This document shows, in pieces, positions 1-64,000 of a stretch of 64,000 bases of DNA; the first letter of the stretch is position 1; the number at the start of each line of letters is the position of its first letter. This stretch comes from Escherichia coli. GTDB lineage: Bacteria; Pseudomonadota; Gammaproteobacteria; Enterobacterales; Enterobacteriaceae. The notes beneath the pieces are model-generated. The model was not told the DNA's origin, ran no database searches, and was given only the letters and a program-made list of their open reading frames with translations. The stretch lies in the NCBI GenBank assembly GCA_902500125.1, contig GCA_902500125.1_4132.1; one strand, given 5' to 3'. Made by a program: the position numbers and the translations under genes.

Positions 1-168
1 GGTTATAAGAAAGAAGTACAGAAGATTGATGTATTTGTTCGTGCATTAAGTCCAACACATGCACTATTTAAATTGTTTGATGAAGTAACTAAGTACAACA
101 CACCAAAAACACAACGCTATATTGAAACAGTACATAGTGTAATACTCACTGAATATGATGGAGAATGA
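1..168 (+). CDS. hypothetical protein, C-terminal fragment (gene begins left of window)
   Basis: Frame 1 open from base 1 to TGA 166-168; same strand and packing as following genes. Confidence 0.5.
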   Translation, partial: GYKKEVQKIDVFVRALSPTHALFKLFDEVTKYNTPKTQRYIETVHSVILTEYDGE

Positions 169-171
169 CAA

Positions 172-390
172 ATGAATTTATATCTAGTTGAAGGGTCAGT
201 ACAAGTATCCAAGCAAGACGGAGAAGGGTATCGTTTTTCACATGTAGAATATTTTAAGTACGTAGTAAAGGCCGATGGTCAGTACGACGCAGAAATTCAG
301 GTTGAAGAATCATTCCGTAAGAAGAATGATATTGGTAAATTTGAATACCAAGACTTACAATTCACTGTATGGCCTAGCATTAATGACTAA
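172..390 (+). CDS. hypothetical protein (72 aa)
   Basis: ORF track; GGAG at 160-163 upstream of ATG. Confidence 0.6.
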   Translation: MNLYLVEGSVQVSKQDGEGYRFSHVEYFKYVVKADGQYDAEIQVEESFRKKNDIGKFEYQDLQFTVWPSIND

Positions 391-595
391 GATGTGGTGG
401 TGTCATGGTGTCTACAATGTCTATGAATATGGTAGATTCAAAATGAGCAGCACCTATGCCAGACGTGTTAATGCGAAAAACCAAGTTGATGCTGCTTGTG
501 AGATTGTAGAGTGGTATGCAGAGTTCAATGCAATTGATTTTATGTACGAAATAGTTACAATAAATGTTGTACAAATTGACACGTCTTTGATATAA
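383..595 (+). CDS. hypothetical protein (70 aa)
   Basis: ORF 275..595 trimmed to ATG 383 (MTKMWW...); 8-nt overlap with previous stop; upstream part lies inside 172..390. Confidence 0.45.
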   Translation: MTKMWWCHGVYNVYEYGRFKMSSTYARRVNAKNQVDAACEIVEWYAEFNAIDFMYEIVTINVVQIDTSLI

Positions 596-629
596 TAACT
601 GTATCAAAACAACCGCAACTGAGGATACT

Positions 630-1292
630 ATGTTAGTTAATCTTAATTTCATCACTTCTCCTGATTGGGCATTGCGTGGTGTTTCTTTGAACTTTAAAGA
701 AACTAATTTCGACTACATTGGTGATTGTACTTTAGTTAATGCTACATTTGATCCTCATCATCCTTTTTGGGCTGAAATTCATGATCCTAATGTAAACAAT
801 AGTACATCTGTTATGACTATTGTACAGACGAAACATACAGGTATCCTCGCAGGTTACAGACCAGGACATGCGATTGAACACTTCACTGATTATGATGTAG
901 TAGATGAGTATCCAATGATCCATGAAGATGGAAGTTTATACACGTCAGAAGACTTCCGTGCTATCTTTAATAGTACTGATGACATTCTACCAAGTGGTCG
1001 TCCACGCCCTGAGTCTTATCTTATGCACTCGTCTTATGGTGTAGCAGATACGCTTGAACAGATTTTGACGAAGTACAAGAACCTTATTGAAGGTCCTGAA
1101 GAAATTGTCATGTGCTATCATCCAGTACTGAAGTCTGACCAACCAGAGAGTGGTGGGTGGCGTTGGCATAAGAATGGTGAGTACATCGGTACTAAGCGTA
1201 GTAAAGAACGCTTTGAGTACTTGTATGATGAGCCAGATGTTGAGGTTGTTTTATGTTATAATTTTCTTAAGGTGAAAAAGAAATGTATCTAG
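630..1292 (+). CDS. hypothetical protein (220 aa)
   Basis: ORF track; GAGGA 621-625 before ATG. Confidence 0.7.
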   Translation: MLVNLNFITSPDWALRGVSLNFKETNFDYIGDCTLVNATFDPHHPFWAEIHDPNVNNSTSVMTIVQTKHTGILAGYRPGHAIEHFTDYDVVDEYPMIHEDGSLYTSEDFRAIFNSTDDILPSGRPRPESYLMHSSYGVADTLEQILTKYKNLIEGPEEIVMCYHPVLKSDQPESGGWRWHKNGEYIGTKRSKERFEYLYDEPDVEVVLCYNFLKVKKKCI

Positions 1293-1525
1293 TATTGAGT
1301 TTTGTAGTTGCATTATTGTTTATGTTCTACCCTACACTAGTAGCAGTAGCCACTAAACGAAAGCTGGTGGATATCACTACTGTATTCTTGCTAAACGTGG
1401 CACTCGTTCTAGTGTCTATTATCATTCCCGTGAGCTTTACGGTTATTGATATTATTTCGGTATTACTCTTCGTGTTAAGTTATCTTATGCTTATTGAAGA
1501 AACAAATGTTGACAAACGTTCGTAG
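1283..1525 (+). CDS. small membrane protein (80 aa)
   Basis: ORF track; almost entirely hydrophobic (2-3 TM); AAGGTG upstream. Confidence 0.6.
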   Translation: MYLVLSFVVALLFMFYPTLVAVATKRKLVDITTVFLLNVALVLVSIIIPVSFTVIDIISVLLFVLSYLMLIEETNVDKRS

Positions 1526-1536
1526 TACTGTATAAT
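1509..1536 (+). promoter_or_regulatory. sigma70-like promoter
   Basis: TTGACA 1509-1514, 16-nt spacer containing AGTACTG, TATAAT 1531-1536; feeds 1583. Confidence 0.55.
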
Positions 1537-1582
1537 GGTTCCTGTAGTCTGAAACTTAACACTTAAACTTGAGGTAAAAAAT

Positions 1583-1909
1583 ATGCTATCAGTACTAATT
1601 TCAATTCCGTCTTTAATTCTGATTTGGCTTCTGGTTTACGAATGCTTTATTACTGATGATAATGATAAAAAAGAGTTCTCTGAGTTGTTTATGCTTGATT
1701 CACCGATTGTGCGTATTTTCTATACAGTCGTTGTGGTTTCAGTAATTGTATGGGTTTTGAGTTTTATCTTCCCACTCGGTGCAGTAGTTAAAACTTTGGA
1801 TTTAGTTGAGAACTTTGTTGCAATTATGTGGCTAATCAAAGCACTATTTGCAGGAAATGTTAAAATTTGGATTGATATTATCAAATTCAAGTTCACGAAT
1901 AAGATGTAA
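1583..1909 (+). CDS. membrane protein (108 aa)
   Basis: ORF track; GAGGT upstream; hydrophobic segments. Confidence 0.65.
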   Translation: MLSVLISIPSLILIWLLVYECFITDDNDKKEFSELFMLDSPIVRIFYTVVVVSVIVWVLSFIFPLGAVVKTLDLVENFVAIMWLIKALFAGNVKIWIDIIKFKFTNKM

Positions 1910-1933
1910 CAGTGAAAATATCTCTATAGTATT

Positions 1934-1970
1934 AAATACTTCTGTACATATATATAGTACAGAAGTATTT
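1934..1970 (+). terminator. 14-bp perfect hairpin, probable terminator
   Basis: AAATACTTCTGTAC / loop atatatata / GTACAGAAGTATTT directly after stop of 1583..1909; weak T tract. Confidence 0.5.
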
Positions 1971-1987
1971 CTCGTTAGAGGTTTGTT

Positions 1988-2347
1988 ATGAAGAGTTATA
2001 TAAAATTAATAGCACTTGTGTGTGCATTATTTTCATGTTTTAGTTATGGTGCAGCAGCAGAAACATATTGTCGTAGTACTAAGGGAACGTGGCATGTATT
2101 GACTAACGACCCTAGAAATGGTAAAAATATAGTTGTTGATGGTGTGATTTATCGTTTTAAAGTAGCAAGTATTATCGGTAATAAAAAAATCTCGACTTAT
2201 AGAGATGATTCTGGTACATTAGCAAACGTAATATTAATTGTAGACCCAAGAACTGGTAATGGTGATATCTATATAGTAATTTACTTGGACTCATCGGTAC
2301 GCCGTGACCTAGATATAGATAAATTGAACTTACACTGTGAAATATAG
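1988..2347 (+). CDS. small secreted protein, signal-peptide/Cys-pair family
   Basis: N-terminal signal peptide MKSYIKLIALVCALFSCFSYGAAA; Cys near mature N-terminus (ETYC) and C-terminus (LHCEI). Confidence 0.7.
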   Translation: MKSYIKLIALVCALFSCFSYGAAAETYCRSTKGTWHVLTNDPRNGKNIVVDGVIYRFKVASIIGNKKISTYRDDSGTLANVILIVDPRTGNGDIYIVIYLDSSVRRDLDIDKLNLHCEI

Positions 2348-2358
2348 GACTTAAAAAA

Positions 2359-2736
2359 ATGGTAAACACTATTTTACTTTTGTTGTTGAATATTCCAATT
2401 ATTCTGTCTTTTTTAATTTCTATTTTTATGGCAGGATATTGTTTAGTTGCAGTAATTCATTTCATTTTAACAAACAAATATGTCCTAATTTCTAAGCTTG
2501 ATTCTATTTTTGCTTGCGATTCGATTGCTTATAACTTGTGGTTAATTTGTTCTTGCATTATGGGAGTAACTTTCCTTCTGTATGTATTTGATGTCCTTGA
2601 CCAAAAGTTCGTATATATCAGTACTGGATTGGCTCTTTATCCTGCTACGTGGTACTTGATTTACGTTGGTGATATATGGTATAGTACTTATAAAGAATAT
2701 CAGTACAAGAAATCACTTAACGTTGGAGGAAAATAA
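2359..2736 (+). CDS. membrane protein (125 aa)
   Basis: ORF track; 3-4 hydrophobic segments. Confidence 0.65.
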   Translation: MVNTILLLLLNIPIILSFLISIFMAGYCLVAVIHFILTNKYVLISKLDSIFACDSIAYNLWLICSCIMGVTFLLYVFDVLDQKFVYISTGLALYPATWYLIYVGDIWYSTYKEYQYKKSLNVGGK

Positions 2737-2738
2737 TC

Positions 2739-3089
2739 ATGAAAATTATTTTATTTTTTGTATGTATGTTAATGTGTGGATTGTCATATGCTGAACCATT
2801 GGAAGGTTTAGTTTGTACAGATGGTAATATTAAACATATCTATCAAGGTGATAGTGACGATCGAGATATTGTATATATTGATGGACAATCATATACGTTT
2901 GTTAAAGAGCATACAGTAGGCGACATTAGCTTCACTGAGTTTTCTAACGACACAGACCCTAACTTCTTAGCGTTTATTGAAGTAGATGTATATGAAGATA
3001 GTAATGGTACACAATATGCTAAATTAGTTATGATGCGTCGTGGTGCTAAAGAAACTAGTTTTGGTGGCTTGTGTAAATATAAGGATTGA
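2739..3089 (+). CDS. small secreted protein, signal-peptide/Cys-pair family
   Basis: Signal peptide MKIILFFVCMLMCGLSYA; Cys pair LVCTDG ... GLCKYKD; paralog of 1988, 6964. Confidence 0.7.
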   Translation: MKIILFFVCMLMCGLSYAEPLEGLVCTDGNIKHIYQGDSDDRDIVYIDGQSYTFVKEHTVGDISFTEFSNDTDPNFLAFIEVDVYEDSNGTQYAKLVMMRRGAKETSFGGLCKYKD

Positions 3090-3093
3090 TATT

Positions 3094-3285
3094 ATGTTGA
3101 TTTATCAAAGTGATAATATTCGTGTTATGCAGCATCCCTACTTACAAATCTTTGATGTGCAGCAGTATATGGAAGGTGATGACCCAAGAACCTATGGTCG
3201 TAAGTATGATTACTTCACTGTAAAGCAGTGTAATAATATTAACGAAGTACGACAATTAGTTCAAGAACTTCAAAACAAAGGTTGA
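3094..3285 (+). CDS. hypothetical protein (63 aa)
   Basis: ORF 3040..3285 trimmed to ATG 3094 just after previous stop (3089); AAGGA upstream. Confidence 0.55.
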   Translation: MLIYQSDNIRVMQHPYLQIFDVQQYMEGDDPRTYGRKYDYFTVKQCNNINEVRQLVQELQNKG

Positions 3286-3311
3286 CTTCGGTCAGCCTTT
3301 TTTGTTATAAT
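3280..3311 (+). terminator. TTCG-loop terminator hairpin whose stem carries a -35 (terminator/promoter cassette)
   Basis: GGTTGAC-ttcg-GTCAGCC + T6; TTGACT 3282-3287 and TATAAT 3306-3311; stop TGA 3283-3285 lies inside the stem. Confidence 0.6.
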
Positions 3312-3339
3312 TCTCTTAATAAATTAGAGGATTTTAATT

Positions 3340-3780
3340 ATGTATGTATATCGTTTTGAACTTAAATTTAGTTACATTGAACCTAACTTAGATCCTGCAC
3401 GAACTGTAGGTCCGTTTGCACGGTATTCAACCAGATACAGTACTAAAAATGGATTTGACCGTTTGCTTATGACTACACCTTCTCAATTCCAACCTGAACC
3501 AACTGAGGATGGGATCTATTCAATCAAAAGTGGATGGGTATTTGGCTGTCAAAGTTTGAAAGATTTGTTCAGATTCTTCACTATGGACTTAGGTAAATTG
3601 CATCGTGCTGGGTTTGCTATATCTGTATATGAAGTTCCAGACCACCATGTAGACATTGGTCGTAATCAGGTTCAGTACTATTGCGGTAGTGCTAAATTAG
3701 TTCGTATCATGTCAGTTAAGGAAGCAAAGGATGAGTTCCGACAAAGTAAAAGAGAAACACATGAGGTAATATATGGATAA
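3340..3780 (+). CDS. hypothetical protein (146 aa)
   Basis: ORF track; GAGGA upstream. Confidence 0.65.
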   Translation: MYVYRFELKFSYIEPNLDPARTVGPFARYSTRYSTKNGFDRLLMTTPSQFQPEPTEDGIYSIKSGWVFGCQSLKDLFRFFTMDLGKLHRAGFAISVYEVPDHHVDIGRNQVQYYCGSAKLVRIMSVKEAKDEFRQSKRETHEVIYG

Positions 3781-4117
3781 AACTCAAATAGAATTAAAGA
3801 AATTTGTTTCATTCTATCTTCCTGATGACCCACGTAATTCACAAAAAGATATTGAATATTATAATATCCTATCTAAACAGTTAATGAGAAAGTTTCAACA
3901 GTGTTTAACTATATTCAATACAGATGGAAGACGTAGATACCGAATCGTTTCAATGAATGATGAAAACGCAAATTTCTTTGATTACGATGTAGTTTTTAGA
4001 GCATATAATGATGATCGTATAAAATTAAATTATGATCAAATTATACTTGACCTGAATGTTATATGTGTTATAATCACTCACGTAGCCGAACTTAATGGTT
4101 TTAAAGAATGGTATTGA
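3773..4117 (+). CDS. hypothetical protein (114 aa)
   Basis: ORF track; 8-nt overlap with previous gene. Confidence 0.6.
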   Translation: MDKTQIELKKFVSFYLPDDPRNSQKDIEYYNILSKQLMRKFQQCLTIFNTDGRRRYRIVSMNDENANFFDYDVVFRAYNDDRIKLNYDQIILDLNVICVIITHVAELNGFKEWY

Positions 4118-4131
4118 ATAGAGGATAACAT

Positions 4132-4398
4132 ATGAAGCTTAAATTACAATATAATGGATTTACTTTACGTAATGATACTGAATTTATTAATCGTTCTCCT
4201 GGTGCTGAACTGTTTTTACGAGAGATGAACATTCCTTTCATCATTACTACAGTGGGCGACCGTGAAGTTCTACAATATGCAGAGCATCCGATTATTGATG
4301 TTCCTTGGTACTCTGAGCATATGTACATGGATATGGCACGTCGCTACAACTGTAAGTTCGTAGTTGAAGGTGATAAAATTACAGTCGAATTTAAATAA
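4132..4398 (+). CDS. hypothetical protein (88 aa)
   Basis: ORF track; GAGGA upstream. Confidence 0.6.
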   Translation: MKLKLQYNGFTLRNDTEFINRSPGAELFLREMNIPFIITTVGDREVLQYAEHPIIDVPWYSEHMYMDMARRYNCKFVVEGDKITVEFK

Positions 4399-4409
4399 GG
4401 TAAATTAAA

Positions 4410-4703
4410 ATGATCAGTACTTCAGTTAATGAAAGCATCGTCGCTGACGTAGAAATGGTTAAAGAATGTGCAGATGAAACTCTTCGTGATATGTACATTA
4501 ATGATTTAATTACTGAATACGGTAGTCGTGGTGTACACGAATTTATTCGTTTAAGTGGAGAGTTGATGAAAAATCGAATTCGTATGAAGCTTAACGTACA
4601 TCCAAAAGCATGGGCATTTACATTAAAATACGCAGAAGATATTGTGAATTTGCGTCGAACTGAAGTATATGAACGTTTACACAATGGTATGTTAGATAAA
4701 TGA
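4410..4703 (+). CDS. hypothetical protein (97 aa)
   Basis: ORF track; close packing. Confidence 0.6.
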   Translation: MISTSVNESIVADVEMVKECADETLRDMYINDLITEYGSRGVHEFIRLSGELMKNRIRMKLNVHPKAWAFTLKYAEDIVNLRRTEVYERLHNGMLDK

Positions 4704-4712
4704 TTGTAAAAT

Positions 4713-4739
4713 AGGAATTCTTAAATGAATTCCTTTTTG
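4713..4739 (+). terminator. rho-independent terminator
   Basis: AGGAATTC-ttaaat-GAATTCCT followed by TTTT. Confidence 0.65.
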
Positions 4740-4755
4740 TTTATAAGGTATAGTA

Positions 4756-4977
4756 ATGAAATATATAGTACTTGTACTGATATTATTCAGTACTGTTGTA
4801 AGTGCTAAACAAAAAGAATATATTAAATGTATAAATTATGAAGAGAAATATGTTGAAACATATAAAAAAAGTATAATTAAAAACGTTTCGATTACTAACA
4901 GAGCAACAATCATTGTACTTAAAAATGGGTTAATTATGCTATATAAACCACACGTTAAATGTGAAATTATTAATTGA
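4756..4977 (+). CDS. small secreted protein, signal-peptide/Cys-pair family
   Basis: Signal peptide MKYIVLVLILFSTVVSA; Cys pair IKCINY ... VKCEIIN. Confidence 0.6.
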   Translation: MKYIVLVLILFSTVVSAKQKEYIKCINYEEKYVETYKKSIIKNVSITNRATIIVLKNGLIMLYKPHVKCEIIN

Positions 4978-4984
4978 GGAAATT

Positions 4985-5557
4985 ATGAATCGTAAAGGTC
5001 GTTTTAAAGTATCAAAAAAGAACAAAAGTTCTAGGTTTAAACCTATTGTTTTAACAGTTAAATCTAACAAAGATTTAACTGCACTTAGTAAAAAGATAAT
5101 TTCATCTAAGATTGAAGTATCATACGTAAATTCATTAAAATATATGAATGTCAAACCACTGGACCAACTCATTTCACTTATATTTGAACGTAATGATTTT
5201 GAGATATCAGTAGATGATTATAGAGCCTATAATGCTGGTTTCATTAATGTTACTTGTAATAAAAAACTAACTGAGTTGGAAAATTTGTCATGTATAATAA
5301 ATCTAGATAAAGGTGTTGTGAAGTACCATTTTGTACATTTCACTAATATCAATAATGGAATGGGTGTACAATCCAGACCTATAGTGCCTACGTGTGATGT
5401 TACTAAATTAGCAAAGCTCAATGATGAAGAATATTTTCAAGAAAGCATTGTAACTGAGCATTTAGATGATATAATAGCTACTTACAAAGAATGCATATGG
5501 GTGTTGAATGCTATAAAACCTAAATTGTGTTTAATGAATATTGTTCGTGATTTATGA
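4985..5557 (+). CDS. family C protein, long form with basic N-terminus (190 aa)
   Basis: ORF 4961 trimmed to ATG 4985 (GAGGA upstream); motif NDEEYFQESIVTEH shared with 59065-63737 genes. Confidence 0.65.
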   Translation: MNRKGRFKVSKKNKSSRFKPIVLTVKSNKDLTALSKKIISSKIEVSYVNSLKYMNVKPLDQLISLIFERNDFEISVDDYRAYNAGFINVTCNKKLTELENLSCIINLDKGVVKYHFVHFTNINNGMGVQSRPIVPTCDVTKLAKLNDEEYFQESIVTEHLDDIIATYKECIWVLNAIKPKLCLMNIVRDL

Positions 5558-5570
5558 ATGGGGAATCGTA

Positions 5571-6014
5571 ATGAGTTGGGTAAATGTTAATAGTATTGAA
5601 CTTAACGAACAAGATATTTTTGCATTTGTAAATTTAACTAATAACACAGTACTAAAAGGGCGTTTGTTCAGTGCGAGTGATGGATATAAATGGATCTCTT
5701 TGATGGATGATAGTGGTGTGATTTATAATGTAATGCAATTACCCCAATGGGTATATAGTAACACTGCCGACGATGTTCTTGCCGCAGTTATGCGTGAGTT
5801 TGAAAAACTCCCAGGTGGTGATATCAAAAACAAAGTTTTTAATGCAGAACGGAAAAATTATACAGCACAGCAGTTGGAATCCCTTGCCATTGCTGCTTAT
5901 CAAGCTGCTATTAAGAAGCCAGAGTGCGTTATTCTTAAGTATGTACCAGACTTAAAACTTACGTTGGAAGACATGGATGCATTCATTTTTACATCTGAAC
6001 TTGATCAGTACTAA
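5571..6014 (+). CDS. hypothetical protein (147 aa)
   Basis: ORF 5541 trimmed to ATG 5571 after previous stop; GGGGA upstream. Confidence 0.6.
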   Translation: MSWVNVNSIELNEQDIFAFVNLTNNTVLKGRLFSASDGYKWISLMDDSGVIYNVMQLPQWVYSNTADDVLAAVMREFEKLPGGDIKNKVFNAERKNYTAQQLESLAIAAYQAAIKKPECVILKYVPDLKLTLEDMDAFIFTSELDQY

Positions 6015-6021
6015 TTTAACT

Positions 6022-6051
6022 TTGGGACAACCATTCTTATTATGATATAAT
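6022..6051 (+). promoter_or_regulatory. sigma70-like promoter (weak -35)
   Basis: TTGGGA 6022-6027, 18-nt spacer, TATAAT 6046-6051 followed by GTTTTATGTC, the downstream box seen in the 34-52 kb promoters. Confidence 0.45.
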
Positions 6052-6129
6052 GTTTTATGTCATTCGATATAAATGACAACGGAACTATAAATATTATAGT
6101 AAAATTTATCTCTTATAGGAGTTATAAAA

Positions 6130-6513
6130 ATGGTTGGTAAATGGAATAAGAAAGATCCATCACATGATGTTGATATTTCTGGTCTAGACAATGCACATAA
6201 GCACAAGTATCTAGATTCACTAGGTCTTCTAAAACCAGACCAAAGTCTTGCACATGATCGTCCATCCCGTGAAAAAGCATTTAGCCTAGAATCACTAGGC
6301 CATGAGCTTAATCGTGTGTTTGAGGATCACCCAATCTATGTACGTGATATTATCGAGAAACTTAAAGTAACTCCTAAAGAGCACTTTAAAGCAACTGTAC
6401 ACTCTGCATTCCGTGCATTACATGAATCTCTAAAGAAAACTCACAATCTTCGTAAAATTCATGATGAAATCGTGAATGCAATCGAAAGTGAAAAACATAA
6501 GTTCAAGAAGTAA
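6130..6513 (+). CDS. hypothetical protein (127 aa)
   Basis: ORF track; AGGAG upstream; module YLDSLGLL...EKLKVTPKEHFKA resembles part of 7859..9118. Confidence 0.65.
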   Translation: MVGKWNKKDPSHDVDISGLDNAHKHKYLDSLGLLKPDQSLAHDRPSREKAFSLESLGHELNRVFEDHPIYVRDIIEKLKVTPKEHFKATVHSAFRALHESLKKTHNLRKIHDEIVNAIESEKHKFKK

Positions 6514-6520
6514 TAAAAAT

Positions 6521-6552
6521 GGTTGACTAAGGTCAGCCCTTTGTTGTATCAT
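6521..6552 (+). terminator. terminator/promoter cassette (variant)
   Basis: GGTTGAC-taag-GTCAGCC then CTTTG; TTGACT 6523-6528, TATCAT 6547-6552. Confidence 0.5.
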
Positions 6553-6581
6553 AACTTCTCAATATAACTGAGGTATCATAT

Positions 6582-6695
6582 ATGCAAGGTTTGAAATTTG
6601 TAGTTGCTGCCCTAATCGCTGCTGTTGTAGTGGGTACAGTATGTTATTCAATTGACACCTATATCAATACACCTAGTGTTGAACAAACCAAATAA
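6582..6695 (+). CDS. small membrane peptide (37 aa)
   Basis: Not in ORF track (<60 aa); ATG 6582 after GAGGT; MQGLKFVVAALIAAVVVGTVCY hydrophobic; fills the gap. Confidence 0.4.
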   Translation: MQGLKFVVAALIAAVVVGTVCYSIDTYINTPSVEQTK

Positions 6696-6703
6696 GGGAT
6701 ATC

Positions 6704-6967
6704 ATGGCTGAAACATTATCACTATATGCGTTAGTACTGTTATTTGTCGGATTTCTTCCCGCACTCATTACAGCCATTCGTGTTGTTAAACATGAAGCTG
6801 CATTGATTGTATGTAGTATTGGGTCGAACATTCTATTGTATTTCTTTTTGACAAATACTATTGTACTGTTTGCTTTCTTTATCATGATTCTGTGGGTACT
6901 TGTAATTCTCGGATTCTTCATTTGGTCATTGGTTGATCCTAAGAAAAAATCAGGAGAAGTGAAATGA
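6704..6967 (+). CDS. membrane protein (87 aa)
   Basis: ORF track; 2-3 TM segments. Confidence 0.6.
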   Translation: MAETLSLYALVLLFVGFLPALITAIRVVKHEAALIVCSIGSNILLYFFLTNTIVLFAFFIMILWVLVILGFFIWSLVDPKKKSGEVK

Positions 6968-7260
6968 AATTAATTATAGCAATGATAATGTGTTTGGCTT
7001 TCCCTGTACTGGCTACTCCTAATCTGGACTGCACACTGTTGCGTTCAGATGGTGACACACTTGAAATCAACACATATGAACTCTTTGGTCCAAGTGTAGT
7101 GGAGAATGAAACCACCTACAATTTCAAAGCTATTGACTTTGAAGGTAATGTTCCAGTACTAACTACAATGACTATTGACAAAACTACTTTACTCGGACGA
7201 ATCACCACACAACGCGGAGAAAGTAAAACATTCACAGCGAAAGCTGACTGTAACTACTAA
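6964..7260 (+). CDS. small secreted protein, signal-peptide/Cys-pair family
   Basis: ATGA overlap with previous gene; signal peptide MKLIIAMIMCLAFPVLA; Cys pair LDCTLL ... KADCNY. Confidence 0.65.
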   Translation: MKLIIAMIMCLAFPVLATPNLDCTLLRSDGDTLEINTYELFGPSVVENETTYNFKAIDFEGNVPVLTTMTIDKTTLLGRITTQRGESKTFTAKADCNY

Positions 7261-7282
7261 TGGTATAGTACAGTGAAAATAG

Positions 7283-7312
7283 GGTTGACTTCGGTCAACC
7301 TTTATATATAAT
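7283..7312 (+). terminator. terminator/promoter cassette
   Basis: GGTTGAC-ttcg-GTCAACC + TTT; TTGACT 7285-7290; TATAAT 7307-7312 overlaps ATG 7311. Confidence 0.5.
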
Positions 7313-7883
7313 GGAAGAAATAAACATGGAACGTTGGAAATTAATTCCTGATTATGACTATTCAATTTCTGATCATGGAAGAGTAAGAAACGAACAAACT
7401 GGATATATAAGTTGTGGATTTAAAAATAAAGATGGGTATGTGAAGGTCGATTTGTATCGCAATTCTGTGAAAAATAGAAAGGCGATTCATCGACTAGTAG
7501 CTGAAGCATTTTTACCACCACCCACACAGAAACAGTTACAGTGGGCGAGTAGAACAAAGAAAAAAGTTGTTCACATAAACCATAAAGATTGTAATAGAAG
7601 TAACAATCACTATTTGAATTTGGAATGGAACACAGCATCTGAAAACGTACTATATTCTTATTCACATGGTAACGCAACAACTAATCGTGGTGCTGCTGTG
7701 TTGACATGGGAAATTGTAAGAGAAATAAGAAAAGATTATAATGATAATTATAATGATGTGATAGAATATGCACGAGAAAATTGTAATAAATACCGTGTAT
7801 GTAAAAAAAACAATACGTCGTATTTTATACAATCAAACATGGATAGAGGATTAAAAATATGCCACAAGATAATGGGGATATGA
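7311..7883 (+). CDS. HNH homing endonuclease (NUMOD4 + HNH_3 type)
   Basis: ERWKLIPDYDYSISDHGRVRN (NUMOD4-like) and HINHKDCNRSNNHYLNLEWNTASEN (HNH); start could be ATG 7326. Confidence 0.85.
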   Translation: MEEINMERWKLIPDYDYSISDHGRVRNEQTGYISCGFKNKDGYVKVDLYRNSVKNRKAIHRLVAEAFLPPPTQKQLQWASRTKKKVVHINHKDCNRSNNHYLNLEWNTASENVLYSYSHGNATTNRGAAVLTWEIVREIRKDYNDNYNDVIEYARENCNKYRVCKKNNTSYFIQSNMDRGLKICHKIMGI

Positions 7884-9118
7884 AACATCGTAATGGTGGA
7901 CTAGTACAACACTCGGATAAATGGGCCGACCGAAATCGTCGCAAAAATAGTTATCAAGCAGGACAAGGTTCACGTGGTTCCAGAAACCAAGGAACGGGAC
8001 TTGCTGGTAAGGCAAACGCAGAAGCAGGTGAAGTTAAGAGTACTGAGAACATGACTGAGCTAGAAAAGCTACGTTATGTTAATTCATTGGGACTTCTTAA
8101 TGCTACACAAAAACAACGTCTAGCTGATATGGAACGTGAAGAAAAAGAAAAGTCTGCTCCTGCGAAAGAAGAACCAAAACAAGAAGCACCAAAGGCGGTT
8201 AACCCTGTCAAAGAACTGTCTGATAAGTTAGGTAAGATTTTTGCTAATAAACCACAACTTATCCAAGGTATTGTGAAAGAATTGCAATCTGTACCTAAAG
8301 AAGAATTAAAAGTCAAAGCACAAGCTGTACTTGATGCAATGAGTGGAAATACCAGTACTGAACCAACTGAAGTATTCAGTACTATAATGCGTGCACTTGA
8401 AGGTACGCAACAAGGTGATGTGCCTGCACAAGAGGAAGTAAGTCTTGAAAGCGTACTTAAAACATTTGATAGTATTGGTAAAGAAGACCGTGCTAATGCT
8501 CAACAAGTTAAGAATGTACTAGCTAAGTTAGAAAACCGTCTGGAAGGTAAAGACGATAAGATTAAATTAGTATCTGATGCAGTTAACGATGCACTTAAAT
8601 CTTATGTACAAGGTGAAAAGAGTCGTTTTGTAACTGCAATGGATGCTGCATTCAATACTATGAAAAAGTATGAAGCTGATCATGGTGAGAAGGTTACACG
8701 AGATGGTTATCTGATGCGTGATGATGAAGAAGGTGCAGTAGAACAGAATGATGTTCATTCAGACGAAGAAATTGATGACATGGAAGCTGAACTGTCACAA
8801 GACCGCCAAATGACTGAAAAATCCCATAACGAACTACAGAAATTAATGCAATGGGTTGCAGATGTTGGTGAAAAAGCTGGTGCTGATAAGAAGAGTATAA
8901 ACCGAAATCTTAGTTGGATTAAAGATAAAGTTGGTAACAACGCTCGTAAACTACAAAAAGCGTGGACTGATGTAGTGAATGGTGCTGTTGACATTGATGT
9001 TGAATCCGGTGAGGCATATGATTATGCATTGACTACACTTGATGACTCTTTCCGTGATTACGAAAATGGAAATGTAACTCCTTGGGAAAAGGATATCATG
9101 AGCAAATACGGTAAATGA
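7859..9118 (+). CDS. hypothetical protein (419 aa), basic Gly-rich N-terminus and acidic helical body
   Basis: ORF track; AGAGGA 8 nt upstream; overlaps end of HNH gene by 25 nt (alternative ATG 7880). Confidence 0.7.
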   Translation: MPQDNGDMKHRNGGLVQHSDKWADRNRRKNSYQAGQGSRGSRNQGTGLAGKANAEAGEVKSTENMTELEKLRYVNSLGLLNATQKQRLADMEREEKEKSAPAKEEPKQEAPKAVNPVKELSDKLGKIFANKPQLIQGIVKELQSVPKEELKVKAQAVLDAMSGNTSTEPTEVFSTIMRALEGTQQGDVPAQEEVSLESVLKTFDSIGKEDRANAQQVKNVLAKLENRLEGKDDKIKLVSDAVNDALKSYVQGEKSRFVTAMDAAFNTMKKYEADHGEKVTRDGYLMRDDEEGAVEQNDVHSDEEIDDMEAELSQDRQMTEKSHNELQKLMQWVADVGEKAGADKKSINRNLSWIKDKVGNNARKLQKAWTDVVNGAVDIDVESGEAYDYALTTLDDSFRDYENGNVTPWEKDIMSKYGK

Positions 9119-9128
9119 TAAAACAAAA

Positions 9129-9160
9129 GGTTGACTTCGGTCAGCCTTTTTTGTTATGAT
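9129..9160 (+). terminator. terminator/promoter cassette
   Basis: GGTTGAC-ttcg-GTCAGCC + T6; TTGACT 9131-9136, TATGAT 9155-9160. Confidence 0.6.
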
Positions 9161-9188
9161 GTTGGTATTAACTACAGAGGATAAAGTA

Positions 9189-9830
9189 ATGACTAAGCAA
9201 GACATATTCAAAACTTTAATTGACATTTTGCGTCCATCAAAAACTCGTTGTGCGATGGAGTTTGATATTCCTTATGCTGAACGCGTAATCTTTCCACAAG
9301 TTAAAGCTGCTGGACTTACTTTGCTTGGAATGGGGATGTACTCTGTAGTAGTTGAACATAAAAACTATCCTGGACGTGCATTTAAAGTAACCACTTCACG
9401 CTGGGATGGTTTTCGTGCTTATGCAAAGTACTGCATTGAAAACGCAGGAACCAAGTTTCTTCCAGTGATCTACAGTGCCAACGAACAAGGAAACTTTGGA
9501 TGGTATGAGATGGACAAGTACTATCCTATAATTAAACAAAAAAATAATTATGATGACTTTGTTAGTACTAAAATTGGAGATTTATATTCTTATGCACATG
9601 CTGGTCAGTACGCTACTTCAGTGAATGATATGCGTGGAAATTCTGAAGAGATTGCTATTGCAACGGTCGCTGCTAACATCATGAAAGAGTTTCACGGGCG
9701 TTTTGTACCAGACATTCATTCAAGTAATGTGATGATGGATAAAGATGGCAATGTATTCATTACTGATCCTCTTTCGTGTGATGTACGTAGAGAAATACCA
9801 GTTACTGAAGAAGATCCAGTTTTTTATTGA
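9189..9830 (+). CDS. protein kinase-like fold protein (213 aa)
   Basis: ORF 9156 trimmed to ATG 9189 (GAGGA); G-loop-like LLGMGMYSVV, RAFKV lysine, catalytic-loop-like DIHSSNVMM, then ITDP. Confidence 0.55.
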   Translation: MTKQDIFKTLIDILRPSKTRCAMEFDIPYAERVIFPQVKAAGLTLLGMGMYSVVVEHKNYPGRAFKVTTSRWDGFRAYAKYCIENAGTKFLPVIYSANEQGNFGWYEMDKYYPIIKQKNNYDDFVSTKIGDLYSYAHAGQYATSVNDMRGNSEEIAIATVAANIMKEFHGRFVPDIHSSNVMMDKDGNVFITDPLSCDVRREIPVTEEDPVFY

Positions 9831-9891
9831 CAGAACTGATGTTCTGGTGTATTCTTAATAAACCATAAAAATTGCGGTAAAGGATAAAATC

Positions 9892-10173
9892 ATGCGTTCA
9901 TTTGAAAACTTAATAGGTAAGCATCTTTTATCTGAAATTGATGCAGACGTTAAAGAATTATCCAAATCAAAAAGTTACATTCATTTGGATGAACTGTTTA
10001 TTAAGTACGGTGAGATTGGTTTTAAGTCATTATTTGTTTTTACTATGAAAGTACATAGTTTAAAGTACTTCGATTTGAGTTCTAAAGATGGTGAACCGAA
10101 TCTATATTACATGTATTACCTTAAGAACAAAGATGAAGCTAATACATTACTCTCTGAATATATATTGGGGTAA
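9892..10173 (+). CDS. hypothetical protein (93 aa)
   Basis: ORF track; AAGGA upstream. Confidence 0.6.
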   Translation: MRSFENLIGKHLLSEIDADVKELSKSKSYIHLDELFIKYGEIGFKSLFVFTMKVHSLKYFDLSSKDGEPNLYYMYYLKNKDEANTLLSEYILG

Positions 10174-10175
10174 AA

Positions 10176-10514
10176 ATGGAACAATATTTTGAATTAATAA
10201 ACAAAGTATCATTTTATGTAGTATCTTTGGTTTGGGTGTATTATATGTTTTGCTATATTATTGCATTCTTCCGATATACTACTTTATATGAACGTATCTA
10301 CTATGATGCCCCAATTTCATTCTTGATGTTTTGTGCATGTACGTGGGGAATATTAGAAGTACTGATATGTGGGTATAGTACTGATGAATTAAATCTGGTA
10401 TCGGTGTTGACTGGGTTTTCATTTGTTGTTATGATAGCTGCCGTTCCAGTATGGTTGTTCTTTGGACTAGTTCATCGCATTGATATATGGCGTTCTAATA
10501 TCCCTGAAAAGTAA
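10176..10514 (+). CDS. multi-TM family protein (112 aa)
   Basis: 3-4 hydrophobic segments; C-terminal tail RSNIPEK shared by the family. Confidence 0.65.
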   Translation: MEQYFELINKVSFYVVSLVWVYYMFCYIIAFFRYTTLYERIYYDAPISFLMFCACTWGILEVLICGYSTDELNLVSVLTGFSFVVMIAAVPVWLFFGLVHRIDIWRSNIPEK

Positions 10515-10523
10515 GGATTGGAA

Positions 10524-10865
10524 ATGATTTATTACACTAACATGTTTGCCTATGCTGTTGCTTGCATTTACATTGTTTACTTCTTATTCGGTGGAGTACT
10601 GTGCTTCTTTAAGTACAAAACGTTGTTCAACCGAATGTACCCAAATCATCCAATTGTAGTTGTACTTTTGATTCTTTCAGTTTCTCAAATAATCGTTGAA
10701 ACTACAATGGGTATCAGTAGTGTACATTATAGTTTTGGCACTATAGTAATTATTACTATGCTTATTGCATACATTTTAGTACTTGGATATGGTATCTTTG
10801 GTAATATTGGTATGAAAATGTATCATCGAATTAAAACATTACGTGATAATCTACCGGAGCGTTGA
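10524..10865 (+). CDS. multi-TM family protein (113 aa)
   Basis: ORF-track TTG 10518 trimmed to ATG 10524 (AAGGA 6 nt upstream); tail RDNLPER. Confidence 0.65.
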   Translation: MIYYTNMFAYAVACIYIVYFLFGGVLCFFKYKTLFNRMYPNHPIVVVLLILSVSQIIVETTMGISSVHYSFGTIVIITMLIAYILVLGYGIFGNIGMKMYHRIKTLRDNLPER

Positions 10866-10866
10866 T

Positions 10867-11211
10867 ATGTATAATTTGAACCTAATCTCATATATTATAA
10901 CAACACTGTTTACATTCTATGCCTTTGTTGGTATAATCCTACTGTACTTTAAATTTTATAAAGTGTTTAACCGTTTCTATCCTTCAATGGAGAATGAGTT
11001 TTTCTTTGTGTTGTACGTAGGTTACACATTAATGGCTACATGTTTCACTGTAGCCGATGGTGTCATCGGCATTAAAACTGATTCCCCAAATGGTAGTACG
11101 CTGGTTGCATTTATTCTTACTGGATTCCTTGCAACTTATATTGCCTTCATTACAACATGGTCAGTGGTTGAATTTCTCTTGCGACTACGAAAGAATATGC
11201 CGAATCGATAG
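10867..11211 (+). CDS. multi-TM family protein (114 aa)
   Basis: ORF 10843 trimmed to ATG 10867 right after previous stop; tail RKNMPNR. Confidence 0.65.
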   Translation: MYNLNLISYIITTLFTFYAFVGIILLYFKFYKVFNRFYPSMENEFFFVLYVGYTLMATCFTVADGVIGIKTDSPNGSTLVAFILTGFLATYIAFITTWSVVEFLLRLRKNMPNR

Positions 11212-11220
11212 GAGACATAT

Positions 11221-11475
11221 ATGTTTGCGTTGCGTAATAAAAACACTAAAGAATTATTATGTATTGATACCGTATGGGATTGTGCGGGATCAACTACAGT
11301 TCTTGAAGAAGGAACTGGATATTGCGTGTTTGTTGTTCATGATAGGAATGAACTCGAATTATTACTTGCTGAGTTCAATGCTGGTGGTAATCCTAACAGT
11401 ACTGAATACCCTGAGATTATCAATCCAGCACCACCAGGCTCTTATGAAATTCTACAACTGTGGGAGTTGAAGTAA
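11221..11475 (+). CDS. hypothetical protein (84 aa)
   Basis: ORF track; AGGAG upstream. Confidence 0.6.
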   Translation: MFALRNKNTKELLCIDTVWDCAGSTTVLEEGTGYCVFVVHDRNELELLLAEFNAGGNPNSTEYPEIINPAPPGSYEILQLWELK

Positions 11476-11855
11476 TGCGTCAAATGCACAAAGTAACCGA
11501 GCTAAACAAGCGTCTGGTTAAACAATCAATGTTCGAGGATAAAGAGTCTTATTATAACTTTAAACGTGCTGTAGAGGCTGCTATCCACATTCAGAAGCTT
11601 AAAGAACGTGGTTGTATTATTCTGGAAAATGGGTCGGAAGTTGTAACGGATGACTTTAGTGTAGCGTTTGATGTTTCACCTGACGGGACGCTATCAATGC
11701 CCCGCTTAGGAACTGGAAACATGACTGTTTGGGTTGGCTTCACTATGGGGAATGTACCTGGTACTGTGTACGTAGATGATGCGGAATTGAAAGACAGTTT
11801 CAAAAACTTATCTTATCTTGAACCACAATACGCACATGAAATGAATTTATTTTGA
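11475..11855 (+). CDS. hypothetical protein (126 aa)
   Basis: ORF 11460 trimmed to ATG 11475 (TAATG overlap with previous stop). Confidence 0.6.
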   Translation: MRQMHKVTELNKRLVKQSMFEDKESYYNFKRAVEAAIHIQKLKERGCIILENGSEVVTDDFSVAFDVSPDGTLSMPRLGTGNMTVWVGFTMGNVPGTVYVDDAELKDSFKNLSYLEPQYAHEMNLF

Positions 11856-11856
11856 G

Positions 11857-11913
11857 TTGACAAACACATTCAGTACTGTATAATGCTTATCAAGGGGATG
11901 AACTTCTCATCCC
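11857..11913 (+). promoter_or_regulatory. promoter + 5' stem-loop cassette (PeSL-like)
   Basis: TTGACA 11857, TATAAT 11879, hairpin GGGATGA-acttc-TCATCCC 11895-11913, SD GAGGA, ATG 11932. Confidence 0.6.
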
Positions 11914-11931
11914 TACAATCGAGGAACTACC

Positions 11932-12486
11932 ATGATTACTTTTAAGAAAACTGCTAACCACATCCATGAAATCTACATTAACGGTCACAAAGCTGGCCTT
12001 CTTCGTTTACTCGCCCATCATCCTGATGTTACCGTATCTGATAATGAACCTAAAGATTGGCGTGTATTTTTCTTTGGAAAGTACAGTGATTTTCAAGTAT
12101 CAAACCTGAAGAACATTCGTTCAGTATGCACGTTAACTGAAATTAAAGAAAAGTTAGAAAAAGCATTGAAAACTAATCCAGATGGTGTTCTTCCACCTGA
12201 TAACTTTGTAGAGAAAGGTTATGCATTAGCTCATTTCAAAGATGGTACTATTCAATCTATCAGTACTGAATATGAATATCAATGGACTGAGTACTTCACT
12301 TATGGATCGCGTAATACATTGATGGCTTCACGTAGTAAATTGGAAGAAGTACTGACTCGTATGAATGAACGCGAACGTCAATTTTATGACAAACCAGAAA
12401 TGTGGAGTTCAACTTACATTGACCGTATTGACTATGTTATTATGACTCCAATCTTTGACACTGCTTACTATGATTCTTTGAAATAA
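11932..12486 (+). CDS. hypothetical protein (184 aa)
   Basis: ORF track; own promoter/hairpin/SD. Confidence 0.7.
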   Translation: MITFKKTANHIHEIYINGHKAGLLRLLAHHPDVTVSDNEPKDWRVFFFGKYSDFQVSNLKNIRSVCTLTEIKEKLEKALKTNPDGVLPPDNFVEKGYALAHFKDGTIQSISTEYEYQWTEYFTYGSRNTLMASRSKLEEVLTRMNERERQFYDKPEMWSSTYIDRIDYVIMTPIFDTAYYDSLK

Positions 12487-12497
12487 GGATAACTTAT

Positions 12498-12674
12498 ATG
12501 AAACTACGTACTCGTAATCGACTGATGGATGCACTGTACCATGAACAGCTTTCACTGAATGAAGTGAAGCGACAGTTAATGTACACATATCTGTTACCCG
12601 ATCGCATTGCAAAACAACGTGCTAAAGAATTGCTGAAAGAAGCAATCGAGTACTGGGAATCTGATTCGTACTAA
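12498..12674 (+). CDS. hypothetical protein (58 aa)
   Basis: Not in ORF track; ATG 12498 after AAGGA; MKLRTRNRLMDALYHEQ...; fills gap. Confidence 0.45.
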   Translation: MKLRTRNRLMDALYHEQLSLNEVKRQLMYTYLLPDRIAKQRAKELLKEAIEYWESDSY

Positions 12675-12702
12675 TTGTCACGTTAATTAAGTGAGGCGAT
12701 AA

Positions 12703-12954
12703 ATGAAAATTTTATTAGTTCTAATACTACTAATTGTTTTACCATTTACGTTAGTATCCCCTGAACTTGCATGGAATGTGTTTGTGTACTTAGTATGTAC
12801 TATTGTAGTAAATGGTATCTTGTTCTTAGTTCTATTCATAAATGGAATAGGACACGGTGGAGGATGGACCAGTACTGCTGATATTGTACATAAAACCACT
12901 ATGTCTTTATTTGTAATGTGGAATTTATTCTGGACTTGGTTTGTGTTCTTCTAA
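12703..12954 (+). CDS. membrane protein (83 aa)
   Basis: ORF track; GAGG upstream; hydrophobic. Confidence 0.6.
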   Translation: MKILLVLILLIVLPFTLVSPELAWNVFVYLVCTIVVNGILFLVLFINGIGHGGGWTSTADIVHKTTMSLFVMWNLFWTWFVFF

Positions 12955-12962
12955 TTAAAAAT

Positions 12963-13334
12963 ATGAATATAGATTTGAAAGGTGCAACCCGAACTGTCAT
13001 ACTCATTGGGGAATATGCTATCAAGATTCCAACCTTTAAAAGTTGGAAGCTATTCTTAACAGGGATGATAGCTAACCTCAATGAACGTTCGTGGATGCAG
13101 TACTCCAATCGTAGTGATAGTAGTATCTGTCCTACGTTGTGGTCATCATGTACTGGACTAGTAACTGTACAGAAACGTTGTAAGCCAGTGCAACATAGGG
13201 GTTTATTTTGGGTGGAGTTGTGTGCTTTAGCATTGAATTCAGAGTTAAGTACTGACTTCTTCTATTCAGATGCGAAGCCAGAAAACTTTGGGTATCTGTG
13301 TGGTAAGTTGGTTAAACTTGATTATGGAGATTAA
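12963..13334 (+). CDS. minimal protein kinase-like protein (123 aa)
   Basis: ORF 12918 trimmed to ATG 12963; GEYAIKIP (VAIK-like), DAKPENF (DxKPxN catalytic loop), KLDYGD (DFG-like); very short for a kinase. Confidence 0.5.
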   Translation: MNIDLKGATRTVILIGEYAIKIPTFKSWKLFLTGMIANLNERSWMQYSNRSDSSICPTLWSSCTGLVTVQKRCKPVQHRGLFWVELCALALNSELSTDFFYSDAKPENFGYLCGKLVKLDYGD

Positions 13335-13335
13335 T

Positions 13336-13605
13336 ATGTACGCATTGTATAATAAAGAAAAGAAACGATTTGCTAAGGTTGAAATTTCGATTGATACATT
13401 TGACATGTTGGAGTACTGTATTGTAACGGACTTATATGCTAACTTGTATTACGTTCTTGATGACGTATCAGTACTGCAACGATTGCTTGAGAATTCCAAA
13501 AGTCAATGCCAGGACATCCATGATGGTTCATCTTATGAAACACCTGAGTGTCCCCACGGGCAACTCGATGGGTATGAGATTGTTAAGTTGGGAATTGTTG
13601 AGTAA
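13336..13605 (+). CDS. hypothetical protein (89 aa)
   Basis: ORF 13270 trimmed to ATG 13336 (GGAG upstream), 1 nt after previous stop. Confidence 0.55.
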   Translation: MYALYNKEKKRFAKVEISIDTFDMLEYCIVTDLYANLYYVLDDVSVLQRLLENSKSQCQDIHDGSSYETPECPHGQLDGYEIVKLGIVE

Positions 13606-13611
13606 AAGGTA

Positions 13612-13640
13612 TTGACACCGTACTCATTTAACTGTATTAT
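13612..13640 (+). promoter_or_regulatory. sigma70-like promoter
   Basis: TTGACA 13612-13617, 17-nt spacer, TATTAT 13635-13640. Confidence 0.55.
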
Positions 13641-13670
13641 GTATGTACACCAACTAATGAGGAATCGGAA

Positions 13671-14030
13671 ATGGCATCTTTATCTGAAATCACTGAACTG
13701 AATCCACTGGTAATTAGTACTGTTCAACGCACCAAGACGTTTTACTTCCGTCCTGCTGATGGATGGAAACGTGGAATGAATGGTGACTATCGAGTACTGG
13801 AAGATTCGCTCATCGAGCGTATCAACTCTGAACTACAGAAGTATGAAGGTGTTAAAGTTGTCCGTTCAACTTCTCGTTATTTTGAGTACTACATTGAGTC
13901 TTCAACTGTAAATGAAAACTCATCATTCTCGGTGGATAACACTGATATTCTTCGCAATGCAGTTGGTTTGCTATGCAACATTGCAGAAGAAATGGGATTA
14001 ACTATCACCACAATGAGTGAGTTAGAATAG
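13671..14030 (+). CDS. hypothetical protein (119 aa)
   Basis: ORF track; GAGGA upstream. Confidence 0.65.
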   Translation: MASLSEITELNPLVISTVQRTKTFYFRPADGWKRGMNGDYRVLEDSLIERINSELQKYEGVKVVRSTSRYFEYYIESSTVNENSSFSVDNTDILRNAVGLLCNIAEEMGLTITTMSELE

Positions 14031-14040
14031 AATAAAAAAA

Positions 14041-14072
14041 GGGTTGACTTAGGTCGGCCCTTTTGCTATTAT
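14041..14072 (+). terminator. terminator/promoter cassette
   Basis: GGGTTGAC-ttag-GTCGGCCC + TTTT; TTGACT 14044-14049, 17 nt, TATTAT 14067-14072. Confidence 0.6.
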
Positions 14073-14100
14073 ATCTATATCGAAACGAAGGAGACAAACC

Positions 14101-14874
14101 ATGACCCGTCAAGAGAAAGCAATCCAAATCGAAAAAAACTTCAATAGCATGATGGCTGCACTGGAATGCCTTCTTGATACACAAGCTAACTCTATCAACT
14201 CTCTGATCGTATCAGGTAAAGGTGGTGTTGGTAAAACTTATAACGTTGACCAACGGTTGCAGAAAGCTGATGATAACTTTGAAATCGACTACAAGAAAAT
14301 CAGTGGTAAAGTAACTACTTTGGGTCTGTACGAAGCACTGTATCGTTCACGTCATGCCGCATCAGTACTGTTACTTGATGACGTTGATATCTTCTCTGAC
14401 GAGACTAATATTGATTTGCTTAAAGCTGTGTTGGATACGTCAGAGAAGCGTGTAGTTTCTTACGCGACTTCTGCTAAGTACCTGGAACAGCAGGGTATCC
14501 CTAAGCAGTTTGAATTCCGTGGTAAAGTAATCTTTCTGACTAACAAAAACCTGTCACAGATTGCTAAAGGTAAAAGCAGCTTAGCACCACACATCGATGC
14601 ACTGATCACTCGTAGTATCTTTGTTGACCTGCAACTGTTCACCAACGAAGAAGTGATGATTCACATTGAGAACATCATGAACAAAACTAACATCCTTGAA
14701 AACAATGGTGTTAACAAAAATGGTTGTAAAGCAATCCTGAATTGGATGCTGAACAACGAAGAACGTTTGCGTAGTCCATCACTGCGTATGCCAGTACTGA
14801 TCGCTGGTTTGTATAATAAATTCCCATACGATTGGGAATCAATGGCAGAGAATATGTTCCTTGAGAAAATTTAA
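14101..14874 (+). CDS. P-loop NTPase, AAA-type ATPase (257 aa)
   Basis: Walker A SGKGGVGKT; Walker B VLLLDDVD; AGGAG upstream. Confidence 0.8.
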   Translation: MTRQEKAIQIEKNFNSMMAALECLLDTQANSINSLIVSGKGGVGKTYNVDQRLQKADDNFEIDYKKISGKVTTLGLYEALYRSRHAASVLLLDDVDIFSDETNIDLLKAVLDTSEKRVVSYATSAKYLEQQGIPKQFEFRGKVIFLTNKNLSQIAKGKSSLAPHIDALITRSIFVDLQLFTNEEVMIHIENIMNKTNILENNGVNKNGCKAILNWMLNNEERLRSPSLRMPVLIAGLYNKFPYDWESMAENMFLEKI

Positions 14875-14882
14875 TTACATGT

Positions 14883-14911
14883 ATTGACAGTACTACACTA
14901 TGGTAGTACTA
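14883..14911 (+). promoter_or_regulatory. sigma70-like promoter
   Basis: TTGACA 14883-14888, 17 nt, TACTAT 14906-14911. Confidence 0.5.
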
Positions 14912-14941
14912 TAACTTAATATTCACCACCGGAGATACGAT

Positions 14942-15280
14942 ATGCTTGAGTTTTTTAATTCAGATACAATGATTAGTATTACTTTGATTTATCTGTTTGG
15001 TTTTTTCTTTTATCATGCACTGGTTGTAGTACTGTGGTATTTTAAAAAGAAAATTGTTTTTAAACTGTATCCAGTAAGGAATTCATCACTAGTTCTTTAC
15101 ACACTAGTTCAAGGTTTGTTTGCAATTGTTGGTCTTATGGCACACTTAATTTATTGTGCCAATCCTCACTTGAACTCAATCTCACAATATATTGTATTCT
15201 TTGGGTTGTTCATTTGGTTAGTTGTATACTTAATCCATCTCATTATTCATGGTAGAGATAAAATTCGCGGAGACTTCTAA
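14942..15280 (+). CDS. multi-TM family protein (112 aa)
   Basis: Hydrophobic segments; tail RDKIRGDF; first of 7 tandem coupled paralogs. Confidence 0.65.
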   Translation: MLEFFNSDTMISITLIYLFGFFFYHALVVVLWYFKKKIVFKLYPVRNSSLVLYTLVQGLFAIVGLMAHLIYCANPHLNSISQYIVFFGLFIWLVVYLIHLIIHGRDKIRGDF

Positions 15281-15627
15281 TGTTTGAAGCTTATCTTGAG
15301 TTTTTAAGGAGTAGTTCAGTTGCACATTCACTTGCAGGGATTATTCTAACAACTTATGTATCATTTTGGGTAGTTATGTTTCTAGGATGGTATTTTAAAC
15401 GACAATTCTATAAACGTAATGGTGAAGATTTTATGAATTCTGCCATTAATCAATCGTTGTTTGCATCAACATTGATTGCATGTATTGTAGCAACACTCAC
15501 AGGAAAGGTACTACCAGCTTTTTCCGCAGTTTACGGCACACTTGGGATGATATGTTTAACTTTTATATTGACCATTAAAATTTGTTGTGTTATGATTGAA
15601 CTTCGAAATAAGATACCGGAGGAATGA
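15280..15627 (+). CDS. multi-TM family protein (115 aa)
   Basis: TAATG overlap; tail RNKIPEE. Confidence 0.65.
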   Translation: MFEAYLEFLRSSSVAHSLAGIILTTYVSFWVVMFLGWYFKRQFYKRNGEDFMNSAINQSLFASTLIACIVATLTGKVLPAFSAVYGTLGMICLTFILTIKICCVMIELRNKIPEE

Positions 15628-15962
15628 TGGAGTACTTTATTGATTTACTGCCGTGGTATATGAAAGTTAGTACCATGTACTATATTATTAGTGCTGGATT
15701 CTACTTTCTGATGTGGTTCTTTAAACGACCAATTTCAGTATTCATCGCTGATAACATGCTGCAATTAAAATTACACGCATGGTTTGGTATGGCGATGATT
15801 ATGCCTATTATTCACTACTCAATGATTAGTAGAGGTTTCCGTTCTAATGGTGAACCAATTGTATTAGTATTCTATTGGGGTTCAACTATTGCATATGTAA
15901 GTTTGTTGTTGTTCCCAGTCGTTCATAAGTTACGTGCTAAAGTTCCTGATGCGAGGTACTAA
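15624..15962 (+). CDS. multi-TM family protein (112 aa)
   Basis: ATGA overlap; tail RAKVPDARY. Confidence 0.65.
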   Translation: MMEYFIDLLPWYMKVSTMYYIISAGFYFLMWFFKRPISVFIADNMLQLKLHAWFGMAMIMPIIHYSMISRGFRSNGEPIVLVFYWGSTIAYVSLLLFPVVHKLRAKVPDARY

Positions 15963-16276
15963 TGGATATAGTAACATTGATTTACACGTTGTATTCATTC
16001 TATTTCATTATGTGTTGGGTTGGATTTTTATTTGTACTCAAGATGTTTGATTATGTTGAAAAACAGATAAAAGAATTTTGTATTCCTTTTATCGGTTCAA
16101 CCATTATTAGTGTTTCTTGTGTGTATTTTTTGGTTTTTGATCCACCAGATAACACTGCAATGATTGACTTGATGTTACTACCAACAACTGTTACTTTTTT
16201 ATGTAGTCTGATGCCGCCGATTAGCCGTGGACTAACAGAATTTAGACGCAATCAAAAGCGTAAACGAGGGATGTAA
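15962..16276 (+). CDS. multi-TM family protein (104 aa)
   Basis: TAATG overlap; basic tail RRNQKRKRGM. Confidence 0.65.
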   Translation: MDIVTLIYTLYSFYFIMCWVGFLFVLKMFDYVEKQIKEFCIPFIGSTIISVSCVYFLVFDPPDNTAMIDLMLLPTTVTFLCSLMPPISRGLTEFRRNQKRKRGM

Positions 16277-16644
16277 TGGAAATTGCTCTTATTATCTTAA
16301 CTGCTATGCTGTTTATTAGTACTGTGGTTATAATTGGTAAATTCTTTTGTGTATCATTTTTAGAAACGGTATACGATGAAATTGCTGATGATTATGAATT
16401 ACAAGCCGGATTTTTCATTACGTATTGGCTTAGTTTATTTTGTCTAGTCATTGCTTGGATTTTACATATCTTTAAATGGGGTATGGTAGACGGTGATCCT
16501 ATTATGGCAATTATTGTTCTAGTGTTTGGTATCCTTGGTGGTGCAGTGCATAATCTAATGGTTATCTGGCAAACTGTTCAATATGTTTTGGTTCCCTATT
16601 TCGAAAAGATGCACAGTACAATTAAAAAACGTAAACGAGGTTAG
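16276..16644 (+). CDS. multi-TM family protein (122 aa)
   Basis: TAATG overlap; basic tail IKKRKRG. Confidence 0.65.
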   Translation: MEIALIILTAMLFISTVVIIGKFFCVSFLETVYDEIADDYELQAGFFITYWLSLFCLVIAWILHIFKWGMVDGDPIMAIIVLVFGILGGAVHNLMVIWQTVQYVLVPYFEKMHSTIKKRKRG

Positions 16645-16645
16645 T

Positions 16646-17008
16646 ATGAACGGGATAGAATTATCTTTCGTTGGTCAATTACTAGTAATGGCGTATACAT
16701 TTATCTTCTCACTGAATGCATTCGTGTGCATTGGGAAGTACTTCCATAAGCGACCATTATCAAATATATATGATGTAATCCAAAAGAGATATAGTCCAGC
16801 ATATACTGTGTTGGGTACAGTATTCAATTTTGGTTTTATTGTATTAATAATTGGACTGTTCACATCCTCTTTGAATACAATAACCTTCGGTCTTATGATA
16901 TGTTCATTGGTATTAGCCGTAATTATATGTTGTTTAGTACTGCACCTTGTGGTACTATTGTATATAAAGATCTCTGAAATCCACCAACGTTTGGGTATGA
17001 GGAAATAA
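16646..17008 (+). CDS. multi-TM family protein (120 aa)
   Basis: ORF 16583 trimmed to ATG 16646, 1 nt after previous stop; tail HQRLGMRK. Confidence 0.65.
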   Translation: MNGIELSFVGQLLVMAYTFIFSLNAFVCIGKYFHKRPLSNIYDVIQKRYSPAYTVLGTVFNFGFIVLIIGLFTSSLNTITFGLMICSLVLAVIICCLVLHLVVLLYIKISEIHQRLGMRK

Positions 17009-17009
17009 T

Positions 17010-17381
17010 ATGAGTTACCGTGAGATATTTTCCATTATTTCAATTATTATGTTCAGTACTGGAACACTGGTATGGTTATTATACTTCTTCTGTATTAATC
17101 CAGTGTATAATATGTTATGTAATATTAAATCAAGTGCCGGATATATCACTTTTATGGTCTTTATGGGATATTATTGTCTAAGCATTTTAGGTGTTGTTTT
17201 GGTTGTTATATTTGATGTGGGACCAAATAGTGATGGTATGGAAATACATGAATTAATAACCATGTTTGGATGTATGATACCAACAGCACTACTGTTTGTA
17301 GCTACTGGTAGTGGATTGATAAAATTATATAATTATTTAAAATCCATTCATAATTCCATTCATAATAAGCGTATGTCATAA
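17010..17381 (+). CDS. multi-TM family protein (123 aa)
   Basis: 1 nt after previous stop; tail HNSIHNKRMS. Confidence 0.65.
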   Translation: MSYREIFSIISIIMFSTGTLVWLLYFFCINPVYNMLCNIKSSAGYITFMVFMGYYCLSILGVVLVVIFDVGPNSDGMEIHELITMFGCMIPTALLFVATGSGLIKLYNYLKSIHNSIHNKRMS

Positions 17382-17388
17382 TAAAAAA

Positions 17389-17410
17389 TCCAGTACTATT
17401 AAGTACTGGA
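17389..17410 (+). terminator. hairpin built from AGTACT half-sites (weak terminator)
   Basis: TCCAGTACT-atta-AGTACTGGA; A-run before, no T-run after. Confidence 0.35.
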
Positions 17411-17423
17411 TGTATAAGGAGTT

Positions 17424-18086
17424 ATGATGAAATCAAAATTAGGTTTGTTTTATAAAAACTATTTTGTTAAACAACGTAAATTTATAAAAAAATATTTCTC
17501 TGGCGAGAAGTCTAGTCCTATAATCTTTAAAAGACCAAGTTATAATACTTACTTAGCTGGTGCTAAACAGTCTAAGAAATTTATTACTCTTTTACATAAA
17601 AACAAAATTAAAGCTTCTTATGTTGAAACGAGAAGAAACTCATCAATAACTCCTGGTGATTTTATTGAGTACGGATGTTTCAATATTAAGTACAATGATA
17701 ATACATACTTTATGGATATTGATTGTAATACATCCAATCTTTTTAACATTGTAGTAAATCCATTAAAACAATATAATGTTTATGGTGATTCTATTATCAA
17801 ATTAATCAAAAACAAAGATAGCTTTGATTTTGAAATAAATGTTTTAGATGATAATTTTGACGAAGTACCAGTAAACCCTGAAATCTGTGATATTTTAAAC
17901 AGTTTAAAAGGTAGTACCTACACTATATCATCTGATTTAATGTTTCAGTACTCATTAATCCATAAAGATATTGAAAAGTATATTGAATGCTCCAAAATTT
18001 TGAATTATCTTTACGATGAATTTAAAAAGAGTTCTAAAATAACCGCATACACTTTGTACAATATTCCTAAAATGGTGAATCTTTGA
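17424..18086 (+). CDS. family C protein, long form with basic N-terminus (220 aa)
   Basis: AAGGAG upstream; motif SDLMFQYSLIHKD; 3' end overlaps convergent minus-strand ORF by 20 nt. Confidence 0.65.
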   Translation: MMKSKLGLFYKNYFVKQRKFIKKYFSGEKSSPIIFKRPSYNTYLAGAKQSKKFITLLHKNKIKASYVETRRNSSITPGDFIEYGCFNIKYNDNTYFMDIDCNTSNLFNIVVNPLKQYNVYGDSIIKLIKNKDSFDFEINVLDDNFDEVPVNPEICDILNSLKGSTYTISSDLMFQYSLIHKDIEKYIECSKILNYLYDEFKKSSKITAYTLYNIPKMVNL

Positions 18087-18490
18087 CAAATACAGTACTG
18101 GCAACTCCACCGTCTGTAACATATTGTCCAGTACTGTAAATTTGTATACCATCGGTTAAGTAAGTTCTGTATAAAGTTGCTGTAACATATACGTTATTCA
18201 TATTCATCTCTATTGGTAGTACACATTTGGTATAGGCTGAGACATCTGTTTGTGTACCTATACCTAATTGACCTGCGTTATCGCCTGTGTTATAACCAGT
18301 TGCGTAAACACCTAATGAAGTTATAATATGATTAGAAAAATATGAATAACCCAAACTCTTGAGATTCTCTACTGTACAACGTACCATCTGACATAAGGGC
18401 AAAAACTGTTGTATCAGATGAAGCTATTTTTGTTACAGAAGGTTGTATGTTCTGTTTTGATGATGTGATAATTCTTCGAAAGGGTAGCAT
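18067..18490 (-). pseudogene. decayed/frameshifted mini-member of the MLPF-propeller family
   Basis: ATG 18490 after GGAGG gives MLPFRRIITSS...DGTLYS, then stops. ORF 18402..18067 in another frame matches the C-terminus of 26650..27816 (GQLGIGTQTDVS...TDG..YSTG). Total about 140 aa versus 370-410. Confidence 0.55.
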
Positions 18491-18555
18491 TGTATCCTCC
18501 AAATGTAAATCGTTATTATATTTAGGACAAAAAAATGCCAGTACAAAATACTGGC
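18491..18555 (-). promoter_or_regulatory. terminator + late-type promoter/SD cassette (variant)
   Basis: Minus strand: GCCAGTAttttGTACTGGC + T7, then AAATATAATAA...GGAGG before ATG 18490. Confidence 0.5.
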
Positions 18556-18561
18556 TTTATT

Positions 18562-19767
18562 TTATATACCACGACTGGGTATTTTATATAATTGAAATTT
18601 AGTGTAATAATCAGAAACTGTTGTACCTGTCGCTTGTGGGATATAGCCACTCAAATACACATCCCCTTGATTATCCATATACACATTTGTACATTCACTT
18701 GGACAGAATAACTCGATGCTGCCAACTTTAGGTGCATCAACTGGAACTACAAATGTAGTACTTGATGTTGTATTACCGCGACCGAGCCTACCATATGTGT
18801 TTATACCACACATATAAAGTGAATTGTTAGTTTTAACCGTAAGACCACCATATGTTAATGAATTTGATTTCATTATCATATCATCTGATATTGGTAGAGT
18901 GGAGATTGTAGATAATACTGTCCCTGATGAAGCGGCTGAACCATTACCCAAGTTACCTTCCGATTGAATCCCACTTGCACGAACTGTATATGTATTATTC
19001 GTGTTGTGTTTAGATACAACCCATGATGCACTCCCACCAAGTTCATAATGTATAACAGTATTGTTGGCTAATGCACCCATTTGTGTCCATACTCTAATGT
19101 TAGTTTCACCATTACTTATACCAAGTGAACCCCATGTGTTTTGACCAGTTACCCAAAGTGTTTTATCAATTTTCTGCACAATCACTGCACTTGAACCTGT
19201 TTTTACACTATCCACATTCGTATTAATTGAAGTAAATGTTGATAATCTTGTGGTTGTGTTATTACCAAAATATCCCTGTGTATTTGCCCCCATTCCATAT
19301 AGCGTACCATTTTGAAGTAAAACAAAAATACCCTCCCCTACAATTTGAATGTCCTTAATTTGCGACAATTGTGTTGCATTGAATACTGATGTAAAATATG
19401 AAGTACAATCAGTATAAGTACTGACAGTACTTAATCCTGCACCAATAGCTCTACCTACGCCACTGTAATAAAATTTATTATCTTCGGTTTGGATTAAATT
19501 AAAAGAACCTTGGGCTGTTCTAAAACGTTTTACATTTTGGTATATTAAAGTCCACTCTTTTACTTTCGCATTAGGTACACCATTTCCGAATCCATAGTTT
19601 TGTGAACTAGTTCCACCTATACCCATTAAGTCTCCATTTTTATATAATAGTAAGAGTGCTGTTGCTGGAATAACTGACGCACTATAACCATTGTAAATAA
19701 AGATTTCTTTCACTTCAGGAACTTTCATTTTATTTGCGTATTTTATCATCCTTGGAAAAGGTAACAT
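18562..19767 (-). CDS. MLPF-tagged RCC1-like beta-propeller repeat protein (401 aa)
   Basis: Starts MLPFPRMIKYAN; repeats such as GANTQGYFGNNTTT, GQNTWGSLGISNGE, GINTYGRLGRGNTT. Confidence 0.75.
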   Translation of the reverse strand: MLPFPRMIKYANKMKVPEVKEIFIYNGYSASVIPATALLLLYKNGDLMGIGGTSSQNYGFGNGVPNAKVKEWTLIYQNVKRFRTAQGSFNLIQTEDNKFYYSGVGRAIGAGLSTVSTYTDCTSYFTSVFNATQLSQIKDIQIVGEGIFVLLQNGTLYGMGANTQGYFGNNTTTRLSTFTSINTNVDSVKTGSSAVIVQKIDKTLWVTGQNTWGSLGISNGETNIRVWTQMGALANNTVIHYELGGSASWVVSKHNTNNTYTVRASGIQSEGNLGNGSAASSGTVLSTISTLPISDDMIMKSNSLTYGGLTVKTNNSLYMCGINTYGRLGRGNTTSSTTFVVPVDAPKVGSIELFCPSECTNVYMDNQGDVYLSGYIPQATGTTVSDYYTKFQLYKIPSRGI

Positions 19768-19831
19768 AAAATCCTCCTTTATTCATTATACTATATTTAA
19801 TCAAAAAGAAAAGCCAGTGTTAAGTACTGGC
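19768..19831 (-). promoter_or_regulatory. terminator + late-type promoter/SD cassette
   Basis: Minus strand: hairpin 19831-19813 + T-run, TTAAATATAGTATAATGAATAAAGGAGG, ATG 19767. Confidence 0.6.
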
Positions 19832-19838
19832 ATAAAAT

Positions 19839-21008
19839 CTAAGCAGAAGGCATATTCTTCATCTTAATAAATGAAAATTGTGTACCAGTATTTGTGGTTT
19901 GATCAGTAAAATATGAATTACTCCCAGCCCAGTACAATTCATTATTGACTATACAATATATAACAGAACTCGAACTCTGTGAATACACACGACTTATATT
20001 TGATTGTTCTACTCCAGTACTGAACTGAACTACCCCCAACTGTGAACTTGGTATTACATTAGTTGGTCTACCTAAACCGTTAACACCCGCTCCACCACCA
20101 CATGTATATACTCCAGTACTATCAGTTGATATATTAACATAACCATTTCCGGCATTTTCAAATAGTATTTCACTGGGAACAACACCAAATCCTGTAAGAT
20201 CTATTTTCCTGAATGTAGTGTAAACAGTAGAACCACCAACACCTCTTCCACCATAATCATTAGAACCAGCCATATAGATACTATATCCAGAACTTCCTAA
20301 ACATAATAACTGTACGTTGTCATATAAAATTTGCATAGATATAACGTTATCAGGAATACTCAATACCGTAAAAGTAGTTAAAGAAGAACTTCCAATATTA
20401 CTACCAACCGATGTTCCACATCTGTAGTACTTACCGCCTTTTATATAATGGAACGATGAACCGCCTAACTTATGTGCTCCTATTTCACTTACCCCAGTAT
20501 CTATAAGAATGGGAGATACAACTTTGTTATTAACACCTAACTCAGATCTACTGTTCATACCGAACCCATATAAACGACCATCTAACATCAATATTAGTGT
20601 ACTACCTGACGTACCTGCTGACGTAAATTCTATATTCTTTATTTGCGACACGTCAATACCTACAAATAATGAAGTTACTTCAGTCCAGTTAACATATGAA
20701 CCACTAGCCCCAAAATATCCACCCATGTATAGTCCGGCACAATATAACTTATTATCAACCGTCTTTATTAATGTACCGGATACACACGCCCAAAAATCAT
20801 CAACTTCATAGGGTACATGTACCCAACCACCTAATACATCACTATCATTCCCTGTTCCTAATTTGTAGTTCGATCCAGAACCACGCATATACATATTCCC
20901 TGTACTATAAAGTAATCCGACATGTAATTGACTACCATCCAATTTCTTTATTTCGGGAAGAGTTGGTTTAATATTTCCGTACTTTAACATTCTTCCAAAA
21001 GGTAACAT
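19839..21008 (-). CDS. MLPF-tagged RCC1-like beta-propeller repeat protein (389 aa)
   Basis: ORF 21074 trimmed to ATG 21008 (MLPFGRMLKYGNI) after AAAGGAGG; GMNSRSELGVNNKV, GAGVNGLGRPTN. Confidence 0.75.
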   Translation of the reverse strand: MLPFGRMLKYGNIKPTLPEIKKLDGSQLHVGLLYSTGNMYMRGSGSNYKLGTGNDSDVLGGWVHVPYEVDDFWACVSGTLIKTVDNKLYCAGLYMGGYFGASGSYVNWTEVTSLFVGIDVSQIKNIEFTSAGTSGSTLILMLDGRLYGFGMNSRSELGVNNKVVSPILIDTGVSEIGAHKLGGSSFHYIKGGKYYRCGTSVGSNIGSSSLTTFTVLSIPDNVISMQILYDNVQLLCLGSSGYSIYMAGSNDYGGRGVGGSTVYTTFRKIDLTGFGVVPSEILFENAGNGYVNISTDSTGVYTCGGGAGVNGLGRPTNVIPSSQLGVVQFSTGVEQSNISRVYSQSSSSVIYCIVNNELYWAGSNSYFTDQTTNTGTQFSFIKMKNMPSA

Positions 21009-21072
21009 AATTCCTCCTTTATTCATTATACTATATTTAATACAAATAAGAAAGCCAGTACAAAGTACTGGC
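21009..21072 (-). promoter_or_regulatory. terminator + late-type promoter/SD cassette
   Basis: Hairpin GCCAGTACtttGTACTGGC (21072-21054) + T-run, TTAAATATAGTATAATGAATAAAGGAGG. Confidence 0.6.
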
Positions 21073-21086
21073 ATAGTTTTATAGTA

Positions 21087-22196
21087 TTATTTCGGCATTG
21101 TAATTGCAGACCATGAGTTCGTGGTAATAGGACCTGGCACATACAAAAAAGAACCACAAGCATAAATTTGATTATTACCATCAAATACTATACTAAAATG
21201 TGCACATGTGTATAATGCTGATTTTTCTGGGTTGTAATTATCTAAAGTTAGTGTATTGGTGAATCTACTCAAACCACCACCAGAACCATTTCTACCAAAT
21301 TCACCAGTACTGTATATCTTTCCTTCGGTTGTTGCGTACATATTAACATATGAAGTCGCACTTGATTTTGATATTTTATGTATCTTACTATCAATAGTAG
21401 TGGAGTTAAATGCAAATGGATATACTTGTGTGTTCGTTGTAATACCGTTACCAAGTTGACCAATATACTGCCAACCTGCGTTGTATATATTGCTGGCTGA
21501 ATAAGCAAGAGTACCAGTACTGTTACCACCAAATAGTTTAACACTTGTTAACCTGCTTACTAGTGTAGTATACTGTCCGGGACTTACGCCAAGTGAACCA
21601 TATCCACTGCTCCCGCAACCGAGAAGTTCATTATTTGATGTTAATATTAATGTGTTATTCTGTGTACCCAATATATCAAGGACTGTATTAGCTCCGGTAT
21701 TAACAACTGAAACAAAAGTACTCTGAACCGTGGAATACCCACCACCGAGTGAATAGTTACCATTCATGCCTCTACCATAAACAATCGAACCACTAGCATC
21801 AACGTAGTGCATTGTATCTGCACCAATTGATATCATTTTAATATTAGATATATGTGGAAATGAAGAAGTAACATTCAAACCACCCAACGGAATCATAGTA
21901 TTTCCTGTGCCTAATTGTGTGGTAACTCCATGCATTATGAATTCTTCACCCTTGAGATAAAGAATATTGTACGCACCAGCCCATGCATCAGTAACACCTT
22001 CTGAAATTAATATCCAAGTATTTCTTGTTGCTGTATTTTCAACGTTTAACTGCAAATACGTATTAACCCCACAACCATAAAGTGAGCCATCGCCATAGAG
22101 GACGTACAAATTATCAAGACCGCACAGAACTTTCTTTATCTTTGGAGCTTCAGGTGCAATATTTCCGTACTTAACCATTCTAGCAAAAGGTAACAT
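21087..22196 (-). CDS. MLPF-tagged RCC1-like beta-propeller repeat protein (369 aa)
   Basis: MLPFARMVKYGNI; GWQYIGQLGNGITTNTQ, GSSGYGSLGVSPG, GMNGNYSLGGGYS; SD overlaps stop of upstream gene. Confidence 0.75.
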   Translation of the reverse strand: MLPFARMVKYGNIAPEAPKIKKVLCGLDNLYVLYGDGSLYGCGVNTYLQLNVENTATRNTWILISEGVTDAWAGAYNILYLKGEEFIMHGVTTQLGTGNTMIPLGGLNVTSSFPHISNIKMISIGADTMHYVDASGSIVYGRGMNGNYSLGGGYSTVQSTFVSVVNTGANTVLDILGTQNNTLILTSNNELLGCGSSGYGSLGVSPGQYTTLVSRLTSVKLFGGNSTGTLAYSASNIYNAGWQYIGQLGNGITTNTQVYPFAFNSTTIDSKIHKISKSSATSYVNMYATTEGKIYSTGEFGRNGSGGGLSRFTNTLTLDNYNPEKSALYTCAHFSIVFDGNNQIYACGSFLYVPGPITTNSWSAITMPK

Positions 22197-22206
22197 AAAT
22201 TCCTCC

Positions 22207-23386
22207 TTAAATTTGTGGCAATTGGTATTCAGTTAAAGTCCATGTACCAACAACTGTCCCTACTGGAGACATACCAGTGTAGTATAATTTCCCACTCACA
22301 TATGCAAATAATGCATTGTCATTCGCAGCAACCAACGATGTTGACGGATCATAAACTACAGAATTTGGAAATTGTGCTTGGACGAAAATTGAAGCATTAT
22401 TAGATGAATTGTTACCAAGCTGTCCATAATTATTATACCCTGTTCCAAAAATACGACTTCCATTTCTATATAATAATCCCCTAGGGTTTTGTGAATATGT
22501 TTGTATAAATTCAAAATCGGAAACATTAGTTAATTGTAAATAAGTACTTTGTGGCGTTAAAGATATCTTATTAGTATTAGATAGAACACCATTTCCTAAT
22601 TGTCCGTGAATTTTGTGACCCTACACCATATAGCGGATAAGTATTATCTACATTAAGAACTATACCCAACATATTGTTATATGAAATTATATCAACTGGG
22701 TACTGGCCTGTAGGAAAACTATACTTTGTCCAACTCGTCAAAGTATCAGTAGCAGAACCAGTTAACAATGTACCAGTACTAGTTTTACCACATCTCCATG
22801 CTGAATTATCATTTTTAATTATCCAAGTTGGACTATTGAAAAATGAACTAACCTTTTTAACATTAATATTAACCTGTGTAAATGATGTAAGTGTAGATGA
22901 ACTACTACCCAACTCATAGGTTGAATTATCACCTATTGCGTAAAGAACACTATCATTTGTTAGTAAAAACATATTACGAACATTTGGATATATCTCCTTG
23001 ATATTATCCACATTAAAACCTAAAAAATAAGACGTACAATCAACAAATGTAGTACTTTGAACTGCCCTAGATGTACCAGTCCAAAAGTTCCAACCTGCAT
23101 AATAAAATTTATTATCATTGGTCTGAACTAAGCTATATGAAGCATTCCTTGTGCACCAAAAATTTTTCACATTTTGCATTAAGCGAACCCATTTGGTCTG
23201 TGTCGTTGTATTTCCAAGACCGAATATACCAGCATTGTTACCGCCAATACCCCACAAATCACCGTTCTTATACAGAATCATCAATGTGTTGTTGGTAAAA
23301 GCCGATGGTGCTTGCATTTTAATTACATTAGATTCATATACAGGTGCTATATTCCCGTACTTTAACATTCTCCCAAAAGGTAACAT
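22207..23386 (-). pseudogene. MLPF-tagged propeller paralog interrupted by a frameshift near 22620-22632
   Basis: ORF 23386..22577 (MLPFGRMLKYGNI, 269 aa) hits TAA. Shifted frame continues ..GHKIHGQLGNGVLSNTN..NYGQLGNNSS.. to TAA 22207-22209. Summed length about 392 aa equals the paralogs. Confidence 0.6.
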
Positions 23387-23394
23387 ATTCCCTC

Positions 23395-24570
23395 CTATTC
23401 CGGTAAAATCATTTTCTTCATTTTAACTTGTTGTGTACCTGGACTCTGTTCCTGAAACATAGACCCGTTACCACACCAGTACACCTCATTAGTACCCACT
23501 AACGCGTATAACACACCAGAACCACCTTGTACTGAAAATGCATTAACATCTGGTGCAACATCCATATCCTCATATTGTACCTGGTGGTAATAAGATCTTT
23601 CTGATGCAGTAGTAACAGGCCAACCAAGAGGAACACCACTACCACATGTATAAAGTTTACCATTCTGTGTCATTGCCATTATAAAATAATTCAAACTGTG
23701 ATTGTTCATCGACCCAGCATCTGGTATAATACCACTAATTGCAGGAGTGGTACTAAATGGACTCATGATAATAGTAGTGTCGCCATACCCTATTCCTAAA
23801 CAATAATCAGTGTTTTTTCCAGCAGTATATACATTAATCTTATTTCTATTGGATGTAAGTACTGAAGTGGTTTCAGGAGTACATGAAATACCAATAACTG
23901 TTCCAGATATATCAGTACTTACTGTAAATGTGGATAGTTTAGATGAACTTGAACCTAGGTTATAACTTGCATTATTACCACATCTGTAATATTGTCCATT
24001 TTTTACAAAATGGAAAGCACCACCCGACTGTGTTCCTGCGATTAAAGTAACACCCGTGTTAATCAAAATAGGTGTTGATTTTATTCCAGTAACACCCAAT
24101 TCACCCCCAGCATTACGGCCTATCCCATATAAGTTACCATCACTTAACAGAATTAACAAAGAACCATTGGATGCGGTAGTTTCGGTAGAAGCTATATCTT
24201 GAACTGTAGTAAGGCTTGGAATTGTAGACAATATAGATGTAATATTAGTCCATCCGGGAACAGGTGATGCAGATACACCGACATAGTTCATTTGCCCTGC
24301 TAAGTAAAATTCTCCGTCAGTCGTAAGTATAATTGTCCCTGCGAATAAACACCAAACATTAGAAACTTTATATGGACACTGTACCCACCCATTTTGTACA
24401 TACTCCGTACTATTATTTCCTAGCCTATAATGTGCACCACTTCCACGTAGATATAAGTTACCACTATCAAATAACATACCCATATGTGATGACGATGTAC
24501 TAATCTTTAATACACCAGAAGGTGCAGGTTTAATATTTCCATACTTAACCATTCTTGCAAAAGGTAACAT
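23395..24570 (-). CDS. MLPF-tagged RCC1-like beta-propeller repeat protein (391 aa)
   Basis: ORF 24588 trimmed to ATG 24570 (MLPFARMVKYGNI); GRNAGGELGVTGIKS; stop TAG overlaps SD of next gene. Confidence 0.75.
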   Translation of the reverse strand: MLPFARMVKYGNIKPAPSGVLKISTSSSHMGMLFDSGNLYLRGSGAHYRLGNNSTEYVQNGWVQCPYKVSNVWCLFAGTIILTTDGEFYLAGQMNYVGVSASPVPGWTNITSILSTIPSLTTVQDIASTETTASNGSLLILLSDGNLYGIGRNAGGELGVTGIKSTPILINTGVTLIAGTQSGGAFHFVKNGQYYRCGNNASYNLGSSSSKLSTFTVSTDISGTVIGISCTPETTSVLTSNRNKINVYTAGKNTDYCLGIGYGDTTIIMSPFSTTPAISGIIPDAGSMNNHSLNYFIMAMTQNGKLYTCGSGVPLGWPVTTASERSYYHQVQYEDMDVAPDVNAFSVQGGSGVLYALVGTNEVYWCGNGSMFQEQSPGTQQVKMKKMILPE

Positions 24571-24634
24571 ATTTCCTCCTTTATTCATTATACTATATTT
24601 AATACAAAAAGAAAAGCCAGTACTCTGTACTGGC
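24571..24634 (-). promoter_or_regulatory. terminator + late-type promoter/SD cassette
   Basis: Hairpin 24634-24616 + T-run, TTAAATATAGTATAATGAATAAAGGAGG. Confidence 0.6.
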
Positions 24635-24641
24635 CTATATT

Positions 24642-25379
24642 TTAGACTGAATTGTTAGGATAATATCTCCCACGTCCCCATATTATTCGCACAGCACCAC
24701 CACCAGCAGCCGTATAAGAAAAATTATCCCATATACTACCACCACCACCATACATCTTACCAGCACCACCACTACCAGCACCACCATTATATGAACCATC
24801 GTATCTACCGCCAATACCATTAGCACCTTGAACAATGATACCAGTACCACCACCCGTACCAATGAACGAGGTATTATAGAATGCACCACCACCACCGCCG
24901 CCGCCAGCACCATTTTCACCAGTGATTGCATCTCCGTTACCACCTTTACCAGTGTAGCCACCAGCACCACCACCAATGACTGCACCACCACTTACACCAG
25001 CGTTGCCCCCATTACCACCACCATCATTAATAGCGTTAGCAGCTTTCCCACCTAGTCCACCAACCCTATATTCACCAGTGAAGCTAACACATAGTTTTTC
25101 AGTTCCACGATATAAACCGTTTTCAACTGCTGTAGTAGTGTTGGGATGTGTAAGAGAAACACTTAAGTACTCACCACTAGTAACCGGAATATTATTACGC
25201 CACGATAAGCCGCCGCCAGCACCACGTTGACCACCCGGCGAAATAACACATACTGATATTTCGGTAACGCTAGCAGGAACTGTAAATTGTGTTGTTCCTA
25301 TTGTCGTGATTAATTGTTCACCATGTGGCTTATATTCAATTTCATTCCCGTACTTAATCATTCTTCCAAAAGGTAACAT
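24642..25379 (-). CDS. MLPF-tagged glycine-rich protein (245 aa), tail-fibre-like Gly-rich domain
   Basis: MLPFGRMIKYGNE, then QFTVPASVTEISVCVISPGGQ and long GGxGG runs (GAGGGGGGGAFYNTSFIGTGGGTG); no propeller repeats. Confidence 0.7.
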   Translation of the reverse strand: MLPFGRMIKYGNEIEYKPHGEQLITTIGTTQFTVPASVTEISVCVISPGGQRGAGGGLSWRNNIPVTSGEYLSVSLTHPNTTTAVENGLYRGTEKLCVSFTGEYRVGGLGGKAANAINDGGGNGGNAGVSGGAVIGGGAGGYTGKGGNGDAITGENGAGGGGGGGAFYNTSFIGTGGGTGIIVQGANGIGGRYDGSYNGGAGSGGAGKMYGGGGSIWDNFSYTAAGGGAVRIIWGRGRYYPNNSV

Positions 25380-25445
25380 AATTCCCTCCTTTATTCATTA
25401 TAATATATTTAATACAAAAAAGAAAAGCCAGTACAAAGTACTGGC
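25380..25445 (-). promoter_or_regulatory. terminator + late-type promoter/SD cassette
   Basis: Hairpin 25445-25427 + T-run, TTAAATATATTATAATGAATAAAGGAGGG. Confidence 0.6.
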
Positions 25446-25452
25446 ATAGTAT

Positions 25453-26580
25453 TCAAAAAGGTAAATCAATTTGCTTAGTAATAATAGTATCTAACGGTAT
25501 TGAACACAATGAGAAATTCTTTCCACCCGTATTTTTAGGATTATATCCATTCATCCATACATTATTACCTTCGTAAAATGTATTCCAGTATAAAGACCCA
25601 CTATATCGTGTATTCGAATTGAACGATGTAAAATTGAATTCTTGAAATGCTGTAAAATATGGAAGGGAACTTGAACTACTTCCCGTAAATGGGGTATGCC
25701 CAGTTGCTATTAGTTTGTTTGTATCTGCATTAATTAAAAATACAACACTAGTCGAATAGTCCAACGAATCAGGATGATATATATTACTCATATCACCTAT
25801 AGTAAAACCAACATCAAAAACTTTACTATGTGCACCACTACCAGCAAAAGTAGTTCCAGTTGCATATATTTTATTATCAGATGTTATCATTACAAAACCA
25901 ACACCAGAAACAAAACTGCATTTTATATCATAAGATATATCATCAAACAACGGAACAAATGTGGTTGCATCACCCGATGTTGCTTTAACTTGAAAGCTGT
26001 TATTTGAACCTGAACCATATACAGTTCCATCGTTTTTAATCTTAAACAATGTATCGCCAAGGTAACCGCCAAATATATTATCCACATTAGTGTCAAGTAC
26101 AGTCCACGCTGAAACATAATTTTTATGTCCTAAACCTAATGAACCACTTCGATTCCATCCTCTTCCATAAAGTGTTCCGTCTTTCATTAATATAAATGCT
26201 GTATAACCACATAACATTTTTTTAATTTGGGTAACATCTATACCAGTGAAATACACAGCCCAGTCAGTATATCCTTGTTGGAAAGTATTAGAATTCGTGA
26301 ATGCATATGTTGAACCTGAACCATATATTTTATCACCTTTAATAACAACGGAAAACGATCCTAACCATAAGTCATCAACTTCAGTTGTGATTTGTTGAAC
26401 TGCTCCTAACGATACAAACTGTGTACTTAAACCCGCATTATAGTTTGAATCTTCACCGTGTGCATATACAGTGCCATCTTGCATTAGAAACATTTCAAGA
26501 GTGTAACTAACAACACTTTTCTTTATATTATTAACTTCGATTATATTCCCATAATCAAACATTCTAACAAAAGGTAACAT
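25453..26580 (-). CDS. MLPF-tagged RCC1-like beta-propeller repeat protein (375 aa)
   Basis: MLPFVRMFDYGNI; GWNRSGSLGLGHKNYVS, GSGSNNSFQV. Confidence 0.7.
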   Translation of the reverse strand: MLPFVRMFDYGNIIEVNNIKKSVVSYTLEMFLMQDGTVYAHGEDSNYNAGLSTQFVSLGAVQQITTEVDDLWLGSFSVVIKGDKIYGSGSTYAFTNSNTFQQGYTDWAVYFTGIDVTQIKKMLCGYTAFILMKDGTLYGRGWNRSGSLGLGHKNYVSAWTVLDTNVDNIFGGYLGDTLFKIKNDGTVYGSGSNNSFQVKATSGDATTFVPLFDDISYDIKCSFVSGVGFVMITSDNKIYATGTTFAGSGAHSKVFDVGFTIGDMSNIYHPDSLDYSTSVVFLINADTNKLIATGHTPFTGSSSSSLPYFTAFQEFNFTSFNSNTRYSGSLYWNTFYEGNNVWMNGYNPKNTGGKNFSLCSIPLDTIITKQIDLPF

Positions 26581-26642
26581 ATTTCCCTCCTTTATTCAAT
26601 ATACTATATTTAATCAAAAAAAGCCAGTACTCAAGTACTGGC
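26581..26642 (-). promoter_or_regulatory. terminator + late-type promoter/SD cassette
   Basis: Hairpin 26642-26623 + T7, TTAAATATAGTATATTGAATAAAGGAGGG. Confidence 0.6.
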
Positions 26643-26649
26643 ATATCAA

Positions 26650-27816
26650 TTACGAAAAACGTGGATCATCAAGAACAAACACGGTACTACTTGGACCACC
26701 TTGTGTGGTGACAGCACTAGTACTGTAAAGAAAGTTACCATCTGTCATATAAGTTCTACGATTCGTACAAATAACTCTTACTTTATTCATATCGATATCA
26801 GGATTAGGTAATGGACATGAAGTATACACTGATACATCAGTACTTGTTCCTATTCCCAGCGTACCTTCATTTGTGGTTGAACCGCTATTCAACCCACTAG
26901 CATATATACCACTGCTTGTAATAACAAAAGTGGCGTAGAATGGAGAACCTTCACCTATATTTAATTTAGTTCCAGGTGGTTGTCTTGCCGCAGCAACCGC
27001 ACCATATGCTTTCCCACCAGATGTGGCAAGATTACCAAGAGCACCATACTGTTGTTGTCCACCATTATACACTGTGTTAGTGCCATCACTGTTAGTGTGG
27101 ATACCAATAGAATTATAGTTACTGTTGCTATATACTAAAGCGGCATTAGAAGTAACTGTATTTCGTGTATATACTTTATATTGTTGGGTAAAATTACCAC
27201 TAGTGGACGTACCCTGTACAGTTCCAGTGTAGTATATATATCCGTCTGTACCAATGAATGAGTGCATAACACTACCTGCAAAAATTTTTTCTGGAGTAAC
27301 ACCTGACGGTATTGTTGATTGTACAAATCTACCCACTACATTTGTTGTTGTATTATTTCCCAATTGACCGGAGTCACCATAACCACTTGACCATATGGTA
27401 TTGTTCTCAAGAAGAACACTAATTGATAATCTTGATAAAGCTATTTCTTTAACATCACTTTCTAATGTATCAAAAAATGAAGTACAATTTGTCCAAGTGT
27501 TCACTACGCTAGAACTAACACCAATTTGTTTATTATCACCAGAACTATAATAATTCCCATCATATGTTTGTATAAGTATAACAGAACCACCAACCCATAC
27601 TTTATCAACTGAACCAAACGTTCTTGTCCATGTGGTAACTATATCCCCGCTATTATTACCCAATCCAAAGCAACCACTACTATCTACGCCTCGTACATAT
27701 AAATCTCCTGAAGTCATCAGAACTGCACAGAATGATTGTGCACCTTTAACATCTTTAATTGGCTCTGGTTCAGGTGCAACATTTCCATAATCAAACATTC
27801 TTACAAAAGGTAACAT
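26650..27816 (-). CDS. MLPF-tagged RCC1-like beta-propeller repeat protein (388 aa)
   Basis: MLPFVRMFDYGNV; GYGDSGQLGNNTTTNV, NEGTLGIGTSTDVS, QQYGALGNLATSG. Confidence 0.75.
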   Translation of the reverse strand: MLPFVRMFDYGNVAPEPEPIKDVKGAQSFCAVLMTSGDLYVRGVDSSGCFGLGNNSGDIVTTWTRTFGSVDKVWVGGSVILIQTYDGNYYSSGDNKQIGVSSSVVNTWTNCTSFFDTLESDVKEIALSRLSISVLLENNTIWSSGYGDSGQLGNNTTTNVVGRFVQSTIPSGVTPEKIFAGSVMHSFIGTDGYIYYTGTVQGTSTSGNFTQQYKVYTRNTVTSNAALVYSNSNYNSIGIHTNSDGTNTVYNGGQQQYGALGNLATSGGKAYGAVAAARQPPGTKLNIGEGSPFYATFVITSSGIYASGLNSGSTTNEGTLGIGTSTDVSVYTSCPLPNPDIDMNKVRVICTNRRTYMTDGNFLYSTSAVTTQGGPSSTVFVLDDPRFS

Positions 27817-27850
27817 AAATCCCTCCTTTATTCATTATATCATATTTACC
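27817..27850 (-). promoter_or_regulatory. late-type promoter/SD (first cassette of the minus-strand block)
   Basis: Minus strand AAATATGATATAATGAATAAAGGAGGG before ATG 27816. Confidence 0.5.
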
Positions 27851-27865
27851 CCATAAACAAAACCC

Positions 27866-27894
27866 TTGACATCCTTTCAGTACTGATGTACTAT
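27866..27894 (+). promoter_or_regulatory. sigma70-like promoter for the family A array
   Basis: TTGACA 27866-27871, 17 nt (contains CAGTACTG), TACTAT 27889-27894; divergent from the minus-strand block. Confidence 0.55.
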
Positions 27895-27919
27895 AGAATG
27901 AATATAAGGAGAACTGCAC

Positions 27920-28147
27920 ATGACAAATACTTTTAAGTACTACCTCAATACTCTAAATGAACTAGAGTACGCGAAGTTTCTCGCGGATTGTTCGTGGCTA
28001 ATTGAGCTAAAAAAATATAACAGTACTGGATGTAACCTTATGCTGAACAATGCACTTGATACCCTTGTAGTGAGCATTTTACACAACAACATCTGCGGGG
28101 ATAGAAACAAACAATTATCAAAAATCTTAGTACTGCTATCTATATGA
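27920..28147 (+). CDS. family A small protein (75 aa, divergent first member)
   Basis: AAGGAG upstream; MTNTFKYYLNTL... Confidence 0.6.
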   Translation: MTNTFKYYLNTLNELEYAKFLADCSWLIELKKYNSTGCNLMLNNALDTLVVSILHNNICGDRNKQLSKILVLLSI

Positions 28148-28347
28148 ATATCGAACAGTACTACATCGATGCACTACCAACAAAAGGTCTACGTGAAAGC
28201 CTACTGCATACACAAACTAATTTCAAACACCTCAAACGTAGCCCTAAACTCCTGAACTCGTACAGGAATAATAACATAAGAAATGCTTTACAAGGGGTAG
28301 AATGTATGCAATACTATTACATCCTTACCCTATTAATCGAGTACTAA
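28144..28347 (+). CDS. family A small protein (67 aa)
   Basis: ATGA overlap; MNIEQYYIDALP...LTLLIEY. Confidence 0.65.
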   Translation: MNIEQYYIDALPTKGLRESLLHTQTNFKHLKRSPKLLNSYRNNNIRNALQGVECMQYYYILTLLIEY

Positions 28348-28348
28348 T

Positions 28349-28558
28349 ATGAATACTGAACATAAAGAATTCTACACCAAATACCTTAGCAACGAAGAAC
28401 AATTGTTTCTAAGGAGTGTATCACCTGTAAGTACCAATACTCAATTCGGTAGAGATTGCTTTAATAATTGTATACGTAGTACTCTAGAAGCAATCGAATG
28501 CAATAACAAAAATATTATGTACTCAGGTTTAATAGGACTAATATATTTCTATGAATAA
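28349..28558 (+). CDS. family A small protein (69 aa)
   Basis: TAAtATG junction; MNTEHKEFYTKYLS...IGLIYFYE; close paralog of 31333. Confidence 0.65.
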   Translation: MNTEHKEFYTKYLSNEEQLFLRSVSPVSTNTQFGRDCFNNCIRSTLEAIECNNKNIMYSGLIGLIYFYE

Positions 28559-28745
28559 TCATAAAGATTTCTATTGTAGTAAACTACCCAAACAAGAACA
28601 GCTATCATTCTCTTTAGCACCACCTATGAGAAAGGATAATCTGTATTATAATTACGATTTCAGGATGGTGACACGTTATGCAATAGAACATCAATTTCCT
28701 GAAACTAAGTACTTATCTATCATGAACATCATCTTTAAGTTCTAA
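28551..28745 (+). CDS. family A small protein (64 aa)
   Basis: 8-nt overlap; MNNHKDFYCSKLP...; close paralog of 31535. Confidence 0.65.
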   Translation: MNNHKDFYCSKLPKQEQLSFSLAPPMRKDNLYYNYDFRMVTRYAIEHQFPETKYLSIMNIIFKF

Positions 28746-28756
28746 AAGAGTACTAT

Positions 28757-28969
28757 ATGAAAACTATGAACATTCATCAGTACTACTTGGATATTCTCCC
28801 TAAAGATGTACAGTTCATCCTTAAACAAGAATACAGTACTTTAAAAAACCTTAAAAGAACCGCACCGAATGTATTAATCCTGCACCAAGAAAATGTAGTT
28901 GATAATATTCTACAAGGTGTACCAGGAACCGAGTACTTTAACATAATAAGGCTAATTACATTACCATGA
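28757..28969 (+). CDS. family A small protein (70 aa)
   Basis: M(KTM)NIHQYYLDILP...; family alignment would favour ATG 28766. Confidence 0.6.
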   Translation: MKTMNIHQYYLDILPKDVQFILKQEYSTLKNLKRTAPNVLILHQENVVDNILQGVPGTEYFNIIRLITLP

Positions 28970-29151
28970 ATCATATATTATACTATTACCAAAATCTATC
29001 CGACAGGGACAAGTACACCCACAACTCCCATGTATGGTACTACAAACGCGGTAGTATAAGGGACAAACAACATTACTTCAGTACTGCTATAAAAGAAACA
29101 CTAACAACTAAGTACACGTACAGAGCAGTACTGAAACTTATTGATATGTAA
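28966..29151 (+). CDS. family A small protein (61 aa)
   Basis: ATGA overlap; MNHILYYYQNLS...AVLKLIDM. Confidence 0.6.
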   Translation: MNHILYYYQNLSDRDKYTHNSHVWYYKRGSIRDKQHYFSTAIKETLTTKYTYRAVLKLIDM

Positions 29152-29161
29152 AGAGAATACT

Positions 29162-29347
29162 ATGAATACATTTGAGTACTATACAAATAAACTATCTATG
29201 CCAGAAAGATCTCATCTCTATGTGTGGAGAAATGCGTATAAAAGCGGCAATAAACTTATACAAAGAAATTCCCTTACAGTGTGTACAAATTTAATTAAAG
29301 CAGAGTACCGCACATATATTGAAGTACTGAAACTAATCTCTATCTAA
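29162..29347 (+). CDS. family A small protein (61 aa)
   Basis: ORF-track TTG 29141 trimmed to ATG 29162 (AAGAGA upstream); MNTFEYYTNKLS...EVLKLISI. Confidence 0.6.
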   Translation: MNTFEYYTNKLSMPERSHLYVWRNAYKSGNKLIQRNSLTVCTNLIKAEYRTYIEVLKLISI

Positions 29348-29355
29348 GGTACTCT

Positions 29356-29535
29356 ATGCAAGAATTCTATATCTATAAACTTCAGCACAAAGATAGATAC
29401 AACTATAATAAATTCCAAAGGTACTACACAGTCGGGAACAAAAGAGATAAAAAACGATACTTTCTATCATGTACAGTAGAAGCACAAAACGAAAAGTACA
29501 CGTACAGAGAAGTACTGAAACTCATCTCTATGTAA
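29356..29535 (+). CDS. family A small protein (59 aa)
   Basis: Not in ORF track (<60 aa); MQEFYIYKLQ...EVLKLISM. Confidence 0.55.
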   Translation: MQEFYIYKLQHKDRYNYNKFQRYYTVGNKRDKKRYFLSCTVEAQNEKYTYREVLKLISM

Positions 29536-29543
29536 GGAATAAT

Positions 29544-29723
29544 ATGCAAGAATACTATATAGAACACATAAACATTAAAGACCGTTTCATGTACGACACC
29601 TTCGTGAAGTACTACAACCTGGCAACTAACAGTACTAAAAATATTAATCTCAATAGCTGCATTCATCACGCACTAACAAAAGATAATCCCTTCAGGGAAA
29701 TCCTCGCACTAGCATCTGTATAA
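29544..29723 (+). CDS. family A small protein (59 aa)
   Basis: ORF 29469 trimmed to ATG 29544 (AAGGA upstream); MQEYYIEHIN...EILALASV. Confidence 0.55.
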   Translation: MQEYYIEHINIKDRFMYDTFVKYYNLATNSTKNINLNSCIHHALTKDNPFREILALASV

Positions 29724-29733
29724 AGGAAACCAA

Positions 29734-30393
29734 ATGAAACTTAATGCACACAGCAAACAATACCTTAAGCACTTTAAGTACCTCAACAGTATTCAAGCAG
29801 AATCTATTACATCTGCATATACGTATCACCCTAATGTACTAAAGAAACGAAATAAAAAGAAAAAATCCAGAAATGTTCTCGTATCTAAGAACCTCAAATC
29901 GTACTTGAAGAAAAATAATATAGCTCTTGCTTTTATTAATATCTATCATACTGATTTAAAAGTATTGAGTACTAATACCAGCACAAAAGCACTAAAGAAT
30001 GCATCTATCTATATACACATGGATAATATCCCGTGCACTATAATTCTATCTTTCGGGAATGTATACTTCTTCGGGAATTGTAATAGCACCCATGATATCA
30101 GTACTGCACAATTCCAAATCGGCGATATGTACTGCATGGGTTCAGAAAAAATACACGATAACATGCACTTCTTCCAAAAGCAACGTACTAACGAAACTGA
30201 TACAGTACTGCAATTCCTCAAAGAACTACAAAACAAAGAATTAACACCAGAAGAAGAATTCATGTACAGTACTGTAATCGATAATCCAGAACTCTATAAA
30301 AACGCGTACAAACTAACAAAACATGTACAGGAACTTATCAGTACTGATAAGAAATTTCATAACCTCATTACGTATATTACAAACTATGTATAA
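29734..30393 (+). CDS. family C-related protein, long form with basic N-terminus (219 aa)
   Basis: AAGGA upstream; KKRNKKKKSRN N-region; TPEEEFMYSTVID resembles the EEYFQxSL motif; interrupts the family A array. Confidence 0.6.
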   Translation: MKLNAHSKQYLKHFKYLNSIQAESITSAYTYHPNVLKKRNKKKKSRNVLVSKNLKSYLKKNNIALAFINIYHTDLKVLSTNTSTKALKNASIYIHMDNIPCTIILSFGNVYFFGNCNSTHDISTAQFQIGDMYCMGSEKIHDNMHFFQKQRTNETDTVLQFLKELQNKELTPEEEFMYSTVIDNPELYKNAYKLTKHVQELISTDKKFHNLITYITNYV

Positions 30394-30571
30394 AGAATAC
30401 TACATAGAGAAACTCCCAATGTATCTCCAACACCTTCTACCAACAGAACCATTGGGTATAGAAAAAAACTACGAAAAAGACTACTTCATTCAGTGCACTA
30501 AATCCTCGATATATATTGAAGACTATAATCGAGTACTGTATCACATCCTTTTACTAATATATAGGTACTAA
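30386..30571 (+). CDS. family A small protein (61 aa)
   Basis: ORF 30323 trimmed to ATG 30386; MYKEYYIEKLP...ILLLIYRY. Confidence 0.6.
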   Translation: MYKEYYIEKLPMYLQHLLPTEPLGIEKNYEKDYFIQCTKSSIYIEDYNRVLYHILLLIYRY

Positions 30572-30572
30572 T

Positions 30573-30755
30573 ATGCACAAAGAATACTACACACAATTTC
30601 TCCCCAGCATTTTTGAACACTACGCCAGATACAAAGTCCCTATGGATAACGATTTGGCAGTACTGGGATTCAATAACTGCATAGAACGAAGTATAGAAAA
30701 TAGTAGTAGTTATGACCAGCTATATAACACTATCCTACTTATATTCAGGTACTAA
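30573..30755 (+). CDS. family A small protein (60 aa)
   Basis: TAAtATG junction; MHKEYYTQFLP...TILLIFRY. Confidence 0.65.
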   Translation: MHKEYYTQFLPSIFEHYARYKVPMDNDLAVLGFNNCIERSIENSSSYDQLYNTILLIFRY

Positions 30756-30756
30756 T

Positions 30757-30945
30757 ATGCATAAAGAATACTACACAAAATATTTCCCAATGTACCTCAG
30801 TACTAATCTATTAGATAAACCTCGCGGTATCAATGCACAAAACGATAAAGTGTACTTTACTATGTGCACTAAAGCATGTATACTAGATTTTGACAGCTAT
30901 CATCGAGTACTGTATCATACCCTGTACCTAGCTTTCGTATTCTAA
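30757..30945 (+). CDS. family A small protein (62 aa)
   Basis: ORF 30712 trimmed to ATG 30757 (TAAtATG); MHKEYYTKYFP... Confidence 0.65.
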   Translation: MHKEYYTKYFPMYLSTNLLDKPRGINAQNDKVYFTMCTKACILDFDSYHRVLYHTLYLAFVF

Positions 30946-30954
30946 AAGAACAAT

Positions 30955-31140
30955 ATGCATAAAGAATTCTACTTAAGCCATCTCGATCTAAACTCCCAAA
31001 TGCTTATACCACTAATCCCAATAGATATCAAGGATAAGAAAAATACCGAACAATTCATTTACCATACACAGTGTGCGATCACCCCAAATTACATTCCATA
31101 TGAATTGTACTACATTATCGCCCTAATATATAGGTACTAA
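30955..31140 (+). CDS. family A small protein (61 aa)
   Basis: MHKEFYLSHLD...IIALIYRY. Confidence 0.65.
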   Translation: MHKEFYLSHLDLNSQMLIPLIPIDIKDKKNTEQFIYHTQCAITPNYIPYELYYIIALIYRY

Positions 31141-31141
31141 T

Positions 31142-31327
31142 ATGCATAGAGAATACTACACACAATTTGTTAAAGGGAACTACAAACATGCCGTACCCAG
31201 AACCCCTTTAAATTCTCATGACCCAAGTACTATATTCTTGTTTAATGACGCAATACGTACAGTACTCAATACTAAAGATGAACAAGTGCAGTACGTATTC
31301 TTACTATTACTTATATACAGACACTAA
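31142..31327 (+). CDS. family A small protein (61 aa)
   Basis: TAAtATG; MHREYYTQFVK...LLLLIYRH. Confidence 0.65.
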   Translation: MHREYYTQFVKGNYKHAVPRTPLNSHDPSTIFLFNDAIRTVLNTKDEQVQYVFLLLLIYRH

Positions 31328-31332
31328 CTAAT

Positions 31333-31542
31333 ATGAATAAAGAACATAAAGAATACTACTCCAAACACCTCAGCCCCTCAGAACAAATGTTTCTAAGGAC
31401 TACTCCACCTTTAAGTACTAATACATTTTTCGGCAGAGTATGCTACAATAATTGTATTCAAATGACTTTAAACGCAAACGAAGATGGTAACAGTACTAAC
31501 CTGTACTCAGGTATCATAGGTATACTATTCCTGTATGAATAA
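31333..31542 (+). CDS. family A small protein (69 aa)
   Basis: MNKEHKEYYSKHLS...IGILFLYE. Confidence 0.65.
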   Translation: MNKEHKEYYSKHLSPSEQMFLRTTPPLSTNTFFGRVCYNNCIQMTLNANEDGNSTNLYSGIIGILFLYE

Positions 31543-31723
31543 TTACAAAGACTTCTATTTGAATACACTACCTACTGTACTTTCTCTAAGTGCTCAATGT
31601 AAAATCCCGCTGGATAATGCTTACGCCAGATATAGCTATTCCATAACTGTTAATCGATGTATAGAGAATCATTGCAGTACTAACCAGTACTATAACATAA
31701 TCCTACTTATATTCAGGTACTAA
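31535..31723 (+). CDS. family A small protein (62 aa)
   Basis: 8-nt overlap; MNNYKDFYLNTLP...IILLIFRY. Confidence 0.65.
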   Translation: MNNYKDFYLNTLPTVLSLSAQCKIPLDNAYARYSYSITVNRCIENHCSTNQYYNIILLIFRY

Positions 31724-31724
31724 T

Positions 31725-31907
31725 ATGAATAAAGAACATAAAGAATTCTATATACGAAAACTAACATTCGTCCCCGTAAGAATATATAAAGAATGCGACC
31801 CAAGATTATACCTATGGCACTTCAATGAGTGCATAAAAGATTCTATATACCATAAGAACTATAAAGAACAATTGTGCTCAGTACTAACACTAGTACTATC
31901 ATATTAA
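31725..31907 (+). CDS. family A small protein (60 aa)
   Basis: TAAtATG; MNKEHKEFYIRKLT...VLTLVLSY. Confidence 0.65.
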   Translation: MNKEHKEFYIRKLTFVPVRIYKECDPRLYLWHFNECIKDSIYHKNYKEQLCSVLTLVLSY

Positions 31908-31922
31908 TTAATAGAGAATACT

Positions 31923-32114
31923 ATGTATAAAAACTTCTATATAAGTAAACTAAAAGAAAATGAACAAGTATGGATTAGATCTATAATTCCACTGGCATTT
32001 AATAGATATGCATTTAACAGATGTACCGAGATTGCTATAGACCCTTATAATATTAAAGAGAATGTACAGTATAATCAGTACTACTATATCTTAATGCTTA
32101 TATATAGAAAGTAA
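31923..32114 (+). CDS. family A small protein (63 aa)
   Basis: AGAGAA upstream; MYKNFYISKLK...ILMLIYRK; last member. Confidence 0.65.
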   Translation: MYKNFYISKLKENEQVWIRSIIPLAFNRYAFNRCTEIAIDPYNIKENVQYNQYYYILMLIYRK

Positions 32115-32130
32115 TTAAACACATAGAGAC

Positions 32131-32222
32131 AGGGGAAGCTCCTAGTGAACAACCTTTATGTACAGGCGAATTGTTAAAATTCAGCCTGGACAAATGCGAT
32201 CACTAGGATTCTCCCCAGGCTA
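32131..32222. repeat. interleaved inverted repeats (A-B-A'-B')
   Basis: A GGGGAAGCTCCTAGTGA 32132-32148 / A' TCACTAGGATTCTCCCC 32200-32216; B AGCCTGG 32183-32189 / B' CCAGGCT 32215-32221. Confidence 0.45.
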
Positions 32223-32290
32223 AACCCCGTAATCATAGGTAGTCATAAGTAATCATATATAAACATTTATATGAGCACCGTAGAATCACA

Positions 32291-32388
32291 GAATGATTAT
32301 ATATGATTCAGTACTGATTAGTATAGACAAGATTGCTCAAGAATGCACGGAAATGTGTGTGAATGATTATATATGATTCAGTACTGAT
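32291..32388. repeat. 28-bp direct repeat pair
   Basis: GAATGATTATATATGATTCAGTACTGAT at 32291-32318 and 32361-32388. Confidence 0.8.
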
Positions 32389-32674
32389 ATGCCACTAAGT
32401 AGGCAGAGGAAGTCTGCCGTACTTTGTAGTTTCCAAGCTCCTTTTCCATTTTGCAAATTACATCAAATGTAATCAAAAGTAATCACACAATGATTAGTAC
32501 TGAATTATTACTTTCACCTTAATTACAATTACCCTTTTACCCTTCGGGGTAAAATTCCATTACCCCTTGAGGCTCCAGCAAAAAGTTGGTTAGTACTCCA
32601 TCCTAAATCTCGATCCTAAAAATTTTGGAGTACCTATGAAATAAAAGTTGGATCTTCGAAAGTTGAAATTTACG

Positions 32675-32704
32675 TTGGGACGTTTATGATTTGTGGGATA
32701 TAAT
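32675..32704 (+). promoter_or_regulatory. possible promoter (weak -35)
   Basis: TTGGGA 32675, 18 nt, TATAAT 32699; same layout as 6022-6051. Confidence 0.35.
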
Positions 32705-32762
32705 GATGTTTGTAGTCGGGTAGTTCTCAAGAATATCAGTACTGAATAATGAAAGAAAGCTA

Positions 32763-32790
32763 TTGACATTATGATTCAGTACTGTATAAT
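32763..32790 (+). promoter_or_regulatory. sigma70-like promoter with no downstream ORF
   Basis: TTGACA 32763-32768, 16 nt (CAGTACTG), TATAAT 32785-32790, GTTCTACATAGAGAG start region; no SD or ORF follows. Confidence 0.55.
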
Positions 32791-32976
32791 GTTCTACATA
32801 GAGAGATGAGTTGCCGCAAACAATTCATTCACTCTACCTCCTGTCGTGAGACAGTACTGAAAGGATAGTTCCTCCTATGGGTGGTACATCTTTTTATAAC
32901 CTCTTTTTTCGTAATATAAACAGTACTGATATTAACAGAATGGTGTCAGTACTGATTTTAATCTAAAGCATTATGC

Positions 32977-32995
32977 CACCAGCTTGTGCTGGTGG
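32977..32995. other. hairpin made of Chi and its complement
   Basis: CCACCAGC-ttgt-GCTGGTGG; + strand Chi at 32988-32995. Confidence 0.8.
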
Positions 32996-33192
32996 ATTCC
33001 CTCTAACAGTATTCAGTACTACATGATGGTCTTCATCCTCCTAGGGTAACATAGTGAGGGCTATGATGGCAGTACTGAATACTCCCTTTCAAAAGATAGA
33101 TCTATGGTATAGTACTGACGGATTTTGGGTGTAGTTACCCTGGGTGGATTTTGGACGTAGATATGTCTAGCCCTCCAGAAGTCTGGAAGTAA

Positions 33193-33328
33193 AGATGGCT
33201 ATCCATCTAGACGGCTAAACGGCTAGATTTCTGGATGGCTGGATGGCTAGATTTCTGGATGGCTGGATGGCTAGACGTTTGGACGGCTAAACGGCTAGAT
33301 GGTTACACGTCTGGAAGTATAGACGGCT
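33193..33328. repeat. iteron-like array of the octamer RRAYGGCT (10-11 copies), with 24-bp tandem unit x2
   Basis: AGATGGCT 33193, AGACGGCT 33209, AAACGGCT 33217, GGATGGCT 33233/33241/33257/33265, GGACGGCT 33281, AAACGGCT 33289, AGACGGCT 33321; flanked by GTCTGGAAGTA 33181 and 33309. Confidence 0.8.
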
Positions 33329-33489
33329 AAATCAAAATTTTATTTTGTTTTTTCCAATAGTTCCCCTACCGCGTGGGGATAGTTTCCCCGCAGTATCTGG
33401 AGTTAGATTTTTCTGAATCTGGAATCATTATCTTATAAACTGGGGGCAATGTCAACGGCCTGGACGGATATTTTTAAAAATTTTTTCAG

Positions 33490-33580
33490 TACTGAATTTT
33501 GGGCGTAACTATGCACCCGGTGGGCTTGAGTCTTTCTCGACTTGATGGAACTATTATACAGTACTGAAAAAATAAAGCAA
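33490..33580 (-). promoter_or_regulatory. U element: promoter + conserved transcribed core
   Basis: Minus strand TTGCTT (33580-33575), 16 nt, TATAAT (33558-33553), then ...ATCAAGTCGAGAAAGACTCAAGCCCACCGGGTGC (core 33525-33513). Confidence 0.45.
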
Positions 33581-33639
33581 TACCCTGGAAGCAAAAAAAT
33601 TTTAATTAATTTGCTTGCTATCCTGGGCCGGACTATGGT

Positions 33640-33702
33640 ACTATATTTCAGTACTGAGAAAGTGCGTTTGCCTGCTAGGGTGCGGGAGTGTATCCTTTTT
33701 TT
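33640..33702 (+). promoter_or_regulatory. U element, degenerate copy (core + T7)
   Basis: CTAGGGTGCGGGAGTGTATCC 33675-33695 followed by T7; no good promoter; converges on next element. Confidence 0.3.
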
Positions 33703-33711
33703 ATATCTTGA

Positions 33712-33796
33712 ATTTTGGGCGTAATTCCGCACCCCCTGGGGTTTCCGCTTTCTCGCGTCTATGTAGTAATTATACGCTTTTTCAGGATCAAGTCAA
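33712..33796 (-). promoter_or_regulatory. U element: promoter + conserved transcribed core
   Basis: Minus strand TTGACT (33796-33791), 16 nt, TATAAT (33774-33769), TACTACATAGACGCGAGAAAGCGGAAACCCCAGGGGGTGC. Confidence 0.45.
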
Positions 33797-33949
33797 TACC
33801 TAAAAACAAAATAATTGAAAATAATTTAACGCGTTTAAACGGCCCGTAAAGCCCTGGAATGATTAGAATGGTGCAAATGTATAGCTTAGGTGTATTAATG
33901 CGTTAGAATGCGTCTGAGGCCGTTTTACGGGGTATAGGGATGATTTAGT

Positions 33950-34115
33950 GGATTGATTCAGTACTGAATAATAGTACTCCTATATAGAAAGATAGTTCCC
34001 CTGGATTGATTCAGTACTGAATAATAGTACTCCTATATAGAAAGATAGTTCCCCTGGATGGTTGCAGTACTGAATGATAGTACTGAATAATAGTTCCCCT
34101 ATATAGAAAGAAAAC
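33950..34115. repeat. 53-bp tandem repeat, 2 exact copies + 1 diverged
   Basis: GGATTGATTCAGTACTGAATAATAGTACTCCTATATAGAAAGATAGTTCCCCT at 33950-34002 and 34003-34055; variant 34056-34115. Confidence 0.85.
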
Positions 34116-34142
34116 TATTTTAAAAGTATTTGTAGAAAGTAC

Positions 34143-34202
34143 TTGCAAACTAAGTTTAACGGCGTATAATGTTTTACATCGAGAGCGGGAACACTTCCCG
34201 CT
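34143..34202 (+). promoter_or_regulatory. PeSL-like cassette (early-type promoter + stem-loop)
   Basis: -35 TTGCAA 34143; -10 TATAAT 34165 + GTTTTACATC; hairpin 34184-34202; ATG 34226. Confidence 0.7.
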
Positions 34203-34225
34203 ACATATTACGAGAGATTAAAACG

Positions 34226-34588
34226 ATGGCGACTCAAATCACTAAAATTATTGCTAACCTGGTTAACTTTCGCGACGAGATGAAAGATCTTCCGGCAGAA
34301 ACGGTAAAAATTCACATTTCAGCTTATCGGGAACTTATTGCAATGTTACCGCTTAAGCGTGAACAATACGCCGCGACCGTGATGCTTGATGCGATGATCC
34401 ATAAGATGATCGCCAGTGATTTAACGATGGTTTATCAGTATATGGGCGAAAATTTCGCGGTGTATAGTAAACCAGTACCAGGAATGGAAAGTACAGAAGT
34501 ATTACACGGTTTAAATTTAAAACAAGATGCATGGGATAATATGCCTCGTTTCCTGGTATGGGCTGACAGTGGCAAGATTTACGAATAA
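34226..34588 (+). CDS. hypothetical protein (120 aa)
   Basis: ORF 34169 trimmed: its first 19 codons read through the -10 and hairpin; ATG 34226 follows GAGAGA. Confidence 0.65.
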   Translation: MATQITKIIANLVNFRDEMKDLPAETVKIHISAYRELIAMLPLKREQYAATVMLDAMIHKMIASDLTMVYQYMGENFAVYSKPVPGMESTEVLHGLNLKQDAWDNMPRFLVWADSGKIYE

Positions 34589-34602
34589 GTTTTAGAAAGT
34601 AC

Positions 34603-34661
34603 TTGCAAACTAAGTTTAAAAGCGTATAATGTTTTACATCAGGTGGGGAATAGTTCCCCAC
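34603..34661 (+). promoter_or_regulatory. PeSL-like cassette
   Basis: TTGCAA 34603; TATAAT 34625; hairpin GTGGGGAA-tag-TTCCCCAC 34643-34661; ATG 34682. Confidence 0.7.
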
Positions 34662-34681
34662 TATATAAGAGGATTAAAAAA

Positions 34682-34921
34682 ATGGCTAAATCAAAAATGT
34701 TCTTAGGTCACAAAAACAAAACTCATTGGAATGTAAGCCTTTGGATTAATAACGATGAGTCATTGTACCGGTTGGCCCAGGACTTTATTAACGATAGCAC
34801 TAATCGCAATGATGCGGCCCGTCATATGATGTTATTTTTAGAACAGACTGGACAAGATAAAACACCGGACGGATTCAAATATAGCACTACTGCGATCCGT
34901 GCGGCTATGGTTGGAATGTAA
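34682..34921 (+). CDS. hypothetical protein (79 aa), paralog of 36724..36963
   Basis: Trimmed from 34643; shared GHKNKTHWNVSLWINN..ESLYRLAQ...TPDGFKYSTTAIRAAMVGM. Confidence 0.7.
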   Translation: MAKSKMFLGHKNKTHWNVSLWINNDESLYRLAQDFINDSTNRNDAARHMMLFLEQTGQDKTPDGFKYSTTAIRAAMVGM

Positions 34922-35009
34922 TAGAATAGAATTTATTTAAAGTACTATTGCACGGGGATAGTACTTTATAATAGTGTTTTATTCATACACCAACGATAAG
35001 GGCAACAGC

Positions 35010-35276
35010 ATGAATATTAAGTATTTTGCGACGCGTGAACAAGCTCGGATCGCCGCTCGCCAGGACGGGGCAACGTTTAAAGATATGGGCGTACAATCGG
35101 AACGTGGTAAACGTTGGGCCATTGTAAAGCGTAGTACAGCCAGATCATTACAGTACTGGTTAGCGGCGTTAAAAAGTCCCGATAGTGTATCGCGTCGAGT
35201 GGTAGAAATAAAGCTCGACCGAAAGGGCAACCGCGTGACCGTGTACCGTACTAAAAAGATTGCAGTACTTGAATAA
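35010..35276 (+). CDS. hypothetical protein (88 aa), paralog of 46942..47337
   Basis: Trimmed from 34974; KYFATREQARIAARQDGATFKDMG...DRKGNRVTVY shared with 46942. Confidence 0.65.
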   Translation: MNIKYFATREQARIAARQDGATFKDMGVQSERGKRWAIVKRSTARSLQYWLAALKSPDSVSRRVVEIKLDRKGNRVTVYRTKKIAVLE

Positions 35277-35283
35277 AAAGTAC

Positions 35284-35342
35284 TTGCACCGTACTGATAA
35301 AAGCGTATAATGTTTTACATCGAGAGCGGGAACTCTTCCCGC
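35284..35342 (+). promoter_or_regulatory. PeSL-like cassette
   Basis: TTGCAC 35284; TATAAT 35306; hairpin 35326-35342; SD GGAG. Confidence 0.7.
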
Positions 35343-35363
35343 CTATAACCTGGAGTAATGAAA

Positions 35364-35594
35364 ATGACTAATATGTATATGACTGAAGTTAAAACCGTAA
35401 AAGATACTACCACGAATAAAACTACTTACTTACAGCGGATCTGTGGTGTATGGCAACGTATCAGCAAATCAAAGTACTTTAAATTAACATCATATGCAAA
35501 CCGTTCGGATTCATTCAGTACTGAAATAAAAGGTAATAAAGTACACCAATACGGCACTTATTATTATTACAGCCTGGACGCGATTGCAGTATAA
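35364..35594 (+). CDS. hypothetical protein (76 aa)
   Basis: ATG 35364 is 8 nt after GGAG (ATG 35358 is too close to the SD). Confidence 0.6.
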   Translation: MTNMYMTEVKTVKDTTTNKTTYLQRICGVWQRISKSKYFKLTSYANRSDSFSTEIKGNKVHQYGTYYYYSLDAIAV

Positions 35595-35624
35595 GCAGTT
35601 TACAAATCTTTACAATTGCCGGTA

Positions 35625-35704
35625 TTGACTTATTTTGTCAGTACTGGCATAATGTATTCATTGGCAGATAAGCCGTAGCCCATAGGGTGCGGGAGTGTAT
35701 CTAT
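35625..35704 (+). promoter_or_regulatory. U element: promoter + conserved transcribed core
   Basis: TTGACT 35625, 17 nt, CATAAT 35648; core GCCCATAGGGTGC 35678-35690; TGTATCTAT 35696-35704. Confidence 0.5.
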
Positions 35705-35734
35705 AGAAAAATTAGTTTAGTATAGTTACAATTG

Positions 35735-35797
35735 TGCACCCGGTGGGTTAGCTGTTGTCATGGGGTATATTATGCCAGTACTTGATAATGCTGTCAA
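35735..35797 (-). promoter_or_regulatory. U element, convergent partner of 35625-35704
   Basis: Minus strand TTGACA (35797-35792), 17 nt, CATAAT (35774-35769), core AACCCACCGGGTGC (35759-35746). Confidence 0.5.
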
Positions 35798-35843
35798 TAC
35801 TTTTTTTTAATATTCAGTACTGAAAACTATTTTTAAAAAGTAC

Positions 35844-35871
35844 TTGTAAACTATGTTTAAAGGCGTATAAT
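35844..35871 (+). promoter_or_regulatory. early-type promoter (upstream of tandem pair)
   Basis: AGTACTTGTAA: TTGTAA 35844; TATAAT 35866 + GTTTTACATC. Confidence 0.6.
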
Positions 35872-35876
35872 GTTTT

Positions 35877-35953
35877 ACATCAGGACGGGGAACGAAATAA
35901 GTAACTTCCCGTTAAGTAGCCCAGGAGTAAGGCACACGAAAAACTCCCCTGAT
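35877..35953 (+). ncRNA. conserved structured leader RNA (copy 1 of 3)
   Basis: Closing helix ATCAGG/CCTGAT; inner hairpin ACGGGGAA..TTCCCGT; motifs TAAGTAG, AGTAAG, ACGAAAAACT; near-identical at 46016-46090. Confidence 0.4.
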
Positions 35954-35961
35954 AAAATAGT

Positions 35962-35989
35962 TTGACAATAGAAAGTAAAAGCGTATAAT
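35962..35989 (+). promoter_or_regulatory. sigma70-like promoter (downstream of tandem pair)
   Basis: TTGACA 35962, 16 nt, TATAAT 35984; ATG 36022. Confidence 0.6.
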
Positions 35990-36021
35990 ACTTACATCAA
36001 CTACTGAATGAGGGTTACAAA

Positions 36022-36633
36022 ATGAAAACTATCACTACTACTACTTTTGTTATGGCTTTTTCTGAACTGAACGCAGAACAAAAAACGGCGGCTATCGAAC
36101 TGGTTCGGGATCGTGAGCGTTCATGTGAGGATAATTTCTTTGCTGAGGGCGTTATCGAGTACTATAAAGAAACAGTACTACCAGAATACGGCATAGATGA
36201 AGCTGAATTGCAATACAGTGGTTTTTGGTCGCAAGGTGACGGTGCATCAATCAGTACTAACCACGTTGACGCTGAGAAGTTTTTACGCAAGGTTAAGGCG
36301 TTAACGAAATATCGTTCAATCCGTCACCTGTTGAACGAGGATGATTTAGAAATGAGTGTAGAACGTTTCCAATCACGCTACGCACACGAAAACACGGTAG
36401 GCGGTTGCGTTGATACTCGCTACACTGATTTAACTGTAAAACAGGCGGCATTGGCTGAGGATCTGGAAAACTTACTGACTGATGCGATCCGTGAATTATC
36501 TCGTAAGTTGTACCGTGATTTAGAGAATGCATATGAGGATCAATTCACTACTGAAAACATTACTGCACTGATTGAGGGTAACGAATATCAATTCAATGTT
36601 ATTGATGGCGTAGTGGAATCAATCGAATATTAA
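36022..36633 (+). CDS. hypothetical protein (203 aa)
   Basis: ORF track; GAGGG upstream; acidic; motif GFWSQGDGAS; function not recognised. Confidence 0.7.
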   Translation: MKTITTTTFVMAFSELNAEQKTAAIELVRDRERSCEDNFFAEGVIEYYKETVLPEYGIDEAELQYSGFWSQGDGASISTNHVDAEKFLRKVKALTKYRSIRHLLNEDDLEMSVERFQSRYAHENTVGGCVDTRYTDLTVKQAALAEDLENLLTDAIRELSRKLYRDLENAYEDQFTTENITALIEGNEYQFNVIDGVVESIEY

Positions 36634-36644
36634 TTTAAAAAGTA

Positions 36645-36705
36645 CTTGTAAACTAAGTTTAAAAGCGTATAATACTTTACATCAAGGCGGGGAGTGGTTC
36701 CCCGC
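36645..36705 (+). promoter_or_regulatory. PeSL-like cassette
   Basis: TTGTAA 36645; TATAAT 36668; hairpin GCGGGGA-gtggt-TCCCCGC 36687-36705. Confidence 0.7.
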
Positions 36706-36723
36706 TCAAACGAGGATTTAAAA

Positions 36724-36963
36724 ATGGCTAGTACTAAAACTTACAACGGACACAAAAACAAAACTCATTGGAATGTAAGCCTTTGGATTAATAACGGTGA
36801 GTCATTGTATCGGCTTGCTCAAAGTTGCATCGCACAAAGTAGAACTAAAGATATTGCTGCGGAATGTATGTACCGCAGATTAAAAGCCAACGGTACTACT
36901 ACAACGCCGGACGGCTTTAAGTATAGCACTACTGCGATCCGTGCTGCAATGGTTGGAATGTAA
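36724..36963 (+). CDS. hypothetical protein (79 aa), paralog of 34682..34921
   Basis: Trimmed from 36694 to ATG 36724 after GAGGA. Confidence 0.7.
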   Translation: MASTKTYNGHKNKTHWNVSLWINNGESLYRLAQSCIAQSRTKDIAAECMYRRLKANGTTTTPDGFKYSTTAIRAAMVGM

Positions 36964-37020
36964 TATTCAGTACTGAGATAATGGCGGGTAATAGTTCCCG
37001 CCTTTACTGAGGGTTATCTA

Positions 37021-37281
37021 ATGAGTAAAGTAATTAGCTATACAGCACTAAGCAAGTCATTATCTATTAGCCAGTGCACCGATGGTTATTGGCTTTATGA
37101 TGAAACGCGTGGAATGAATTTAGCTATGCGTGCAAAAACTGCTGAGGCGGCGTATCTTGAGGCACTGGAATACTACCAGGAACGTTTAACGGAAGTAGAA
37201 GAAGATTATAAAAGCCTCAAAGCGAAAGTAGATCATTTCGTCGGTCAATTCATCGAGGAAGACGACGATAAACAATACTGA
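37021..37281 (+). CDS. hypothetical protein (86 aa)
   Basis: ORF track; GAGGG upstream; preceded by hairpin GGCGGG-taatagtt-CCCGCC. Confidence 0.6.
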   Translation: MSKVISYTALSKSLSISQCTDGYWLYDETRGMNLAMRAKTAEAAYLEALEYYQERLTEVEEDYKSLKAKVDHFVGQFIEEDDDKQY

Positions 37282-37291
37282 AAAAAAGTAC

Positions 37292-37350
37292 TTGCAATTA
37301 GTTTTCAGTACTGTATAATGGTTTACATCAAAGGGAGAAATGGTTCTCCC
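37292..37350 (+). promoter_or_regulatory. PeSL-like cassette
   Basis: TTGCAA 37292; TATAAT 37314; hairpin GGGAGAA-atgg-TTCTCCC 37333-37350. Confidence 0.7.
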
Positions 37351-37369
37351 TGGTAATGAGGAAAATAAA

Positions 37370-37591
37370 ATGGCTAATATCACTACTCTTTCCCAACTGG
37401 AAGCACTGGTGAAATCTATGCGGGAACATGCCGACAAAATCGGCGTACAAGATCCAGCCGTTTGCTTCTGCGACGAATTGAATGATGATACCCTGGTAAT
37501 AGCAGAAGTCCAGGACGTTTCTAACTATTCATCGCGTTACACTGGCGGCGTAGCAAATAAAGGCGACTTCTGTTTATACCTTACAAAATAA
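37370..37591 (+). CDS. hypothetical protein (73 aa)
   Basis: Trimmed from 37340 to ATG 37370 after GAGGAA. Confidence 0.65.
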   Translation: MANITTLSQLEALVKSMREHADKIGVQDPAVCFCDELNDDTLVIAEVQDVSNYSSRYTGGVANKGDFCLYLTK

Positions 37592-37595
37592 CAAC

Positions 37596-37626
37596 GCGGG
37601 GAGATAATAACTCCCCGTTACTTTTT
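37596..37626 (+). terminator. rho-independent terminator
   Basis: CGGGGAG-ataataa-CTCCCCG then TTACTTTTT. Confidence 0.6.
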
Positions 37627-37639
37627 CAGTACTGAATCA

Positions 37640-37726
37640 TTTAATAGACGGATCTCGGCACCCGGTGGGTTAGTGACTGTTTCGTCTTGATGTAGTAATT
37701 ATGCCAGTACTGGATGCACTTGTCAA
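37640..37726 (-). promoter_or_regulatory. U element: promoter + conserved transcribed core
   Basis: Minus strand TTGACA (37726-37721), 17 nt, CATAAT (37703-37698), TACTACATCAAGACGAAACAGTCACTAACCCACCGGGTGC (core 37671-37658). Confidence 0.5.
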
Positions 37727-37759
37727 CAACTATTTTTCAAATACTTTTTATTAAAATAC

Positions 37760-37814
37760 TTGCAATTAGTTTTTAAACGCGTATAATGTTTTGCATAGGG
37801 GGAGCGGTTCCCCC
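37760..37814 (+). promoter_or_regulatory. PeSL-like cassette
   Basis: TTGCAA 37760; TATAAT 37782; hairpin GGGGGA-gcggt-TCCCCC 37798-37814. Confidence 0.7.
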
Positions 37815-37835
37815 TGGTAACTAAGGAATAATAAA

Positions 37836-38072
37836 ATGCTTGAACAAATCAAATCAACGACTTCGAATGTAACGGGAACGGTAGCACACTTTACTAGTGA
37901 TGAATCGCGGGGCGTACCCTATTGTGCTGTACATGTAAACACTGATGGCAACTACTGGTTTACTGTTTACGGATCATATTCCTTTGGACGACCAGGGCAT
38001 CAAAAAATTCTGGATAAAGTACAGCCAACGGGTAAAAATATCACTGCTGAAATGTTTTATAAAAAATCATAA
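37836..38072 (+). CDS. hypothetical protein (78 aa)
   Basis: ORF track; TAAGGAA SD. Confidence 0.65.
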   Translation: MLEQIKSTTSNVTGTVAHFTSDESRGVPYCAVHVNTDGNYWFTVYGSYSFGRPGHQKILDKVQPTGKNITAEMFYKKS

Positions 38073-38077
38073 AGTAC

Positions 38078-38136
38078 TTGATAATAGTTTTTAGTACTGT
38101 ATAATATTTTACATCGCAAGGGGGAGCGGTTCCCCC
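38078..38136 (+). promoter_or_regulatory. PeSL-like cassette
   Basis: TTGATA 38078; TATAAT 38100; hairpin 38120-38136 identical to the one at 37798. Confidence 0.65.
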
Positions 38137-38156
38137 TGGTAACTAAGGATAATCAA

Positions 38157-38456
38157 ATGAAAATTGCAATCATCGCCCTGGCTTTATCTGTTTCCTCTTT
38201 CGCTGTTAATGCGTCATTAGATGTAAGTAGTGAAAAATTCATTCAGTGCACTGTTGCAATGACCGATGAAAGTACTGGCGAGATTGTATTAAAGGATCTG
38301 GAGATTCAGCCGGAAGCATTTAAAAACGGCCCGTTCCATGAAGAAGACGAAAACGGTAGCACGACAATTTATTATGATGCCAGTACTAAACGCGGTTCGG
38401 TCACTGTAATGGATACTGAGAAAGTAACGCATACCGGCGTTATTAATTGCCGTTGA
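38157..38456 (+). CDS. small secreted protein, signal-peptide/Cys-pair family
   Basis: Signal peptide MKIAIIALALSVSSFAVNA; Cys pair IQCTVA ... VINCR. Confidence 0.7.
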   Translation: MKIAIIALALSVSSFAVNASLDVSSEKFIQCTVAMTDESTGEIVLKDLEIQPEAFKNGPFHEEDENGSTTIYYDASTKRGSVTVMDTEKVTHTGVINCR

Positions 38457-38477
38457 TAGATACTACGGGGTAACATC

Positions 38478-38708
38478 ATGACTAAGCGAATTGTTTTACT
38501 TAACGAAAGCAGTACTACACAACTACTTAACGCCGTGCATTATGATATTGAAACGAGCGTTAATCTTATCAGTACTGTAGTACTGTTGGACACTGGAAAG
38601 GTCGCCAATGATAAAGCGATTGCAGGTATATTAACGGATCTTGAGCCTGGTAGCAGTGCACCAATAACGTTAAATGGTAAAGTGTTTAATATTTTACTCA
38701 CTGATTAA
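38478..38708 (+). CDS. hypothetical protein (76 aa)
   Basis: ORF track; GGGG upstream. Confidence 0.6.
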   Translation: MTKRIVLLNESSTTQLLNAVHYDIETSVNLISTVVLLDTGKVANDKAIAGILTDLEPGSSAPITLNGKVFNILLTD

Positions 38709-38714
38709 GTACAT

Positions 38715-38737
38715 AGCCCACCTGGTGGGCTTTTTTG
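38715..38737 (+). terminator. rho-independent terminator
   Basis: AGCCCACCTGGTGGGCT + T6. Confidence 0.75.
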
Positions 38738-38790
38738 TTTTTGTAGTATCGTAGTACTGAGATACTTTGAAAATAGTTTTAAGAAAGTAG

Positions 38791-38818
38791 TTGACATTAC
38801 CGCAGAAAAGCGTAGAAT
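38791..38818 (+). promoter_or_regulatory. sigma70-like promoter
   Basis: TTGACA 38791, 16 nt, TAGAAT 38813. Confidence 0.55.
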
Positions 38819-38823
38819 GTATT

Positions 38824-38898
38824 ACATCAAGACGGGGAGCACTAAGTAGACCGCCAGTAAGTCGAACGAAAAACTGGACACGTCGAGAAAACTTTGAT
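38824..38898 (+). ncRNA. structured leader RNA (diverged copy 3)
   Basis: ACATCAAGACGGGGAG...; closing helix ATCAAG/CTTTGAT; shares TAAGTAG, AGTAAG, ACGAAAAACT with 35877 and 46016. Confidence 0.3.
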
Positions 38899-38941
38899 AC
38901 ACTAATAAACGTAAACTAAACTTTAATTGAGGATTTATAAA

Positions 38942-39424
38942 ATGGCTAATGTAAAATCATTCATCAAAGCACTGGTAGCAAATGAAACTAACGTCGCGGC
39001 TGAGATCCTGGCTGAACTGGATAACGATACCATGAAAGCGGTACGCAATAATTTTAACATCGCGTACAGTACTGCGAAAGAACTACAAGCAAATAAAGCG
39101 GCAGAGATTGAAGCAGCGAAGGCGGCCCGTGAAGCAGAACTACAAGCAACAATTGAAAGTATCCAGGCGGCAGTAGTTGGGCTGGATCTGGAAGTAGTTA
39201 CCGAGATGGCACAAAAAGCCCTGGCGGTTAAGTACGGGGAAGATAAGCCGGAATCTAAGCCTAAAAAATGGATTCAAGAACGTGTAGCGGTAGTACTTGA
39301 TAACGGGGAAGAATATCTGATTCCGGTGCGTGGTAACTGCATTGCGGTAGTACTGGATGCTATCAAAGAAAGCGGATTGACTCGCGAGGAATGGATCGAA
39401 GCTCATCGCAAAGTTGAAGCATAA
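38942..39424 (+). CDS. hypothetical protein (160 aa), Ala/Glu-rich helical centre
   Basis: Trimmed from 38927 to ATG 38942 after GAGGA. Confidence 0.65.
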   Translation: MANVKSFIKALVANETNVAAEILAELDNDTMKAVRNNFNIAYSTAKELQANKAAEIEAAKAAREAELQATIESIQAAVVGLDLEVVTEMAQKALAVKYGEDKPESKPKKWIQERVAVVLDNGEEYLIPVRGNCIAVVLDAIKESGLTREEWIEAHRKVEA

Positions 39425-39445
39425 CAATTAAAGTACTGAATCATT

Positions 39446-39472
39446 AGCCCACTTATACAGTGGGCTTTTTTG
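39446..39472 (+). terminator. rho-independent terminator
   Basis: AGCCCACT-tatac-AGTGGGCT + T6. Confidence 0.75.
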
Positions 39473-39552
39473 TGTTTATCGTTTACCAGGCCACCAGCAC
39501 CGCCTAGAAACGATTCTAACGTATTAAACTGTTTATCTGATGCATTGCCCTA

Positions 39553-39560
39553 GCTGGTGG
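39553..39560 (+). other. intergenic Chi octamer
   Basis: GCTGGTGG; its complement CCACCAGC lies at 39491-39498. Confidence 0.8.
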
Positions 39561-39625
39561 CGTTAAAGTCGTTAGAATGCGATTGAGTGCGTTTAAAGTA
39601 TTTTGCAAAAAGTAATAAAAAGTAC

Positions 39626-39687
39626 TTGCACGATTAAGAGATTAGCGTATAATGTTTTACATCGAGAGGGGGAAACGGTTCTCCTTC
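39626..39687 (+). promoter_or_regulatory. PeSL-like cassette
   Basis: TTGCAC 39626; TATAAT 39648; imperfect hairpin 39666-39687. Confidence 0.65.
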
Positions 39688-39708
39688 CAAATCAAAGGAA
39701 TCAAAACA

Positions 39709-39936
39709 ATGGCTATCGTAATCGCTTATGTAACTGGTACTACTGGCACTTCTTCTACTGTTGCTGTAATTACCAACAAGAAAGGTGCGGAATTACATTC
39801 TGCAATGGATACCTGGGCGGTAAATGAGTTCGGTCAGTGGGCAAGTGTAGCATATGTTGAAACCTATCAAGTGCCAACCATTAGCTTAACGGATCTCGGT
39901 GTAGATCGTATCCTTTGCCTGGATGAATTAAATTAA
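39709..39936 (+). CDS. hypothetical protein (75 aa)
   Basis: Trimmed from 39652 to ATG 39709 after AAGGAA. Confidence 0.65.
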   Translation: MAIVIAYVTGTTGTSSTVAVITNKKGAELHSAMDTWAVNEFGQWASVAYVETYQVPTISLTDLGVDRILCLDELN

Positions 39937-39944
39937 AAAAGTAC

Positions 39945-40005
39945 TTGCAAAGTAAGTTGGATAAAGTATAATACATTACATCAAGGGGAGAAAATGGTTC
40001 TCCCC
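39945..40005 (+). promoter_or_regulatory. PeSL-like cassette
   Basis: TTGCAA 39945; TATAAT 39967; hairpin GGGGAGAA..TTCTCCCC 39985-40005. Confidence 0.7.
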
Positions 40006-40023
40006 ACTAAGAGGAAACTAAAA

Positions 40024-40167
40024 ATGAAAACTTGTCAATGTGGTAAAAAATCTATTACTGGTTTGAAACGGGGCGTTGCTCTTTGTCAGTATCACTATAA
40101 CGCTCAGGTATGGGGTAAAGAGTGGGCCGACCAGGTGGAAGCAGTAAAGAAAGCAAAAAGTAAGTAA
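40024..40167 (+). CDS. small Cys-containing protein (47 aa)
   Basis: Not in ORF track; own cassette + AGAGGAAA SD; MKTCQCGKK...ALCQYHYNAQ (CxC...CxxH). Confidence 0.55.
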   Translation: MKTCQCGKKSITGLKRGVALCQYHYNAQVWGKEWADQVEAVKKAKSK

Positions 40168-40186
40168 AATTATTATCACAGTACTA

Positions 40187-40215
40187 TTGACATAGATTGA
40201 TAGTACTGGCATAAT
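40187..40215 (+). promoter_or_regulatory. class-2 promoter (AGTACT-flanked)
   Basis: AGTACTATTGACA: TTGACA 40187, 17 nt, CATAAT 40210; about 85-bp unit repeated at 40445-40542. Confidence 0.65.
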
Positions 40216-40248
40216 AGATTTTATCAAGACAACTAAGAGGAAACAATA

Positions 40249-40461
40249 ATGGCTATCATCACAAAAATCAAAGTAAACAAATCACTGGTTAAGCTGGAAG
40301 AAGTGAAAGAAGGTTATAAAGTATCGTGGTGCGGCATGTATCGGATTTTTACAGATGTTGACGATGCAATCAATTACTACACTGACACGGTAAAAAACTT
40401 TGTTCGTGCTGATGTGGTTATGGCAGTGGCAACACACAAAGCATCGAAAGAAAGTAAGTAA
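40249..40461 (+). CDS. hypothetical protein (70 aa)
   Basis: ORF track; AGAGGAAA SD. Confidence 0.65.
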   Translation: MAIITKIKVNKSLVKLEEVKEGYKVSWCGMYRIFTDVDDAINYYTDTVKNFVRADVVMAVATHKASKESK

Positions 40462-40480
40462 AAATATTATCACAGTACTA

Positions 40481-40509
40481 TTGACATAGTTTGATAGTAC
40501 TGGCATAAT
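40481..40509 (+). promoter_or_regulatory. class-2 promoter (repeat of 40187)
   Basis: TTGACA 40481, CATAAT 40504. Confidence 0.65.
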
Positions 40510-40542
40510 AGATTTTATCAAGACAACTAAGAGGAAATTAAA

Positions 40543-40887
40543 ATGGCTAATATCAACACTATCGCAAAACAAAATATCAACCTGTCTTCTGTTGAAGTTG
40601 TACATATTGCCGCTCGGCGTTGGTTCCAGGCTTCATATGGTAACACTTATTTCTCTTTAAGTGTAGACGTAGAAATTGATGGTAATTTTATTGAAGTAGT
40701 AAACGTGCCGTTCCAATATGGATACGGGGATCACTTTGACACTGTAGCAATGGAAGAATTTAGCAAGGTTATTAATATGGAAGATAAAGAGTTTTTACGC
40801 GGTTCTTATCTTTCCCGTTTTTGCCGTGACAATAATATCACTGTTTACAGTTCGGTAACTGATGTTAAACGCAAAAAAGATCTTTAA
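40543..40887 (+). CDS. hypothetical protein (114 aa), paralog of 46523..46846
   Basis: Shared NTY..S, F.YGYG and C-terminal DVKRKKD(L/M). Confidence 0.7.
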   Translation: MANINTIAKQNINLSSVEVVHIAARRWFQASYGNTYFSLSVDVEIDGNFIEVVNVPFQYGYGDHFDTVAMEEFSKVINMEDKEFLRGSYLSRFCRDNNITVYSSVTDVKRKKDL

Positions 40888-40967
40888 TTAGCTTTACTTT
40901 ATGCAGATACTTTGATATAGTGTCTGCATAGGGGAAAGAAATTAAATTAACTTAAGAGGATCGTATA

Positions 40968-41237
40968 ATGAAAAATATCAGTACTTTAATCGATGCAGGT
41001 ACACATGTTCGGCGGTCTATGGTTGCAACCAGTACTACAAAACAAGTAGCGAGCGGTTATCTTGTATTTGTGCACGATGGTAAACTCCTGGAACGTTCAA
41101 TCAATTTTGATGTTAAAAACAATTGCCGTTTTATTATCTTTCGCCGTGAACAATATAAGATCGACATTCCAGCGAAGCCCATTAGCGGTGCGTACAATGT
41201 GCAATCATTGTTTGAGCGTCAACCATACACCTATTAA
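40968..41237 (+). CDS. hypothetical protein (89 aa)
   Basis: ORF track; AAGAGGA SD. Confidence 0.6.
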   Translation: MKNISTLIDAGTHVRRSMVATSTTKQVASGYLVFVHDGKLLERSINFDVKNNCRFIIFRREQYKIDIPAKPISGAYNVQSLFERQPYTY

Positions 41238-41288
41238 TCAAAACATCGTTAGCGGTCGATTCAGGCCGCTTATATTGGGGATTATACC

Positions 41289-41561
41289 ATGAACGTTAAT
41301 CAAGTACTGAATGAGATCGAAAGCATCATTAAACCGATGAAGCGTACTGATGCTATGTTAACACCGGAAGAATGCCGCCTTTATGAGCGTTACAGCGTCG
41401 AACAAGTCCAGGCAATGGCTATGGCTACCCCAGCCGTTAAACCGCCTGAGAATGCGTTACAGGACGTTACAGGGGATTATATCATCAATCCAGTACTAGG
41501 GAAGATGGCTGCAATCACCGAAGATCAACAAGACTACTTAAGCCAGTACTTAAAAGGTTAA
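41289..41561 (+). CDS. hypothetical protein (90 aa)
   Basis: ORF track; GGGGA upstream. Confidence 0.6.
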   Translation: MNVNQVLNEIESIIKPMKRTDAMLTPEECRLYERYSVEQVQAMAMATPAVKPPENALQDVTGDYIINPVLGKMAAITEDQQDYLSQYLKG

Positions 41562-41566
41562 TTAAT

Positions 41567-41776
41567 ATGCTTACTGTACAGGATAAGATCGACATCTTAA
41601 AGGTTAATATGTATGTGATTGATGCCGTACCTGGTAAAGTATTTGCATACGATGACACTACTGTAAGCGATTTCTACTATAGCCAGGCCGTGGGGGATCT
41701 TTCTGTACAGTCGGTTATTGAAAACGTAGTTAATGCAGCGTATGAGCATTTACTTTCAAATAGTACTTGCAATTAG
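41567..41776 (+). CDS. hypothetical protein (69 aa)
   Basis: ORF track; last codons ..NSTCN* are encoded by the next cassette's AATAGTACTTGCAATTAG. Confidence 0.6.
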   Translation: MLTVQDKIDILKVNMYVIDAVPGKVFAYDDTTVSDFYYSQAVGDLSVQSVIENVVNAAYEHLLSNSTCN

Positions 41777-41826
41777 TTTTTAAACGCGTATAATGTTTTA
41801 CATGAAGGGGAGAAATGATTCTCCCC
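41767..41826 (+). promoter_or_regulatory. PeSL-like cassette
   Basis: TTGCAA 41767; TATAAT 41789; hairpin GGGGAGAA-atga-TTCTCCCC 41807-41826. Confidence 0.7.
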
Positions 41827-41845
41827 ACTAATTAAGGAATATGAA

Positions 41846-41992
41846 ATGAAAGCATCAAAAAAGAGTAATACTAAGAAAGCACGTTCACCTTTCGCTGGGG
41901 TATTCCCTTTACGTTTCGTTGATGAAGTAGTTTCCTACCCGCCGGGCCTTACTCCTGAGATGGTAGAAAGTTTGCGTAAATCTAAAAAATAG
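41846..41992 (+). CDS. small basic protein (48 aa)
   Basis: Not in ORF track; own cassette + AAGGAA SD; MKASKKSNTKKARSPFAG...; stop TAG lies in next cassette. Confidence 0.5.
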   Translation: MKASKKSNTKKARSPFAGVFPLRFVDEVVSYPPGLTPEMVESLRKSKK

Positions 41993-41995
41993 TAC

Positions 41996-42055
41996 TTGCA
42001 ATTAGTTTTTAGTACTGTATAATAGTTTACATGAAGGGGAGAAATGATTCTCCCC
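41996..42055 (+). promoter_or_regulatory. PeSL-like cassette
   Basis: TTGCAA 41996; TATAAT 42018; hairpin 42036-42055. Confidence 0.7.
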
Positions 42056-42073
42056 AATAACAGGAGAAACAAA

Positions 42074-42226
42074 ATGAAACAATACAACGCTCGGTTTGAT
42101 GTTACTATCGGTAACGGCAAAGGTCAATTCTCTTTCAGTACTCGCAAAAGTTATACAGAAAACTTCCTGCGTAATTGTGCACTGACCGCCGCTCAAATTA
42201 AACATTATTTTCAGGCTAAAAAATGA
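42074..42226 (+). CDS. small protein (50 aa)
   Basis: Trimmed from 42044 to ATG 42074 after AGGAGAAA. Confidence 0.55.
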   Translation: MKQYNARFDVTIGNGKGQFSFSTRKSYTENFLRNCALTAAQIKHYFQAKK

Positions 42227-42312
42227 AATCATTAGCTTATTACAGTTCAGCGGTGATCGGTGCATTGATCGCGGCATTGTTAGTAACCTATCTATTCTTT
42301 ATGGTGATTTAA
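42223..42312 (+). CDS. hydrophobic micro-protein (29 aa)
   Basis: ATGA-coupled to previous gene; MKSLAYYSSAVIGALIAALLVTYLFFMVI (one TM). Confidence 0.4.
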   Translation: MKSLAYYSSAVIGALIAALLVTYLFFMVI

Positions 42313-42453
42313 ATGAATCCTAACGGTTTAATTTACAGTACTCCTAAAACGAAAGCAGATAAAGCGAAAGCACGTAAAGCGAAAGTAAAGGAGTACATTA
42401 AGCAAGGCATGACGCGAAAGGCCGCACTACTCAGAGTAAAGGCTGAAAAATAA
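42313..42453 (+). CDS. small basic protein (46 aa)
   Basis: ATG directly after previous TAA; Lys-rich KADKAKARKAKVKEY. Confidence 0.4.
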   Translation: MNPNGLIYSTPKTKADKAKARKAKVKEYIKQGMTRKAALLRVKAEK

Positions 42454-42460
42454 TTGAAAA

Positions 42461-42548
42461 AAGGGTTGACTCCGGTCAGTCCCTTTGCTATTATATATAC
42501 ATACCAGCGATACACTGGCGGCCCATAGGGTGCACAAATGTATCTATT
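42461..42548 (+). promoter_or_regulatory. composite cassette: terminator hairpin carrying -35, plus U element core
   Basis: GGGTTGAC-tccg-GTCAGTCCC; TTGACT 42466, 17 nt, TATTAT 42489; core GCCCATAGGGTGC 42521-42533; TGTATCTATT 42539-42548. Confidence 0.55.
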
Positions 42549-42588
42549 ATATAAGTATTGAGTACTGAAAACTATTTTTAAAAAGTAC

Positions 42589-42648
42589 TTGCAAACTATC
42601 TCAATAAGCGTATAATGTTTTACATCGAAAGGGGAAACGGTTTCCCCT
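42589..42648 (+). promoter_or_regulatory. PeSL-like cassette
   Basis: TTGCAA 42589; TATAAT 42611; hairpin AGGGGAAA-cgg-TTTCCCCT 42630-42648. Confidence 0.7.
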
Positions 42649-42667
42649 GGTAATAAGGAAACAAATC

Positions 42668-43009
42668 ATGACTATCTCAATTGCTCAATCTAACTTTGAA
42701 AATGAAATCATCGCCCAGGCACTGCGTTTAAATGATGGTCGGGCCGAAATTAATTACGGTTTCAATTCAGGCGGTTGTGAAAAATATCAGTACTTTGTAA
42801 CGGCTGATGGCGGTGTCCTGGGTATCAATACAGTTATTGTAAACATCCAAAAAATTAATTTCAATGATCCAGACGATAGCCAGTTTTACATCACGGGCGT
42901 AGACGTGAACTATGAGGATGACTCACTAACTGATGACTACACTGGTGAAACGTTAGAAAGTGCATACTGTGAAGATGATTATCAGTCCGGTCCAGAAGAT
43001 TTCGAATAA
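42668..43009 (+). CDS. hypothetical acidic protein (113 aa)
   Basis: ORF track; TAAGGAAA SD. Confidence 0.65.
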   Translation: MTISIAQSNFENEIIAQALRLNDGRAEINYGFNSGGCEKYQYFVTADGGVLGINTVIVNIQKINFNDPDDSQFYITGVDVNYEDDSLTDDYTGETLESAYCEDDYQSGPEDFE

Positions 43010-43023
43010 TATAAAAAAATAGT

Positions 43024-43083
43024 TTGACAATAGATTATAGTACTGTATAATAGTTTACATCAAGGGGAGAAAAACTTCTCCCC
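43024..43083 (+). promoter_or_regulatory. PeSL-like cassette
   Basis: TTGACA 43024; TATAAT 43046; hairpin 43064-43083. Confidence 0.7.
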
Positions 43084-43105
43084 ACTAACAGAGAGAGAAA
43101 ACAAA

Positions 43106-43318
43106 ATGGCTAATATCTGCACTGTACTGAAAAATGCAAAACAAGTTTTATTTTCTGATCACGATCATTTAAACAAGGATATTACTGGCGTTCGGAATAT
43201 CAAAGATGTAAAAAGTGTTATGGGTATCTATTGCAATATGAAACGTGTTGGAACGTTCGGCGACAAAGTACTATACCAGGCAGGGGATTACAATTTTACA
43301 CTGACTATCATTAACTAA
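43106..43318 (+). CDS. hypothetical protein (70 aa)
   Basis: ORF track; GAGAGAGAAA SD region. Confidence 0.65.
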   Translation: MANICTVLKNAKQVLFSDHDHLNKDITGVRNIKDVKSVMGIYCNMKRVGTFGDKVLYQAGDYNFTLTIIN

Positions 43319-43337
43319 AAATATATTACCAGTACTA

Positions 43338-43365
43338 TTGACATAGTTTGATAGTACTGTATAAT
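43338..43365 (+). promoter_or_regulatory. class-2 promoter
   Basis: AGTACTATTGACA: TTGACA 43338, 16 nt, TATAAT 43360. Confidence 0.65.
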
Positions 43366-43409
43366 AAGTTTTATAAACAGTAGTTAACTTAACCTAAGAG
43401 AGAAATAAA

Positions 43410-43553
43410 ATGATCGCACTGGATTCATTCATCGACGCAGTACTGGCAAAAACTGGCGAGGATCTGACCGCAGAACAATACGCGATGATCGAGCAATGTC
43501 AGCAAGACGGTAAATCGGTGAAAGATACTGTTAAGATTATCCGCAAGATGTAA
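43410..43553 (+). CDS. small protein (47 aa)
   Basis: Not in ORF track; AAGAGAGAAA SD; MIALDSFIDAVLAKTGEDL... Confidence 0.5.
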   Translation: MIALDSFIDAVLAKTGEDLTAEQYAMIEQCQQDGKSVKDTVKIIRKM

Positions 43554-43560
43554 TATTATA

Positions 43561-43587
43561 GCCCACTGGTCAACGCTGGTGGGCTTT
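43561..43587 (+). terminator. terminator hairpin containing Chi
   Basis: GCCCAC...GTGGGC + TTT; 3' arm includes GCTGGTGG 43575-43582. Confidence 0.5.
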
Positions 43588-43658
43588 AATCCTTTACCCT
43601 ATACAATGCCAGTACTAAACCGTTTATCTCGTTAGAATGCGTTACAGGACGTTTGACA

Positions 43659-43856
43659 ATGATTAGCATGAAATCAGTACAAAAACAAATAGAAACATTA
43701 TCAAAAATTAAACGTAAACAGTACTCGTTAGAATATACAATCAATGGTAACTATCATCTAATGAAAGAGAATAATTTTATTGTCATTGATGAATCATTGC
43801 AAATCATTAGTATAGTACTGAAAGCATTAATCAATGACAGAAAAAAATTAAAATAA
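43659..43856 (+). CDS. hypothetical protein (65 aa)
   Basis: ORF-track TTG 43653 trimmed to ATG 43659; AT-richer than neighbours; weak SD. Confidence 0.45.
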   Translation: MISMKSVQKQIETLSKIKRKQYSLEYTINGNYHLMKENNFIVIDESLQIISIVLKALINDRKKLK

Positions 43857-43860
43857 TCTA

Positions 43861-43944
43861 TTGACAATATCATCCAGTACTGGCATAATACTTACATCAA
43901 GACGAGAACGTCACTAACCCATAGGGTGCACAAATGTAACTATA
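43861..43944 (+). promoter_or_regulatory. U element: promoter + conserved transcribed core
   Basis: TTGACA 43861, 17 nt, CATAAT 43884; ACTTACATCAAGACGAGAACGTCACTAACCCATAGGGTGC (core to 43930). Confidence 0.5.
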
Positions 43945-43951
43945 TAATATC

Positions 43952-44022
43952 GATCAATAAATGATCAAAAAAGTACTGGATCAATTTAACATAAGGAGTA
44001 TAATTCTGATCAATTCTTGATC
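43952..44022. repeat. cluster of five GATCAA(A/T) motifs
   Basis: GATC at 43952, 43963, 43979, 44008, 44019, each followed by AA; non-coding. Confidence 0.8.
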
Positions 44023-44084
44023 AAAGGCAATATACGCAGTTGAATTTATATAGACATTACAAAGGCGTTACTATCCGTGGTAAT

Positions 44085-44092
44085 GCTGGTGG
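44085..44092 (+). other. intergenic Chi octamer
   Basis: GCTGGTGG. Confidence 0.8.
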
Positions 44093-44185
44093 ATATGTAG
44101 TATCATATGGTTTGAATAAGATTAGCACTAGTAGTATTATTGTAGCATTACAGTACTATAGTATTTTTATAATGAGGTTAAAATA

Positions 44186-44443
44186 ATGGCAGTAGGATAC
44201 GCGAAAGACGGGGCCGAACAAGACGAGATTCACGCAGTGATTCAGGCCGCCGTTAACCACGCTAGAAAGCAAATTAACGCACAAAGAGAATCACTGGTAC
44301 ATTGCCTCGACTGCGGCGATAAAATCCCTGAGAATCGACGCCAGGCCGTTATAGGGTGCATGTATTGTATTACTTGCCAGGAGGATCATGATAGTACTTT
44401 TAAAAGAGATCCGCGTAATTGTTGGCATAGATCTATGAGATAA
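44186..44443 (+). CDS. TraR/DksA-family C4 zinc-finger protein (85 aa)
   Basis: CLDCGDKIPENRRQAVIGCMYCITCQ = CxxC-x17-CxxC with the IP..RR signature; GAGG SD. Confidence 0.8.
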   Translation: MAVGYAKDGAEQDEIHAVIQAAVNHARKQINAQRESLVHCLDCGDKIPENRRQAVIGCMYCITCQEDHDSTFKRDPRNCWHRSMR

Positions 44444-44450
44444 AAAGTAA

Positions 44451-44478
44451 TTGACAGTACTGAAAGATAGTGTATAAT
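44451..44478 (+). promoter_or_regulatory. sigma70-like promoter
   Basis: TTGACA 44451, 16 nt, TATAAT 44473 + GTTTTATATC. Confidence 0.65.
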
Positions 44479-44507
44479 GTTTTATATCTTAACTGAGGAT
44501 AGTAATC

Positions 44508-44864
44508 ATGGGAATACAACATATCACGCGTACTACTGACAATGGAGAGATCACTGGTTATCAGGTACAGGGCAAAGTAGCACAATTGCAGTACTGGTTT
44601 GTTAAACGTGGAATCATTGCACCGGATCTTGATTATGACCGTGTAGCGTTTATTGATTCTCTTTATGTTGATCCTGATAGTCGGGGCAATGGTGAAGGTA
44701 ACGAATTAATGAATGCCTTTATCGATGCCGCCGATGATTCAGATTGTATCATCTTAGAATGCGATACGGGAGAAGATAACGCCTTTAATCTTAAAGAATG
44801 GTACGAAGGTTTCGGATTCGAGGTATTGATAGATAGTGAATATCCTATCATGATTTTATCATAG
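44508..44864 (+). CDS. GNAT-family N-acetyltransferase (118 aa)
   Basis: LYVDPDSRGNGEGNELMNAF (motif A-like R-x-x-G-x-G) and WYEGFGFE tail; short for a GNAT. Confidence 0.55.
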   Translation: MGIQHITRTTDNGEITGYQVQGKVAQLQYWFVKRGIIAPDLDYDRVAFIDSLYVDPDSRGNGEGNELMNAFIDAADDSDCIILECDTGEDNAFNLKEWYEGFGFEVLIDSEYPIMILS

Positions 44865-44867
44865 TAC

Positions 44868-44924
44868 TTGCATTTAGTTTTCAGTACTGTTATAGTACTT
44901 GCATCAAGGGGAAACATCTTCCCC
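44868..44924 (+). promoter_or_regulatory. PeSL-like cassette, degenerate -10
   Basis: TTGCAT 44868; TTATAG 44890; hairpin GGGGAA-acatc-TTCCCC 44908-44924. Confidence 0.45.
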
Positions 44925-44942
44925 TACTAAGAGGAAATAAAA

Positions 44943-45131
44943 ATGGAAAACTTATCAAGTATTTTAGTACAAGATGATTTCGGTAATCCTGGAAGTGCTA
45001 TCATTGTTCGGGGCAATAAAGCAACGTTTGTTATTGCTGGTGGACCCGTACAGCGTAGCATTAAAAATAATGCTGTTACCATTAATAATGTACGCTATCG
45101 CTTAGATAAAGAATTAATTCATAAACTGTAA
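44943..45131 (+). CDS. hypothetical protein (62 aa)
   Basis: ORF track; AGAGGAAA SD. Confidence 0.6.
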   Translation: MENLSSILVQDDFGNPGSAIIVRGNKATFVIAGGPVQRSIKNNAVTINNVRYRLDKELIHKL

Positions 45132-45139
45132 AAAAGTAC

Positions 45140-45199
45140 TGGATAATAGATTATAGTACTGTATAATAGTTTACATGAAGGGGAGAAATGATTCTCCCC
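45140..45199 (+). promoter_or_regulatory. PeSL-like cassette (degenerate -35)
   Basis: TGGATA 45140; TATAAT 45162; hairpin 45180-45199. Confidence 0.55.
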
Positions 45200-45216
45200 A
45201 CTAAGAGGAAAGAAAA

Positions 45217-45429
45217 ATGCAAGGTCAACTAATCGTTCGTAAATGGTCTGATACTAACGAAAAACCGTGGGATGTACAATACATCGCCCCCAATGGTGAA
45301 TCCAGATATCAACCAGGTGTAACGCATAGTACTGAGCAATTCGCCGCCGCTCATCGCGAACGTCTGTTACAATCAATGCAGCAAGGTTTCGGTGAAAAAT
45401 TCATTCAGGATCATTGGCTGAAAGATTAA
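45217..45429 (+). CDS. hypothetical protein (70 aa)
   Basis: ORF track; AGAGGAAA SD. Confidence 0.65.
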   Translation: MQGQLIVRKWSDTNEKPWDVQYIAPNGESRYQPGVTHSTEQFAAAHRERLLQSMQQGFGEKFIQDHWLKD

Positions 45430-45436
45430 AAAGTAC

Positions 45437-45494
45437 TTGCACTGTACTGAATAAAGTGTATAATGTTTTATATCGGAAGGGGAATAGTTCCCCT
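45437..45494 (+). promoter_or_regulatory. PeSL-like cassette
   Basis: TTGCAC 45437; TATAAT 45459; hairpin AGGGGAA-tag-TTCCCCT 45478-45494. Confidence 0.7.
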
Positions 45495-45515
45495 CCTAAC
45501 AAAGAGGAAAGTATA

Positions 45516-45689
45516 ATGGTCCAGGTAGAATTAACAGTACTGAAAGATCTGTTTTATCGGATTGGTACTACTGGCGAATATCCGAAGGGTGATAATGCAA
45601 AACTTTACGTATCACTCGACTTATGGCAACGCGAACAATTAGCAACGGCCTGGCGTAAAGGCAAAGCAGATAGCGAGGTGAAAGCATGA
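45516..45689 (+). CDS. small protein (57 aa)
   Basis: Trimmed from 45414 to ATG 45516 after AGAGGAAA. Confidence 0.55.
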   Translation: MVQVELTVLKDLFYRIGTTGEYPKGDNAKLYVSLDLWQREQLATAWRKGKADSEVKA

Positions 45690-45835
45690 AAGAATTCTTA
45701 TTTGAAGTAGTGTTTCAAGGTGTCGGTAGTAACCAACTGATTCGCTCAAGTGGTTATAATGTTAACCAGGCATGGAATAACATTAAACAAATGTACCCGA
45801 ACGCTATCACCTATCGCAACCCGAAAGAAGTTTAA
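45686..45835 (+). CDS. small protein (49 aa)
   Basis: Not in ORF track; ATGA-coupled; MKEFLFEVVFQGVGSNQ... Confidence 0.45.
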   Translation: MKEFLFEVVFQGVGSNQLIRSSGYNVNQAWNNIKQMYPNAITYRNPKEV

Positions 45836-45848
45836 AAATAATTGAAAA

Positions 45849-45930
45849 AGGGATTGACTCCGGTCAGTCCCTTTGCTATTATATACGCATAGAAACAAAT
45901 TAGCCCACCGGGTGCATAAATGTATCTATT
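45849..45930 (+). promoter_or_regulatory. composite cassette: terminator hairpin carrying -35, plus U element core
   Basis: AGGGATTGAC-tccg-GTCAGTCCCT; TTGACT 45854, TATTAT 45877; core GCCCACCGGGTGC 45903-45915; TGTATCTATT 45921-45930; Chi 45935-45942 follows. Confidence 0.55.
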
Positions 45931-45982
45931 GTTTGCTGGTGGCTAGTACTATCAAGTACTGAAAACTATTTTTAAAAAGTAC

Positions 45983-46010
45983 TTGCATTGTAATTAGAAT
46001 CAAGTATAAT
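45983..46010 (+). promoter_or_regulatory. early-type promoter (upstream of tandem pair)
   Basis: TTGCAT 45983; TATAAT 46005. Confidence 0.6.
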
Positions 46011-46015
46011 GTTTT

Positions 46016-46090
46016 ACATCAGGACGGGGAACGAAACAAGTAACCCCGTTAAGTAGTCCAGGAGTAAGACATACGAAAAACTCCCCTGAT
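46016..46090 (+). ncRNA. conserved structured leader RNA (copy 2 of 3)
   Basis: Near-identical to 35877-35953; inner stem ACGGGG/CCCCGT. Confidence 0.4.
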
Positions 46091-46098
46091 AAAATAGT

Positions 46099-46126
46099 TT
46101 GACAATAGAAAGTAAACGAGTATAAT
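46099..46126 (+). promoter_or_regulatory. sigma70-like promoter (downstream of tandem pair)
   Basis: TTGACA 46099, 16 nt, TATAAT 46121. Confidence 0.6.
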
Positions 46127-46159
46127 ACTTACATCAACCACTGATAAGGAAACATTAAA

Positions 46160-46435
46160 ATGCGGATTCTACTGACAGCTAACGAAATCGAACAAGTACT
46201 GACTACTAACCTGGAACAATGGAAACGTGATGCAGATATCCAGGCGGTTCAATGGCTTAACGATAAGTTAACGCCGGATGACTTAAGCAAGATTGTAGAT
46301 CCTCAATTCTACGAAGATATTCACGACACGGCTTTAAGCGTCGAGGATGTACTTGATAAGCATTACATTAATACCGATTTACAGGTTTACGGGCGTAAAA
46401 ACTTTATCACTATTCACGACATTTACAATACTTAA
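46160..46435 (+). CDS. hypothetical protein (91 aa)
   Basis: ORF track; AAGGAAA SD. Confidence 0.65.
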   Translation: MRILLTANEIEQVLTTNLEQWKRDADIQAVQWLNDKLTPDDLSKIVDPQFYEDIHDTALSVEDVLDKHYINTDLQVYGRKNFITIHDIYNT

Positions 46436-46438
46436 GTA

Positions 46439-46500
46439 TTGACAAAGTATCTTAGTACTGTATAATAGTTTACATCAAGGCGGGGAAATGGTTCCCCTCC
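46439..46500 (+). promoter_or_regulatory. PeSL-like cassette
   Basis: TTGACA 46439; TATAAT 46461; hairpin 46479-46500. Confidence 0.7.
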
Positions 46501-46522
46501 TAACAAAGAGAGAGAAATAAAA

Positions 46523-46846
46523 ATGGCTATGATCCTTACCCAGAAAGTGGAATTGAAAATTGTAACCTCCTTTGACATTAAAGTTAATCGCTGGACTGAT
46601 CGGAACGGCAATACTTACCACTCTTGCTACGTGTCTGCGTTAATTGGCGACCGCTGGGAAGACCTGGGACACGAAACCTTTACATACGGTTACGGTACGC
46701 AAGGCGAATACACTGGTTTGGAGATCATTAAAGAAACCGTTATAGGTTTCAACCCGAAAGAAAAAGTTATGCACCGCATCGAAAAAGAGATTAACAAAGA
46801 AATAACAGTTCGCTACTACGATGTAAAACGTAAGAAAGACATGTAA
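46523..46846 (+). CDS. hypothetical protein (107 aa), paralog of 40543..40887
   Basis: ORF track; shared motifs (see 40543). Confidence 0.7.
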   Translation: MAMILTQKVELKIVTSFDIKVNRWTDRNGNTYHSCYVSALIGDRWEDLGHETFTYGYGTQGEYTGLEIIKETVIGFNPKEKVMHRIEKEINKEITVRYYDVKRKKDM

Positions 46847-46868
46847 TAGAATCCATTTAAAGTACTAT

Positions 46869-46897
46869 TTGACATTGCCCAGATAGTACTTTATAAT
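46869..46897 (+). promoter_or_regulatory. sigma70-like promoter
   Basis: TTGACA 46869, 17 nt, TATAAT 46892; a decayed copy lies upstream of 35010. Confidence 0.6.
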
Positions 46898-46941
46898 AGA
46901 CTCTAACTTGTAGTACTAACTCAACTAATAGGATGTATACC

Positions 46942-47337
46942 ATGATTACTAAATTCTACGCTACCCGTGAAGCTGCCCGTATTGTTGCACGCGAGGAAGG
47001 AGCAGCATTTAAAGACATGGGAACGACAGCACCGAAAGGTCAACGCTGGGCCGTACAGTTCAAAGAAATCTCTGATATTGTGAATTCACCTGAGCCAGTA
47101 CTAACAGCAGCAGAACTAAAACGAGCGGATATGCTGGCGGCAATACTTGACGCACAAGATGAGTTTATCGCTGATTCTGATATCAAAGTACAGGTAAACC
47201 ACACCGCATGGACTCACGCGGATCACCTGGCAAACCTTAAGCGTCCAAGTGAACTGATTCGCAACCAGAAAGAGATCCGACATGATCGTAAGGGTAATCG
47301 TGTAACAGTATACAGTAAACGCCGCCAGGTTATCTAA
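46942..47337 (+). CDS. hypothetical protein (131 aa), paralog of 35010..35276
   Basis: ATG 46942 is 9 nt after AGGA (ATG 46933 overlaps the SD). Confidence 0.65.
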   Translation: MITKFYATREAARIVAREEGAAFKDMGTTAPKGQRWAVQFKEISDIVNSPEPVLTAAELKRADMLAAILDAQDEFIADSDIKVQVNHTAWTHADHLANLKRPSELIRNQKEIRHDRKGNRVTVYSKRRQVI

Positions 47338-47359
47338 TAACTTGCAGTACTAACAACAC

Positions 47360-47384
47360 GGCGGGATCAGTTCCCGCCTTTTTT
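47360..47384 (+). terminator. rho-independent terminator
   Basis: GGCGGGA-tcagt-TCCCGCC + T6. Confidence 0.75.
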
Positions 47385-47398
47385 ATAGGACAAACAAA

Positions 47399-47653
47399 AT
47401 GATTAAGGTTCAACTATATAAAGATAACATCTTACGGGTACACTATAAAGCACCGAAGAGAATCATCACAAAGGCCGTACAGCTTGCTAATGAGTTTATT
47501 AATGGTAACCTATTACCAAGGAAGTTAAGCAACGGGAAACTGCGTGTAATCGACGTGGACACTAACAACAGGATAGTAATCGAGAACACAGGAAAAATAA
47601 ACCTTTATGAGCATCAACAATACAATAAGAAAATAAAACTAATATCACGTTGA
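47399..47653 (+). CDS. hypothetical protein (84 aa)
   Basis: ORF track; AGGA upstream. Confidence 0.6.
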   Translation: MIKVQLYKDNILRVHYKAPKRIITKAVQLANEFINGNLLPRKLSNGKLRVIDVDTNNRIVIENTGKINLYEHQQYNKKIKLISR

Positions 47654-47678
47654 CAGTACTCAAATGTTTTAGTATTAT
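47650..47678 (+). promoter_or_regulatory. sigma70-like promoter (about 60-bp unit repeated at 47924)
   Basis: TTGACA 47650, 17 nt, TATTAT 47673. Confidence 0.6.
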
Positions 47679-47706
47679 GTACACATACCAACACGGGAGA
47701 AACAAA

Positions 47707-47925
47707 ATGAAATTATCTAAAATCGAAAAGAAAACTATTGATGAAGCAGTTAAGCACGGTTATACCTTTCGTAATGATTCACATTTTACCAATTTTCAAC
47801 AGGGGTATCGTACTATTAAAAAACTAATTGACAAAGGTTTATTAGTTGAAGTCAATAATGGGAACGGTATCGAGTATCAGCCAACCCAAGACGCATTATC
47901 TTTAAAGAAATATAATATTATCTAA
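47707..47925 (+). CDS. hypothetical protein (72 aa)
   Basis: ORF-track TTG 47650 trimmed to ATG 47707 after GGGAGAAA. Confidence 0.6.
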   Translation: MKLSKIEKKTIDEAVKHGYTFRNDSHFTNFQQGYRTIKKLIDKGLLVEVNNGNGIEYQPTQDALSLKKYNII

Positions 47926-47954
47926 TTGACAGTACTCAAATGTTTTAGTACTAT
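47926..47954 (+). promoter_or_regulatory. sigma70-like promoter (repeat of 47650)
   Basis: TTGACA 47926, 17 nt, TACTAT 47949. Confidence 0.55.
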
Positions 47955-47983
47955 ATGTACATACCAACACGGGGAAAAACAAA

Positions 47984-48226
47984 ATGATTACTTTAGAAAA
48001 ACGTATCAAAGAAACTACATCGCTGGTGGAATTGTTAACAGTACTCAAATGTAAAACAACACCATTCAGCACGCCGGACTTTATTAATATGGTTGATGTT
48101 AATGGTCGCTATCGTATCACGGTCGAACAAGGAGCGGCGAAAGTATTCAGTACTAAAAACACGAAGGAAGTGATCCACGCCGTTAATGTTAAAAAAGTAG
48201 TTGCCATTGATAGTAAAGTACTGTAA
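47984..48226 (+). CDS. hypothetical protein (80 aa)
   Basis: ORF track; GGGGAAAA upstream; contains Chi at 48022. Confidence 0.6.
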   Translation: MITLEKRIKETTSLVELLTVLKCKTTPFSTPDFINMVDVNGRYRITVEQGAAKVFSTKNTKEVIHAVNVKKVVAIDSKVL

Positions 48227-48257
48227 TATAGTTTCATTAACTCAAGGAGAACATGCA

Positions 48258-48842
48258 ATGCGTAATTATACTAAATTCATCCGTACACTGTCAGAAATGG
48301 AAACCAACAAAGAGATCCTTTCAGCTTGTCGGTTAGCTGGCCTGGAGATCATCGGTGCTGGTTCTTCCCGTATAGTTTTCGCTTTAAATGATCGGTTAGT
48401 GATTAAGGTCGCGAATTGTGATGCGGGTGTAGAACAAAATGAAACTGAATGTAAGGTATGGAATTTTTTAGACTATGACCGCCCTCAGTTGAAACAGTAC
48501 TTTGCAAAGGTGCATATGCATTTATGCGATCCTGATAATATGTTTATCGTTATGGATCGGTTGAGTACTGCAAGCAAAGGTAGTGTGAAGCACGTAAACG
48601 CGTGCAATGAATTAAAGTACAATATTAAACGTAATGCAATCGAACGCCAGCACCGCTTTGCTGATGCACTACAACACGTCGATGATACATTATCAACACT
48701 AACGATAAGAGATATCAGAAAACAGAATATCGGCCAGGATCGTAATGGCCTTATTAAAGTACTTGATTACGGTTTAACCTGCAATATCTGGAATCAGTAC
48801 TATAAAAAGCGTGATGTGGCAGCAAGTAAGGTAACACGATAA
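48258..48842 (+). CDS. protein kinase-like fold protein (194 aa)
   Basis: Trimmed to ATG 48258 after AAGGAG; G-loop IIGAGSSRIVF, LVIKVA lysine, IRDIRKQNIG catalytic-loop-like, VLDYGL (DFG-like). Confidence 0.55.
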   Translation: MRNYTKFIRTLSEMETNKEILSACRLAGLEIIGAGSSRIVFALNDRLVIKVANCDAGVEQNETECKVWNFLDYDRPQLKQYFAKVHMHLCDPDNMFIVMDRLSTASKGSVKHVNACNELKYNIKRNAIERQHRFADALQHVDDTLSTLTIRDIRKQNIGQDRNGLIKVLDYGLTCNIWNQYYKKRDVAASKVTR

Positions 48843-48855
48843 AAAAGATTAAAAA

Positions 48856-48942
48856 AGGGATTGACTCCGGTCAGTCCCTTTGCTATTATATATCCATTGA
48901 GAGATAACTCACTGACCCATAGGGTGCGGAAGTGTATCTATT
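48856..48942 (+). promoter_or_regulatory. composite cassette: terminator hairpin carrying -35, plus U element core
   Basis: TTGACT 48861, TATTAT 48884; core CCCATAGGGTGC 48916-48927; TGTATCTATT 48933-48942. Confidence 0.55.
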
Positions 48943-48983
48943 ATATAAGTATTCAGTACTGAAAACTATTTTTTAAAAAGTAC

Positions 48984-49044
48984 TTGCATTGTACTTAGAA
49001 TCAAGTATAATGTTTTATATCGAGAGGGGGAAATGGTTCTCCCT
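48984..49044 (+). promoter_or_regulatory. PeSL-like cassette
   Basis: TTGCAT 48984; TATAAT 49006; hairpin 49025-49044. Confidence 0.7.
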
Positions 49045-49065
49045 GGTATATTAAGGAATAAAATC

Positions 49066-49287
49066 ATGACTACAATGACTTGCATTTACGCTTCCAATCG
49101 TCTGAATGATGCGGCCTTTAATGTTGATTCAGAATATCAATGTTATCGGGATGAAAATAAAAAAGTTTTTGTAGTTGATAATAATGGTTTCCATATTGAA
49201 TTACAATCCGGCTTCACTGGTGTTGATGGTAAATCAGTATGGGGCGTACAGGATGATAAAGGTACATATCATTTTAAACGTAATTAA
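49066..49287 (+). CDS. hypothetical protein (73 aa)
   Basis: Trimmed from 49033 to ATG 49066 after AAGGAA. Confidence 0.65.
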   Translation: MTTMTCIYASNRLNDAAFNVDSEYQCYRDENKKVFVVDNNGFHIELQSGFTGVDGKSVWGVQDDKGTYHFKRN

Positions 49288-49291
49288 GTAT

Positions 49292-49350
49292 TTGACAAAG
49301 TATCTTAGTACTGTATAATAGTTTACATCAAGGGGAGAATAGTTCTCCCC
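49292..49350 (+). promoter_or_regulatory. PeSL-like cassette
   Basis: TTGACA 49292; TATAAT 49314; hairpin GGGGAGAA-tag-TTCTCCCC 49332-49350. Confidence 0.7.
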
Positions 49351-49371
49351 GATACTAAAAGGAATAAAATC

Positions 49372-49776
49372 ATGACTACTACTAATCTTGCTCGGAATAT
49401 CGCCAACGATAAAAATCATGCTGCAATGGTCGCTGGTTACATTGAAGCTATGCAATTCAGTACTGTACATAATGATAACGGCGATTACCTGGAAGATTAT
49501 GAGTTATCTGATGAAGCACGTCAAGCGGCGGTGATTGCATGTTCTCGCTTCATTGAGAAACACGGTAATGATCTGGAAGTAGTTCGCGGTATGTTTATTG
49601 ATTACGGTTATGAGCAAGCTGGTCATGATCTGTTCCTTACCCGCGAAGGTCACGGAACTGGTTTTTGGGATCGTGGTTTAGGTCACTATGGCGATGTATT
49701 CACGAAGTACTGCGAAGAAATCAACGTTTGCGATCCCTATGTAGGCGATGATAACTTAATCTATATGGGCGAATAA
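49372..49776 (+). CDS. hypothetical protein (134 aa)
   Basis: ORF track; AAGGAA SD; motif GHDLFLTREGHGTGFWDRG; function not recognised. Confidence 0.7.
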   Translation: MTTTNLARNIANDKNHAAMVAGYIEAMQFSTVHNDNGDYLEDYELSDEARQAAVIACSRFIEKHGNDLEVVRGMFIDYGYEQAGHDLFLTREGHGTGFWDRGLGHYGDVFTKYCEEINVCDPYVGDDNLIYMGE

Positions 49777-49782
49777 AAGTAT

Positions 49783-49841
49783 TTGACAAAGTATATCAGT
49801 ACTGTATAATAGTTTACATCAAGGGGAGAATAGTTCTCCCC
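49783..49841 (+). promoter_or_regulatory. PeSL-like cassette
   Basis: TTGACA 49783; TATAAT 49805; hairpin 49823-49841 (same as 49332). Confidence 0.7.
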
Positions 49842-49863
49842 AATACTAAAAGGAAACAAAATT

Positions 49864-50136
49864 ATGTCCAGCTACTCCGCTACTATGATCATTAAAGATA
49901 TGAACGGTAATCCTACTTCTGCTGGTGGATCATTTGGAAATATTAACTTAGATGGGCGGTTATCCATGCAATCAGCCATCGATGCAGCGAAAGAAGTTTT
50001 TAAGAATGAATGTACTGTTAGTAAGCTGGATTATATGGGTTTCGCTATCGAGAAAACTACTCGTTTTGTGAACTACAAAAATCCACTGATGATTGATACT
50101 AACCTGAAAGCTAACGAAGTGGGGTACTTATTATGA
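49864..50136 (+). CDS. hypothetical protein (90 aa)
   Basis: ORF track; AAGGAAA SD; contains Chi at 49921. Confidence 0.65.
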   Translation: MSSYSATMIIKDMNGNPTSAGGSFGNINLDGRLSMQSAIDAAKEVFKNECTVSKLDYMGFAIEKTTRFVNYKNPLMIDTNLKANEVGYLL

Positions 50137-50324
50137 CAGTAGAAGAAGTAAAAAAAGTACTGGCAGTACTACGATATCATAATCATTGCAAGGTGAAGAA
50201 TGATCCTGATTATCTTGATTCATCCCTGGAGGAAGACACCTTGAACGCTATAAGCCATATGCAGACATTAGCAAAGCGTATGACTGAAAAGAACATGCCG
50301 GACTATATCGGAAATAAAATTTAA
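50133..50324 (+). CDS. hypothetical protein (63 aa)
   Basis: ATGA-coupled to previous gene. Confidence 0.6.
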   Translation: MTVEEVKKVLAVLRYHNHCKVKNDPDYLDSSLEEDTLNAISHMQTLAKRMTEKNMPDYIGNKI

Positions 50325-50331
50325 AAAGTAC

Positions 50332-50393
50332 TTGCATTGTAGTTAGATTAACGTATAATGTTTTATATCGAGAGGGGGAAATGGTTTCCCCTC
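50332..50393 (+). promoter_or_regulatory. PeSL-like cassette
   Basis: TTGCAT 50332; TATAAT 50354; hairpin 50372-50393. Confidence 0.7.
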
Positions 50394-50411
50394 AAGTCCA
50401 GGAGATACACA

Positions 50412-50675
50412 ATGAACACTATCGAAATCACTATCAATGCACACGTATACGACAACGTAGTACTGCAAACTACTATGACCGCTAATGATACCAGTACTTT
50501 GCGGAATACTGTTATTAGTGCCGTATGTGCTGCAATCGGTGATGTATCCCTGGAAAATGCAGAACATATCAACAACGGTTTCACTATGTGCAAGCGTGAT
50601 AACGCAAAACATATCATCGTGGAAGGTTACGGCGGTGTAGAATTTAATGTTTATATGAAAAAAGTACTTGCATAA
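50412..50675 (+). CDS. hypothetical protein (87 aa)
   Basis: Trimmed from 50358 to ATG 50412 after AGGAGA; C-terminus KKVLA* is encoded by the next cassette's AAAAAAGTACTTGCATAA. Confidence 0.65.
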   Translation: MNTIEITINAHVYDNVVLQTTMTANDTSTLRNTVISAVCAAIGDVSLENAEHINNGFTMCKRDNAKHIIVEGYGGVEFNVYMKKVLA

Positions 50676-50724
50676 TAACTAAAACAAAGTATAATGTTTT
50701 GCATAGGGGGAGATATCCTCCCCC
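50668..50724 (+). promoter_or_regulatory. PeSL-like cassette
   Basis: TTGCAT 50668; TATAAT 50690; hairpin GGGGGAG-atatc-CTCCCCC 50706-50724. Confidence 0.7.
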
Positions 50725-50742
50725 ACTAAAAGGAGTAATAAA

Positions 50743-50967
50743 ATGGCTAACTTTGATGAACTGATGCGGGAAGTAGCTAACCTGGCAGAAGAGAAGAAAT
50801 CATTCGATTCTATCTATAACACCGCTCACCGTGATTCAGTACTGGCATGTAACCAGGATCAAAAAGATGAACTAATCGCCACCTATCATGAAGCATGGAA
50901 GTACTACCGACAATGGGAGAAAGAAGAAAGTGAGTCTACCATTGACGGCCTCAATAATCTAATCTAA
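50743..50967 (+). CDS. hypothetical protein (74 aa)
   Basis: ORF track; AAGGAG SD. Confidence 0.65.
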   Translation: MANFDELMREVANLAEEKKSFDSIYNTAHRDSVLACNQDQKDELIATYHEAWKYYRQWEKEESESTIDGLNNLI

Positions 50968-50986
50968 AAGTTTTATTTCAGTACTA

Positions 50987-51015
50987 TTGACATAGCTTGA
51001 TAGTACTGATGTAAT
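50987..51015 (+). promoter_or_regulatory. class-2 promoter
   Basis: AGTACTATTGACA: TTGACA 50987, 17 nt, TGTAAT 51010. Confidence 0.55.
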
Positions 51016-51043
51016 AACTTTACTAACTACAAGGGGAAACATA

Positions 51044-51301
51044 ATGGATCAGTTCACACAATATCGGGTAAATCCTCAAGCTATGGCCTACGTAGAAGAC
51101 CATAAAACGTTACCAGTACTGCAACCAGTTAAAGGCCATATCTATCGTGCAATGTCGTGGTGTGCGGCCCAGGATGGCTATAAAACCGTAGCCGTTGGTA
51201 TGTACTGCGGTAATGGTGAATGGTTTGATCCAAATAATCCGGTATCCATTGACAGTACTGAAAAAATGAAATGGGCCGACTACATCGAAGATATTTCATA
51301 A
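51044..51301 (+). CDS. hypothetical protein (85 aa)
   Basis: ORF track; AGGGGAAA upstream. Confidence 0.65.
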   Translation: MDQFTQYRVNPQAMAYVEDHKTLPVLQPVKGHIYRAMSWCAAQDGYKTVAVGMYCGNGEWFDPNNPVSIDSTEKMKWADYIEDIS

Positions 51302-51308
51302 AAACTAT

Positions 51309-51369
51309 TTGACAGTACTAACCAGTAATGTATAATGTTTTACATAGAGCGGGGGAATAGTTCTCCCGC
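51309..51369 (+). promoter_or_regulatory. PeSL-like cassette
   Basis: TTGACA 51309; TATAAT 51331; hairpin 51349-51369. Confidence 0.7.
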
Positions 51370-51391
51370 CAATAGTTTGGAGTAAAACATT

Positions 51392-51592
51392 ATGTCTATC
51401 GCTATCGCCCTGGTTGAAGTACTGAAAGAAGCTAAAGCCAACCAGATCGACGTAAAGATCCAGGAACTACAAAACGGCTTAATCGGCTGTACTTGTACCG
51501 CTGGTGGAGCGGCAGACTATCGAGAACACGAATCACTCGAATCACTGGTTCGGTATCTTACCATGATCGTTGATGATTGGAGAATCATCTAA
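51392..51592 (+). CDS. hypothetical protein (66 aa)
   Basis: ORF track; GGAG SD; contains Chi at 51500. Confidence 0.65.
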   Translation: MSIAIALVEVLKEAKANQIDVKIQELQNGLIGCTCTAGGAADYREHESLESLVRYLTMIVDDWRII

Positions 51593-51608
51593 CAAAAAAG
51601 AATAAAAA

Positions 51609-51687
51609 AGGGATTGACTCCGGTCAGTCCCTTTGCTATTATATACGCATAGACAAAAACTAGCCCACAGGGTGCATAGGTGTATCC
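51609..51687 (+). promoter_or_regulatory. composite cassette: terminator hairpin carrying -35, plus U element core
   Basis: TTGACT 51614, TATTAT 51637; core GCCCACAGGGTGC 51663-51675; TGTATCC 51681; Chi 51722-51729 follows. Confidence 0.55.
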
Positions 51688-51754
51688 AAAATATATAGTT
51701 AATAACGGTGAGTAACTATCTGCTGGTGGAACTAAAACTATTAATAAAAAAGTA

Positions 51755-51816
51755 TTGACAAAGTATATCAGTACTGCAATAATGTATCTCGTAGGGCGGC
51801 AATGGTGCGACGGCCC
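51755..51816 (+). promoter_or_regulatory. promoter + weak stem-loop (degenerate PeSL)
   Basis: TTGACA 51755; -10 CAATAAT near 51777; GC-rich imperfect hairpin 51794-51816. Confidence 0.45.
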
Positions 51817-51836
51817 ACAAAGTTAGGAGATTCAAA

Positions 51837-52169
51837 ATGACTACTTCAATCGCTATCGTTAAAGCTTTCATCCGTACTAATGTTTCCTCTGTATTCATCG
51901 ACGGCCTCGACCGTAACGTAGAATACTCAATCATTATCGCACAAACGGCAAACGGTTCTCGGTACATCCTGAATGATAGTGAAGCAAATCACTACTACTT
52001 CACTAAAGCCACTGGCTTTAAACGCATCGATGCTGATGTAGTATACGCTAAGATGAATAAGCTGGTAGACAAGATTAACGCGAAAGGTACTATCGATTTA
52101 CAGTACTGGACCGAAACCGATCCAGAATATGGATCTCACCGCTACCTGAATCCAGGTATTAAAATGTAA
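51837..52169 (+). CDS. hypothetical protein (110 aa)
   Basis: ORF track; AGGAGA SD. Confidence 0.65.
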   Translation: MTTSIAIVKAFIRTNVSSVFIDGLDRNVEYSIIIAQTANGSRYILNDSEANHYYFTKATGFKRIDADVVYAKMNKLVDKINAKGTIDLQYWTETDPEYGSHRYLNPGIKM

Positions 52170-52176
52170 AAAGTAC

Positions 52177-52238
52177 TTGCATAGTACTTAGAATCAAGTA
52201 TAATGTTTTACATAGAGAGGGGGAAATGGTTCTCCCTC
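52177..52238 (+). promoter_or_regulatory. PeSL-like cassette
   Basis: TTGCAT 52177; TATAAT 52199; hairpin 52217-52238. Confidence 0.7.
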
Positions 52239-52258
52239 CTAAATTAAGGAGTTTTATC

Positions 52259-52660
52259 ATGACCTTCTCAATCAATTCCTTCGCTGACGTTTTAGTACTG
52301 GCCCGGACTTTTGGTAAAGCTGGCCTTGAACACGCTGTAAGTAATGGTCATATGCACCCTGAATATTGCCGCATCATTGGAAGCTGTAAACGTTGGGCCG
52401 TGTCCCGTAACATTGAGATTGAAAACTTCAATGACGGTAACAACGAATATACAGTTGATGCAGTATTCGAATCCGTTGATCTCGGCGGTATCTATAACAC
52501 TAACCTGAATGATGTGCGTATCGTTCGCACGGGGTTCGGTGCTTATGATGTATCTATCCGTGAAGCTATGGACAAGGGATACATTAGCAAGGACCAGTTA
52601 GCTTACATCATGCAGCAAACTAAGGAACGTAACGAAGCACGTACTATCTTAGGGCTGTAA
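52259..52660 (+). CDS. hypothetical protein (133 aa)
   Basis: Trimmed from 52226 to ATG 52259 after AAGGAG. Confidence 0.65.
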   Translation: MTFSINSFADVLVLARTFGKAGLEHAVSNGHMHPEYCRIIGSCKRWAVSRNIEIENFNDGNNEYTVDAVFESVDLGGIYNTNLNDVRIVRTGFGAYDVSIREAMDKGYISKDQLAYIMQQTKERNEARTILGL

Positions 52661-52684
52661 GCAATACACATCACCAAACATCAT

Positions 52685-52704
52685 AGGCCGCTCTCTAGCG
52701 GCCT
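52685..52704 (+). terminator. GC hairpin, possible terminator
   Basis: AGGCCGCT-ctct-AGCGGCCT; no T tract. Confidence 0.4.
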
Positions 52705-52728
52705 TAACTATATCAGGAGGGCATACAT

Positions 52729-52938
52729 ATGTTCTATACAGTATACAGCGTTCTAGGCACTATTGCAGGCGTACATGATAACGTCGATAGTGCTATGCGT
52801 ACAGTACTGCAACAGGTTCCACTAAAGCCTAAGACCATTAAGCAGATGACAGCACGACTAACCAGGGCGACGGCTGGCGTGGAAGTATGGCAGGACTATG
52901 GGGATACACAGATAATCGTAAGCGTAACGAAGGATTAA
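52729..52938 (+). CDS. hypothetical protein (69 aa)
   Basis: ORF track; AGGAGG SD; last gene of the GC-richer block. Confidence 0.65.
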   Translation: MFYTVYSVLGTIAGVHDNVDSAMRTVLQQVPLKPKTIKQMTARLTRATAGVEVWQDYGDTQIIVSVTKD

Positions 52939-52967
52939 TGCGTAAAAGGATTTAGTACTGAATCATA

Positions 52968-53030
52968 AAAAAGTCAAGGCATTTTTAAAAATCAGCGTTA
53001 AAAAAATGCATAGGTAATCCCTTGACTTTT
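52968..53030. repeat. 11-bp inverted repeat pair
   Basis: AAAAGTCAAGG ... CCTTGACTTTT separated by about 40 nt in a non-coding gap. Confidence 0.6.
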
Positions 53031-53129
53031 ATGAATAAAAAGGGATTGGACTATGGCAAAATGCGTAGGGGGCTTAACTGCGGGTAACCTTAGCGACTTC
53101 GATAAAGGGGTATTACTAATAAAATGTTA

Positions 53130-53157
53130 TTGACTTTTTATACGAATCGTATATTAT
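53130..53157 (+). promoter_or_regulatory. sigma70-like promoter for the family B array
   Basis: TTGACT 53130-53135, 16 nt, TATTAT 53152-53157. Confidence 0.5.
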
Positions 53158-53187
53158 AGGATTGATATTATTTTTAATGGAGTCCCT

Positions 53188-53385
53188 ATGCGTATTTTAA
53201 CTCAAGCAGAACATCACGAAAGACTTATCAATAACATGGCATATATCCTACATATGTCACATATCCGTGGTATTGCATATAAGCGTGAATTGGTTATGGC
53301 ACTATTCATTGGAACTAACTTTCAGGAAAGGTATGTCAAGGATTGGATTTCATATTTAATTGAAGATATAACGGGTAAACTATGA
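53188..53385 (+). CDS. family B small protein (65 aa)
   Basis: GGAG SD; motif FIGTNFQERYVKDWISYLIEDI. Confidence 0.65.
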   Translation: MRILTQAEHHERLINNMAYILHMSHIRGIAYKRELVMALFIGTNFQERYVKDWISYLIEDITGKL

Positions 53386-53590
53386 AAATTATCACACAAT
53401 TTCAACTATATAATCTTATGATCGAATATAGAAAGAATATATATATATACCAGATGAGTTATCTAGGGATGAAAAAAAGTTTATTCTATCGGAGTGGTGG
53501 ATGATGGCTGGACTGGGAACCAACTTCCAAGAAAGTTTTGTTAATGATTGGATTTTACATTTAATAAAAGATATAAAGAGTAAACAATGA
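53382..53590 (+). pseudogene. family B member disrupted at an (AT)7 run
   Basis: ATG 53382 (ATGA-coupled) gives MKIITQFQLYNLMIEYRKNIYIY. The conserved C-half (..SEWWMMAGLGTNFQESFVNDWILHLIKDI) is in another frame. The switch lies in ATATATATATATAT 53436-53449. Confidence 0.55.
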
Positions 53591-53796
53591 AAACTATAAC
53601 ACGAACCCAATCATTAGGTCTTATCTTGAAATACATGGACTTAATGTTGGATATCAGCAAAGACCTTCCTAAAACTGAAATCCAAGTTGCAAGAGCAGAG
53701 ATCCGCATGTTGGCTGTACTGAACACAAACCATCAGGAAGATTATGTTGAAGAATGGATTCGATTTTTAATAGAAGATATAAAGAGTAAATTATGA
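53587..53796 (+). CDS. family B small protein (69 aa)
   Basis: ATGA overlap; VLNTNHQEDYVEEWIRFLIEDI. Confidence 0.65.
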   Translation: MKTITRTQSLGLILKYMDLMLDISKDLPKTEIQVARAEIRMLAVLNTNHQEDYVEEWIRFLIEDIKSKL

Positions 53797-54008
53797 TTAT
53801 TATAGAAAACTCATATCAATATACTGAACGCATCGCTGCCAGACAACTTGAAATCCTCATAATATACGAAGAGACTTCTGATTTAAACTTAGCCGAGGTA
53901 TTGGAAAATGATATACTATTGGGTGCATTCTTAGGAACAGACTATCAGAAGTATTATGAGGAAAAGTATTTGTCATCTCTTGAGAAATATATCAGGAGCA
54001 AATTATGA
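53793..54008 (+). CDS. family B small protein (71 aa)
   Basis: ATGA overlap; FLGTDYQKYYEEKYL. Confidence 0.65.
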   Translation: MIIIENSYQYTERIAARQLEILIIYEETSDLNLAEVLENDILLGAFLGTDYQKYYEEKYLSSLEKYIRSKL

Positions 54009-54217
54009 TTTTTTTAACACCAGAAGAATATAAGAAACGTTTCAATTCCGCACAGGGTGAAATCTTACTTATATACCTTTCAAATGCAGACCTTAACTTA
54101 TCAAGGGTATTAGAAAAAGATTTACTTATGGGTGCATTCCTTGATACAGACTTTCAGGTGTATTATGTAGGGGAATACTTAATTGCACTTCAGAATTATA
54201 TCAGGAGTAAACTATGA
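54005..54217 (+). CDS. family B small protein (70 aa)
   Basis: ATGA overlap; FLDTDFQVYYVGEYL. Confidence 0.65.
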   Translation: MIFLTPEEYKKRFNSAQGEILLIYLSNADLNLSRVLEKDLLMGAFLDTDFQVYYVGEYLIALQNYIRSKL

Positions 54218-54441
54218 AACATTTAAGTAATTCCGAGAAGAATAAAATTATCATTGCTGCAATAAACAAATATTTTACACTTCCTCACAAAGAAGGTTTA
54301 TGTATAAGAGAACACAGGATAAACACCACCGATATACGCATGATGGCTGTACTGGGGACGAACTTCCAGGAAGAGTATGTTATTGCACACATAGTTGCAC
54401 TCAAGAATTACATTATGGACAAATGTAATGAACATCATTAA
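54214..54441 (+). CDS. family B small protein (75 aa)
   Basis: ATGA overlap; VLGTNFQEEYVIAHI. Confidence 0.65.
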   Translation: MKHLSNSEKNKIIIAAINKYFTLPHKEGLCIREHRINTTDIRMMAVLGTNFQEEYVIAHIVALKNYIMDKCNEHH

Positions 54442-54652
54442 TAACTTTGAATACGAGGCCCGTGCTAAGAGTGCCAGAAAAAAAGAGAACACCATTTACT
54501 TCACTATGATGTACTTACAATGGACTGAAATTGAAGAAAAGGTTGCTGAAGTATGGATGTTGGAATTCATGGGGACGCAGTATCAGAATAGGTTTGCGGG
54601 TGAGTATATCAATGTTCTTATGAAACAAATAGAAAGAAAGGAAAAGAACTAA
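54428..54652 (+). CDS. family B small protein (74 aa)
   Basis: ORF 54395 trimmed to ATG 54428; FMGTQYQNRFAGEYI. Confidence 0.6.
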   Translation: MNIINNFEYEARAKSARKKENTIYFTMMYLQWTEIEEKVAEVWMLEFMGTQYQNRFAGEYINVLMKQIERKEKN

Positions 54653-54810
54653 TGGTTTTCATTAACATATCTGACCAACTCGATACTAAACTAGAAGTCG
54701 AGCAGAGTGAGGGATGGATGTTGTACTTTCTTGGAACTTCTCATCAGAATTTTTATATCCATGAACACATAGTTGCACTCACAAATCTAATAAGGGATAA
54801 ATGTAAATGA
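54652..54810 (+). CDS. family B small protein, short (52 aa)
   Basis: Not in ORF track; TAATG junction; FLGTSHQNFYIHEHI. Confidence 0.55.
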   Translation: MVFINISDQLDTKLEVEQSEGWMLYFLGTSHQNFYIHEHIVALTNLIRDKCK

Positions 54811-55064
54811 AACACTTGACGAACGATGAATATTCACTTAGAATTCGAAAGCTCACCCCAGAAGCAAGAGTAATCTACGATGACGATGCACTTTCATGGA
54901 ACGAGATGAAAGTTAAAGTTCATGAGCTATGGTTGCTGTACTTTGTGGGAACCCAATATCAAGAGAAATATTGTACCGATTATCTTGAACAACTAATGGA
55001 TCTTATACAGATAAAACTAAATGAACGAATTGTGGAAAAATATGAAAACTTTATCAAGCACTGA
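54807..55064 (+). CDS. family B small protein (85 aa)
   Basis: ATGA overlap; FVGTQYQEKYCTDYL. Confidence 0.65.
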   Translation: MKHLTNDEYSLRIRKLTPEARVIYDDDALSWNEMKVKVHELWLLYFVGTQYQEKYCTDYLEQLMDLIQIKLNERIVEKYENFIKH

Positions 55065-55293
55065 GTATCAAACTGCCCTCTTCTCCCTTCTAAACACCCT
55101 CCGCACGAACAATAAACTTTATAATTCCCGTGAAGCTGATATCGTCAACGCTGATGTATATCTTAATAAATTCATAGGGACTAACTATCAAGAACTGTTC
55201 ACTCTACGATATATCGCTGCATTGAGAAACGAAATATCAGATAAAACCCGTCAAGCCAGAAGAGAATGGAATAAACAATGCGACAAAGACTAA
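55042..55293 (+). CDS. family B small protein (83 aa)
   Basis: ORF 55021 trimmed to ATG 55042 (either is possible); FIGTNYQELFTLRYI. Confidence 0.55.
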   Translation: MKTLSSTEYQTALFSLLNTLRTNNKLYNSREADIVNADVYLNKFIGTNYQELFTLRYIAALRNEISDKTRQARREWNKQCDKD

Positions 55294-55514
55294 ATCACAA
55301 AATGTATTGTAAACTATTGCAGACACTGGCACAGAAACACTATGACACTGTATCTGAAATATTACCCTATGATATCATGCGTTTAATTCATAGTGAGGCA
55401 GAGATGCTTGTACTGATGACAGGCACTGATAAAAAAGCAATTGCCAAATCAATAGATATGTTCATCGAAGCACAATGTCAACACATTAGAACCGAGATAT
55501 GGAGACGAGAATGA
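55278..55514 (+). CDS. family B-related small protein, divergent (78 aa)
   Basis: Position and size fit the array; motif degraded (LMTGTDKKAIAKSI). Confidence 0.55.
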   Translation: MRQRLNHKMYCKLLQTLAQKHYDTVSEILPYDIMRLIHSEAEMLVLMTGTDKKAIAKSIDMFIEAQCQHIRTEIWRRE

Positions 55515-55726
55515 TAACACTAAATGAGTTTCAGTATCATTGGAGGTTACAAACTATCAAATCAAAAGTGTATAGTATTGTGTTAAACAAATCTATTGCA
55601 CAAGAGGACAAATGTGTTATAATAGCTGAAATGAAGTTGGGTGCTTTCGTAGGGACAAACTATCAAAACATCTACACTGACGTATTGTTAAGTGCCTTAC
55701 GTAACAAGGTGGTATCCAAAATATGA
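55511..55726 (+). CDS. family B small protein (71 aa)
   Basis: ATG 55511 is 6 nt after GGAG and ATGA-coupled (ORF track 55499); FVGTNYQNIYTDVLL. Confidence 0.6.
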   Translation: MITLNEFQYHWRLQTIKSKVYSIVLNKSIAQEDKCVIIAEMKLGAFVGTNYQNIYTDVLLSALRNKVVSKI

Positions 55727-55941
55727 GAAATTTACAAGGCTTTGAATACATCAGACTCCTGAAAACATGCACCAGCAGAAGGAAAATCTTATCAAGCGAT
55801 AAGAGCATCCAAGCTAACCTTAAGCACGCACTAGTAACTGAACTCTATGTAGGTGCACTCTTAGGCACAAACTATCAACAAATGTATGTGGATCTATGGA
55901 TTGACGCTCTACAGAAAGAGGTTAAAAGTAAATGCAAATGA
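55723..55941 (+). CDS. family B small protein (72 aa)
   Basis: ATGA overlap; LLGTNYQQMYVDLWI. Confidence 0.65.
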   Translation: MRNLQGFEYIRLLKTCTSRRKILSSDKSIQANLKHALVTELYVGALLGTNYQQMYVDLWIDALQKEVKSKCK

Positions 55942-56150
55942 TTAATTTAAGTAAAGATGAATATTATGAACGTCTTGCAAAAACTTATCCAGCACGTAAG
56001 GCCGTTTATGATAGTCACATTATTGAACGCTCAAAGAAGTTGATTGTAGTAAATGAGATTAAGATGCTTTCAGTCTTAGGAACAAACTATCAAGAGAATG
56101 CTGTACTGTTGTTAATTGATGCCCTCCAGAGAGAGATACAAAGTAAATGA
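55932..56150 (+). CDS. family B small protein (72 aa)
   Basis: ATGCAAATGA junction (alternative ATG 55938); VLGTNYQENAVLLLI. Confidence 0.6.
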   Translation: MQMINLSKDEYYERLAKTYPARKAVYDSHIIERSKKLIVVNEIKMLSVLGTNYQENAVLLLIDALQREIQSK

Positions 56151-56395
56151 TTCATTTATCTTACCATGATTATCAAAAACGTTTAAATGCATCAAGGGAT
56201 ATAAGGATTCAAATCTTCAATAACAAAAAATTGAAACCTGACACCAGAAGAATCAAAATGATAGAAGCAGAGTTATGCAACTTCCTGGGGACGAACTATC
56301 AGGCAGGTAAGGTAAAAAACTATCTTAGAGAACTAATGATTTGTATCGAAAATAAATGTGAGGTTGATGAACATGCAAATGATCAATTTAAGTAA
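56147..56395 (+). CDS. family B small protein (82 aa)
   Basis: ATGA overlap; FLGTNYQAGKVKNYL. Confidence 0.65.
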   Translation: MIHLSYHDYQKRLNASRDIRIQIFNNKKLKPDTRRIKMIEAELCNFLGTNYQAGKVKNYLRELMICIENKCEVDEHANDQFK

Positions 56396-56636
56396 AGATG
56401 AATATACCGAGCGTATGACAAAAATTACGCACAAACGTAATACAATCTATCACAACCCAGAAATTCAACACAGTAAGAAAATGATTATGATGCGTGAGTT
56501 AAAGATGGGTGTATTCTTGGGAACAAACTATCAAGAGCCAGAAGTAAATCGATTAATTGCTGAGTTACTATTGGAAATCAAAGGTAAGCTGTACTTTCAT
56601 CAAATGACCCAGCCACTGAGGTGTACTGATCGATGA
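56373..56636 (+). CDS. family B small protein (87 aa)
   Basis: ORF 56358 trimmed to ATG 56373 (MQMINLSKDEY, as in 55932); FLGTNYQEPEVNRLI. Confidence 0.6.
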   Translation: MQMINLSKDEYTERMTKITHKRNTIYHNPEIQHSKKMIMMRELKMGVFLGTNYQEPEVNRLIAELLLEIKGKLYFHQMTQPLRCTDR

Positions 56637-56884
56637 ATGCGATGAATATTGTGAATAACATCAGATTAGCAGAAAGATTTGATAGAATTGGGGAAGCACT
56701 GAGAAGATACGATAAAGAATATGGTCATTTGAGCTTTTCTATAGAAAAGAGATATGAACTTGAAGCAGAGTTTAAAATGCAGAGTCTCTTAGGCACACAG
56801 TATCAAAACCAATATATTCAAACTTGGATTGATTGTTTAATCCAGACAATTTACGTAAGAAACATTAAATGCAAAATGAAATGA
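56633..56884 (+). CDS. family B small protein (83 aa)
   Basis: ATGA overlap; LLGTQYQNQYIQTWI. Confidence 0.65.
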   Translation: MNAMNIVNNIRLAERFDRIGEALRRYDKEYGHLSFSIEKRYELEAEFKMQSLLGTQYQNQYIQTWIDCLIQTIYVRNIKCKMK

Positions 56885-57129
56885 TATACTTAACCTATAA
56901 TGAATACGTCGAGAGATTAGTTCGTGCCAAGAGATATACCAATAAACGTCCAATTGACCTAAACCAAACCCCAGCAGAAAGGAGTGCAGAAGTATTATTC
57001 CAATCACTACCATATCTTCTGGGAACTGATAGACAAGAGGAATATGTTGCACGTATGATTAGATATCTTAAAATCACTATTAAGGAAAAAGTAAATGCAA
57101 ATGCAAATGAAATACTTAACAGACGATGA
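56869..57129 (+). CDS. family B small protein (86 aa)
   Basis: LLGTDRQEEYVARMI; alternative ATG 56881. Confidence 0.6.
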   Translation: MQNEMIYLTYNEYVERLVRAKRYTNKRPIDLNQTPAERSAEVLFQSLPYLLGTDRQEEYVARMIRYLKITIKEKVNANANEILNRR

Positions 57130-57352
57130 GTTAAAAGAACGACTAATTAAATCCAGAAAACTTACAAATCAACTTCCAAACGACACAAACAAGTCACATG
57201 CCGAAAGGAGTGCAGAAGTTTTATACATTCAACTCATGTACTTTCTTGGTACTGACAGACAAGAGTATTACATTGAAAGTATGCTTCGATATCTTAAATT
57301 CTCTATAAAGGAAAAGATACATGCTCAAGAATTTAAAAATCCTAACAGTTAA
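57095..57352 (+). CDS. family B small protein (85 aa)
   Basis: FLGTDRQEYYIESML; close paralog of 56869. Confidence 0.6.
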   Translation: MQMQMKYLTDDELKERLIKSRKLTNQLPNDTNKSHAERSAEVLYIQLMYFLGTDRQEYYIESMLRYLKFSIKEKIHAQEFKNPNS

Positions 57353-57563
57353 TGAATATCATAAGATTGTAATGAAAACTAATAGTGAAATTTCTAAAAA
57401 ATCAAACCCAAAGTACATACTGGAACACACATTCGAAGAACGTCAATTAGCTCTAGTTGAAGCAAAACTTCTTGCACTCCTAGGGACTAACTATCAAGAA
57501 GAATACATCAGAAAACTAATATACCTTTTAACTAAACATATAAGAAAAAGAAAAAATGCATGA
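57321..57563 (+). CDS. family B small protein (80 aa)
   Basis: AAGGA SD; LLGTNYQEEYIRKLI. Confidence 0.65.
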   Translation: MLKNLKILTVNEYHKIVMKTNSEISKKSNPKYILEHTFEERQLALVEAKLLALLGTNYQEEYIRKLIYLLTKHIRKRKNA

Positions 57564-57790
57564 AACACTTGACAGATGATGAACATGGGCTTATAGTAAT
57601 GGATGTAATCAACATCGAATACAAAAAGTTGATACGCTACCGTTGTTATGAAGATAAGCAACTCGTTCTAGCAGAACAGAAGTTGTTTCGACTCTTAAAC
57701 ACAAACTTCCAAGCACAATACGAAGAATCGTATATGTACCTTTTGGCGAGGAAAGCAAAAAGAGATTATGAAAATTTTAAGCAAAGGTGA
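57560..57790 (+). CDS. family B small protein (76 aa)
   Basis: ATGA overlap; LLNTNFQAQYEESYM. Confidence 0.65.
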   Translation: MKHLTDDEHGLIVMDVINIEYKKLIRYRCYEDKQLVLAEQKLFRLLNTNFQAQYEESYMYLLARKAKRDYENFKQR

Positions 57791-57983
57791 TTCAGTAATA
57801 TTACTTATAGAGAGTTCAAGTAAATTCTTAAACATAACACTGTCTGATATAGATGAAGATGACAAAGAAGTACTGAGAGCAGATTTAAGAGTACTGTTAC
57901 ATATCGGAACAAACCTACAAGAAGAATATGTAGAGTGCTACATCAATGAACTTAAAGAATTAGTACTGAGAAAATGCAAATGA
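57768..57983 (+). CDS. family B small protein (71 aa)
   Basis: HIGTNLQEEYVECYI. Confidence 0.6.
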   Translation: MKILSKGDSVILLIESSSKFLNITLSDIDEDDKEVLRADLRVLLHIGTNLQEEYVECYINELKELVLRKCK

Positions 57984-58201
57984 AAATCATTACCGATGCA
58001 GAATACCTAACAATCATAAATGGACTGTTTTTGAAGCTCTTCGTCATTAACACATCAGATATACCAGATATGGATAAAATTATTAAGAGAAATGAAGTCT
58101 ATGTTCTAGCTACCCTTGGAACGAACTATCAAGAACACGACATTAAAGATTATATTAATACACTTAAACGAGCGATTGAACTAAAATGCCAAAACCACTA
58201 G
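57974..58201 (+). CDS. family B small protein (75 aa)
   Basis: ATGCAAATGA junction; TLGTNYQEHDIKDYI. Confidence 0.6.
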   Translation: MQMKIITDAEYLTIINGLFLKLFVINTSDIPDMDKIIKRNEVYVLATLGTNYQEHDIKDYINTLKRAIELKCQNH

Positions 58202-58401
58202 GAACAGCAGAATACATTGAACTAATGGGATTACACTTCTCATCCTTTCAGAAACTTATGCGAGAATCAAAGAATGATTTAGAATATACCATCAGAGGTT
58301 CCGATTTAAGAATGCTTCTCACCCTAGACACAGATTCCCAAGAGCGATTTGTCAATGAGCATATTAGAGCACTTTTAATGGAAATTCAAAGTAAACTATG
58401 A
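58186..58401 (+). CDS. family B small protein (71 aa)
   Basis: TLDTDSQERFVNEHI. Confidence 0.6.
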   Translation: MPKPLGTAEYIELMGLHFSSFQKLMRESKNDLEYTIRGSDLRMLLTLDTDSQERFVNEHIRALLMEIQSKL

Positions 58402-58613
58402 AGGTAATATCAAATCAAGAGTACTTGGCACTATTCAGGAAGAATAATCACAAATATATGGCACTTGATTCAAGAACTGATATAAGTGAACTTGAAAAAA
58501 ATCTTTTGCGTTCAGATATGATAGTACTGACACTCTTAGGAACACAGCATCAAGAGAGAACTGTTAATTCACACATAGGGATTCTAATGCAGATAGTACA
58601 GGAAAAGATATGA
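58398..58613 (+). CDS. family B small protein (71 aa)
   Basis: ATGA overlap; LLGTQHQERTVNSHI. Confidence 0.65.
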   Translation: MKVISNQEYLALFRKNNHKYMALDSRTDISELEKNLLRSDMIVLTLLGTQHQERTVNSHIGILMQIVQEKI

Positions 58614-58831
58614 GAATCATAACACAACAAGATATTCTTAAGTTCACAAGGGTTCATGCATCTGAATTTGATGCTATATTATCAAAAAGTTACAACAACC
58701 CTTATACAGAAGATGTACACTACAATGAATTATGGGTGTATATACTTTTAGGTACAGATCATCAAGAGCAAGCAGTACAGAAGTATTTGTTAGCTTTACG
58801 TGATGCTACTGCTAATGGAGTACGTGTTTAA
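58610..58831 (+). CDS. family B small protein (73 aa)
   Basis: ATGA overlap; LLGTDHQEQAVQKYL. Confidence 0.65.
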   Translation: MRIITQQDILKFTRVHASEFDAILSKSYNNPYTEDVHYNELWVYILLGTDHQEQAVQKYLLALRDATANGVRV

Positions 58832-58832
58832 T

Positions 58833-59075
58833 ATGAAAGTACTGACAGAACTAGAAATGTATCATAGATTTAATAAGTACTATCATTTACTTAAGCCTAT
58901 ACAGAGGATTAAATGTCCATTTGAAGAGAAACAGGTATTAATTTATGAGCATAAGTTATTTGTATCATTAGGTACAGATCAACAAGAGTACTATTTGACG
59001 TTGTACTTGATTACATTAATAGATTTAATTTACTATAAAACCAAACAAGCTAATAAAGAGAAATATGAAAACTAA
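58833..59075 (+). CDS. family B small protein (80 aa)
   Basis: ORF 58800 trimmed to ATG 58833, 1 nt after previous stop; SLGTDQQEYYLTLYL. Confidence 0.6.
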   Translation: MKVLTELEMYHRFNKYYHLLKPIQRIKCPFEEKQVLIYEHKLFVSLGTDQQEYYLTLYLITLIDLIYYKTKQANKEKYEN

Positions 59076-59409
59076 TATACAACTCAAGGTATATAAATCA
59101 TTTGAACATACATATATCAAAAGTAGTCTATGTAGAGATGTAATGGATTACAAGGGTAAGCCATTCACAATTACTTATGATTCTTATGTTGATGATTTAT
59201 ATATATCATTTGTTAATTACGAAAATAAAATATACAAGCACGTTGATATTAAAGATTTAAGTACTTTATCACCAGAGGAATACTTCCAGGAATCATTAGT
59301 ATGGGATTTAGAGTTCCCTATGCCATTAGTACATAAGATGATAGTACTAATGAAAGAATCTAAACAGGAGCCTAATAGTGCTTATGAAGAACACATTATT
59401 GAGTATTAA
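59065..59409 (+). CDS. family C protein, short form (114 aa)
   Basis: Motif LSPEEYFQESLVWDLEFPMPLVHKM. Confidence 0.65.
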   Translation: MKTNIQLKVYKSFEHTYIKSSLCRDVMDYKGKPFTITYDSYVDDLYISFVNYENKIYKHVDIKDLSTLSPEEYFQESLVWDLEFPMPLVHKMIVLMKESKQEPNSAYEEHIIEY

Positions 59410-59779
59410 GAGTACTGATAATATTAAGAGTTATACAAGCTCAAGTACTGTGACAATCGAAGTGAATTCTATTAATGCTGGTAATGCAGTAGATAAGTTC
59501 TTTATTGCTCAAGGGTACAGGAAAGATATTCATCAATATTGTTCAGTATATGGGGAGTACAATAGTACTGAAGATATAATTTATTGGTCAACACATCAAG
59601 ATTATCTAACTAAAATTGGAGTCCCAGATGTTAGTACTTTATCTGAAGAAGAATACTTTCAGTACAGCTTAATATGTGATGTACCTATACCTTTAGGGTT
59701 AATCAAGGGTATACAGGAAGAGGTTCATAAGCTTAAATCCATGAGTAAAGGTACTTTCATTAGAACAGTGCAATACTAG
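59378..59779 (+). CDS. family C protein (133 aa)
   Basis: GTG 59378 is 9 nt after AGGAG (alternative ATG 59384); LSEEEYFQYSLICDVPIPLGLIKG. Confidence 0.6.
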   Translation: MLMKNTLLSIKSTDNIKSYTSSSTVTIEVNSINAGNAVDKFFIAQGYRKDIHQYCSVYGEYNSTEDIIYWSTHQDYLTKIGVPDVSTLSEEEYFQYSLICDVPIPLGLIKGIQEEVHKLKSMSKGTFIRTVQY

Positions 59780-59780
59780 C

Positions 59781-59809
59781 TTGACAGTACTTTTCATTAC
59801 TGATATAGT
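59781..59809 (+). promoter_or_regulatory. sigma70-like promoter
   Basis: TTGACA 59781, 17 nt, TATAGT 59804. Confidence 0.5.
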
Positions 59810-59838
59810 ACACTAACGTTAATCATAGGGTAAAAATT

Positions 59839-60084
59839 ATGTTAAATTTTTTAAATTTCCTTATCGTTTTGTGTATTGTTCTTGGGATTGCACCATTTGT
59901 ATTGTATTTCATGGATTCAGATGAAATGCAGAAGATGAATTGTACAAGGACAGGACAGAGTAGAGAAGAGACGATTCTTATGCCTGTTACGGTTATTGTT
60001 AACAACATGCCCATTACAAACATGGTCCCTACCCTAACGACAACGTACCAGTACTCTTGTGCTGACGGAGAGAGGTGGAGATGA
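59839..60084 (+). CDS. membrane protein (81 aa)
   Basis: ORF track; N-terminal TM MLNFLNFLIVLCIVLGIAPFVLYF. Confidence 0.6.
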   Translation: MLNFLNFLIVLCIVLGIAPFVLYFMDSDEMQKMNCTRTGQSREETILMPVTVIVNNMPITNMVPTLTTTYQYSCADGERWR

Positions 60085-60401
60085 AATTTAATATAGCAAA
60101 AACATCGAGTATATGTATTTTTGGTTATGCAGAAGAGTTAGGTGATATTGACATTCTTTTGTACAAAAAGGATGGTGTTATGCATTTCAAGTACCAGGAT
60201 GAAGAGGCAGACAATTATCTTTTACCTAATTTAGTACAAATGCAGGAAGAGGAATTATTCCAGTACAGCTTAGTATACGACATTGATATTTGCACGATGC
60301 CAGTACTAATTAGTATTCAAAAAGTGATGCTCGATATGTATGATAAGCTAATACAAGGTACATCAGGGAGAATCATTGAAATCGATATACAAGACAATTA
60401 A
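60075..60401 (+). CDS. family C protein, short form (108 aa)
   Basis: GGTGGAG SD; QEEELFQYSLVYDIDICTMPVLISIQK. Confidence 0.65.
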   Translation: MEMKFNIAKTSSICIFGYAEELGDIDILLYKKDGVMHFKYQDEEADNYLLPNLVQMQEEELFQYSLVYDIDICTMPVLISIQKVMLDMYDKLIQGTSGRIIEIDIQDN

Positions 60402-60594
60402 TCAAGAATGGAAGACCCAAAAGTACAGGGAATTCAACAGGAATTTTACAAAAGATGCATTGAATTTAAAAACAACAGAGTTTGATATGTTTATTTTTCT
60501 TGGAACACGTTCACAAGAACAATTTGTTCATTATTATATAAATTCGTTGCGAACGGAGATAGTATGCAAAACACAGGGTATTATAAAAAGGTAA
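60376..60594 (+). CDS. family B-like small protein (72 aa)
   Basis: TTG start 5 nt after GGGAG (no in-frame ATG until codon 46); FLGTRSQEQFVHYYINSL. Confidence 0.5.
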   Translation: MKSIYKTINQEWKTQKYREFNRNFTKDALNLKTTEFDMFIFLGTRSQEQFVHYYINSLRTEIVCKTQGIIKR

Positions 60595-60830
60595 ACCAAT
60601 ATTTGTACGCTACAAAGTACAGGGATTTTTGTTTAAAGGGTGGTGATGAAGATTTTTCTTTGCGATTATCAGAATTTAATCTGTTATTTTATCTTGGTAC
60701 AAAAGAACAAGAAGAAATGGCACAGAAATTTATCAAGCACCTTTTACAAAAAATTAATATGCAAATTTTGATGCTTAAGTTACAGAATGAGATAAATGAA
60801 TATGAATCCAGAAATAGTACAGGATCTTAA
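60564..60830 (+). CDS. family B-like small protein (88 aa)
   Basis: GGAGAT SD; YLGTKEQEEMAQKFIKHL. Confidence 0.6.
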   Translation: MQNTGYYKKVNQYLYATKYRDFCLKGGDEDFSLRLSEFNLLFYLGTKEQEEMAQKFIKHLLQKINMQILMLKLQNEINEYESRNSTGS

Positions 60831-61188
60831 ACAAGTAATATTCCTTTTGAATACCAGAAGTGAATTGTATACAGAGTTAAAAGAGATTAATGCATTTTAT
60901 CAGAATTTTGTAATCCAAGAGTTCAGTGATTTAATTACAGATGCATTATTTGAATTCTCGGAGAAATACAAAGGAACAGAGTTCAGTGTTAAGAATGTTA
61001 TTCGTCCAAGTACAAGGAAAATTATATTATCACATTTTACATTTGACAATAAAGATTTATTCAGTCATAATCCAAGTACAGCTTTATATTTTATTCCTGA
61101 TTCAGACAAAAATCATCCTATTCATTACGGATGGATTTTGTCATATATAGTACAAGGAAAGGAGTATCCTATTAAATGGAAAGATTAG
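60796..61188 (+). CDS. hypothetical protein (130 aa)
   Basis: ORF track. Confidence 0.6.
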   Translation: MNMNPEIVQDLKQVIFLLNTRSELYTELKEINAFYQNFVIQEFSDLITDALFEFSEKYKGTEFSVKNVIRPSTRKIILSHFTFDNKDLFSHNPSTALYFIPDSDKNHPIHYGWILSYIVQGKEYPIKWKD

Positions 61189-61337
61189 GGCGATTAGATT
61201 ATTACACAATTAATACAAATTATTTGTTGAGTAATATAAAATCCGATTACAAAATATGGATAAAGAACAGAGATAGCATGTGTTATGAATTTTATTTAGA
61301 TTATGCTATCAAACGATTTTTAAGAGAAGAACATTAA
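61176..61337 (+). CDS. small protein (53 aa)
   Basis: Not in ORF track; ATG 61176 after GGAG; ends TAATG into next gene; fills gap. Confidence 0.4.
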   Translation: MERLGRLDYYTINTNYLLSNIKSDYKIWIKNRDSMCYEFYLDYAIKRFLREEH

Positions 61338-61540
61338 TGCAAAAGATTAATACGATAACATTAAATGCATTACAGGATTCATTATTAGATAGTATTAAGA
61401 TGTATTACAATATACATTTGAAGGGTGGTATTGATAATTACGATTATTATTTGAGTTTAATTACATTTGAGCACCTTTCAGTACAGGACAGGATTATACA
61501 TCCTACAAATCCTAGGTATCCATCGATAGGTAAATTATGA
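61337..61540 (+). CDS. hypothetical protein (67 aa)
   Basis: ORF track; TAATG junction. Confidence 0.55.
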   Translation: MQKINTITLNALQDSLLDSIKMYYNIHLKGGIDNYDYYLSLITFEHLSVQDRIIHPTNPRYPSIGKL

Positions 61541-62085
61541 ATGAGATAGATTTATTAGCACACAAGATAAGTACAATAATGCTTATCCTCAATAACAACC
61601 ATCCTATATCGCAGATAGATGGAATCCTGAGTCAGAGGACAGGTGGTAGTTTATATTTGTCCATAAACGCAGATATCGCAAGGAAATACATTGATATTGA
61701 TGTTGAAATCGAATATGATACAACGGGGATTGTTGATGTAGGAGCATTAATCAGTTCAAATCCAGTATCAGCATCCCCATTGACCAAAGATGTTAGTACA
61801 GGATTCGAAGGATATTTGTGGTACAATACCAATGATGATTATTTTATATATCAGCATTCCAATACAAATTATGATGAAGACAAATTTCAGTTCATAGACC
61901 CTTATGATGAAGCTGAAGTATTTCAAAAATCATTAATCACAAAACCGCATGAGATGATGTATCTAATGTTATTCAGTACAATGCATTTGAATCCATTAAT
62001 TAAAGGTTTAAAATTTTATATTCAATTAAATTTAGTCCATGTAGTTTATGATTTATTAATGCAAGGATATAGTTATGAAGTATAA
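61537..62085 (+). CDS. family C protein, long form (182 aa)
   Basis: ATGA overlap; DEAEVFQKSLITKPHEMMYLMLFSTMHLNPL. Confidence 0.65.
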   Translation: MNEIDLLAHKISTIMLILNNNHPISQIDGILSQRTGGSLYLSINADIARKYIDIDVEIEYDTTGIVDVGALISSNPVSASPLTKDVSTGFEGYLWYNTNDDYFIYQHSNTNYDEDKFQFIDPYDEAEVFQKSLITKPHEMMYLMLFSTMHLNPLIKGLKFYIQLNLVHVVYDLLMQGYSYEV

Positions 62086-62386
62086 AATGATGTATACCCC
62101 AGATATGATTTATGTTGAATTAGAAGATGATGACGATGGGTGGAATTTGATTTATTCAAGAAGTTCAGGTTGGTACATGGCACATTTAAATGATTCGATA
62201 GTTACAGATTATTTTGTAGATTTCAATACATTATCCGATGAAGAATTGTTCCAACAGCAATTAGTGATTGACACGGGTGGTTATGATGTCTTATTATTAA
62301 AAAAGATACAAAAAGCTGTTATTGATTTTAAGCCCATGATATGGCAAAGGAAATATTATGACCTCGAAGTACCATACCAGCAATGA
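62075..62386 (+). CDS. family C protein, short form (103 aa)
   Basis: AAGGA SD; LSDEELFQQQLVIDTGGYDVLLLKKIQK. Confidence 0.65.
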   Translation: MKYKMMYTPDMIYVELEDDDDGWNLIYSRSSGWYMAHLNDSIVTDYFVDFNTLSDEELFQQQLVIDTGGYDVLLLKKIQKAVIDFKPMIWQRKYYDLEVPYQQ

Positions 62387-62924
62387 AATTCAGTACACCT
62401 ACGCTAATGCAATCCTTATGGGACAAAAGTTAGCTTGTATTGTTGCAGCCTTATATAATGCCCAGAAATATCACAAGCGTCATTTCCACAAATGTATTGG
62501 TATTATTCCATCGAAGTACAATACATATATTGCGTGCACGAGTCATTTTGATAAACGATTCAATACACCTGATACCCCAAATGCCAGTAGTGTTATTGGT
62601 CTTTTGGATTTCGCACCTGGTGCTGTTATTGGAAAGAATGATTTAGAGTACACATGGTATAATAAAAATGCCCCGTTAGTAATGGGAAAATATGATACAG
62701 AAACGAATAAAACAATAGAGTACAATACATATAAATCAGAGGAAGAATTTTTCCAAGGTTCATTGCTTGTACCAGTGCGTTTGTTGTTTTATAATGTCCT
62801 TATTAGTACAGTACACAATAGTCCATTACACAAGAATCACAAAATTAATTTCAATTTTTGTGCTTATGCGATTGATGGTGTGTATGAGTGTTTAATGGAG
62901 GTATTGAGTTATGAAGCTGAATAA
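62358..62924 (+). CDS. family C protein, long form (188 aa)
   Basis: AAGGA SD; SEEEFFQGSLLVPVRLLFYNVLISTVHNSPL. Confidence 0.65.
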   Translation: MTSKYHTSNEIQYTYANAILMGQKLACIVAALYNAQKYHKRHFHKCIGIIPSKYNTYIACTSHFDKRFNTPDTPNASSVIGLLDFAPGAVIGKNDLEYTWYNKNAPLVMGKYDTETNKTIEYNTYKSEEEFFQGSLLVPVRLLFYNVLISTVHNSPLHKNHKINFNFCAYAIDGVYECLMEVLSYEAE

Positions 62925-63252
62925 TACATTTGATATTAATAAGTTAAGAGAATGGTTTTATAGTATTGAAATTGAAGCCATCCCGTATCATAGATATGAA
63001 CAATATAATTTAACCAGTATTGATATCCGTGAGTTGTACGCGTATTATCAAAGTGCATTAGAGATGCATAAGTTATTTTTGAGTACAGATTTTGTTATAA
63101 ATTACAATTTTGAGGAATTTAATAATTATAATTTAGTACAGAAATATGTAGTAGCAAAGTACATGTACCTTCAAGGAATTACAAGTAATTTGGAATTCAA
63201 TACAGTCCTGGCTTTAGTTGAGGTAATTTTATGCAGTACATGTATGATTTAG
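62911..63252 (+). CDS. hypothetical protein (113 aa)
   Basis: GGAGG SD. Confidence 0.6.
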   Translation: MKLNNTFDINKLREWFYSIEIEAIPYHRYEQYNLTSIDIRELYAYYQSALEMHKLFLSTDFVINYNFEEFNNYNLVQKYVVAKYMYLQGITSNLEFNTVLALVEVILCSTCMI

Positions 63253-63737
63253 AGTTTAGTTTAGATGCTGCCTTTAAATTTGTTCACAAGATAGAAACAA
63301 TATACAGTACATTATGTGCAATACAATCAGTATCATCTGAGTTTGATGTTGGTGAAAAATATCAGGTATGGAATAATACATTTCTAAACAAAGAACGTTG
63401 CTCTACGGGGTTTAATATTTTAACATTTAATCCCAGCAATTGTTACCCAGAGAAGCATGAACGTTATCCGAATGACGACATGTGGTTTGATTACACAAAA
63501 GATGGTGATATGTCATCCCTTGTAGTTCCTGATGATTTTAATGCCGAAGATTTAACGAAAGAGTGGTGGTTTCAACAGAATTTAGTACACGATGATATTG
63601 ATTTATTTTTTTATGTAGTATTTAAAATGCTTTACCACAACAATATATTAAAAGATAGTGTGTTTTTTTCATGTCTATATATTGATGATTTGTACAATGA
63701 AATCCAAATCAACATGCCCAGAACGCCTGTATCGTAA
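63231..63737 (+). CDS. family C protein, long form (168 aa)
   Basis: GAGG SD; LTKEWWFQQNLVHDDIDLFFYVVFKMLYHNNIL. Confidence 0.65.
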   Translation: MQYMYDLEFSLDAAFKFVHKIETIYSTLCAIQSVSSEFDVGEKYQVWNNTFLNKERCSTGFNILTFNPSNCYPEKHERYPNDDMWFDYTKDGDMSSLVVPDDFNAEDLTKEWWFQQNLVHDDIDLFFYVVFKMLYHNNILKDSVFFSCLYIDDLYNEIQINMPRTPVS

Positions 63738-63762
63738 GATATGGGCTTTTTTCGTTTTGGTA

Positions 63763-63791
63763 TTGACAAAGAAGTGCAAAGCTGTTATCAT
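63763..63791 (+). promoter_or_regulatory. sigma70-like promoter
   Basis: TTGACA 63763, 17 nt, TATCAT 63786; preceded by GGGC + T6. Confidence 0.5.
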
Positions 63792-63819
63792 GTGTAATCA
63801 TTTTAAAGGAGAACATATA

Positions 63820-64000
63820 GTGAGTTTCATAATCCCAAGTACATACGAAGATGCATCAAGTGCAGTGTATAAGGTTCATTATATTTTTAATTTAATTATT
63901 AGTGCATCAAAAAATAAAATGTATGCACCTCTTGTGAAATATGATAAAAATGAGGAAATTTTTGTTAGCACAGAACAAACGATTTTTCCATATTTCAAAG
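63820..64000 (+). CDS. hypothetical protein, N-terminal fragment (runs off window)
   Basis: GTG 63820 is 7 nt after AAGGAG; frame open to the window end. Confidence 0.5.
   Translation, partial: MSFIIPSTYEDASSAVYKVHYIFNLIISASKNKMYAPLVKYDKNEEIFVSTEQTIFPYFK

What the first reader, a model, noticed from the sequence alone, without database searches (positions are those of the whole stretch)
18067..27816. Nine-gene array of RCC1-like beta-propeller paralogs that share a 12-residue N-terminal tag, MLPFxRMxKYGN
Every gene in this minus-strand block starts MLPF(P/G/A/V/R)RM(I/L/V/F)(K/D)YGN, but the bodies are strongly diverged. Most bodies show repeats of about 50 aa with G-x-N-x-x-G-(Q/S/E/R)-L-G-x-G, for example GWQYIGQLGNGITT, GYGDSGQLGNNTTT and GINTYGRLGRGNTT. 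That is the RCC1/BLIP-II propeller signature. One member (24642..25379) keeps the tag but carries a Gly-rich fibre-like domain instead, so the tag behaves as a portable module. Seven copies look intact and two are decayed. My inference is that the tag is a shared docking or targeting peptide. It would attach a set of interchangeable ligand-binding heads to one virion or cell site, giving a multivalent receptor-binding, decoration or host-range system. I do not recognise this tag-plus-propeller combination as a described system.
Basis: partly seen in the sequence, partly recalled or inferred. Interest (0 to 1): 0.8.

Follow-up and report, generated by a model that had tools for sequence, protein, structure and literature searches.

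The report
Shared address tag on phage adhesin-like proteins
A giant E. coli phage carries nine neighbouring genes whose very different sugar-binding-type proteins all begin with the same 12-residue peptide. This peptide most likely acts as an address label that loads interchangeable binding heads onto the virus particle, and these proteins have until now been misnamed "DNA condensation proteins".

Summary
Nine minus-strand genes (18067-27816) start with MLPFxRMxxYGN, and this start occurs nowhere else in the 64 kb window. Six genes encode intact RCC1-like 7-bladed propellers. One encodes a TNF-like/polyglycine "brush" head of the kind found on phage tail fibres, not a fibre. One is frameshifted and one is a remnant.

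The window is an Asteriusvirus (121Q/phAPEC6-like jumbo phage). The RCC1 array is already known and is annotated as "DNA condensation proteins". I found no description of the tag in the literature I could search.

I found the tag on 124 distinct proteins in Rak2-like jumbo phages of Escherichia, Salmonella, Erwinia, Serratia, Yersinia, Cronobacter, Pectobacterium, Klebsiella and Xanthomonas. Their bodies include RCC1, Kelch, LamG lectin and Gly-rich folds, plus several unknown ones.

Synonymous codon variation shows that selection acts on the protein. Published virion proteomes detect 9 of 11 tagged proteins in phage CBB, including all six CBB-specific structural proteins, and 8 of about 14 in phAPEC6.

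In a ~150 kb phage, homologous heads carry a different shared N-terminal peptide (MxEMLxxG). So the tag is a portable, lineage-specific module tied to virion incorporation.

External docking and an adhesin role are inferred, not shown, and the anchor protein is unknown.

The parts
26650..27816 (-). Tagged gene 1. Tag MLPFVRMFDYGN plus an RCC1-like propeller, 388 aa.
   Evidence: ORF and translation. Pfam RLD/RCC1 matches. No close ortholog in phAPEC6 or 121Q, best 38%. Near-identical copies in metagenome contigs L031 and L053.
25453..26580 (-). Tagged gene 2. Tag MLPFVRMFDYGN plus an RCC1-like propeller, 375 aa.
24642..25379 (-). Tagged gene 3. Tag MLPFGRMIKYGN plus a TNF-like/polyglycine 'brush' head (PF21722-like), 245 aa.
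23395..24570 (-). Tagged gene 4. Tag MLPFARMVKYGN plus an RCC1-like propeller, 391 aa. The true start is 24570.
   Evidence: 87% identical to phAPEC6 gp006, which was detected in virions.
22197..23386 (-). Tagged gene 5, frameshifted. A 269-aa ORF (22577-23386) is followed by the rest of the propeller in another frame (22197-22576).
   Evidence: Three-frame translation. The 269-aa product is 97% identical to phAPEC6 gp007, which was detected in virions at 17.5% coverage.
21087..22196 (-). Tagged gene 6. Tag MLPFARMVKYGN plus an RCC1-like 7-bladed propeller, 369 aa.
   Evidence: AF2 pLDDT 91.4, with residues 1-10 at pLDDT about 51. Foldseek match to UVR8 with TM 0.8. 99% identical to phAPEC6 gp009, detected in virions.
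19839..21008 (-). Tagged gene 7. Tag MLPFGRMLKYGN plus an RCC1-like propeller, 389 aa. The true start is 21008.
   Evidence: 98% identical to phAPEC6 gp010, detected in virions.
18562..19767 (-). Tagged gene 8. Tag MLPFPRMIKYAN plus an RCC1-like propeller, 401 aa.
   Evidence: No close ortholog in phAPEC6 or 121Q, best 36%.
18067..18490 (-). Remnant of a ninth tagged gene. It has a degenerate tag (MLPFRRIITSSK), an internal deletion and a frameshift. Its C-terminal piece resembles the end of gene 1.
19732..27816 (-). The 36-nt tag-coding segments at the 5' end of each gene: 27781-27816, 26545-26580, 25344-25379, 24535-24570, 23351-23386, 22161-22196, 20973-21008 and 19732-19767.
   Evidence: Ungapped DNA identity is 0.80-0.84 over +1..+36, against 0.28-0.39 further downstream. 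Across 49 genes, M1 L2 P3 F4 Y10 N12 never change while their codons do.
18537..27847 (-). Repeated intergenic cassettes, each made of a terminator hairpin (GCCAGTAC-loop-GTACTGGC plus a T-run), a promoter-like box (AAATATAGTATAATGAATAA) and an AGGAGG ribosome-binding site. Hairpins lie at 26623-26642, 25427-25445, 24614-24636, 21054-21072, 19813-19831 and 18537-18555. Boxes lie at 27828-27847, 26592-26611, 25391-25410, 24581-24600, 21019-21038 and 19779-19798.
   Evidence: (6 matches against 0.09 expected).

Best explanation
The block is a hypervariable array of accessory virion-protein genes in an Asteriusvirus jumbo phage. Each protein has three parts:
- a 12-residue address peptide at the extreme N-terminus (MLPFxRMxxYGN);
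- a short linker, often rich in proline;
- a self-contained ligand-binding head.

In this window the heads are RCC1-like 7-bladed propellers and one TNF-like/polyglycine 'brush' head. In related phages they also include Kelch propellers, LamG lectin folds and others.

Shown: the tag is not part of any of these folds, it is kept by selection on the protein, and it marks proteins found in purified virions.

Inferred: the free N-terminal peptide inserts into one conserved site on a virion component. Candidate sites are the tips or bases of the tail and capsid 'hairs', or the tail fibres. In that way a mixed set of interchangeable adhesin-like heads would be displayed on the outside of the particle and would widen or tune binding to host surfaces.

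Also inferred: in Asteriusvirus each gene is its own transcription unit, and the repeated terminator-promoter-RBS-tag junction gives homology for gain, loss and exchange of cassettes. That would explain why close relatives carry 9 to 15 different members.
For: Portability. An exact or degenerate DNA search for the tag in IMG/VR and in metagenomes, plus tblastn against phage records, finds it only in Rak2-like jumbo phages of 310-386 kb. A loose scan for ORFs of at least 150 aa starting M[LIVMF]PF in those loci gave 125 distinct proteins. Of these, 124 carry class A (MLPFx[R/Q/I][M/L/I]xxYGN, n=109) or class B (MLPF[P/S/A]IIS.., n=15), and they fall into 13 body clusters. The bodies include RCC1, Kelch, an RCC1+Kelch fusion, Laminin_G_3, Gly_rich_2 and unknowns.

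Protein-level selection. L2, P3, F4, Y10 and N12 are invariant while their codons vary (CCT 28 / CCA 19, TAC 36 / TAT 13, GGG 23 / GGA 20). Outside Asteriusvirus the upstream DNA is not conserved.

Not part of the fold. Tag residues have pLDDT of about 51-55 in two otherwise confident models of unrelated folds. RCC1 homologs from cells lack the tag.

Always N-terminal. An in-frame stop lies 0-56 codons upstream, and a ribosome-binding site lies just upstream of the ATG.

Virion association.
- phAPEC6: gp003, 005, 006, 007, 009, 010, 549 and 551 were detected (PMC7247149). That is 8 of about 14 tagged proteins against 62 of 551 overall, Fisher p = 3e-5.
- CBB: 9 of 11 tagged proteins were detected, p = 2e-8. 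They come from four separate loci: CBB_144, CBB_247, CBB_536-537 and CBB_548-554. All six structural proteins unique to CBB are tagged (PMC5259590). I predicted that CBB_144 would be tagged before reading its sequence.
- GAP32: gp001, gp530 and gp531 were detected.

The heads look like surface binders. The Gly-rich head matches the receptor-binding distal part of Pam3 gp24 and the Bxb1 'brush' protein (PMC9608196; PMC13243795). Several homologs are fused to FN3 domains. LamG and Kelch are lectin-type folds.

Lineage-specific tags on the same heads. In a ~150 kb phiTE/PBES02-like phage, a LamG-like protein and a Gly-rich protein both start MxEMLxxG. The LamG-like body is homologous to that of tagged CBB_549 (36% identity, E 1e-27), with the alignment starting just after both tags. 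The Gly-rich body is homologous to window gene 3 (45% over 93 aa, E 5e-10), with the alignment starting at residues 33 and 28.

Precedent. The first 29 residues of KP32 RBP2 are necessary and sufficient to load a foreign enzymatic domain onto that virion (PMC13352976).
Against: There is no direct evidence of docking, of a partner, or of surface location.

The mass-spectrometry counts are modest (1-8 unique peptides), and purified virions can carry sticky contaminants.

The heads are globular, so they cannot themselves be the hair shafts.

GAP32 has tagged proteins but was not reported to have hairs.

Low pLDDT at a terminus is common and proves little on its own.

The absence of the tag from RaK2 and K64-1 rests on short-query tblastn and pattern scans, which would miss a diverged tag.

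Within Asteriusvirus, part of the tag's DNA identity could come from gene conversion together with the adjacent conserved promoter cassette.
Confidence: 0.6

Rival explanations
1. The tag is a capsid-targeting sequence, like the 10-residue CTS shared by the polymorphic internal proteins of phage T4. It would bind the prohead scaffold, so the proteins are packed inside the head (possibly in the inner body) and ejected into the host with the DNA, where the propellers act on host proteins or defences.
For: The form matches: a short, strictly N-terminal peptide shared by diverse proteins in a hypervariable locus. The phage has a T4-type prohead core/protease and an inner body (PMC7247149). The proteins are in virions at low peptide counts. 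Propellers are protein-interaction platforms.
Against: No conserved protease site follows the tag. A Glu after the tag is at variable positions or missing (gene at 24570, and several CBB members). The proteins are 24-43 kDa with pI 4.9-9.3, not small and basic. One body class is the receptor-binding head of tail fibres and tail 'brush' proteins, some homologs carry FN3 domains, and others are lectin folds. All of these are typical of outward-facing proteins.
Confidence: 0.15
2. The proteins are what the databases call them: RCC1-type regulators of chromosome or DNA condensation that organise the packaged genome. On this view the common N-terminus is only a family trait of paralogs.
For: The RCC1 fold is real. 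The phAPEC6 authors proposed a role in the ordered DNA/inner body.
Against: The name is transferred from the fold only. The same tag sits on Kelch, LamG and Gly-rich bodies that have no link to DNA. The tag is not part of the fold. The proteins are not basic. RCC1-like propellers in general are binding platforms, not DNA condensers (established knowledge of the family).
Confidence: 0.05
3. The conserved 36 nt is a nucleic-acid element, either a translation-initiation or regulatory RNA site or a by-product of gene conversion with the promoter cassette. The peptide itself would have no function.
For: In this window the conserved stretch runs on from a repeated terminator-promoter-RBS cassette.
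Against: In CBB, XbC2, GAP32, Serratia BF and the metagenomic relatives the upstream DNA differs and the genes are packed in operons, yet the peptide is kept. Synonymous sites vary while the amino acids do not.
Confidence: 0.03
4. The tag is recognised by an assembly chaperone, by a protease (for example the phage ClpP-like subunit), or as a degradation/timing signal. It would not be a structural docking element in the finished particle.
For: Short N-terminal peptides often serve as recognition signals. CBB carries a ClpP-like subunit that was detected in virions.
Against: This does not explain why possession of the tag predicts presence in the virion across four unlinked CBB loci. No partner is known.
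Confidence: 0.07

Closest known systems
Conserved N-terminal docking peptide of secondary receptor-binding proteins in branched RBP systems (Klebsiella phages KP32, K11, KP34; Latka et al.; PMC13352976)
   Same: A short N-terminal peptide, separate from the functional body, is needed to load the protein on the virion. It can carry a foreign body, and closely related phages keep the peptide while swapping the bodies.
   Different: In those phages the peptide is about 29 residues, sits on trimeric tailspike depolymerases, and binds a T4 gp10-like branching domain of one primary RBP, usually one partner per phage. Here the tag is 12 residues with a different sequence. It sits on up to 15 mostly monomer-type lectin-like heads per genome. 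The anchor is unknown and nothing has been tested experimentally.
Phage T4 capsid targeting sequence and polymorphic internal proteins
   Same: About ten conserved N-terminal residues are shared by otherwise unrelated proteins in a hypervariable locus, and the proteins end up in the virion.
   Different: The T4 CTS is followed by a fixed L/I-x-E protease site and sits on small basic proteins inside the head. Here there is no fixed site, and the proteins are larger, non-basic and adhesin-like.
Distal tail-fibre adhesins with polyglycine domains (Pam3 gp24, Salmonella phage S16 gp38, Bxb1 'brush' gp33)
   Different: The helical docking domain of gp24 or gp38 is replaced here by the 12-residue tag, and the same tag also serves unrelated folds.
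RCC1-like 'DNA condensation protein' arrays noted in phAPEC6, 121Q, PBECO4 and GAP32 (PMC7247149, PMC5259590)
   Same: These are the same genes. Their multiplicity and their detection in virions are already published.
   Different: Those papers treat them as DNA-condensation or inner-body candidates. They do not mention the shared N-terminal peptide, or that the Kelch, LamG and Gly-rich structural proteins of CBB carry it too.

Membership tests
RCC1-like repeat beta-propeller (Pfam RCC1 / RCC1_2 / RLD) | Tandem repeats of about 50 aa with the RCC1 glycine signature | tested here: met
   RCC1 or RCC1_2 above the curated cut-off in 5 of 7 propeller genes. All 7 match the RLD model at E 1e-11 to 1e-31. 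All match phrog_4219.
RCC1-like repeat beta-propeller (Pfam RCC1 / RCC1_2 / RLD) | Seven-bladed propeller fold | tested here: met
   AF2 pLDDT 91.4 with about 28 strands. Foldseek TM 0.8 to UVR8 and 0.65-0.72 to HERC2, RPGR and RCC1.
RCC1-like repeat beta-propeller (Pfam RCC1 / RCC1_2 / RLD) | Ran-GEF or chromatin-binding activity, which is the basis of the name 'chromosome condensation' | not testable with these tools
   No evidence for it. The proteins are not basic (pI 4.9-9.3). The name is transferred from the fold.
Glycine-rich domain PF21722 / TNF-like plus polyglycine tail-fibre head (Pam3 gp24-like) | TNF-like sandwich followed by stacked glycine-rich loops | tested here: met
Glycine-rich domain PF21722 / TNF-like plus polyglycine tail-fibre head (Pam3 gp24-like) | N-terminal alpha-helical bundle that docks the trimer to the baseplate | tested here: not met
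   The body starts about 20 residues after Met1. Only the 12-residue tag and a linker precede it.
Branched-RBP 'conserved peptide' docking system (KP32 type) | Short conserved N-terminal peptide on otherwise diverse virion proteins | tested here: met
Branched-RBP 'conserved peptide' docking system (KP32 type) | Partner protein with a T4 gp10-like branching domain that binds the peptide | not tested
   No partner was identified.
Branched-RBP 'conserved peptide' docking system (KP32 type) | Bodies are trimeric tailspikes or depolymerases | tested here: not met
   Bodies are propellers, LamG, Gly-rich heads and small unknown domains. No enzymatic tailspike was found among the 124 proteins.
Branched-RBP 'conserved peptide' docking system (KP32 type) | Virion incorporation depends on the peptide | not testable with these tools
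   Only a correlation is available: tagged proteins are enriched in virion proteomes.
T4-type capsid targeting sequence / internal proteins | Conserved N-terminal peptide of about 10 residues on diverse proteins of a variable locus | tested here: met
T4-type capsid targeting sequence / internal proteins | Fixed prohead-protease site (L/I-x-E) ending the peptide | tested here: not met
   The Glu position is variable or absent after the tag.
T4-type capsid targeting sequence / internal proteins | Small, basic, DNA-associated proteins located inside the head | tested here: inconclusive
   Size and charge do not fit. Location cannot be tested here.

The most novel reading that the evidence does not exclude
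Large myoviruses may use a general 'N-terminal address code'. A peptide of 8-12 residues, specific to each phage lineage (MLPFxRMxxYGN or MLPFPIIS in Rak2-like jumbo phages, MxEMLxxG in phiTE/PBES02-like phages), would be sufficient to load any folded cargo onto a fixed virion site. Lectin-like heads could then move freely between lineages simply by swapping the tag. In the jumbo phages the docking sites would be the enigmatic capsid and tail 'hairs', which would make these a programmable, multivalent adhesin display.
Probability: 0.3. Interest if true: 0.8.

Novelty: new variant of a known kind. Interest (0 to 1): 0.62.

Why it matters
- It would replace a wrong functional label ("DNA condensation protein", "HERC1", "RPGR") that is spread over dozens of jumbo-phage genomes.
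- It gives a simple sequence rule that predicts accessory virion proteins. The rule correctly predicted CBB_144.
- It links all six CBB-specific structural proteins to one system, and so gives a concrete lead to the unexplained hairs of these phages.
- If the 12-residue peptide is sufficient for loading, it would be a very compact handle for displaying foreign binding domains on a 350-kb phage used in therapy research.

Tried and rejected
- Sequence search of solved structures for both body types found only cellular RCC1 proteins and nothing for the Gly-rich member, even with a profile. No solved phage structure contains these proteins.
- The literature has no description of the tag. I searched "RCC1 + jumbo phage", Asteriusvirus, 121Q, RaK2 cryo-EM, fHe-Yen9-04 and the string MLPF, and read the Sharanji, fEgEco12, Eneladusvirus, XbC2, Hua 2017 and Iyer 2021 papers.
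- The CBB supplementary files hold no peptide-level MS data, so I could not tell whether the tag is retained or cleaved.
- I looked for an anchor encoded next to the arrays. Of six CBB genes flanking the arrays that I tested (CBB_530, 534, 535, 538, 542, 547), only the CBB_538 AAA-like gene has a homolog in the window. This shows synteny but gives no anchor candidate.
- CBB/GAP32 structural proteins that lack a RaK2 homolog include the T4 gp34-like fibre subunit CBB_226 and its neighbour CBB_225. This is only a weak co-occurrence hint.
- I wrongly guessed that CBB_029 was the tenth tagged protein. It is a Band_7 protein.
- The phiTE cryo-EM paper does not place the MxEML-tagged proteins.
- No sibling tags lie near P0023 in a 216-kb contig.
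- Two IMG/VR hits (L010, L014) are a 548-aa protein of unknown family whose MLPF..YAN start looks like chance. Short metagenomic ORFs of 13-51 aa that match the pattern are also chance hits.
- A sigma-70 consensus scan was no better than shuffled sequence, so the promoter type of the cassette is unknown.

Full report
**What the window is.** The region matches Asteriusvirus jumbo coliphages (G17, Sharanji, 121Q, phAPEC6, PBECO4) at 93-98% identity. At most 53% of the 9.75-kb block is covered in any one record, so this array is a mosaic not seen as such in the phage collection. The genes are annotated there as "regulator of chromosome condensation", "putative DNA condensation protein", "HERC1" or "hypothetical".

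**The observation.** A six-frame scan finds LPFxR[MILV] nine times, all on the minus strand and all at ORF starts between 18490 and 27816. There are none elsewhere in the 64 kb. MLPF occurs 9 times against 0.48 expected.

Eight open reading frames follow these starts:
- Six full RCC1-like genes of 369-401 aa.
- One Gly-rich gene of 245 aa.
- One 269-aa ORF that is a frameshifted propeller. The rest of it is readable in another frame at 22197-22576.

The ninth start (18490) heads a deleted, frameshifted remnant.

The bodies are only 25-38% identical to one another. Two ORFs look longer in a mechanical ORF list (starts 24588 and 21074) because an ATG inside the promoter/RBS cassette is in frame. 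The AGGAGG box sits just upstream of the MLPF ATG.

**The bodies.** Pfam RCC1, RCC1_2 or RLD models match all seven propeller genes. AlphaFold2 of 21087-22196, run with a 23-sequence alignment, gives a confident 7-bladed propeller (pLDDT 91.4, pTM 0.89). Its best structural matches are UVR8 (TM 0.8), HERC2, RPGR and RCC1.

The Gly-rich member has no Pfam hit itself, but its homologs carry PF21722. Its model (pLDDT 93.3) matches three things:
- the ALK glycine-rich domain.

[quoted passage not shown] Polyglycine "brush" domains are regarded as anti-receptors (PMC13243795). So this member is a binding head, not a fibre.

In both models the first ten residues have pLDDT of about 51-55. The tag is therefore not part of either fold.

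**The gene junctions.** Six of the nine genes are preceded by the same cassette: a hairpin terminator (GCCAGTAC-loop-GTACTGGC plus a T-run), then AAATATAGTATAATGAATAA, then AGGAGG. Most genes are therefore separate transcription units. The junction of about 110 nt is a repeated stretch of homology.

Close relatives carry different sets. phAPEC6 has about 14 members and Sharanji 13, and tblastn counts 5-15 tag sites per Asteriusvirus record. Three window genes (27816, 26580, 19767) have no ortholog above 39% in phAPEC6 or 121Q, whereas four others are 97-99% identical.

**Is the tag a protein feature or a DNA feature?** I collected 49 distinct tagged gene starts from this window and relatives.
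- L2, P3, F4, Y10 and N12 never change, although the search pattern allowed alternatives at positions 2, 10, 11 and 12.
- Their codons vary: CCT 28 / CCA 19 / CCG 1 / CCC 1; TAC 36 / TAT 13; GGG 23 / GGA 20 / GGT 2; TTT 45 / TTC 4; AAT 45 / AAC 4.
- Outside Asteriusvirus the genes are packed head to tail without the promoter cassette, and the upstream DNA is unrelated, yet the peptide is kept.

Selection therefore acts on the peptide.

**Is the tag portable?** Yes, and this is the main result.
- An exact DNA search in IMG/VR hit 121Q and Pectobacterium phage CBB.
- In CBB, seven adjacent genes on the minus strand (CBB_548-554) start MLPF(A/P/S)R(I/L/M)x(K/E/Q)Y(A/G)N or MLPFSI(I/V)xxYGN. Their bodies are Kelch propellers and Laminin_G_3 lectin folds.
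- A degenerate search added GAP32, Serratia BF and two other contigs of 355-371 kb.
- tblastn with a 24-aa query found 61 phage records, all 310-386 kb. Their hosts are Escherichia, Salmonella, Erwinia, Yersinia, Serratia, Cronobacter, Pectobacterium, Klebsiella (fENko-Kae01) and Xanthomonas. RaK2 and K64-1 were not among them.
- Xanthomonas phage XbC2 has eleven consecutive tagged genes: an RCC1+Kelch fusion of 688 aa, Kelch, LamG, RCC1 and unknowns.
- One metagenome scan added further arrays. Its chance hits were all ORFs of 13-51 aa.

I then asked only for an ORF of at least 150 aa starting M[LIVMF]PF in the fetched loci. This gave 125 distinct proteins. All but one carry either class A (MLPFx[R/Q/I][M/L/I]xxYGN, 109 proteins) or class B (MLPF[P/S/A]IIS.., 15 proteins). 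Both classes occur on RCC1 and on Gly-rich bodies, and the bodies fall into 13 BLAST clusters.

The tag is always at the extreme N-terminus. RCC1 homologs from cells start instead with signal peptides or directly with the fold.

**Are tagged proteins in the virion?** Three published proteomes say so.
- phAPEC6: gp003, 005, 006, 007, 009, 010, 549 and 551 were detected (PMC7247149, Table 1). Each of gp003, 005, 006, 007, 009 and 010 starts with the tag. That is 8 of about 14 tagged proteins against 62 of 551 overall, p = 3e-5.
- CBB: the detected tagged proteins are CBB_536, 537, 548, 549, 551, 552 and 553, plus CBB_247 and CBB_144.
- CBB_144 was a test of the idea. Before reading its sequence I guessed it would be tagged, because it is a CBB-specific structural protein with a low mass per residue. 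It reads MLPFSPLIVYGN followed by a Gly-rich body.
- In all, 9 of 11 tagged CBB proteins, encoded at four unlinked loci, are in the virion, against 55 of 554 overall (p = 2e-8).
- All six structural proteins that the authors list as unique to CBB relative to GAP32 (144, 247, 536, 537, 551, 552) are tagged. The authors reasoned that CBB's extra hair-like structures should be encoded by such CBB-specific genes.
- GAP32: gp001, gp530 and gp531 were also detected.

**A parallel in another lineage.** Most homologs of the Gly-rich head from non-jumbo contigs begin M(L/I)E(L/M/T)(L/M)xxG instead of MLPF.

In a 150-kb phiTE/PBES02-like phage contig, the Gly-rich protein starts MLEMLTVG and a LamG-like protein starts MNEMLMLG.
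- The LamG-like body is 36% identical (E 1e-27) to that of tagged CBB_549. The alignment starts right after the two different tags.
- The Gly-rich body aligns to the window's member.

So homologous heads carry different short N-terminal peptides according to phage lineage, and within a lineage unrelated heads share the peptide. That is what an address matched to the particle would look like.

**Mechanism.**

Shown: a protein-level, strictly N-terminal, fold-independent tag that marks virion-associated proteins across a whole clade.

Inferred: the peptide docks into a conserved site on a structural protein and displays the heads on the outside, where they act as accessory adhesins. The reasons for preferring an outside location are these:
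- the head types (tail-fibre receptor head, lectin folds, propellers, FN3 fusions in relatives);
- the high turnover of the array;
- the EM reports of small globular ends on the tail hairs and baseplate fibres of CBB;
- hairs anchored on the sheath rings and hexamer centres of phAPEC6.

The closest tested precedent is the conserved peptide of KP32 RBP2. That peptide is necessary for loading and can carry a foreign enzyme (PMC13352976).

The anchor is unknown. Structural proteins shared by CBB and GAP32 but lacking in the tag-free RaK2 include the T4 gp34-like fibre subunit CBB_226 and its neighbour CBB_225. This is only a hint.

**Rivals.**
- *T4-like capsid-targeting signal.* It fits the form, but there is no fixed protease site after the tag, and the size, charge and fold types do not fit.
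- *The database reading ("DNA condensation").* It rests on the fold name only and cannot explain the same tag on Kelch, LamG and Gly-rich proteins.
- *A purely nucleic-acid element.* It is excluded by the codon data and by the unrelated upstream DNA in other genera.
- *A chaperone or protease recognition signal.* It remains possible but does not explain the link to virions.

**Novelty.** The RCC1 arrays and their presence in virions are published. I found no description of the tag, its reach across folds and genera, the two tag classes, or the parallel tag in the literature available here. The principle of a short N-terminal docking peptide on exchangeable host-binding proteins is known. I therefore rate this as a new variant of a known kind.

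**Caveats.**
- The MS evidence comes from other phages of the clade, with modest peptide counts.
- The loci were found through the tag, so at least one tagged gene per locus is by construction. The other genes in each array are not.
- Absence of the tag from RaK2-type phages rests on short-query searches.
- No partner, location or function has been tested.

Noticed in passing
L056 2459-3109 and 10001-10693 (E. coli assembly GCA_009015555.1, 149,946-bp phiTE/PBES02-like phage contig); N-termini of P0005-P0118: There is a second shared N-terminal peptide, M(L/N/I)E(M/L)(L)xxG. It sits on a LamG-like protein and a Gly-rich protein whose bodies are homologous to MLPF-tagged bodies of jumbo phages. 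Most non-jumbo homologs of the Gly-rich head start this way.
   Followed up: partly
L011 (Serratia phage BF), L012, L018 (Xanthomonas phage XbC2 5481-6647 and 8927-9553), L032, L045: A second tag class, MLPF(P/S/A)IIS(N/S/K)T.., lacks YGN. It co-exists with class A in the same genomes and sits on RCC1, Gly-rich, LamG and Kelch bodies. By tblastn it occurs in Serratia, Erwinia, Yersinia and Xanthomonas jumbo phages but not in Asteriusvirus.
   Followed up: partly
window 22197-23386: The frameshifted propeller gene is conserved at 97% in phAPEC6 and 121Q, and its 269-aa product (gp007) was detected in phAPEC6 virions. It is either a functional truncated propeller or a case of programmed frameshifting, rather than a dead gene.
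   Followed up: partly
window 27920-29723, + strand: A tandem run of at least eight small paralogous ORFs of about 60-84 aa, with recurring motifs such as ..YY..L....., ..Y.Y..VLKLI(S/D)M. This is probably the tandem array of very similar genes that Hua et al. mention for 121Q (PMC5646251).
   Followed up: no
window 14101-18086, + strand: An AAA-like gene (14101-14874, 48% identical to CBB_538) is followed by several small paralogous membrane-protein ORFs (15962-17381) and a 220-aa ORF, directly upstream of the array. The same order (CBB_538, membrane paralogs CBB_539-546, CBB_547, tagged array) is found in phage CBB, so the array sits at a conserved genome position.
   Followed up: partly
window 27781-27816 and 26545-26580; L031 and L053 (metagenome contigs OEQX01000370 and OERM01000014): The tag variant VRMFD is shared by the first two window genes and by most array members of a metagenomic relative. 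Orthologous bodies in 121Q and phAPEC6 carry (A/G)RM(V/I)K instead. Tags therefore look homogenised within a genome, by gene conversion or by co-adaptation to the partner, and this window looks like a recombinant of two array types.
   Followed up: partly
window 24571-24588 and 21009-21074; P0129, P0135: An ATG inside the conserved promoter/RBS cassette (TATAATGAATAAAGGAGG) is sometimes in frame. This creates false N-terminal extensions (MNKGGN-MLPF...) in ORF lists and in some database entries, which hide the tag.
   Followed up: yes
phage records under hits H1-H80: The same gene family is annotated under many unrelated names: DNA condensation protein, regulator of chromosome condensation, E3 ubiquitin ligase HERC1, X-linked retinitis pigmentosa GTPase regulator, Ig domain-containing protein and S-layer protein. 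All of these are name transfers from the propeller fold.
   Followed up: yes

What the first reader, a model, noticed from the sequence alone, without database searches (positions are those of the whole stretch)
27920..32114. Family A is a tandem array of 18 paralogous genes of about 61 aa
Eighteen head-to-tail ORFs of 59-75 aa share an N-terminal (K)E(Y/F)Y..(L)(P/S) and a central (F/C).N.C(I/T) with one conserved Cys. They also share a C-terminal Y..(I/L)L.LI(F/Y)R(Y). Many are joined by TAAtATG or ATGA. A two-gene unit (28349-28745) is duplicated at 31333-31723. One unrelated 219-aa gene interrupts the array. There is no recognisable domain. An expansion this large in one small early-strand gene resembles the gene accordions seen in virus-host arms races. 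That suggests an anti-defence, decoy or titration function, but this is inference only.
Basis: partly seen in the sequence, partly recalled or inferred. Interest (0 to 1): 0.7.

Follow-up and report, generated by a model that had tools for sequence, protein, structure and literature searches.

The report
Diversified small early-gene array, jumbo coliphage
A giant E. coli phage carries about 18 back-to-back genes for tiny, related but strongly diverged helical proteins, apparently switched on early in infection; related phages gain and lose them as whole-gene cassettes, and what they do is still unknown.

Summary
The array is real. The window comes from an Asteriusvirus jumbo coliphage (121Q/PBECO4 group). 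Eighteen + strand genes of 59-75 aa lie head to tail around a conserved 219-aa gene. They are not 18 equal paralogs. Eleven form a solid core (PHROG 11711, unknown function). Four (A06-A09) and two (A02, A05) are separate subfamilies linked to the core only by profile methods. A01 is at best a very distant member. They are coding (dN/dS about 0.35) and restricted to the genus. Two members give confident small all-helical models with no informative fold match. A sigma70-type promoter conserved in all relatives precedes the tightly coupled operon. Copy number is 14-22 in 14 genomes/contigs, and all 11 isolates compared differ in gene arrangement. Indels are whole genes, with crossovers inside conserved gene junctions. 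No genome has recent copies (paralogs are at most 59% identical), so this is an old birth-and-death multigene family, not an expanded accordion, and dosage or titration is unlikely. The array lies in a hypervariable island. The best reading, by inference only, is a set of early accessory proteins with paralog-specific surfaces that bind host or defence targets. In passing: the palindrome (C)AGTACT(G) is about 13-fold over-represented across the window.

The parts
27866..27894 (+). Sigma70-type promoter of the operon: TTGACA-17-TACTAT, with CAGTACTG in the spacer. A strong AAGGAG ribosome-binding site follows at about 27905-27910.
   Evidence: scan. The -35 box is invariant and the -10 box and RBS are conserved in all 11 aligned phages, including divergent JNE01. 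It belongs to the window-wide promoter class seen.
27920..28147 (+). A01, 75 aa. First gene of the operon, present in every relative. At best a very distant family member.
28144..28347 (+). A02, 67 aa, subfamily g3. Present in all 11 phages compared.
28349..28558 (+). A03, 69 aa, core subfamily (PHROG 11711). Old duplicate of A15.
28551..28745 (+). A04, 64 aa, core. Overlaps A03 by 8 nt.
28766..28969 (+). A05, 67 aa (or 70 aa from 28757), subfamily g3. A variable member, found in 4 of 11 phages.
28966..29151 (+). A06, 61 aa, subfamily g2. Present in all 11 phages compared.
29162..29347 (+). A07, 61 aa, g2. Variable member (5 of 11 phages).
29356..29535 (+). A08, 59 aa, g2, basic (pI 9.6). Variable member (4 of 11 phages). 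This is the g2 protein that was modelled.
29544..29723 (+). A09, 59 aa, g2. Present in all 11 phages compared.
29734..30393 (+). Unrelated 219-aa gene (phrog_29152, unknown function). Embedded at a fixed position in every relative, restricted to the genus and fast-evolving.
   Evidence: (39% identity to JNE01).
30386..30571 (+). A10, 61 aa, core. This is the core protein that was modelled. Its 5' end is a recombinant junction left by loss of genes e and f.
30573..30755 (+). A11, 60 aa, core.
30757..30945 (+). A12, 62 aa, core. Contains a candidate internal promoter at 30890-30918 (TTGACA-17-TATCAT, with AGTACTG next to the -10 box).
30955..31140 (+). A13, 61 aa, core.
31142..31327 (+). A14, 61 aa, core. 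Present in all 11 phages compared.
31333..31542 (+). A15, 69 aa, core. With A16 it forms a two-gene cassette that is absent in SP27 and 121Q.
31535..31723 (+). A16, 62 aa, core. Mosaic: A04-like at the protein level, with a 3' half that resembles A11 at the DNA level.
31725..31907 (+). A17, 60 aa, core.
31923..32114 (+). A18, 63 aa, core. Last gene, present in all 11 phages compared.
31327..31354 (+). Junction direct repeat, copy 1 (ACTAATATGAATAAAGAACATAAAGAAT).
   Evidence: The SP27/121Q junction is a chimera whose crossover lies inside this 28-nt stretch.
31719..31746 (+). Junction direct repeat, copy 2 (identical 28 nt).
32115..32168 (.). Right boundary of the hypervariable island. From about 32168 onward JNE01 is 92% identical at the DNA level.

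Best explanation
Family A is an old multigene family found only in Asteriusvirus phages. It has three subfamilies, plus a doubtful first gene, and encodes soluble all-helical proteins of about 60 aa.

SHOWN BY SEQUENCE ANALYSIS
- The genes form one tightly packed, translationally coupled operon downstream of a conserved host-type (sigma70) promoter.
- Each protein keeps a shared hydrophobic/aromatic scaffold and an N-terminal H-K-E-[YF]-Y motif, while its surface is specific to that paralog.
- Each ortholog is held under purifying selection.
- Phage lineages differ in which members they carry. Whole genes are removed or added by homologous recombination between the short conserved sequences at gene junctions.
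- The array sits in a hypervariable island next to highly conserved DNA.

INFERRED, NOT SHOWN
- The proteins are made early and are not part of the virion.
- They act as a panel of small binders, each engaging a different host or defence target during take-over.
- The panel's composition is tuned by cassette loss and gain.
For: - Coding and constrained: pooled dN/dS is 0.35. It is 0.14 at paralog-conserved positions and 0.41 at paralog-variable positions. The ORFs stay intact in JNE01 at only 25-60% identity.
- One superfamily: hhalign and HMM cross-hits.
- Fold: AF2 gives pLDDT 91 (core) and 92 (g2), with helices in the same order in both. The conserved columns are hydrophobic with helical spacing, and the rest are hypervariable. 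There is no transmembrane segment, pI ranges from 5.3 to 9.6, and no polar motif typical of an enzyme active site is conserved.
- Early operon: the promoter and RBS are conserved in 11 phages, and gene junctions are 20 nt or less. The window has 57 strong sigma70-like sites on the + strand against 16 on the - strand. In the related phage CBB, RpoD-like promoters cluster over short hypothetical genes that the authors took to be early host-takeover genes (PMC5259590). The genus relies on host RNA polymerase plus a phage sigma factor (PMC11895373).
- Not in the virion: the phAPEC6 virion mass-spectrometry list has the neighbouring gp549 and gp551 but none of gp540c-548c (PMC7247149).
- Lineage restriction: 54 clusters among 5.8e9 proteins and 33 representatives among 1.84e9.
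- Birth-and-death pattern: 14-22 copies, at least 29 ortholog groups of which 7 are universal, and all 11 arrangements different.
- Cassette recombination: chimeric junctions resolved to the base pair.
- Hypervariable island: the array is 27-59% aa identical to JNE01, against 92% nt identity immediately downstream.
Against: - There is no direct evidence of transcription timing, translation or any binding partner.
- No sequence or fold similarity to any characterised anti-defence or host-takeover protein was found.
- dN/dS gives no sign of pervasive positive selection within the genus, which a current arms race might produce.
- The dN/dS pairs are not phylogenetically independent.
- Small proteins can escape virion mass spectrometry.
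- The g2 model did not retrieve core members in the fold search, so fold identity across subfamilies rests on secondary-structure order and profile comparison only.
- Junction conservation may partly reflect the genome-wide AGTACT signal and ribosome-binding needs, not protein function.
Confidence: 0.5

Rival explanations
1. Tolerated genome filler. The genes are products of past tandem duplication that persist because a large headful-packaging capsid tolerates, or even needs, extra DNA. Their protein function is weak or redundant, and gains and losses are close to neutral.
For: - Hua et al. proposed tandem duplication as a route to jumbo-genome expansion and noted such arrays in 121Q (PMC5646251).
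- Constraint is relatively relaxed (dN/dS 0.35-0.41).
- Many members are individually dispensable in nature.
- The same window holds a second, unrelated array of at least 23 genes.
Against: - Seven ortholog groups are kept in all 11 phages, and the block architecture is kept even in JNE01.
- dN/dS is clearly below 1 even at paralog-variable sites.
- ORFs are intact in all clean assemblies.
- The promoter, RBS and coupling are conserved.
Confidence: 0.2
2. Small nucleic-acid-binding regulators. The proteins bind phage or host DNA or RNA, for example the abundant (C)AGTACT(G) palindrome in early promoters, and modulate the early transcription programme.
For: - The g2 members are strongly basic (pI 9.6, net charge +5 to +7).
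- The fold is a compact helical bundle.
- AGTACT density peaks in and just after the array and sits in promoter spacers.
Against: - Core members range from acidic to basic (pI 5.3-9.3).
- No HTH or other DNA-binding family or fold match was found.
- Hypervariable surfaces fit poorly with recognition of one conserved DNA motif.
Confidence: 0.12
3. Dosage accordion, decoy or titration. Many copies raise the amount of one activity that soaks up a host factor.
For: - The array is tandem and head to tail.
- Copy number varies.
- The junction repeats can mediate expansion and contraction.
Against: - No near-identical copies exist in any of 11 genomes (maximum 59% aa identity).
- Surfaces are paralog-specific and conserved within orthologs.
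- The duplications predate the divergence of the genus.
Confidence: 0.07
4. Virion-internal or assembly proteins, such as ejected or scaffold-like proteins, encoded next to the virion-associated RCC1-like genes.
For: - The neighbouring RCC1-like proteins are virion components in phAPEC6.
- Paralogous head-protein families exist in phiKZ.
Against: - They are absent from the phAPEC6 virion proteome, although a 4.7-kDa protein was detected there.
- They are driven by a sigma70-type promoter, not a late-type one.
- They lie on the opposite strand from the RCC1-like genes.
Confidence: 0.04
5. Not genes at all: chance ORFs or a DNA-level repeat in AT-rich sequence.
For: - Several records leave many of them unannotated.
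- There is a strong DNA-level AGTACT signal.
Against: - dN/dS is 0.35.
- Conservation is at the protein level, with DNA similarity lost between paralogs.
- ORFs are intact in all clean assemblies.
- AF2 models are confident.
Confidence: 0.02

Closest known systems
PHROG 11711 (phage orthologous group, function unknown)
   Same: The core members tested match it over the full length at E 1e-12 to 8e-28. It is the same protein family.
   Different: The PHROG gives no function. The g2, g3 and A01 representatives tested (A06, A08, A02, A01) do not match any PHROG at E 0.1 or better. The superfamily described here is therefore wider than the catalogued group.
Multigene families of large eukaryotic DNA viruses, e.g. 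African swine fever virus MGF110/360/505 (own knowledge, not tested here)
   Same: Both are tandem arrays of strongly diverged paralogs in a variable genome region. Both show presence/absence and copy-number differences between close isolates, and both lack homologs outside the lineage.
   Different: The host domain is different and there is no sequence relation. The proteins here are much smaller (about 60 aa). The MGFs have experimental links to host range and interferon evasion, and nothing comparable exists here.
Poxvirus K3L-type gene accordion (own knowledge)
   Same: Both are tandem head-to-tail arrangements in which recombination between repeated units changes copy number.
   Different: Accordions are recent, near-identical amplifications that act through dosage. 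Here the copies are at most 59% identical and ancient.
Early/host-takeover regions of small genes in large phages: the CBB_390-546 region of phage CBB (PMC5259590), and the SPO1 host-takeover module and T4 early gene clusters (own knowledge)
   Same: All have host-type promoters, many short hypothetical genes, tight packing and a presumed early role.
   Different: Those clusters are mostly unrelated ORFans. Here a single family has been expanded and diversified.
Tandem arrays reported in jumbo phages 121Q and G (Hua et al. 2017, PMC5646251)
   Same: Same phage group and the same phenomenon of expansion by tandem duplication.
   Different: [quoted passage not shown] It is most likely the unrelated family at window 53188-59075, not Family A, which has 16 genes in 121Q.

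Membership tests
PHROG 11711 | Significant full-length match to the family HMM | tested here: met
   A03, A04, A10, A11 and A18 score E 1.7e-12 to 7.9e-28 over profile positions 1-62. The other six core members cluster with them at E 1e-21 or better in my core HMM.
PHROG 11711 | All 18 array genes match the HMM | tested here: not met
   A01, A02, A06 and A08 gave no PHROG hit at E 0.1 or better. They link to the core only by profile-profile comparison.
Gene accordion (poxvirus type) | Tandem head-to-tail copies of one gene | tested here: met
Gene accordion (poxvirus type) | Recent, near-identical copies (a dosage effect) | tested here: not met
   The most similar paralog pair in each of 11 genomes is 48-59% aa identical. 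The best DNA similarity is 74% over 246 nt.
Gene accordion (poxvirus type) | Copy number expands and contracts among close relatives by recombination between units | tested here: met
   14-22 copies. Chimeric junctions are seen at the A15-A16 and e-f indels.
Gene accordion (poxvirus type) | Amplification arises in response to a defined selective pressure | not testable with these tools
   This needs experimental evolution.
Viral birth-and-death multigene family | Divergent tandem paralogs, with ortholog groups conserved across strains | tested here: met
   At least 29 ortholog groups at 70% identity or more, of which 7 are universal. Paralogs are 20-59% identical.
Viral birth-and-death multigene family | Presence/absence polymorphism in a variable genome region | tested here: met
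   All 11 arrangements differ. The hypervariable island has a sharp boundary at about 32168.
Viral birth-and-death multigene family | Role in host range or immune evasion | not testable with these tools
   No functional data exist for any Asteriusvirus.
Early host-takeover operon | Conserved host-sigma70-type promoter and strong RBS upstream | tested here: met
Early host-takeover operon | Early transcription and translation shown | not testable with these tools
   No transcriptome or ribosome profile for this genus was found in the library.
Early host-takeover operon | Products absent from the virion | tested here: inconclusive
   They are not in the published phAPEC6 virion MS list. Absence of small proteins from MS is weak evidence.
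Known anti-defence / host-inhibitor protein families | Sequence or fold similarity to a characterised member | tested here: not met

The most novel reading that the evidence does not exclude
The array is a combinatorial cassette library of miniature helical binders. One conserved scaffold presents at least 29 different surfaces across the genus, each neutralising a different strain-specific host defence or take-over target. The conserved gene junctions act as built-in recombination sites, so co-infecting phages can shuffle, drop or acquire cassettes. This would be a phage counterpart of the multigene families of large eukaryotic DNA viruses.
Probability: 0.3. Interest if true: 0.7.

Novelty: new member of a known kind. 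Interest (0 to 1): 0.42.

Why it matters
Jumbo phages are full of unannotated small genes, and tandem paralog arrays are thought to be one way their genomes grew. This array is a clean, tractable example for four reasons:
- The operon is well bounded.
- The protein models are confident.
- The mechanism of cassette gain and loss is resolved to the base pair.
- Natural "knock-out" variants already exist among sequenced phages.

If the members prove to be target-specific inhibitors, the family would supply many new small binders of E. coli and Salmonella proteins or defence systems. It would also help predict host range for therapeutic Asteriusvirus phages. If deletions have no phenotype, that would support the genome-filler view of jumbo-phage evolution.

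Tried and rejected
SEARCHES THAT FOUND NOTHING USEFUL
- Pfam, NCBIfam and PDB sequence searches gave nothing for the small proteins or the 219-aa gene.
- Foldseek against BFVD returned only family members.
- The g2 model gave one weak hit in BFVD, so the structural test of g2-core homology is inconclusive.
- The exhaustive profile search of 1.84e9 representatives gave 33 hits. All except two were small proteins with the family motif, and the two distant ones traced by tblastn come from JNE01/Turkey5-like Asteriusvirus phages. The two long multi-stretch hits (P0061, P0076) are unrelated repeat proteins and were rejected.
- Rfam and tRNA scans of the array and its flanks were empty.
- Literature searches found no functional, transcriptomic or Tn-seq data for this genus, and no paper describing this array.

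IDEAS REJECTED
- Membrane proteins: GRAVY is negative for all but A01 and the C-terminal helix has only about 12 hydrophobic residues.
- Acidic DNA mimics: pI ranges from 5.3 to 9.6.
- Relation to the second array at 53-59 kb: hhalign probability is below 1%.
- A separate promoter for each gene: promoter-like sites in the region are no more frequent than in shuffles, 27 against 33.
- A location in the terminal repeat: the array is at 114 kb in the PhageTerm-oriented UE-S1 record.

DATA EXCLUDED. CMSTMSU was left out of the counts because that unverified record has split ORFs.

Full report
IDENTITY OF THE WINDOW. Megablast of 27920-32114 finds 34 phage records. All are E. coli or Salmonella jumbo phages of 310-386 kb in genus Asteriusvirus (121Q, PBECO4, slurp01, phAPEC6, SP27, E9.1 and others), at 85-97% identity. 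The matched span varies from 3.5 to 5.0 kb, which was the first hint of copy-number variation.

THE OBSERVATION.
- The ORF list shows an unbroken run of + strand ORFs from 27920 to 32114.
- Four mechanical ORFs (A07, A09, A10, A12) begin upstream of an inner ATG that restores the shared N-terminus, and A05 has two possible starts. After refinement the 18 genes are 59-75 aa.
- The junctions are five TAAtATG, two ATGA overlaps, three 8-nt overlaps, and otherwise spacers of 5-20 nt.
- A 219-aa gene (29734-30393) sits between the ninth and tenth small genes.

IS IT ONE FAMILY?
- All-against-all BLASTP splits the 18 into a core of 11 (A03, A04, A10-A18), a group of four (A06-A09, "g2"), a pair (A02/A05, "g3") and A01 alone.
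- HMMs of each group recover their own members at E 1e-21 to 1e-43 among 755 window ORFs. They find nothing outside the array, and link the groups only marginally (E 0.01-0.06).
- With deeper alignments from 11 relatives, hhalign gives core-g2 probability 90.5% (E 1.3e-6, 55 columns) and core-g3 73% (E 3e-5). Both are full length and colinear.
- In the divergent phage JNE01 the deeper HMMs cross-hit between subfamilies, e.g. core to a g3 gene at 8.5e-6 and g2 to a core gene at 2.5e-5.
- A01 against a combined profile scores 18.6 over 59 colinear columns. Twenty column-shuffled controls score 6.0-13.3, but the probability is only 18%.
- I therefore accept 17 genes as one superfamily with three subfamilies, and A01 as a possible, unproven, distant member.
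- The core is PHROG 11711, of unknown function. The other groups match no PHROG, and nothing matches Pfam or NCBIfam.

ARE THEY REAL GENES?
- Against positional orthologs in ten relatives, pooled dN/dS is 0.35.
- Split by column class, it is 0.14 at paralog-conserved positions and 0.41 at paralog-variable positions.
- The ORFs remain intact in JNE01, where identity has dropped to 25-60%, and in two metagenomic contigs.
- Paralogs keep protein similarity while DNA similarity has mostly vanished. This is coding sequence under purifying, somewhat relaxed, selection.

THE PROTEINS.
- AlphaFold2 with family-only alignments gives confident models. Core A10 has pLDDT 91.2 and pTM 0.75, with helices at 3-7, 12-15, 28-43 and 47-60. 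The g2 member A08 has pLDDT 92.4 and pTM 0.73, with helices at 2-7, 11-26, 29-44 and 49-58.
- The order and spacing of the helices agree. The second helix of the core is shortened into a Pro-containing loop.
- Conserved columns are H/Y2, K3, E4, Y/F5, Y6, L10, P22, F34, C37 (69%), T/I38, I/L42, Y/L51, L55, L57, I58 and F/Y59. Apart from the N-terminal motif these are hydrophobic with helical periodicity. The remaining positions have 2.5-3.4 bits of entropy.
- The proteins are Tyr-rich (10.7%) and poor in Gly and Ala. pI is 5.3-9.6, and there is no membrane-spanning segment.
- So this is a small lineage-specific helical domain: a conserved scaffold carrying variable surfaces.

DISTRIBUTION.
- The word-indexed search of 5.8e9 proteins finds 54 clusters for the core and 26 for g2. 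Every hit that carries a source name is from an Asteriusvirus phage or an E. coli assembly, and the rest are unnamed metagenomic fragments.
- The exhaustive profile search of 1.84e9 representatives finds 33. Two of these are unrelated repeat proteins.
- The two most divergent members that I traced (P0069, P0073) come from JNE01 and Turkey5.
- The 219-aa gene is equally restricted.

EXPRESSION SIGNALS.
- A sigma70-type promoter (TTGACA-17-TACTAT, 27866-27894) and an AAGGAG RBS precede A01. The -35 box is invariant, and the -10 box and RBS are conserved in all 11 aligned phages, including JNE01.
- A second site of the same class lies inside A12 (30890-30918). It is retained wherever gene 12 exists, but that gene is 95-99% identical among those phages, so this is weak evidence.
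- Promoter-like sites in general are no more frequent in the array than in shuffled sequence.
- Across the window there are 57 strong sigma70-like sites on the + strand and 16 on the - strand. Many are perfect 12/12 matches.
- In the related phage CBB, RpoD-like promoters cluster over short hypothetical genes that the authors regarded as early host-takeover genes (PMC5259590). Asteriusvirus uses host RNA polymerase plus a phage sigma factor (PMC11895373).
- Early expression is therefore a well-founded inference, but it has not been shown.
- phAPEC6 virion mass spectrometry lists the neighbouring RCC1-like gp549 and gp551 but none of gp540c-548c (PMC7247149).

COPY NUMBER AND HOW IT CHANGES.
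- A uniform HMM classification gives the architecture A01 - g3 - core core (g3) - g2 x n - [219] - core x m in every genome. The g2 block has 2-6 copies, the distal core block 8-12, and the total is 14-22 in the isolates and two metagenomic contigs. The unverified CMSTMSU record was excluded.
- Clustering at 70% identity or more yields at least 29 ortholog groups. Seven are in all 11 phages (01, 02, 03, 06, 09, 14, 18), and no two phages share the same arrangement.
- The window lacks groups e and f (present in 7 and 5 phages). It has 05, 07 and 08, which many others lack.
- Breakpoints coincide with gene junctions.
- In SP27 and 121Q the A14/A17 junction is a chimera of the window's A14/A15 and A16/A17 junctions. 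The crossover lies within an identical 28-nt stretch, ACTAATATGAATAAAGAACATAAAGAAT.
- The window's 219/A10 junction is likewise a chimera of E9.1's 219/e and f/10 junctions.
- Short junction segments are up to 96% identical between otherwise dissimilar paralogs, and A16 is a mosaic.
- Gains and losses therefore occur as whole-gene cassettes, through homologous recombination between conserved gene ends.

NOT A CURRENT ACCORDION. In none of the 11 genomes are any two paralogs more than 59% identical. The "duplicated two-gene unit" is 74% identical over only 240 nt. The duplications predate the divergence of the genus, so present-day variation is differential retention and exchange.

GENOMIC SETTING.
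- Against JNE01, the array (27-59% aa), the 219-aa gene (39%) and the upstream RCC1-like genes (31-42%) are highly diverged.
- DNA from 32168 rightwards is 92% identical, with proteins 88-100% identical. The promoter region is 82% identical.
- The array therefore belongs to a hypervariable island with a sharp right edge.

INTERPRETATION.
- The anatomy and evolution are well supported: an early-type operon of a diversified, lineage-specific, non-virion small-protein family evolving by birth-and-death with cassette recombination.
- The function is inferred. Conserved scaffold, paralog-specific but conserved surfaces, patchy distribution and island location fit a panel of small binders for different host or defence targets (confidence about 0.5 for the whole statement).
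- The main rival is tolerated duplicated "filler", as in the Hua et al. ratchet model (PMC5646251).
- Lesser rivals are nucleic-acid-binding regulators, a dosage accordion and virion proteins.
- A dosage or titration role is disfavoured by the divergence between copies.

COMPARISON AND NOVELTY.
- The core family is already catalogued (PHROG 11711), and tandem arrays in 121Q have been remarked on. That remark, however, most likely concerns the unrelated array of at least 23 genes at 53188-59075.
- No paper describes Family A or any function for it.
- In concept it resembles the multigene families of large eukaryotic DNA viruses more than a poxvirus accordion.
- I rate it a new member of a known kind, of moderate interest.

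SIDE OBSERVATION.
- AGTACT occurs 278 times in 64 kb, against 21.6 expected from base composition. It appears in all codon frames and equally on both strands.
- It is densest in the array (8.6/kb) and in the ORF-poor stretch downstream (10.8/kb).
- It forms part of a promoter class, TTGACA-N8-9-(C/T)AGTACTG-TATAAT.
- It contributes to the conserved "R-Y-stop" junctions (AGG TAC TAA). It may also contribute to the array's preference for the TAC Tyr codon: 62%, against 30% in other long ORFs.
- Its meaning is unknown, and I found no literature on it.

Noticed in passing
whole window; densest at 27920-34160: The palindrome (C)AGTACT(G) is about 13-fold over-represented: AGTACT 278 observed against 21.6 expected, and GTAC z 10.6 against a max-order Markov model. 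It occurs in all codon frames and equally on both strands. Density is uneven: 8.6/kb in the array, 10.8/kb at 32115-34160, and 1.4/kb in the second array. No literature was found. It could be an operator or binding site, or a modification target.
   Followed up: partly
window, e.g. 1509, 11857, 32763, 43024, 43338, 46439, 49292, 49783 (+ strand): There is a distinct class of perfect-consensus sigma70 promoters, TTGACA-N8-9-(C/T)AGTACTG-TATAAT. The window has 57 strong sigma70-like sites on the + strand against 16 on the - strand, so most of it looks like one large early region. The site at 32763-32790 is conserved in all 14 genomes/contigs examined.
   Followed up: partly
window 3282, 7285, 9131, 14044, 42466, 45854, 48861, 51614 (+ strand): A second repeated promoter-like element has a palindromic start, TTGACTyCGGTCAG. 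The spacers are identical (ccggtcagtccctttgc) at 42466, 45854, 48861 and 51614. This suggests a repeated regulatory cassette.
   Followed up: no
window 53188-59075 (+ strand): This is a second, larger tandem array: at least 23 paralogous genes of 52-90 aa with a conserved LGTNYQE.Y motif. It is unrelated to Family A (hhalign probability below 1%). [quoted passage not shown] 2017 noted in 121Q.
   Followed up: partly
window 18067-27816 (- strand): Eight paralogous RCC1-like / WD40_RLD beta-propeller genes (about 270-410 aa, plus one fragment) are transcribed divergently from the array. Two homologs are virion proteins in phAPEC6. They are as diverged from JNE01 as the array is (31-42% aa), so they belong to the same hypervariable island.
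   Followed up: partly
window 32115-34160: About 2 kb lacks any ORF of 100 aa or more, yet it is 92% identical to the divergent phage JNE01. It is packed with TTCAGTACTG-containing repeats, has an exact 53-nt tandem duplication (33949-34054), an exact 28-nt repeat (32291/32361), and an inverted repeat just after the array (32127-32221). There is no Rfam or tRNA hit. It may be a regulatory or ncRNA region, or an origin.
   Followed up: partly
window 28001-32000: The coding strand of the array has negative GC skew (-0.16 to -0.22) and strong positive AT skew, unlike other + strand genes of the window. Tyr codons are 62% TAC, against 30% in other long ORFs. This reflects a composition rich in Tyr, Asn, Ile, Leu and Lys and poor in Gly and Ala, and possibly the AGTACT signal.
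   Followed up: partly
L012 5585-5770 (phage JNE01, OR670491.1 about 307584-307769): An intact family member (MHNDFYIQKLIDAGLESF...LALRY) is not annotated in the JNE01 record. Several other records (BF17, PBECO4, phAPEC6, CMSTMSU) also leave many array genes unannotated.
   Followed up: yes
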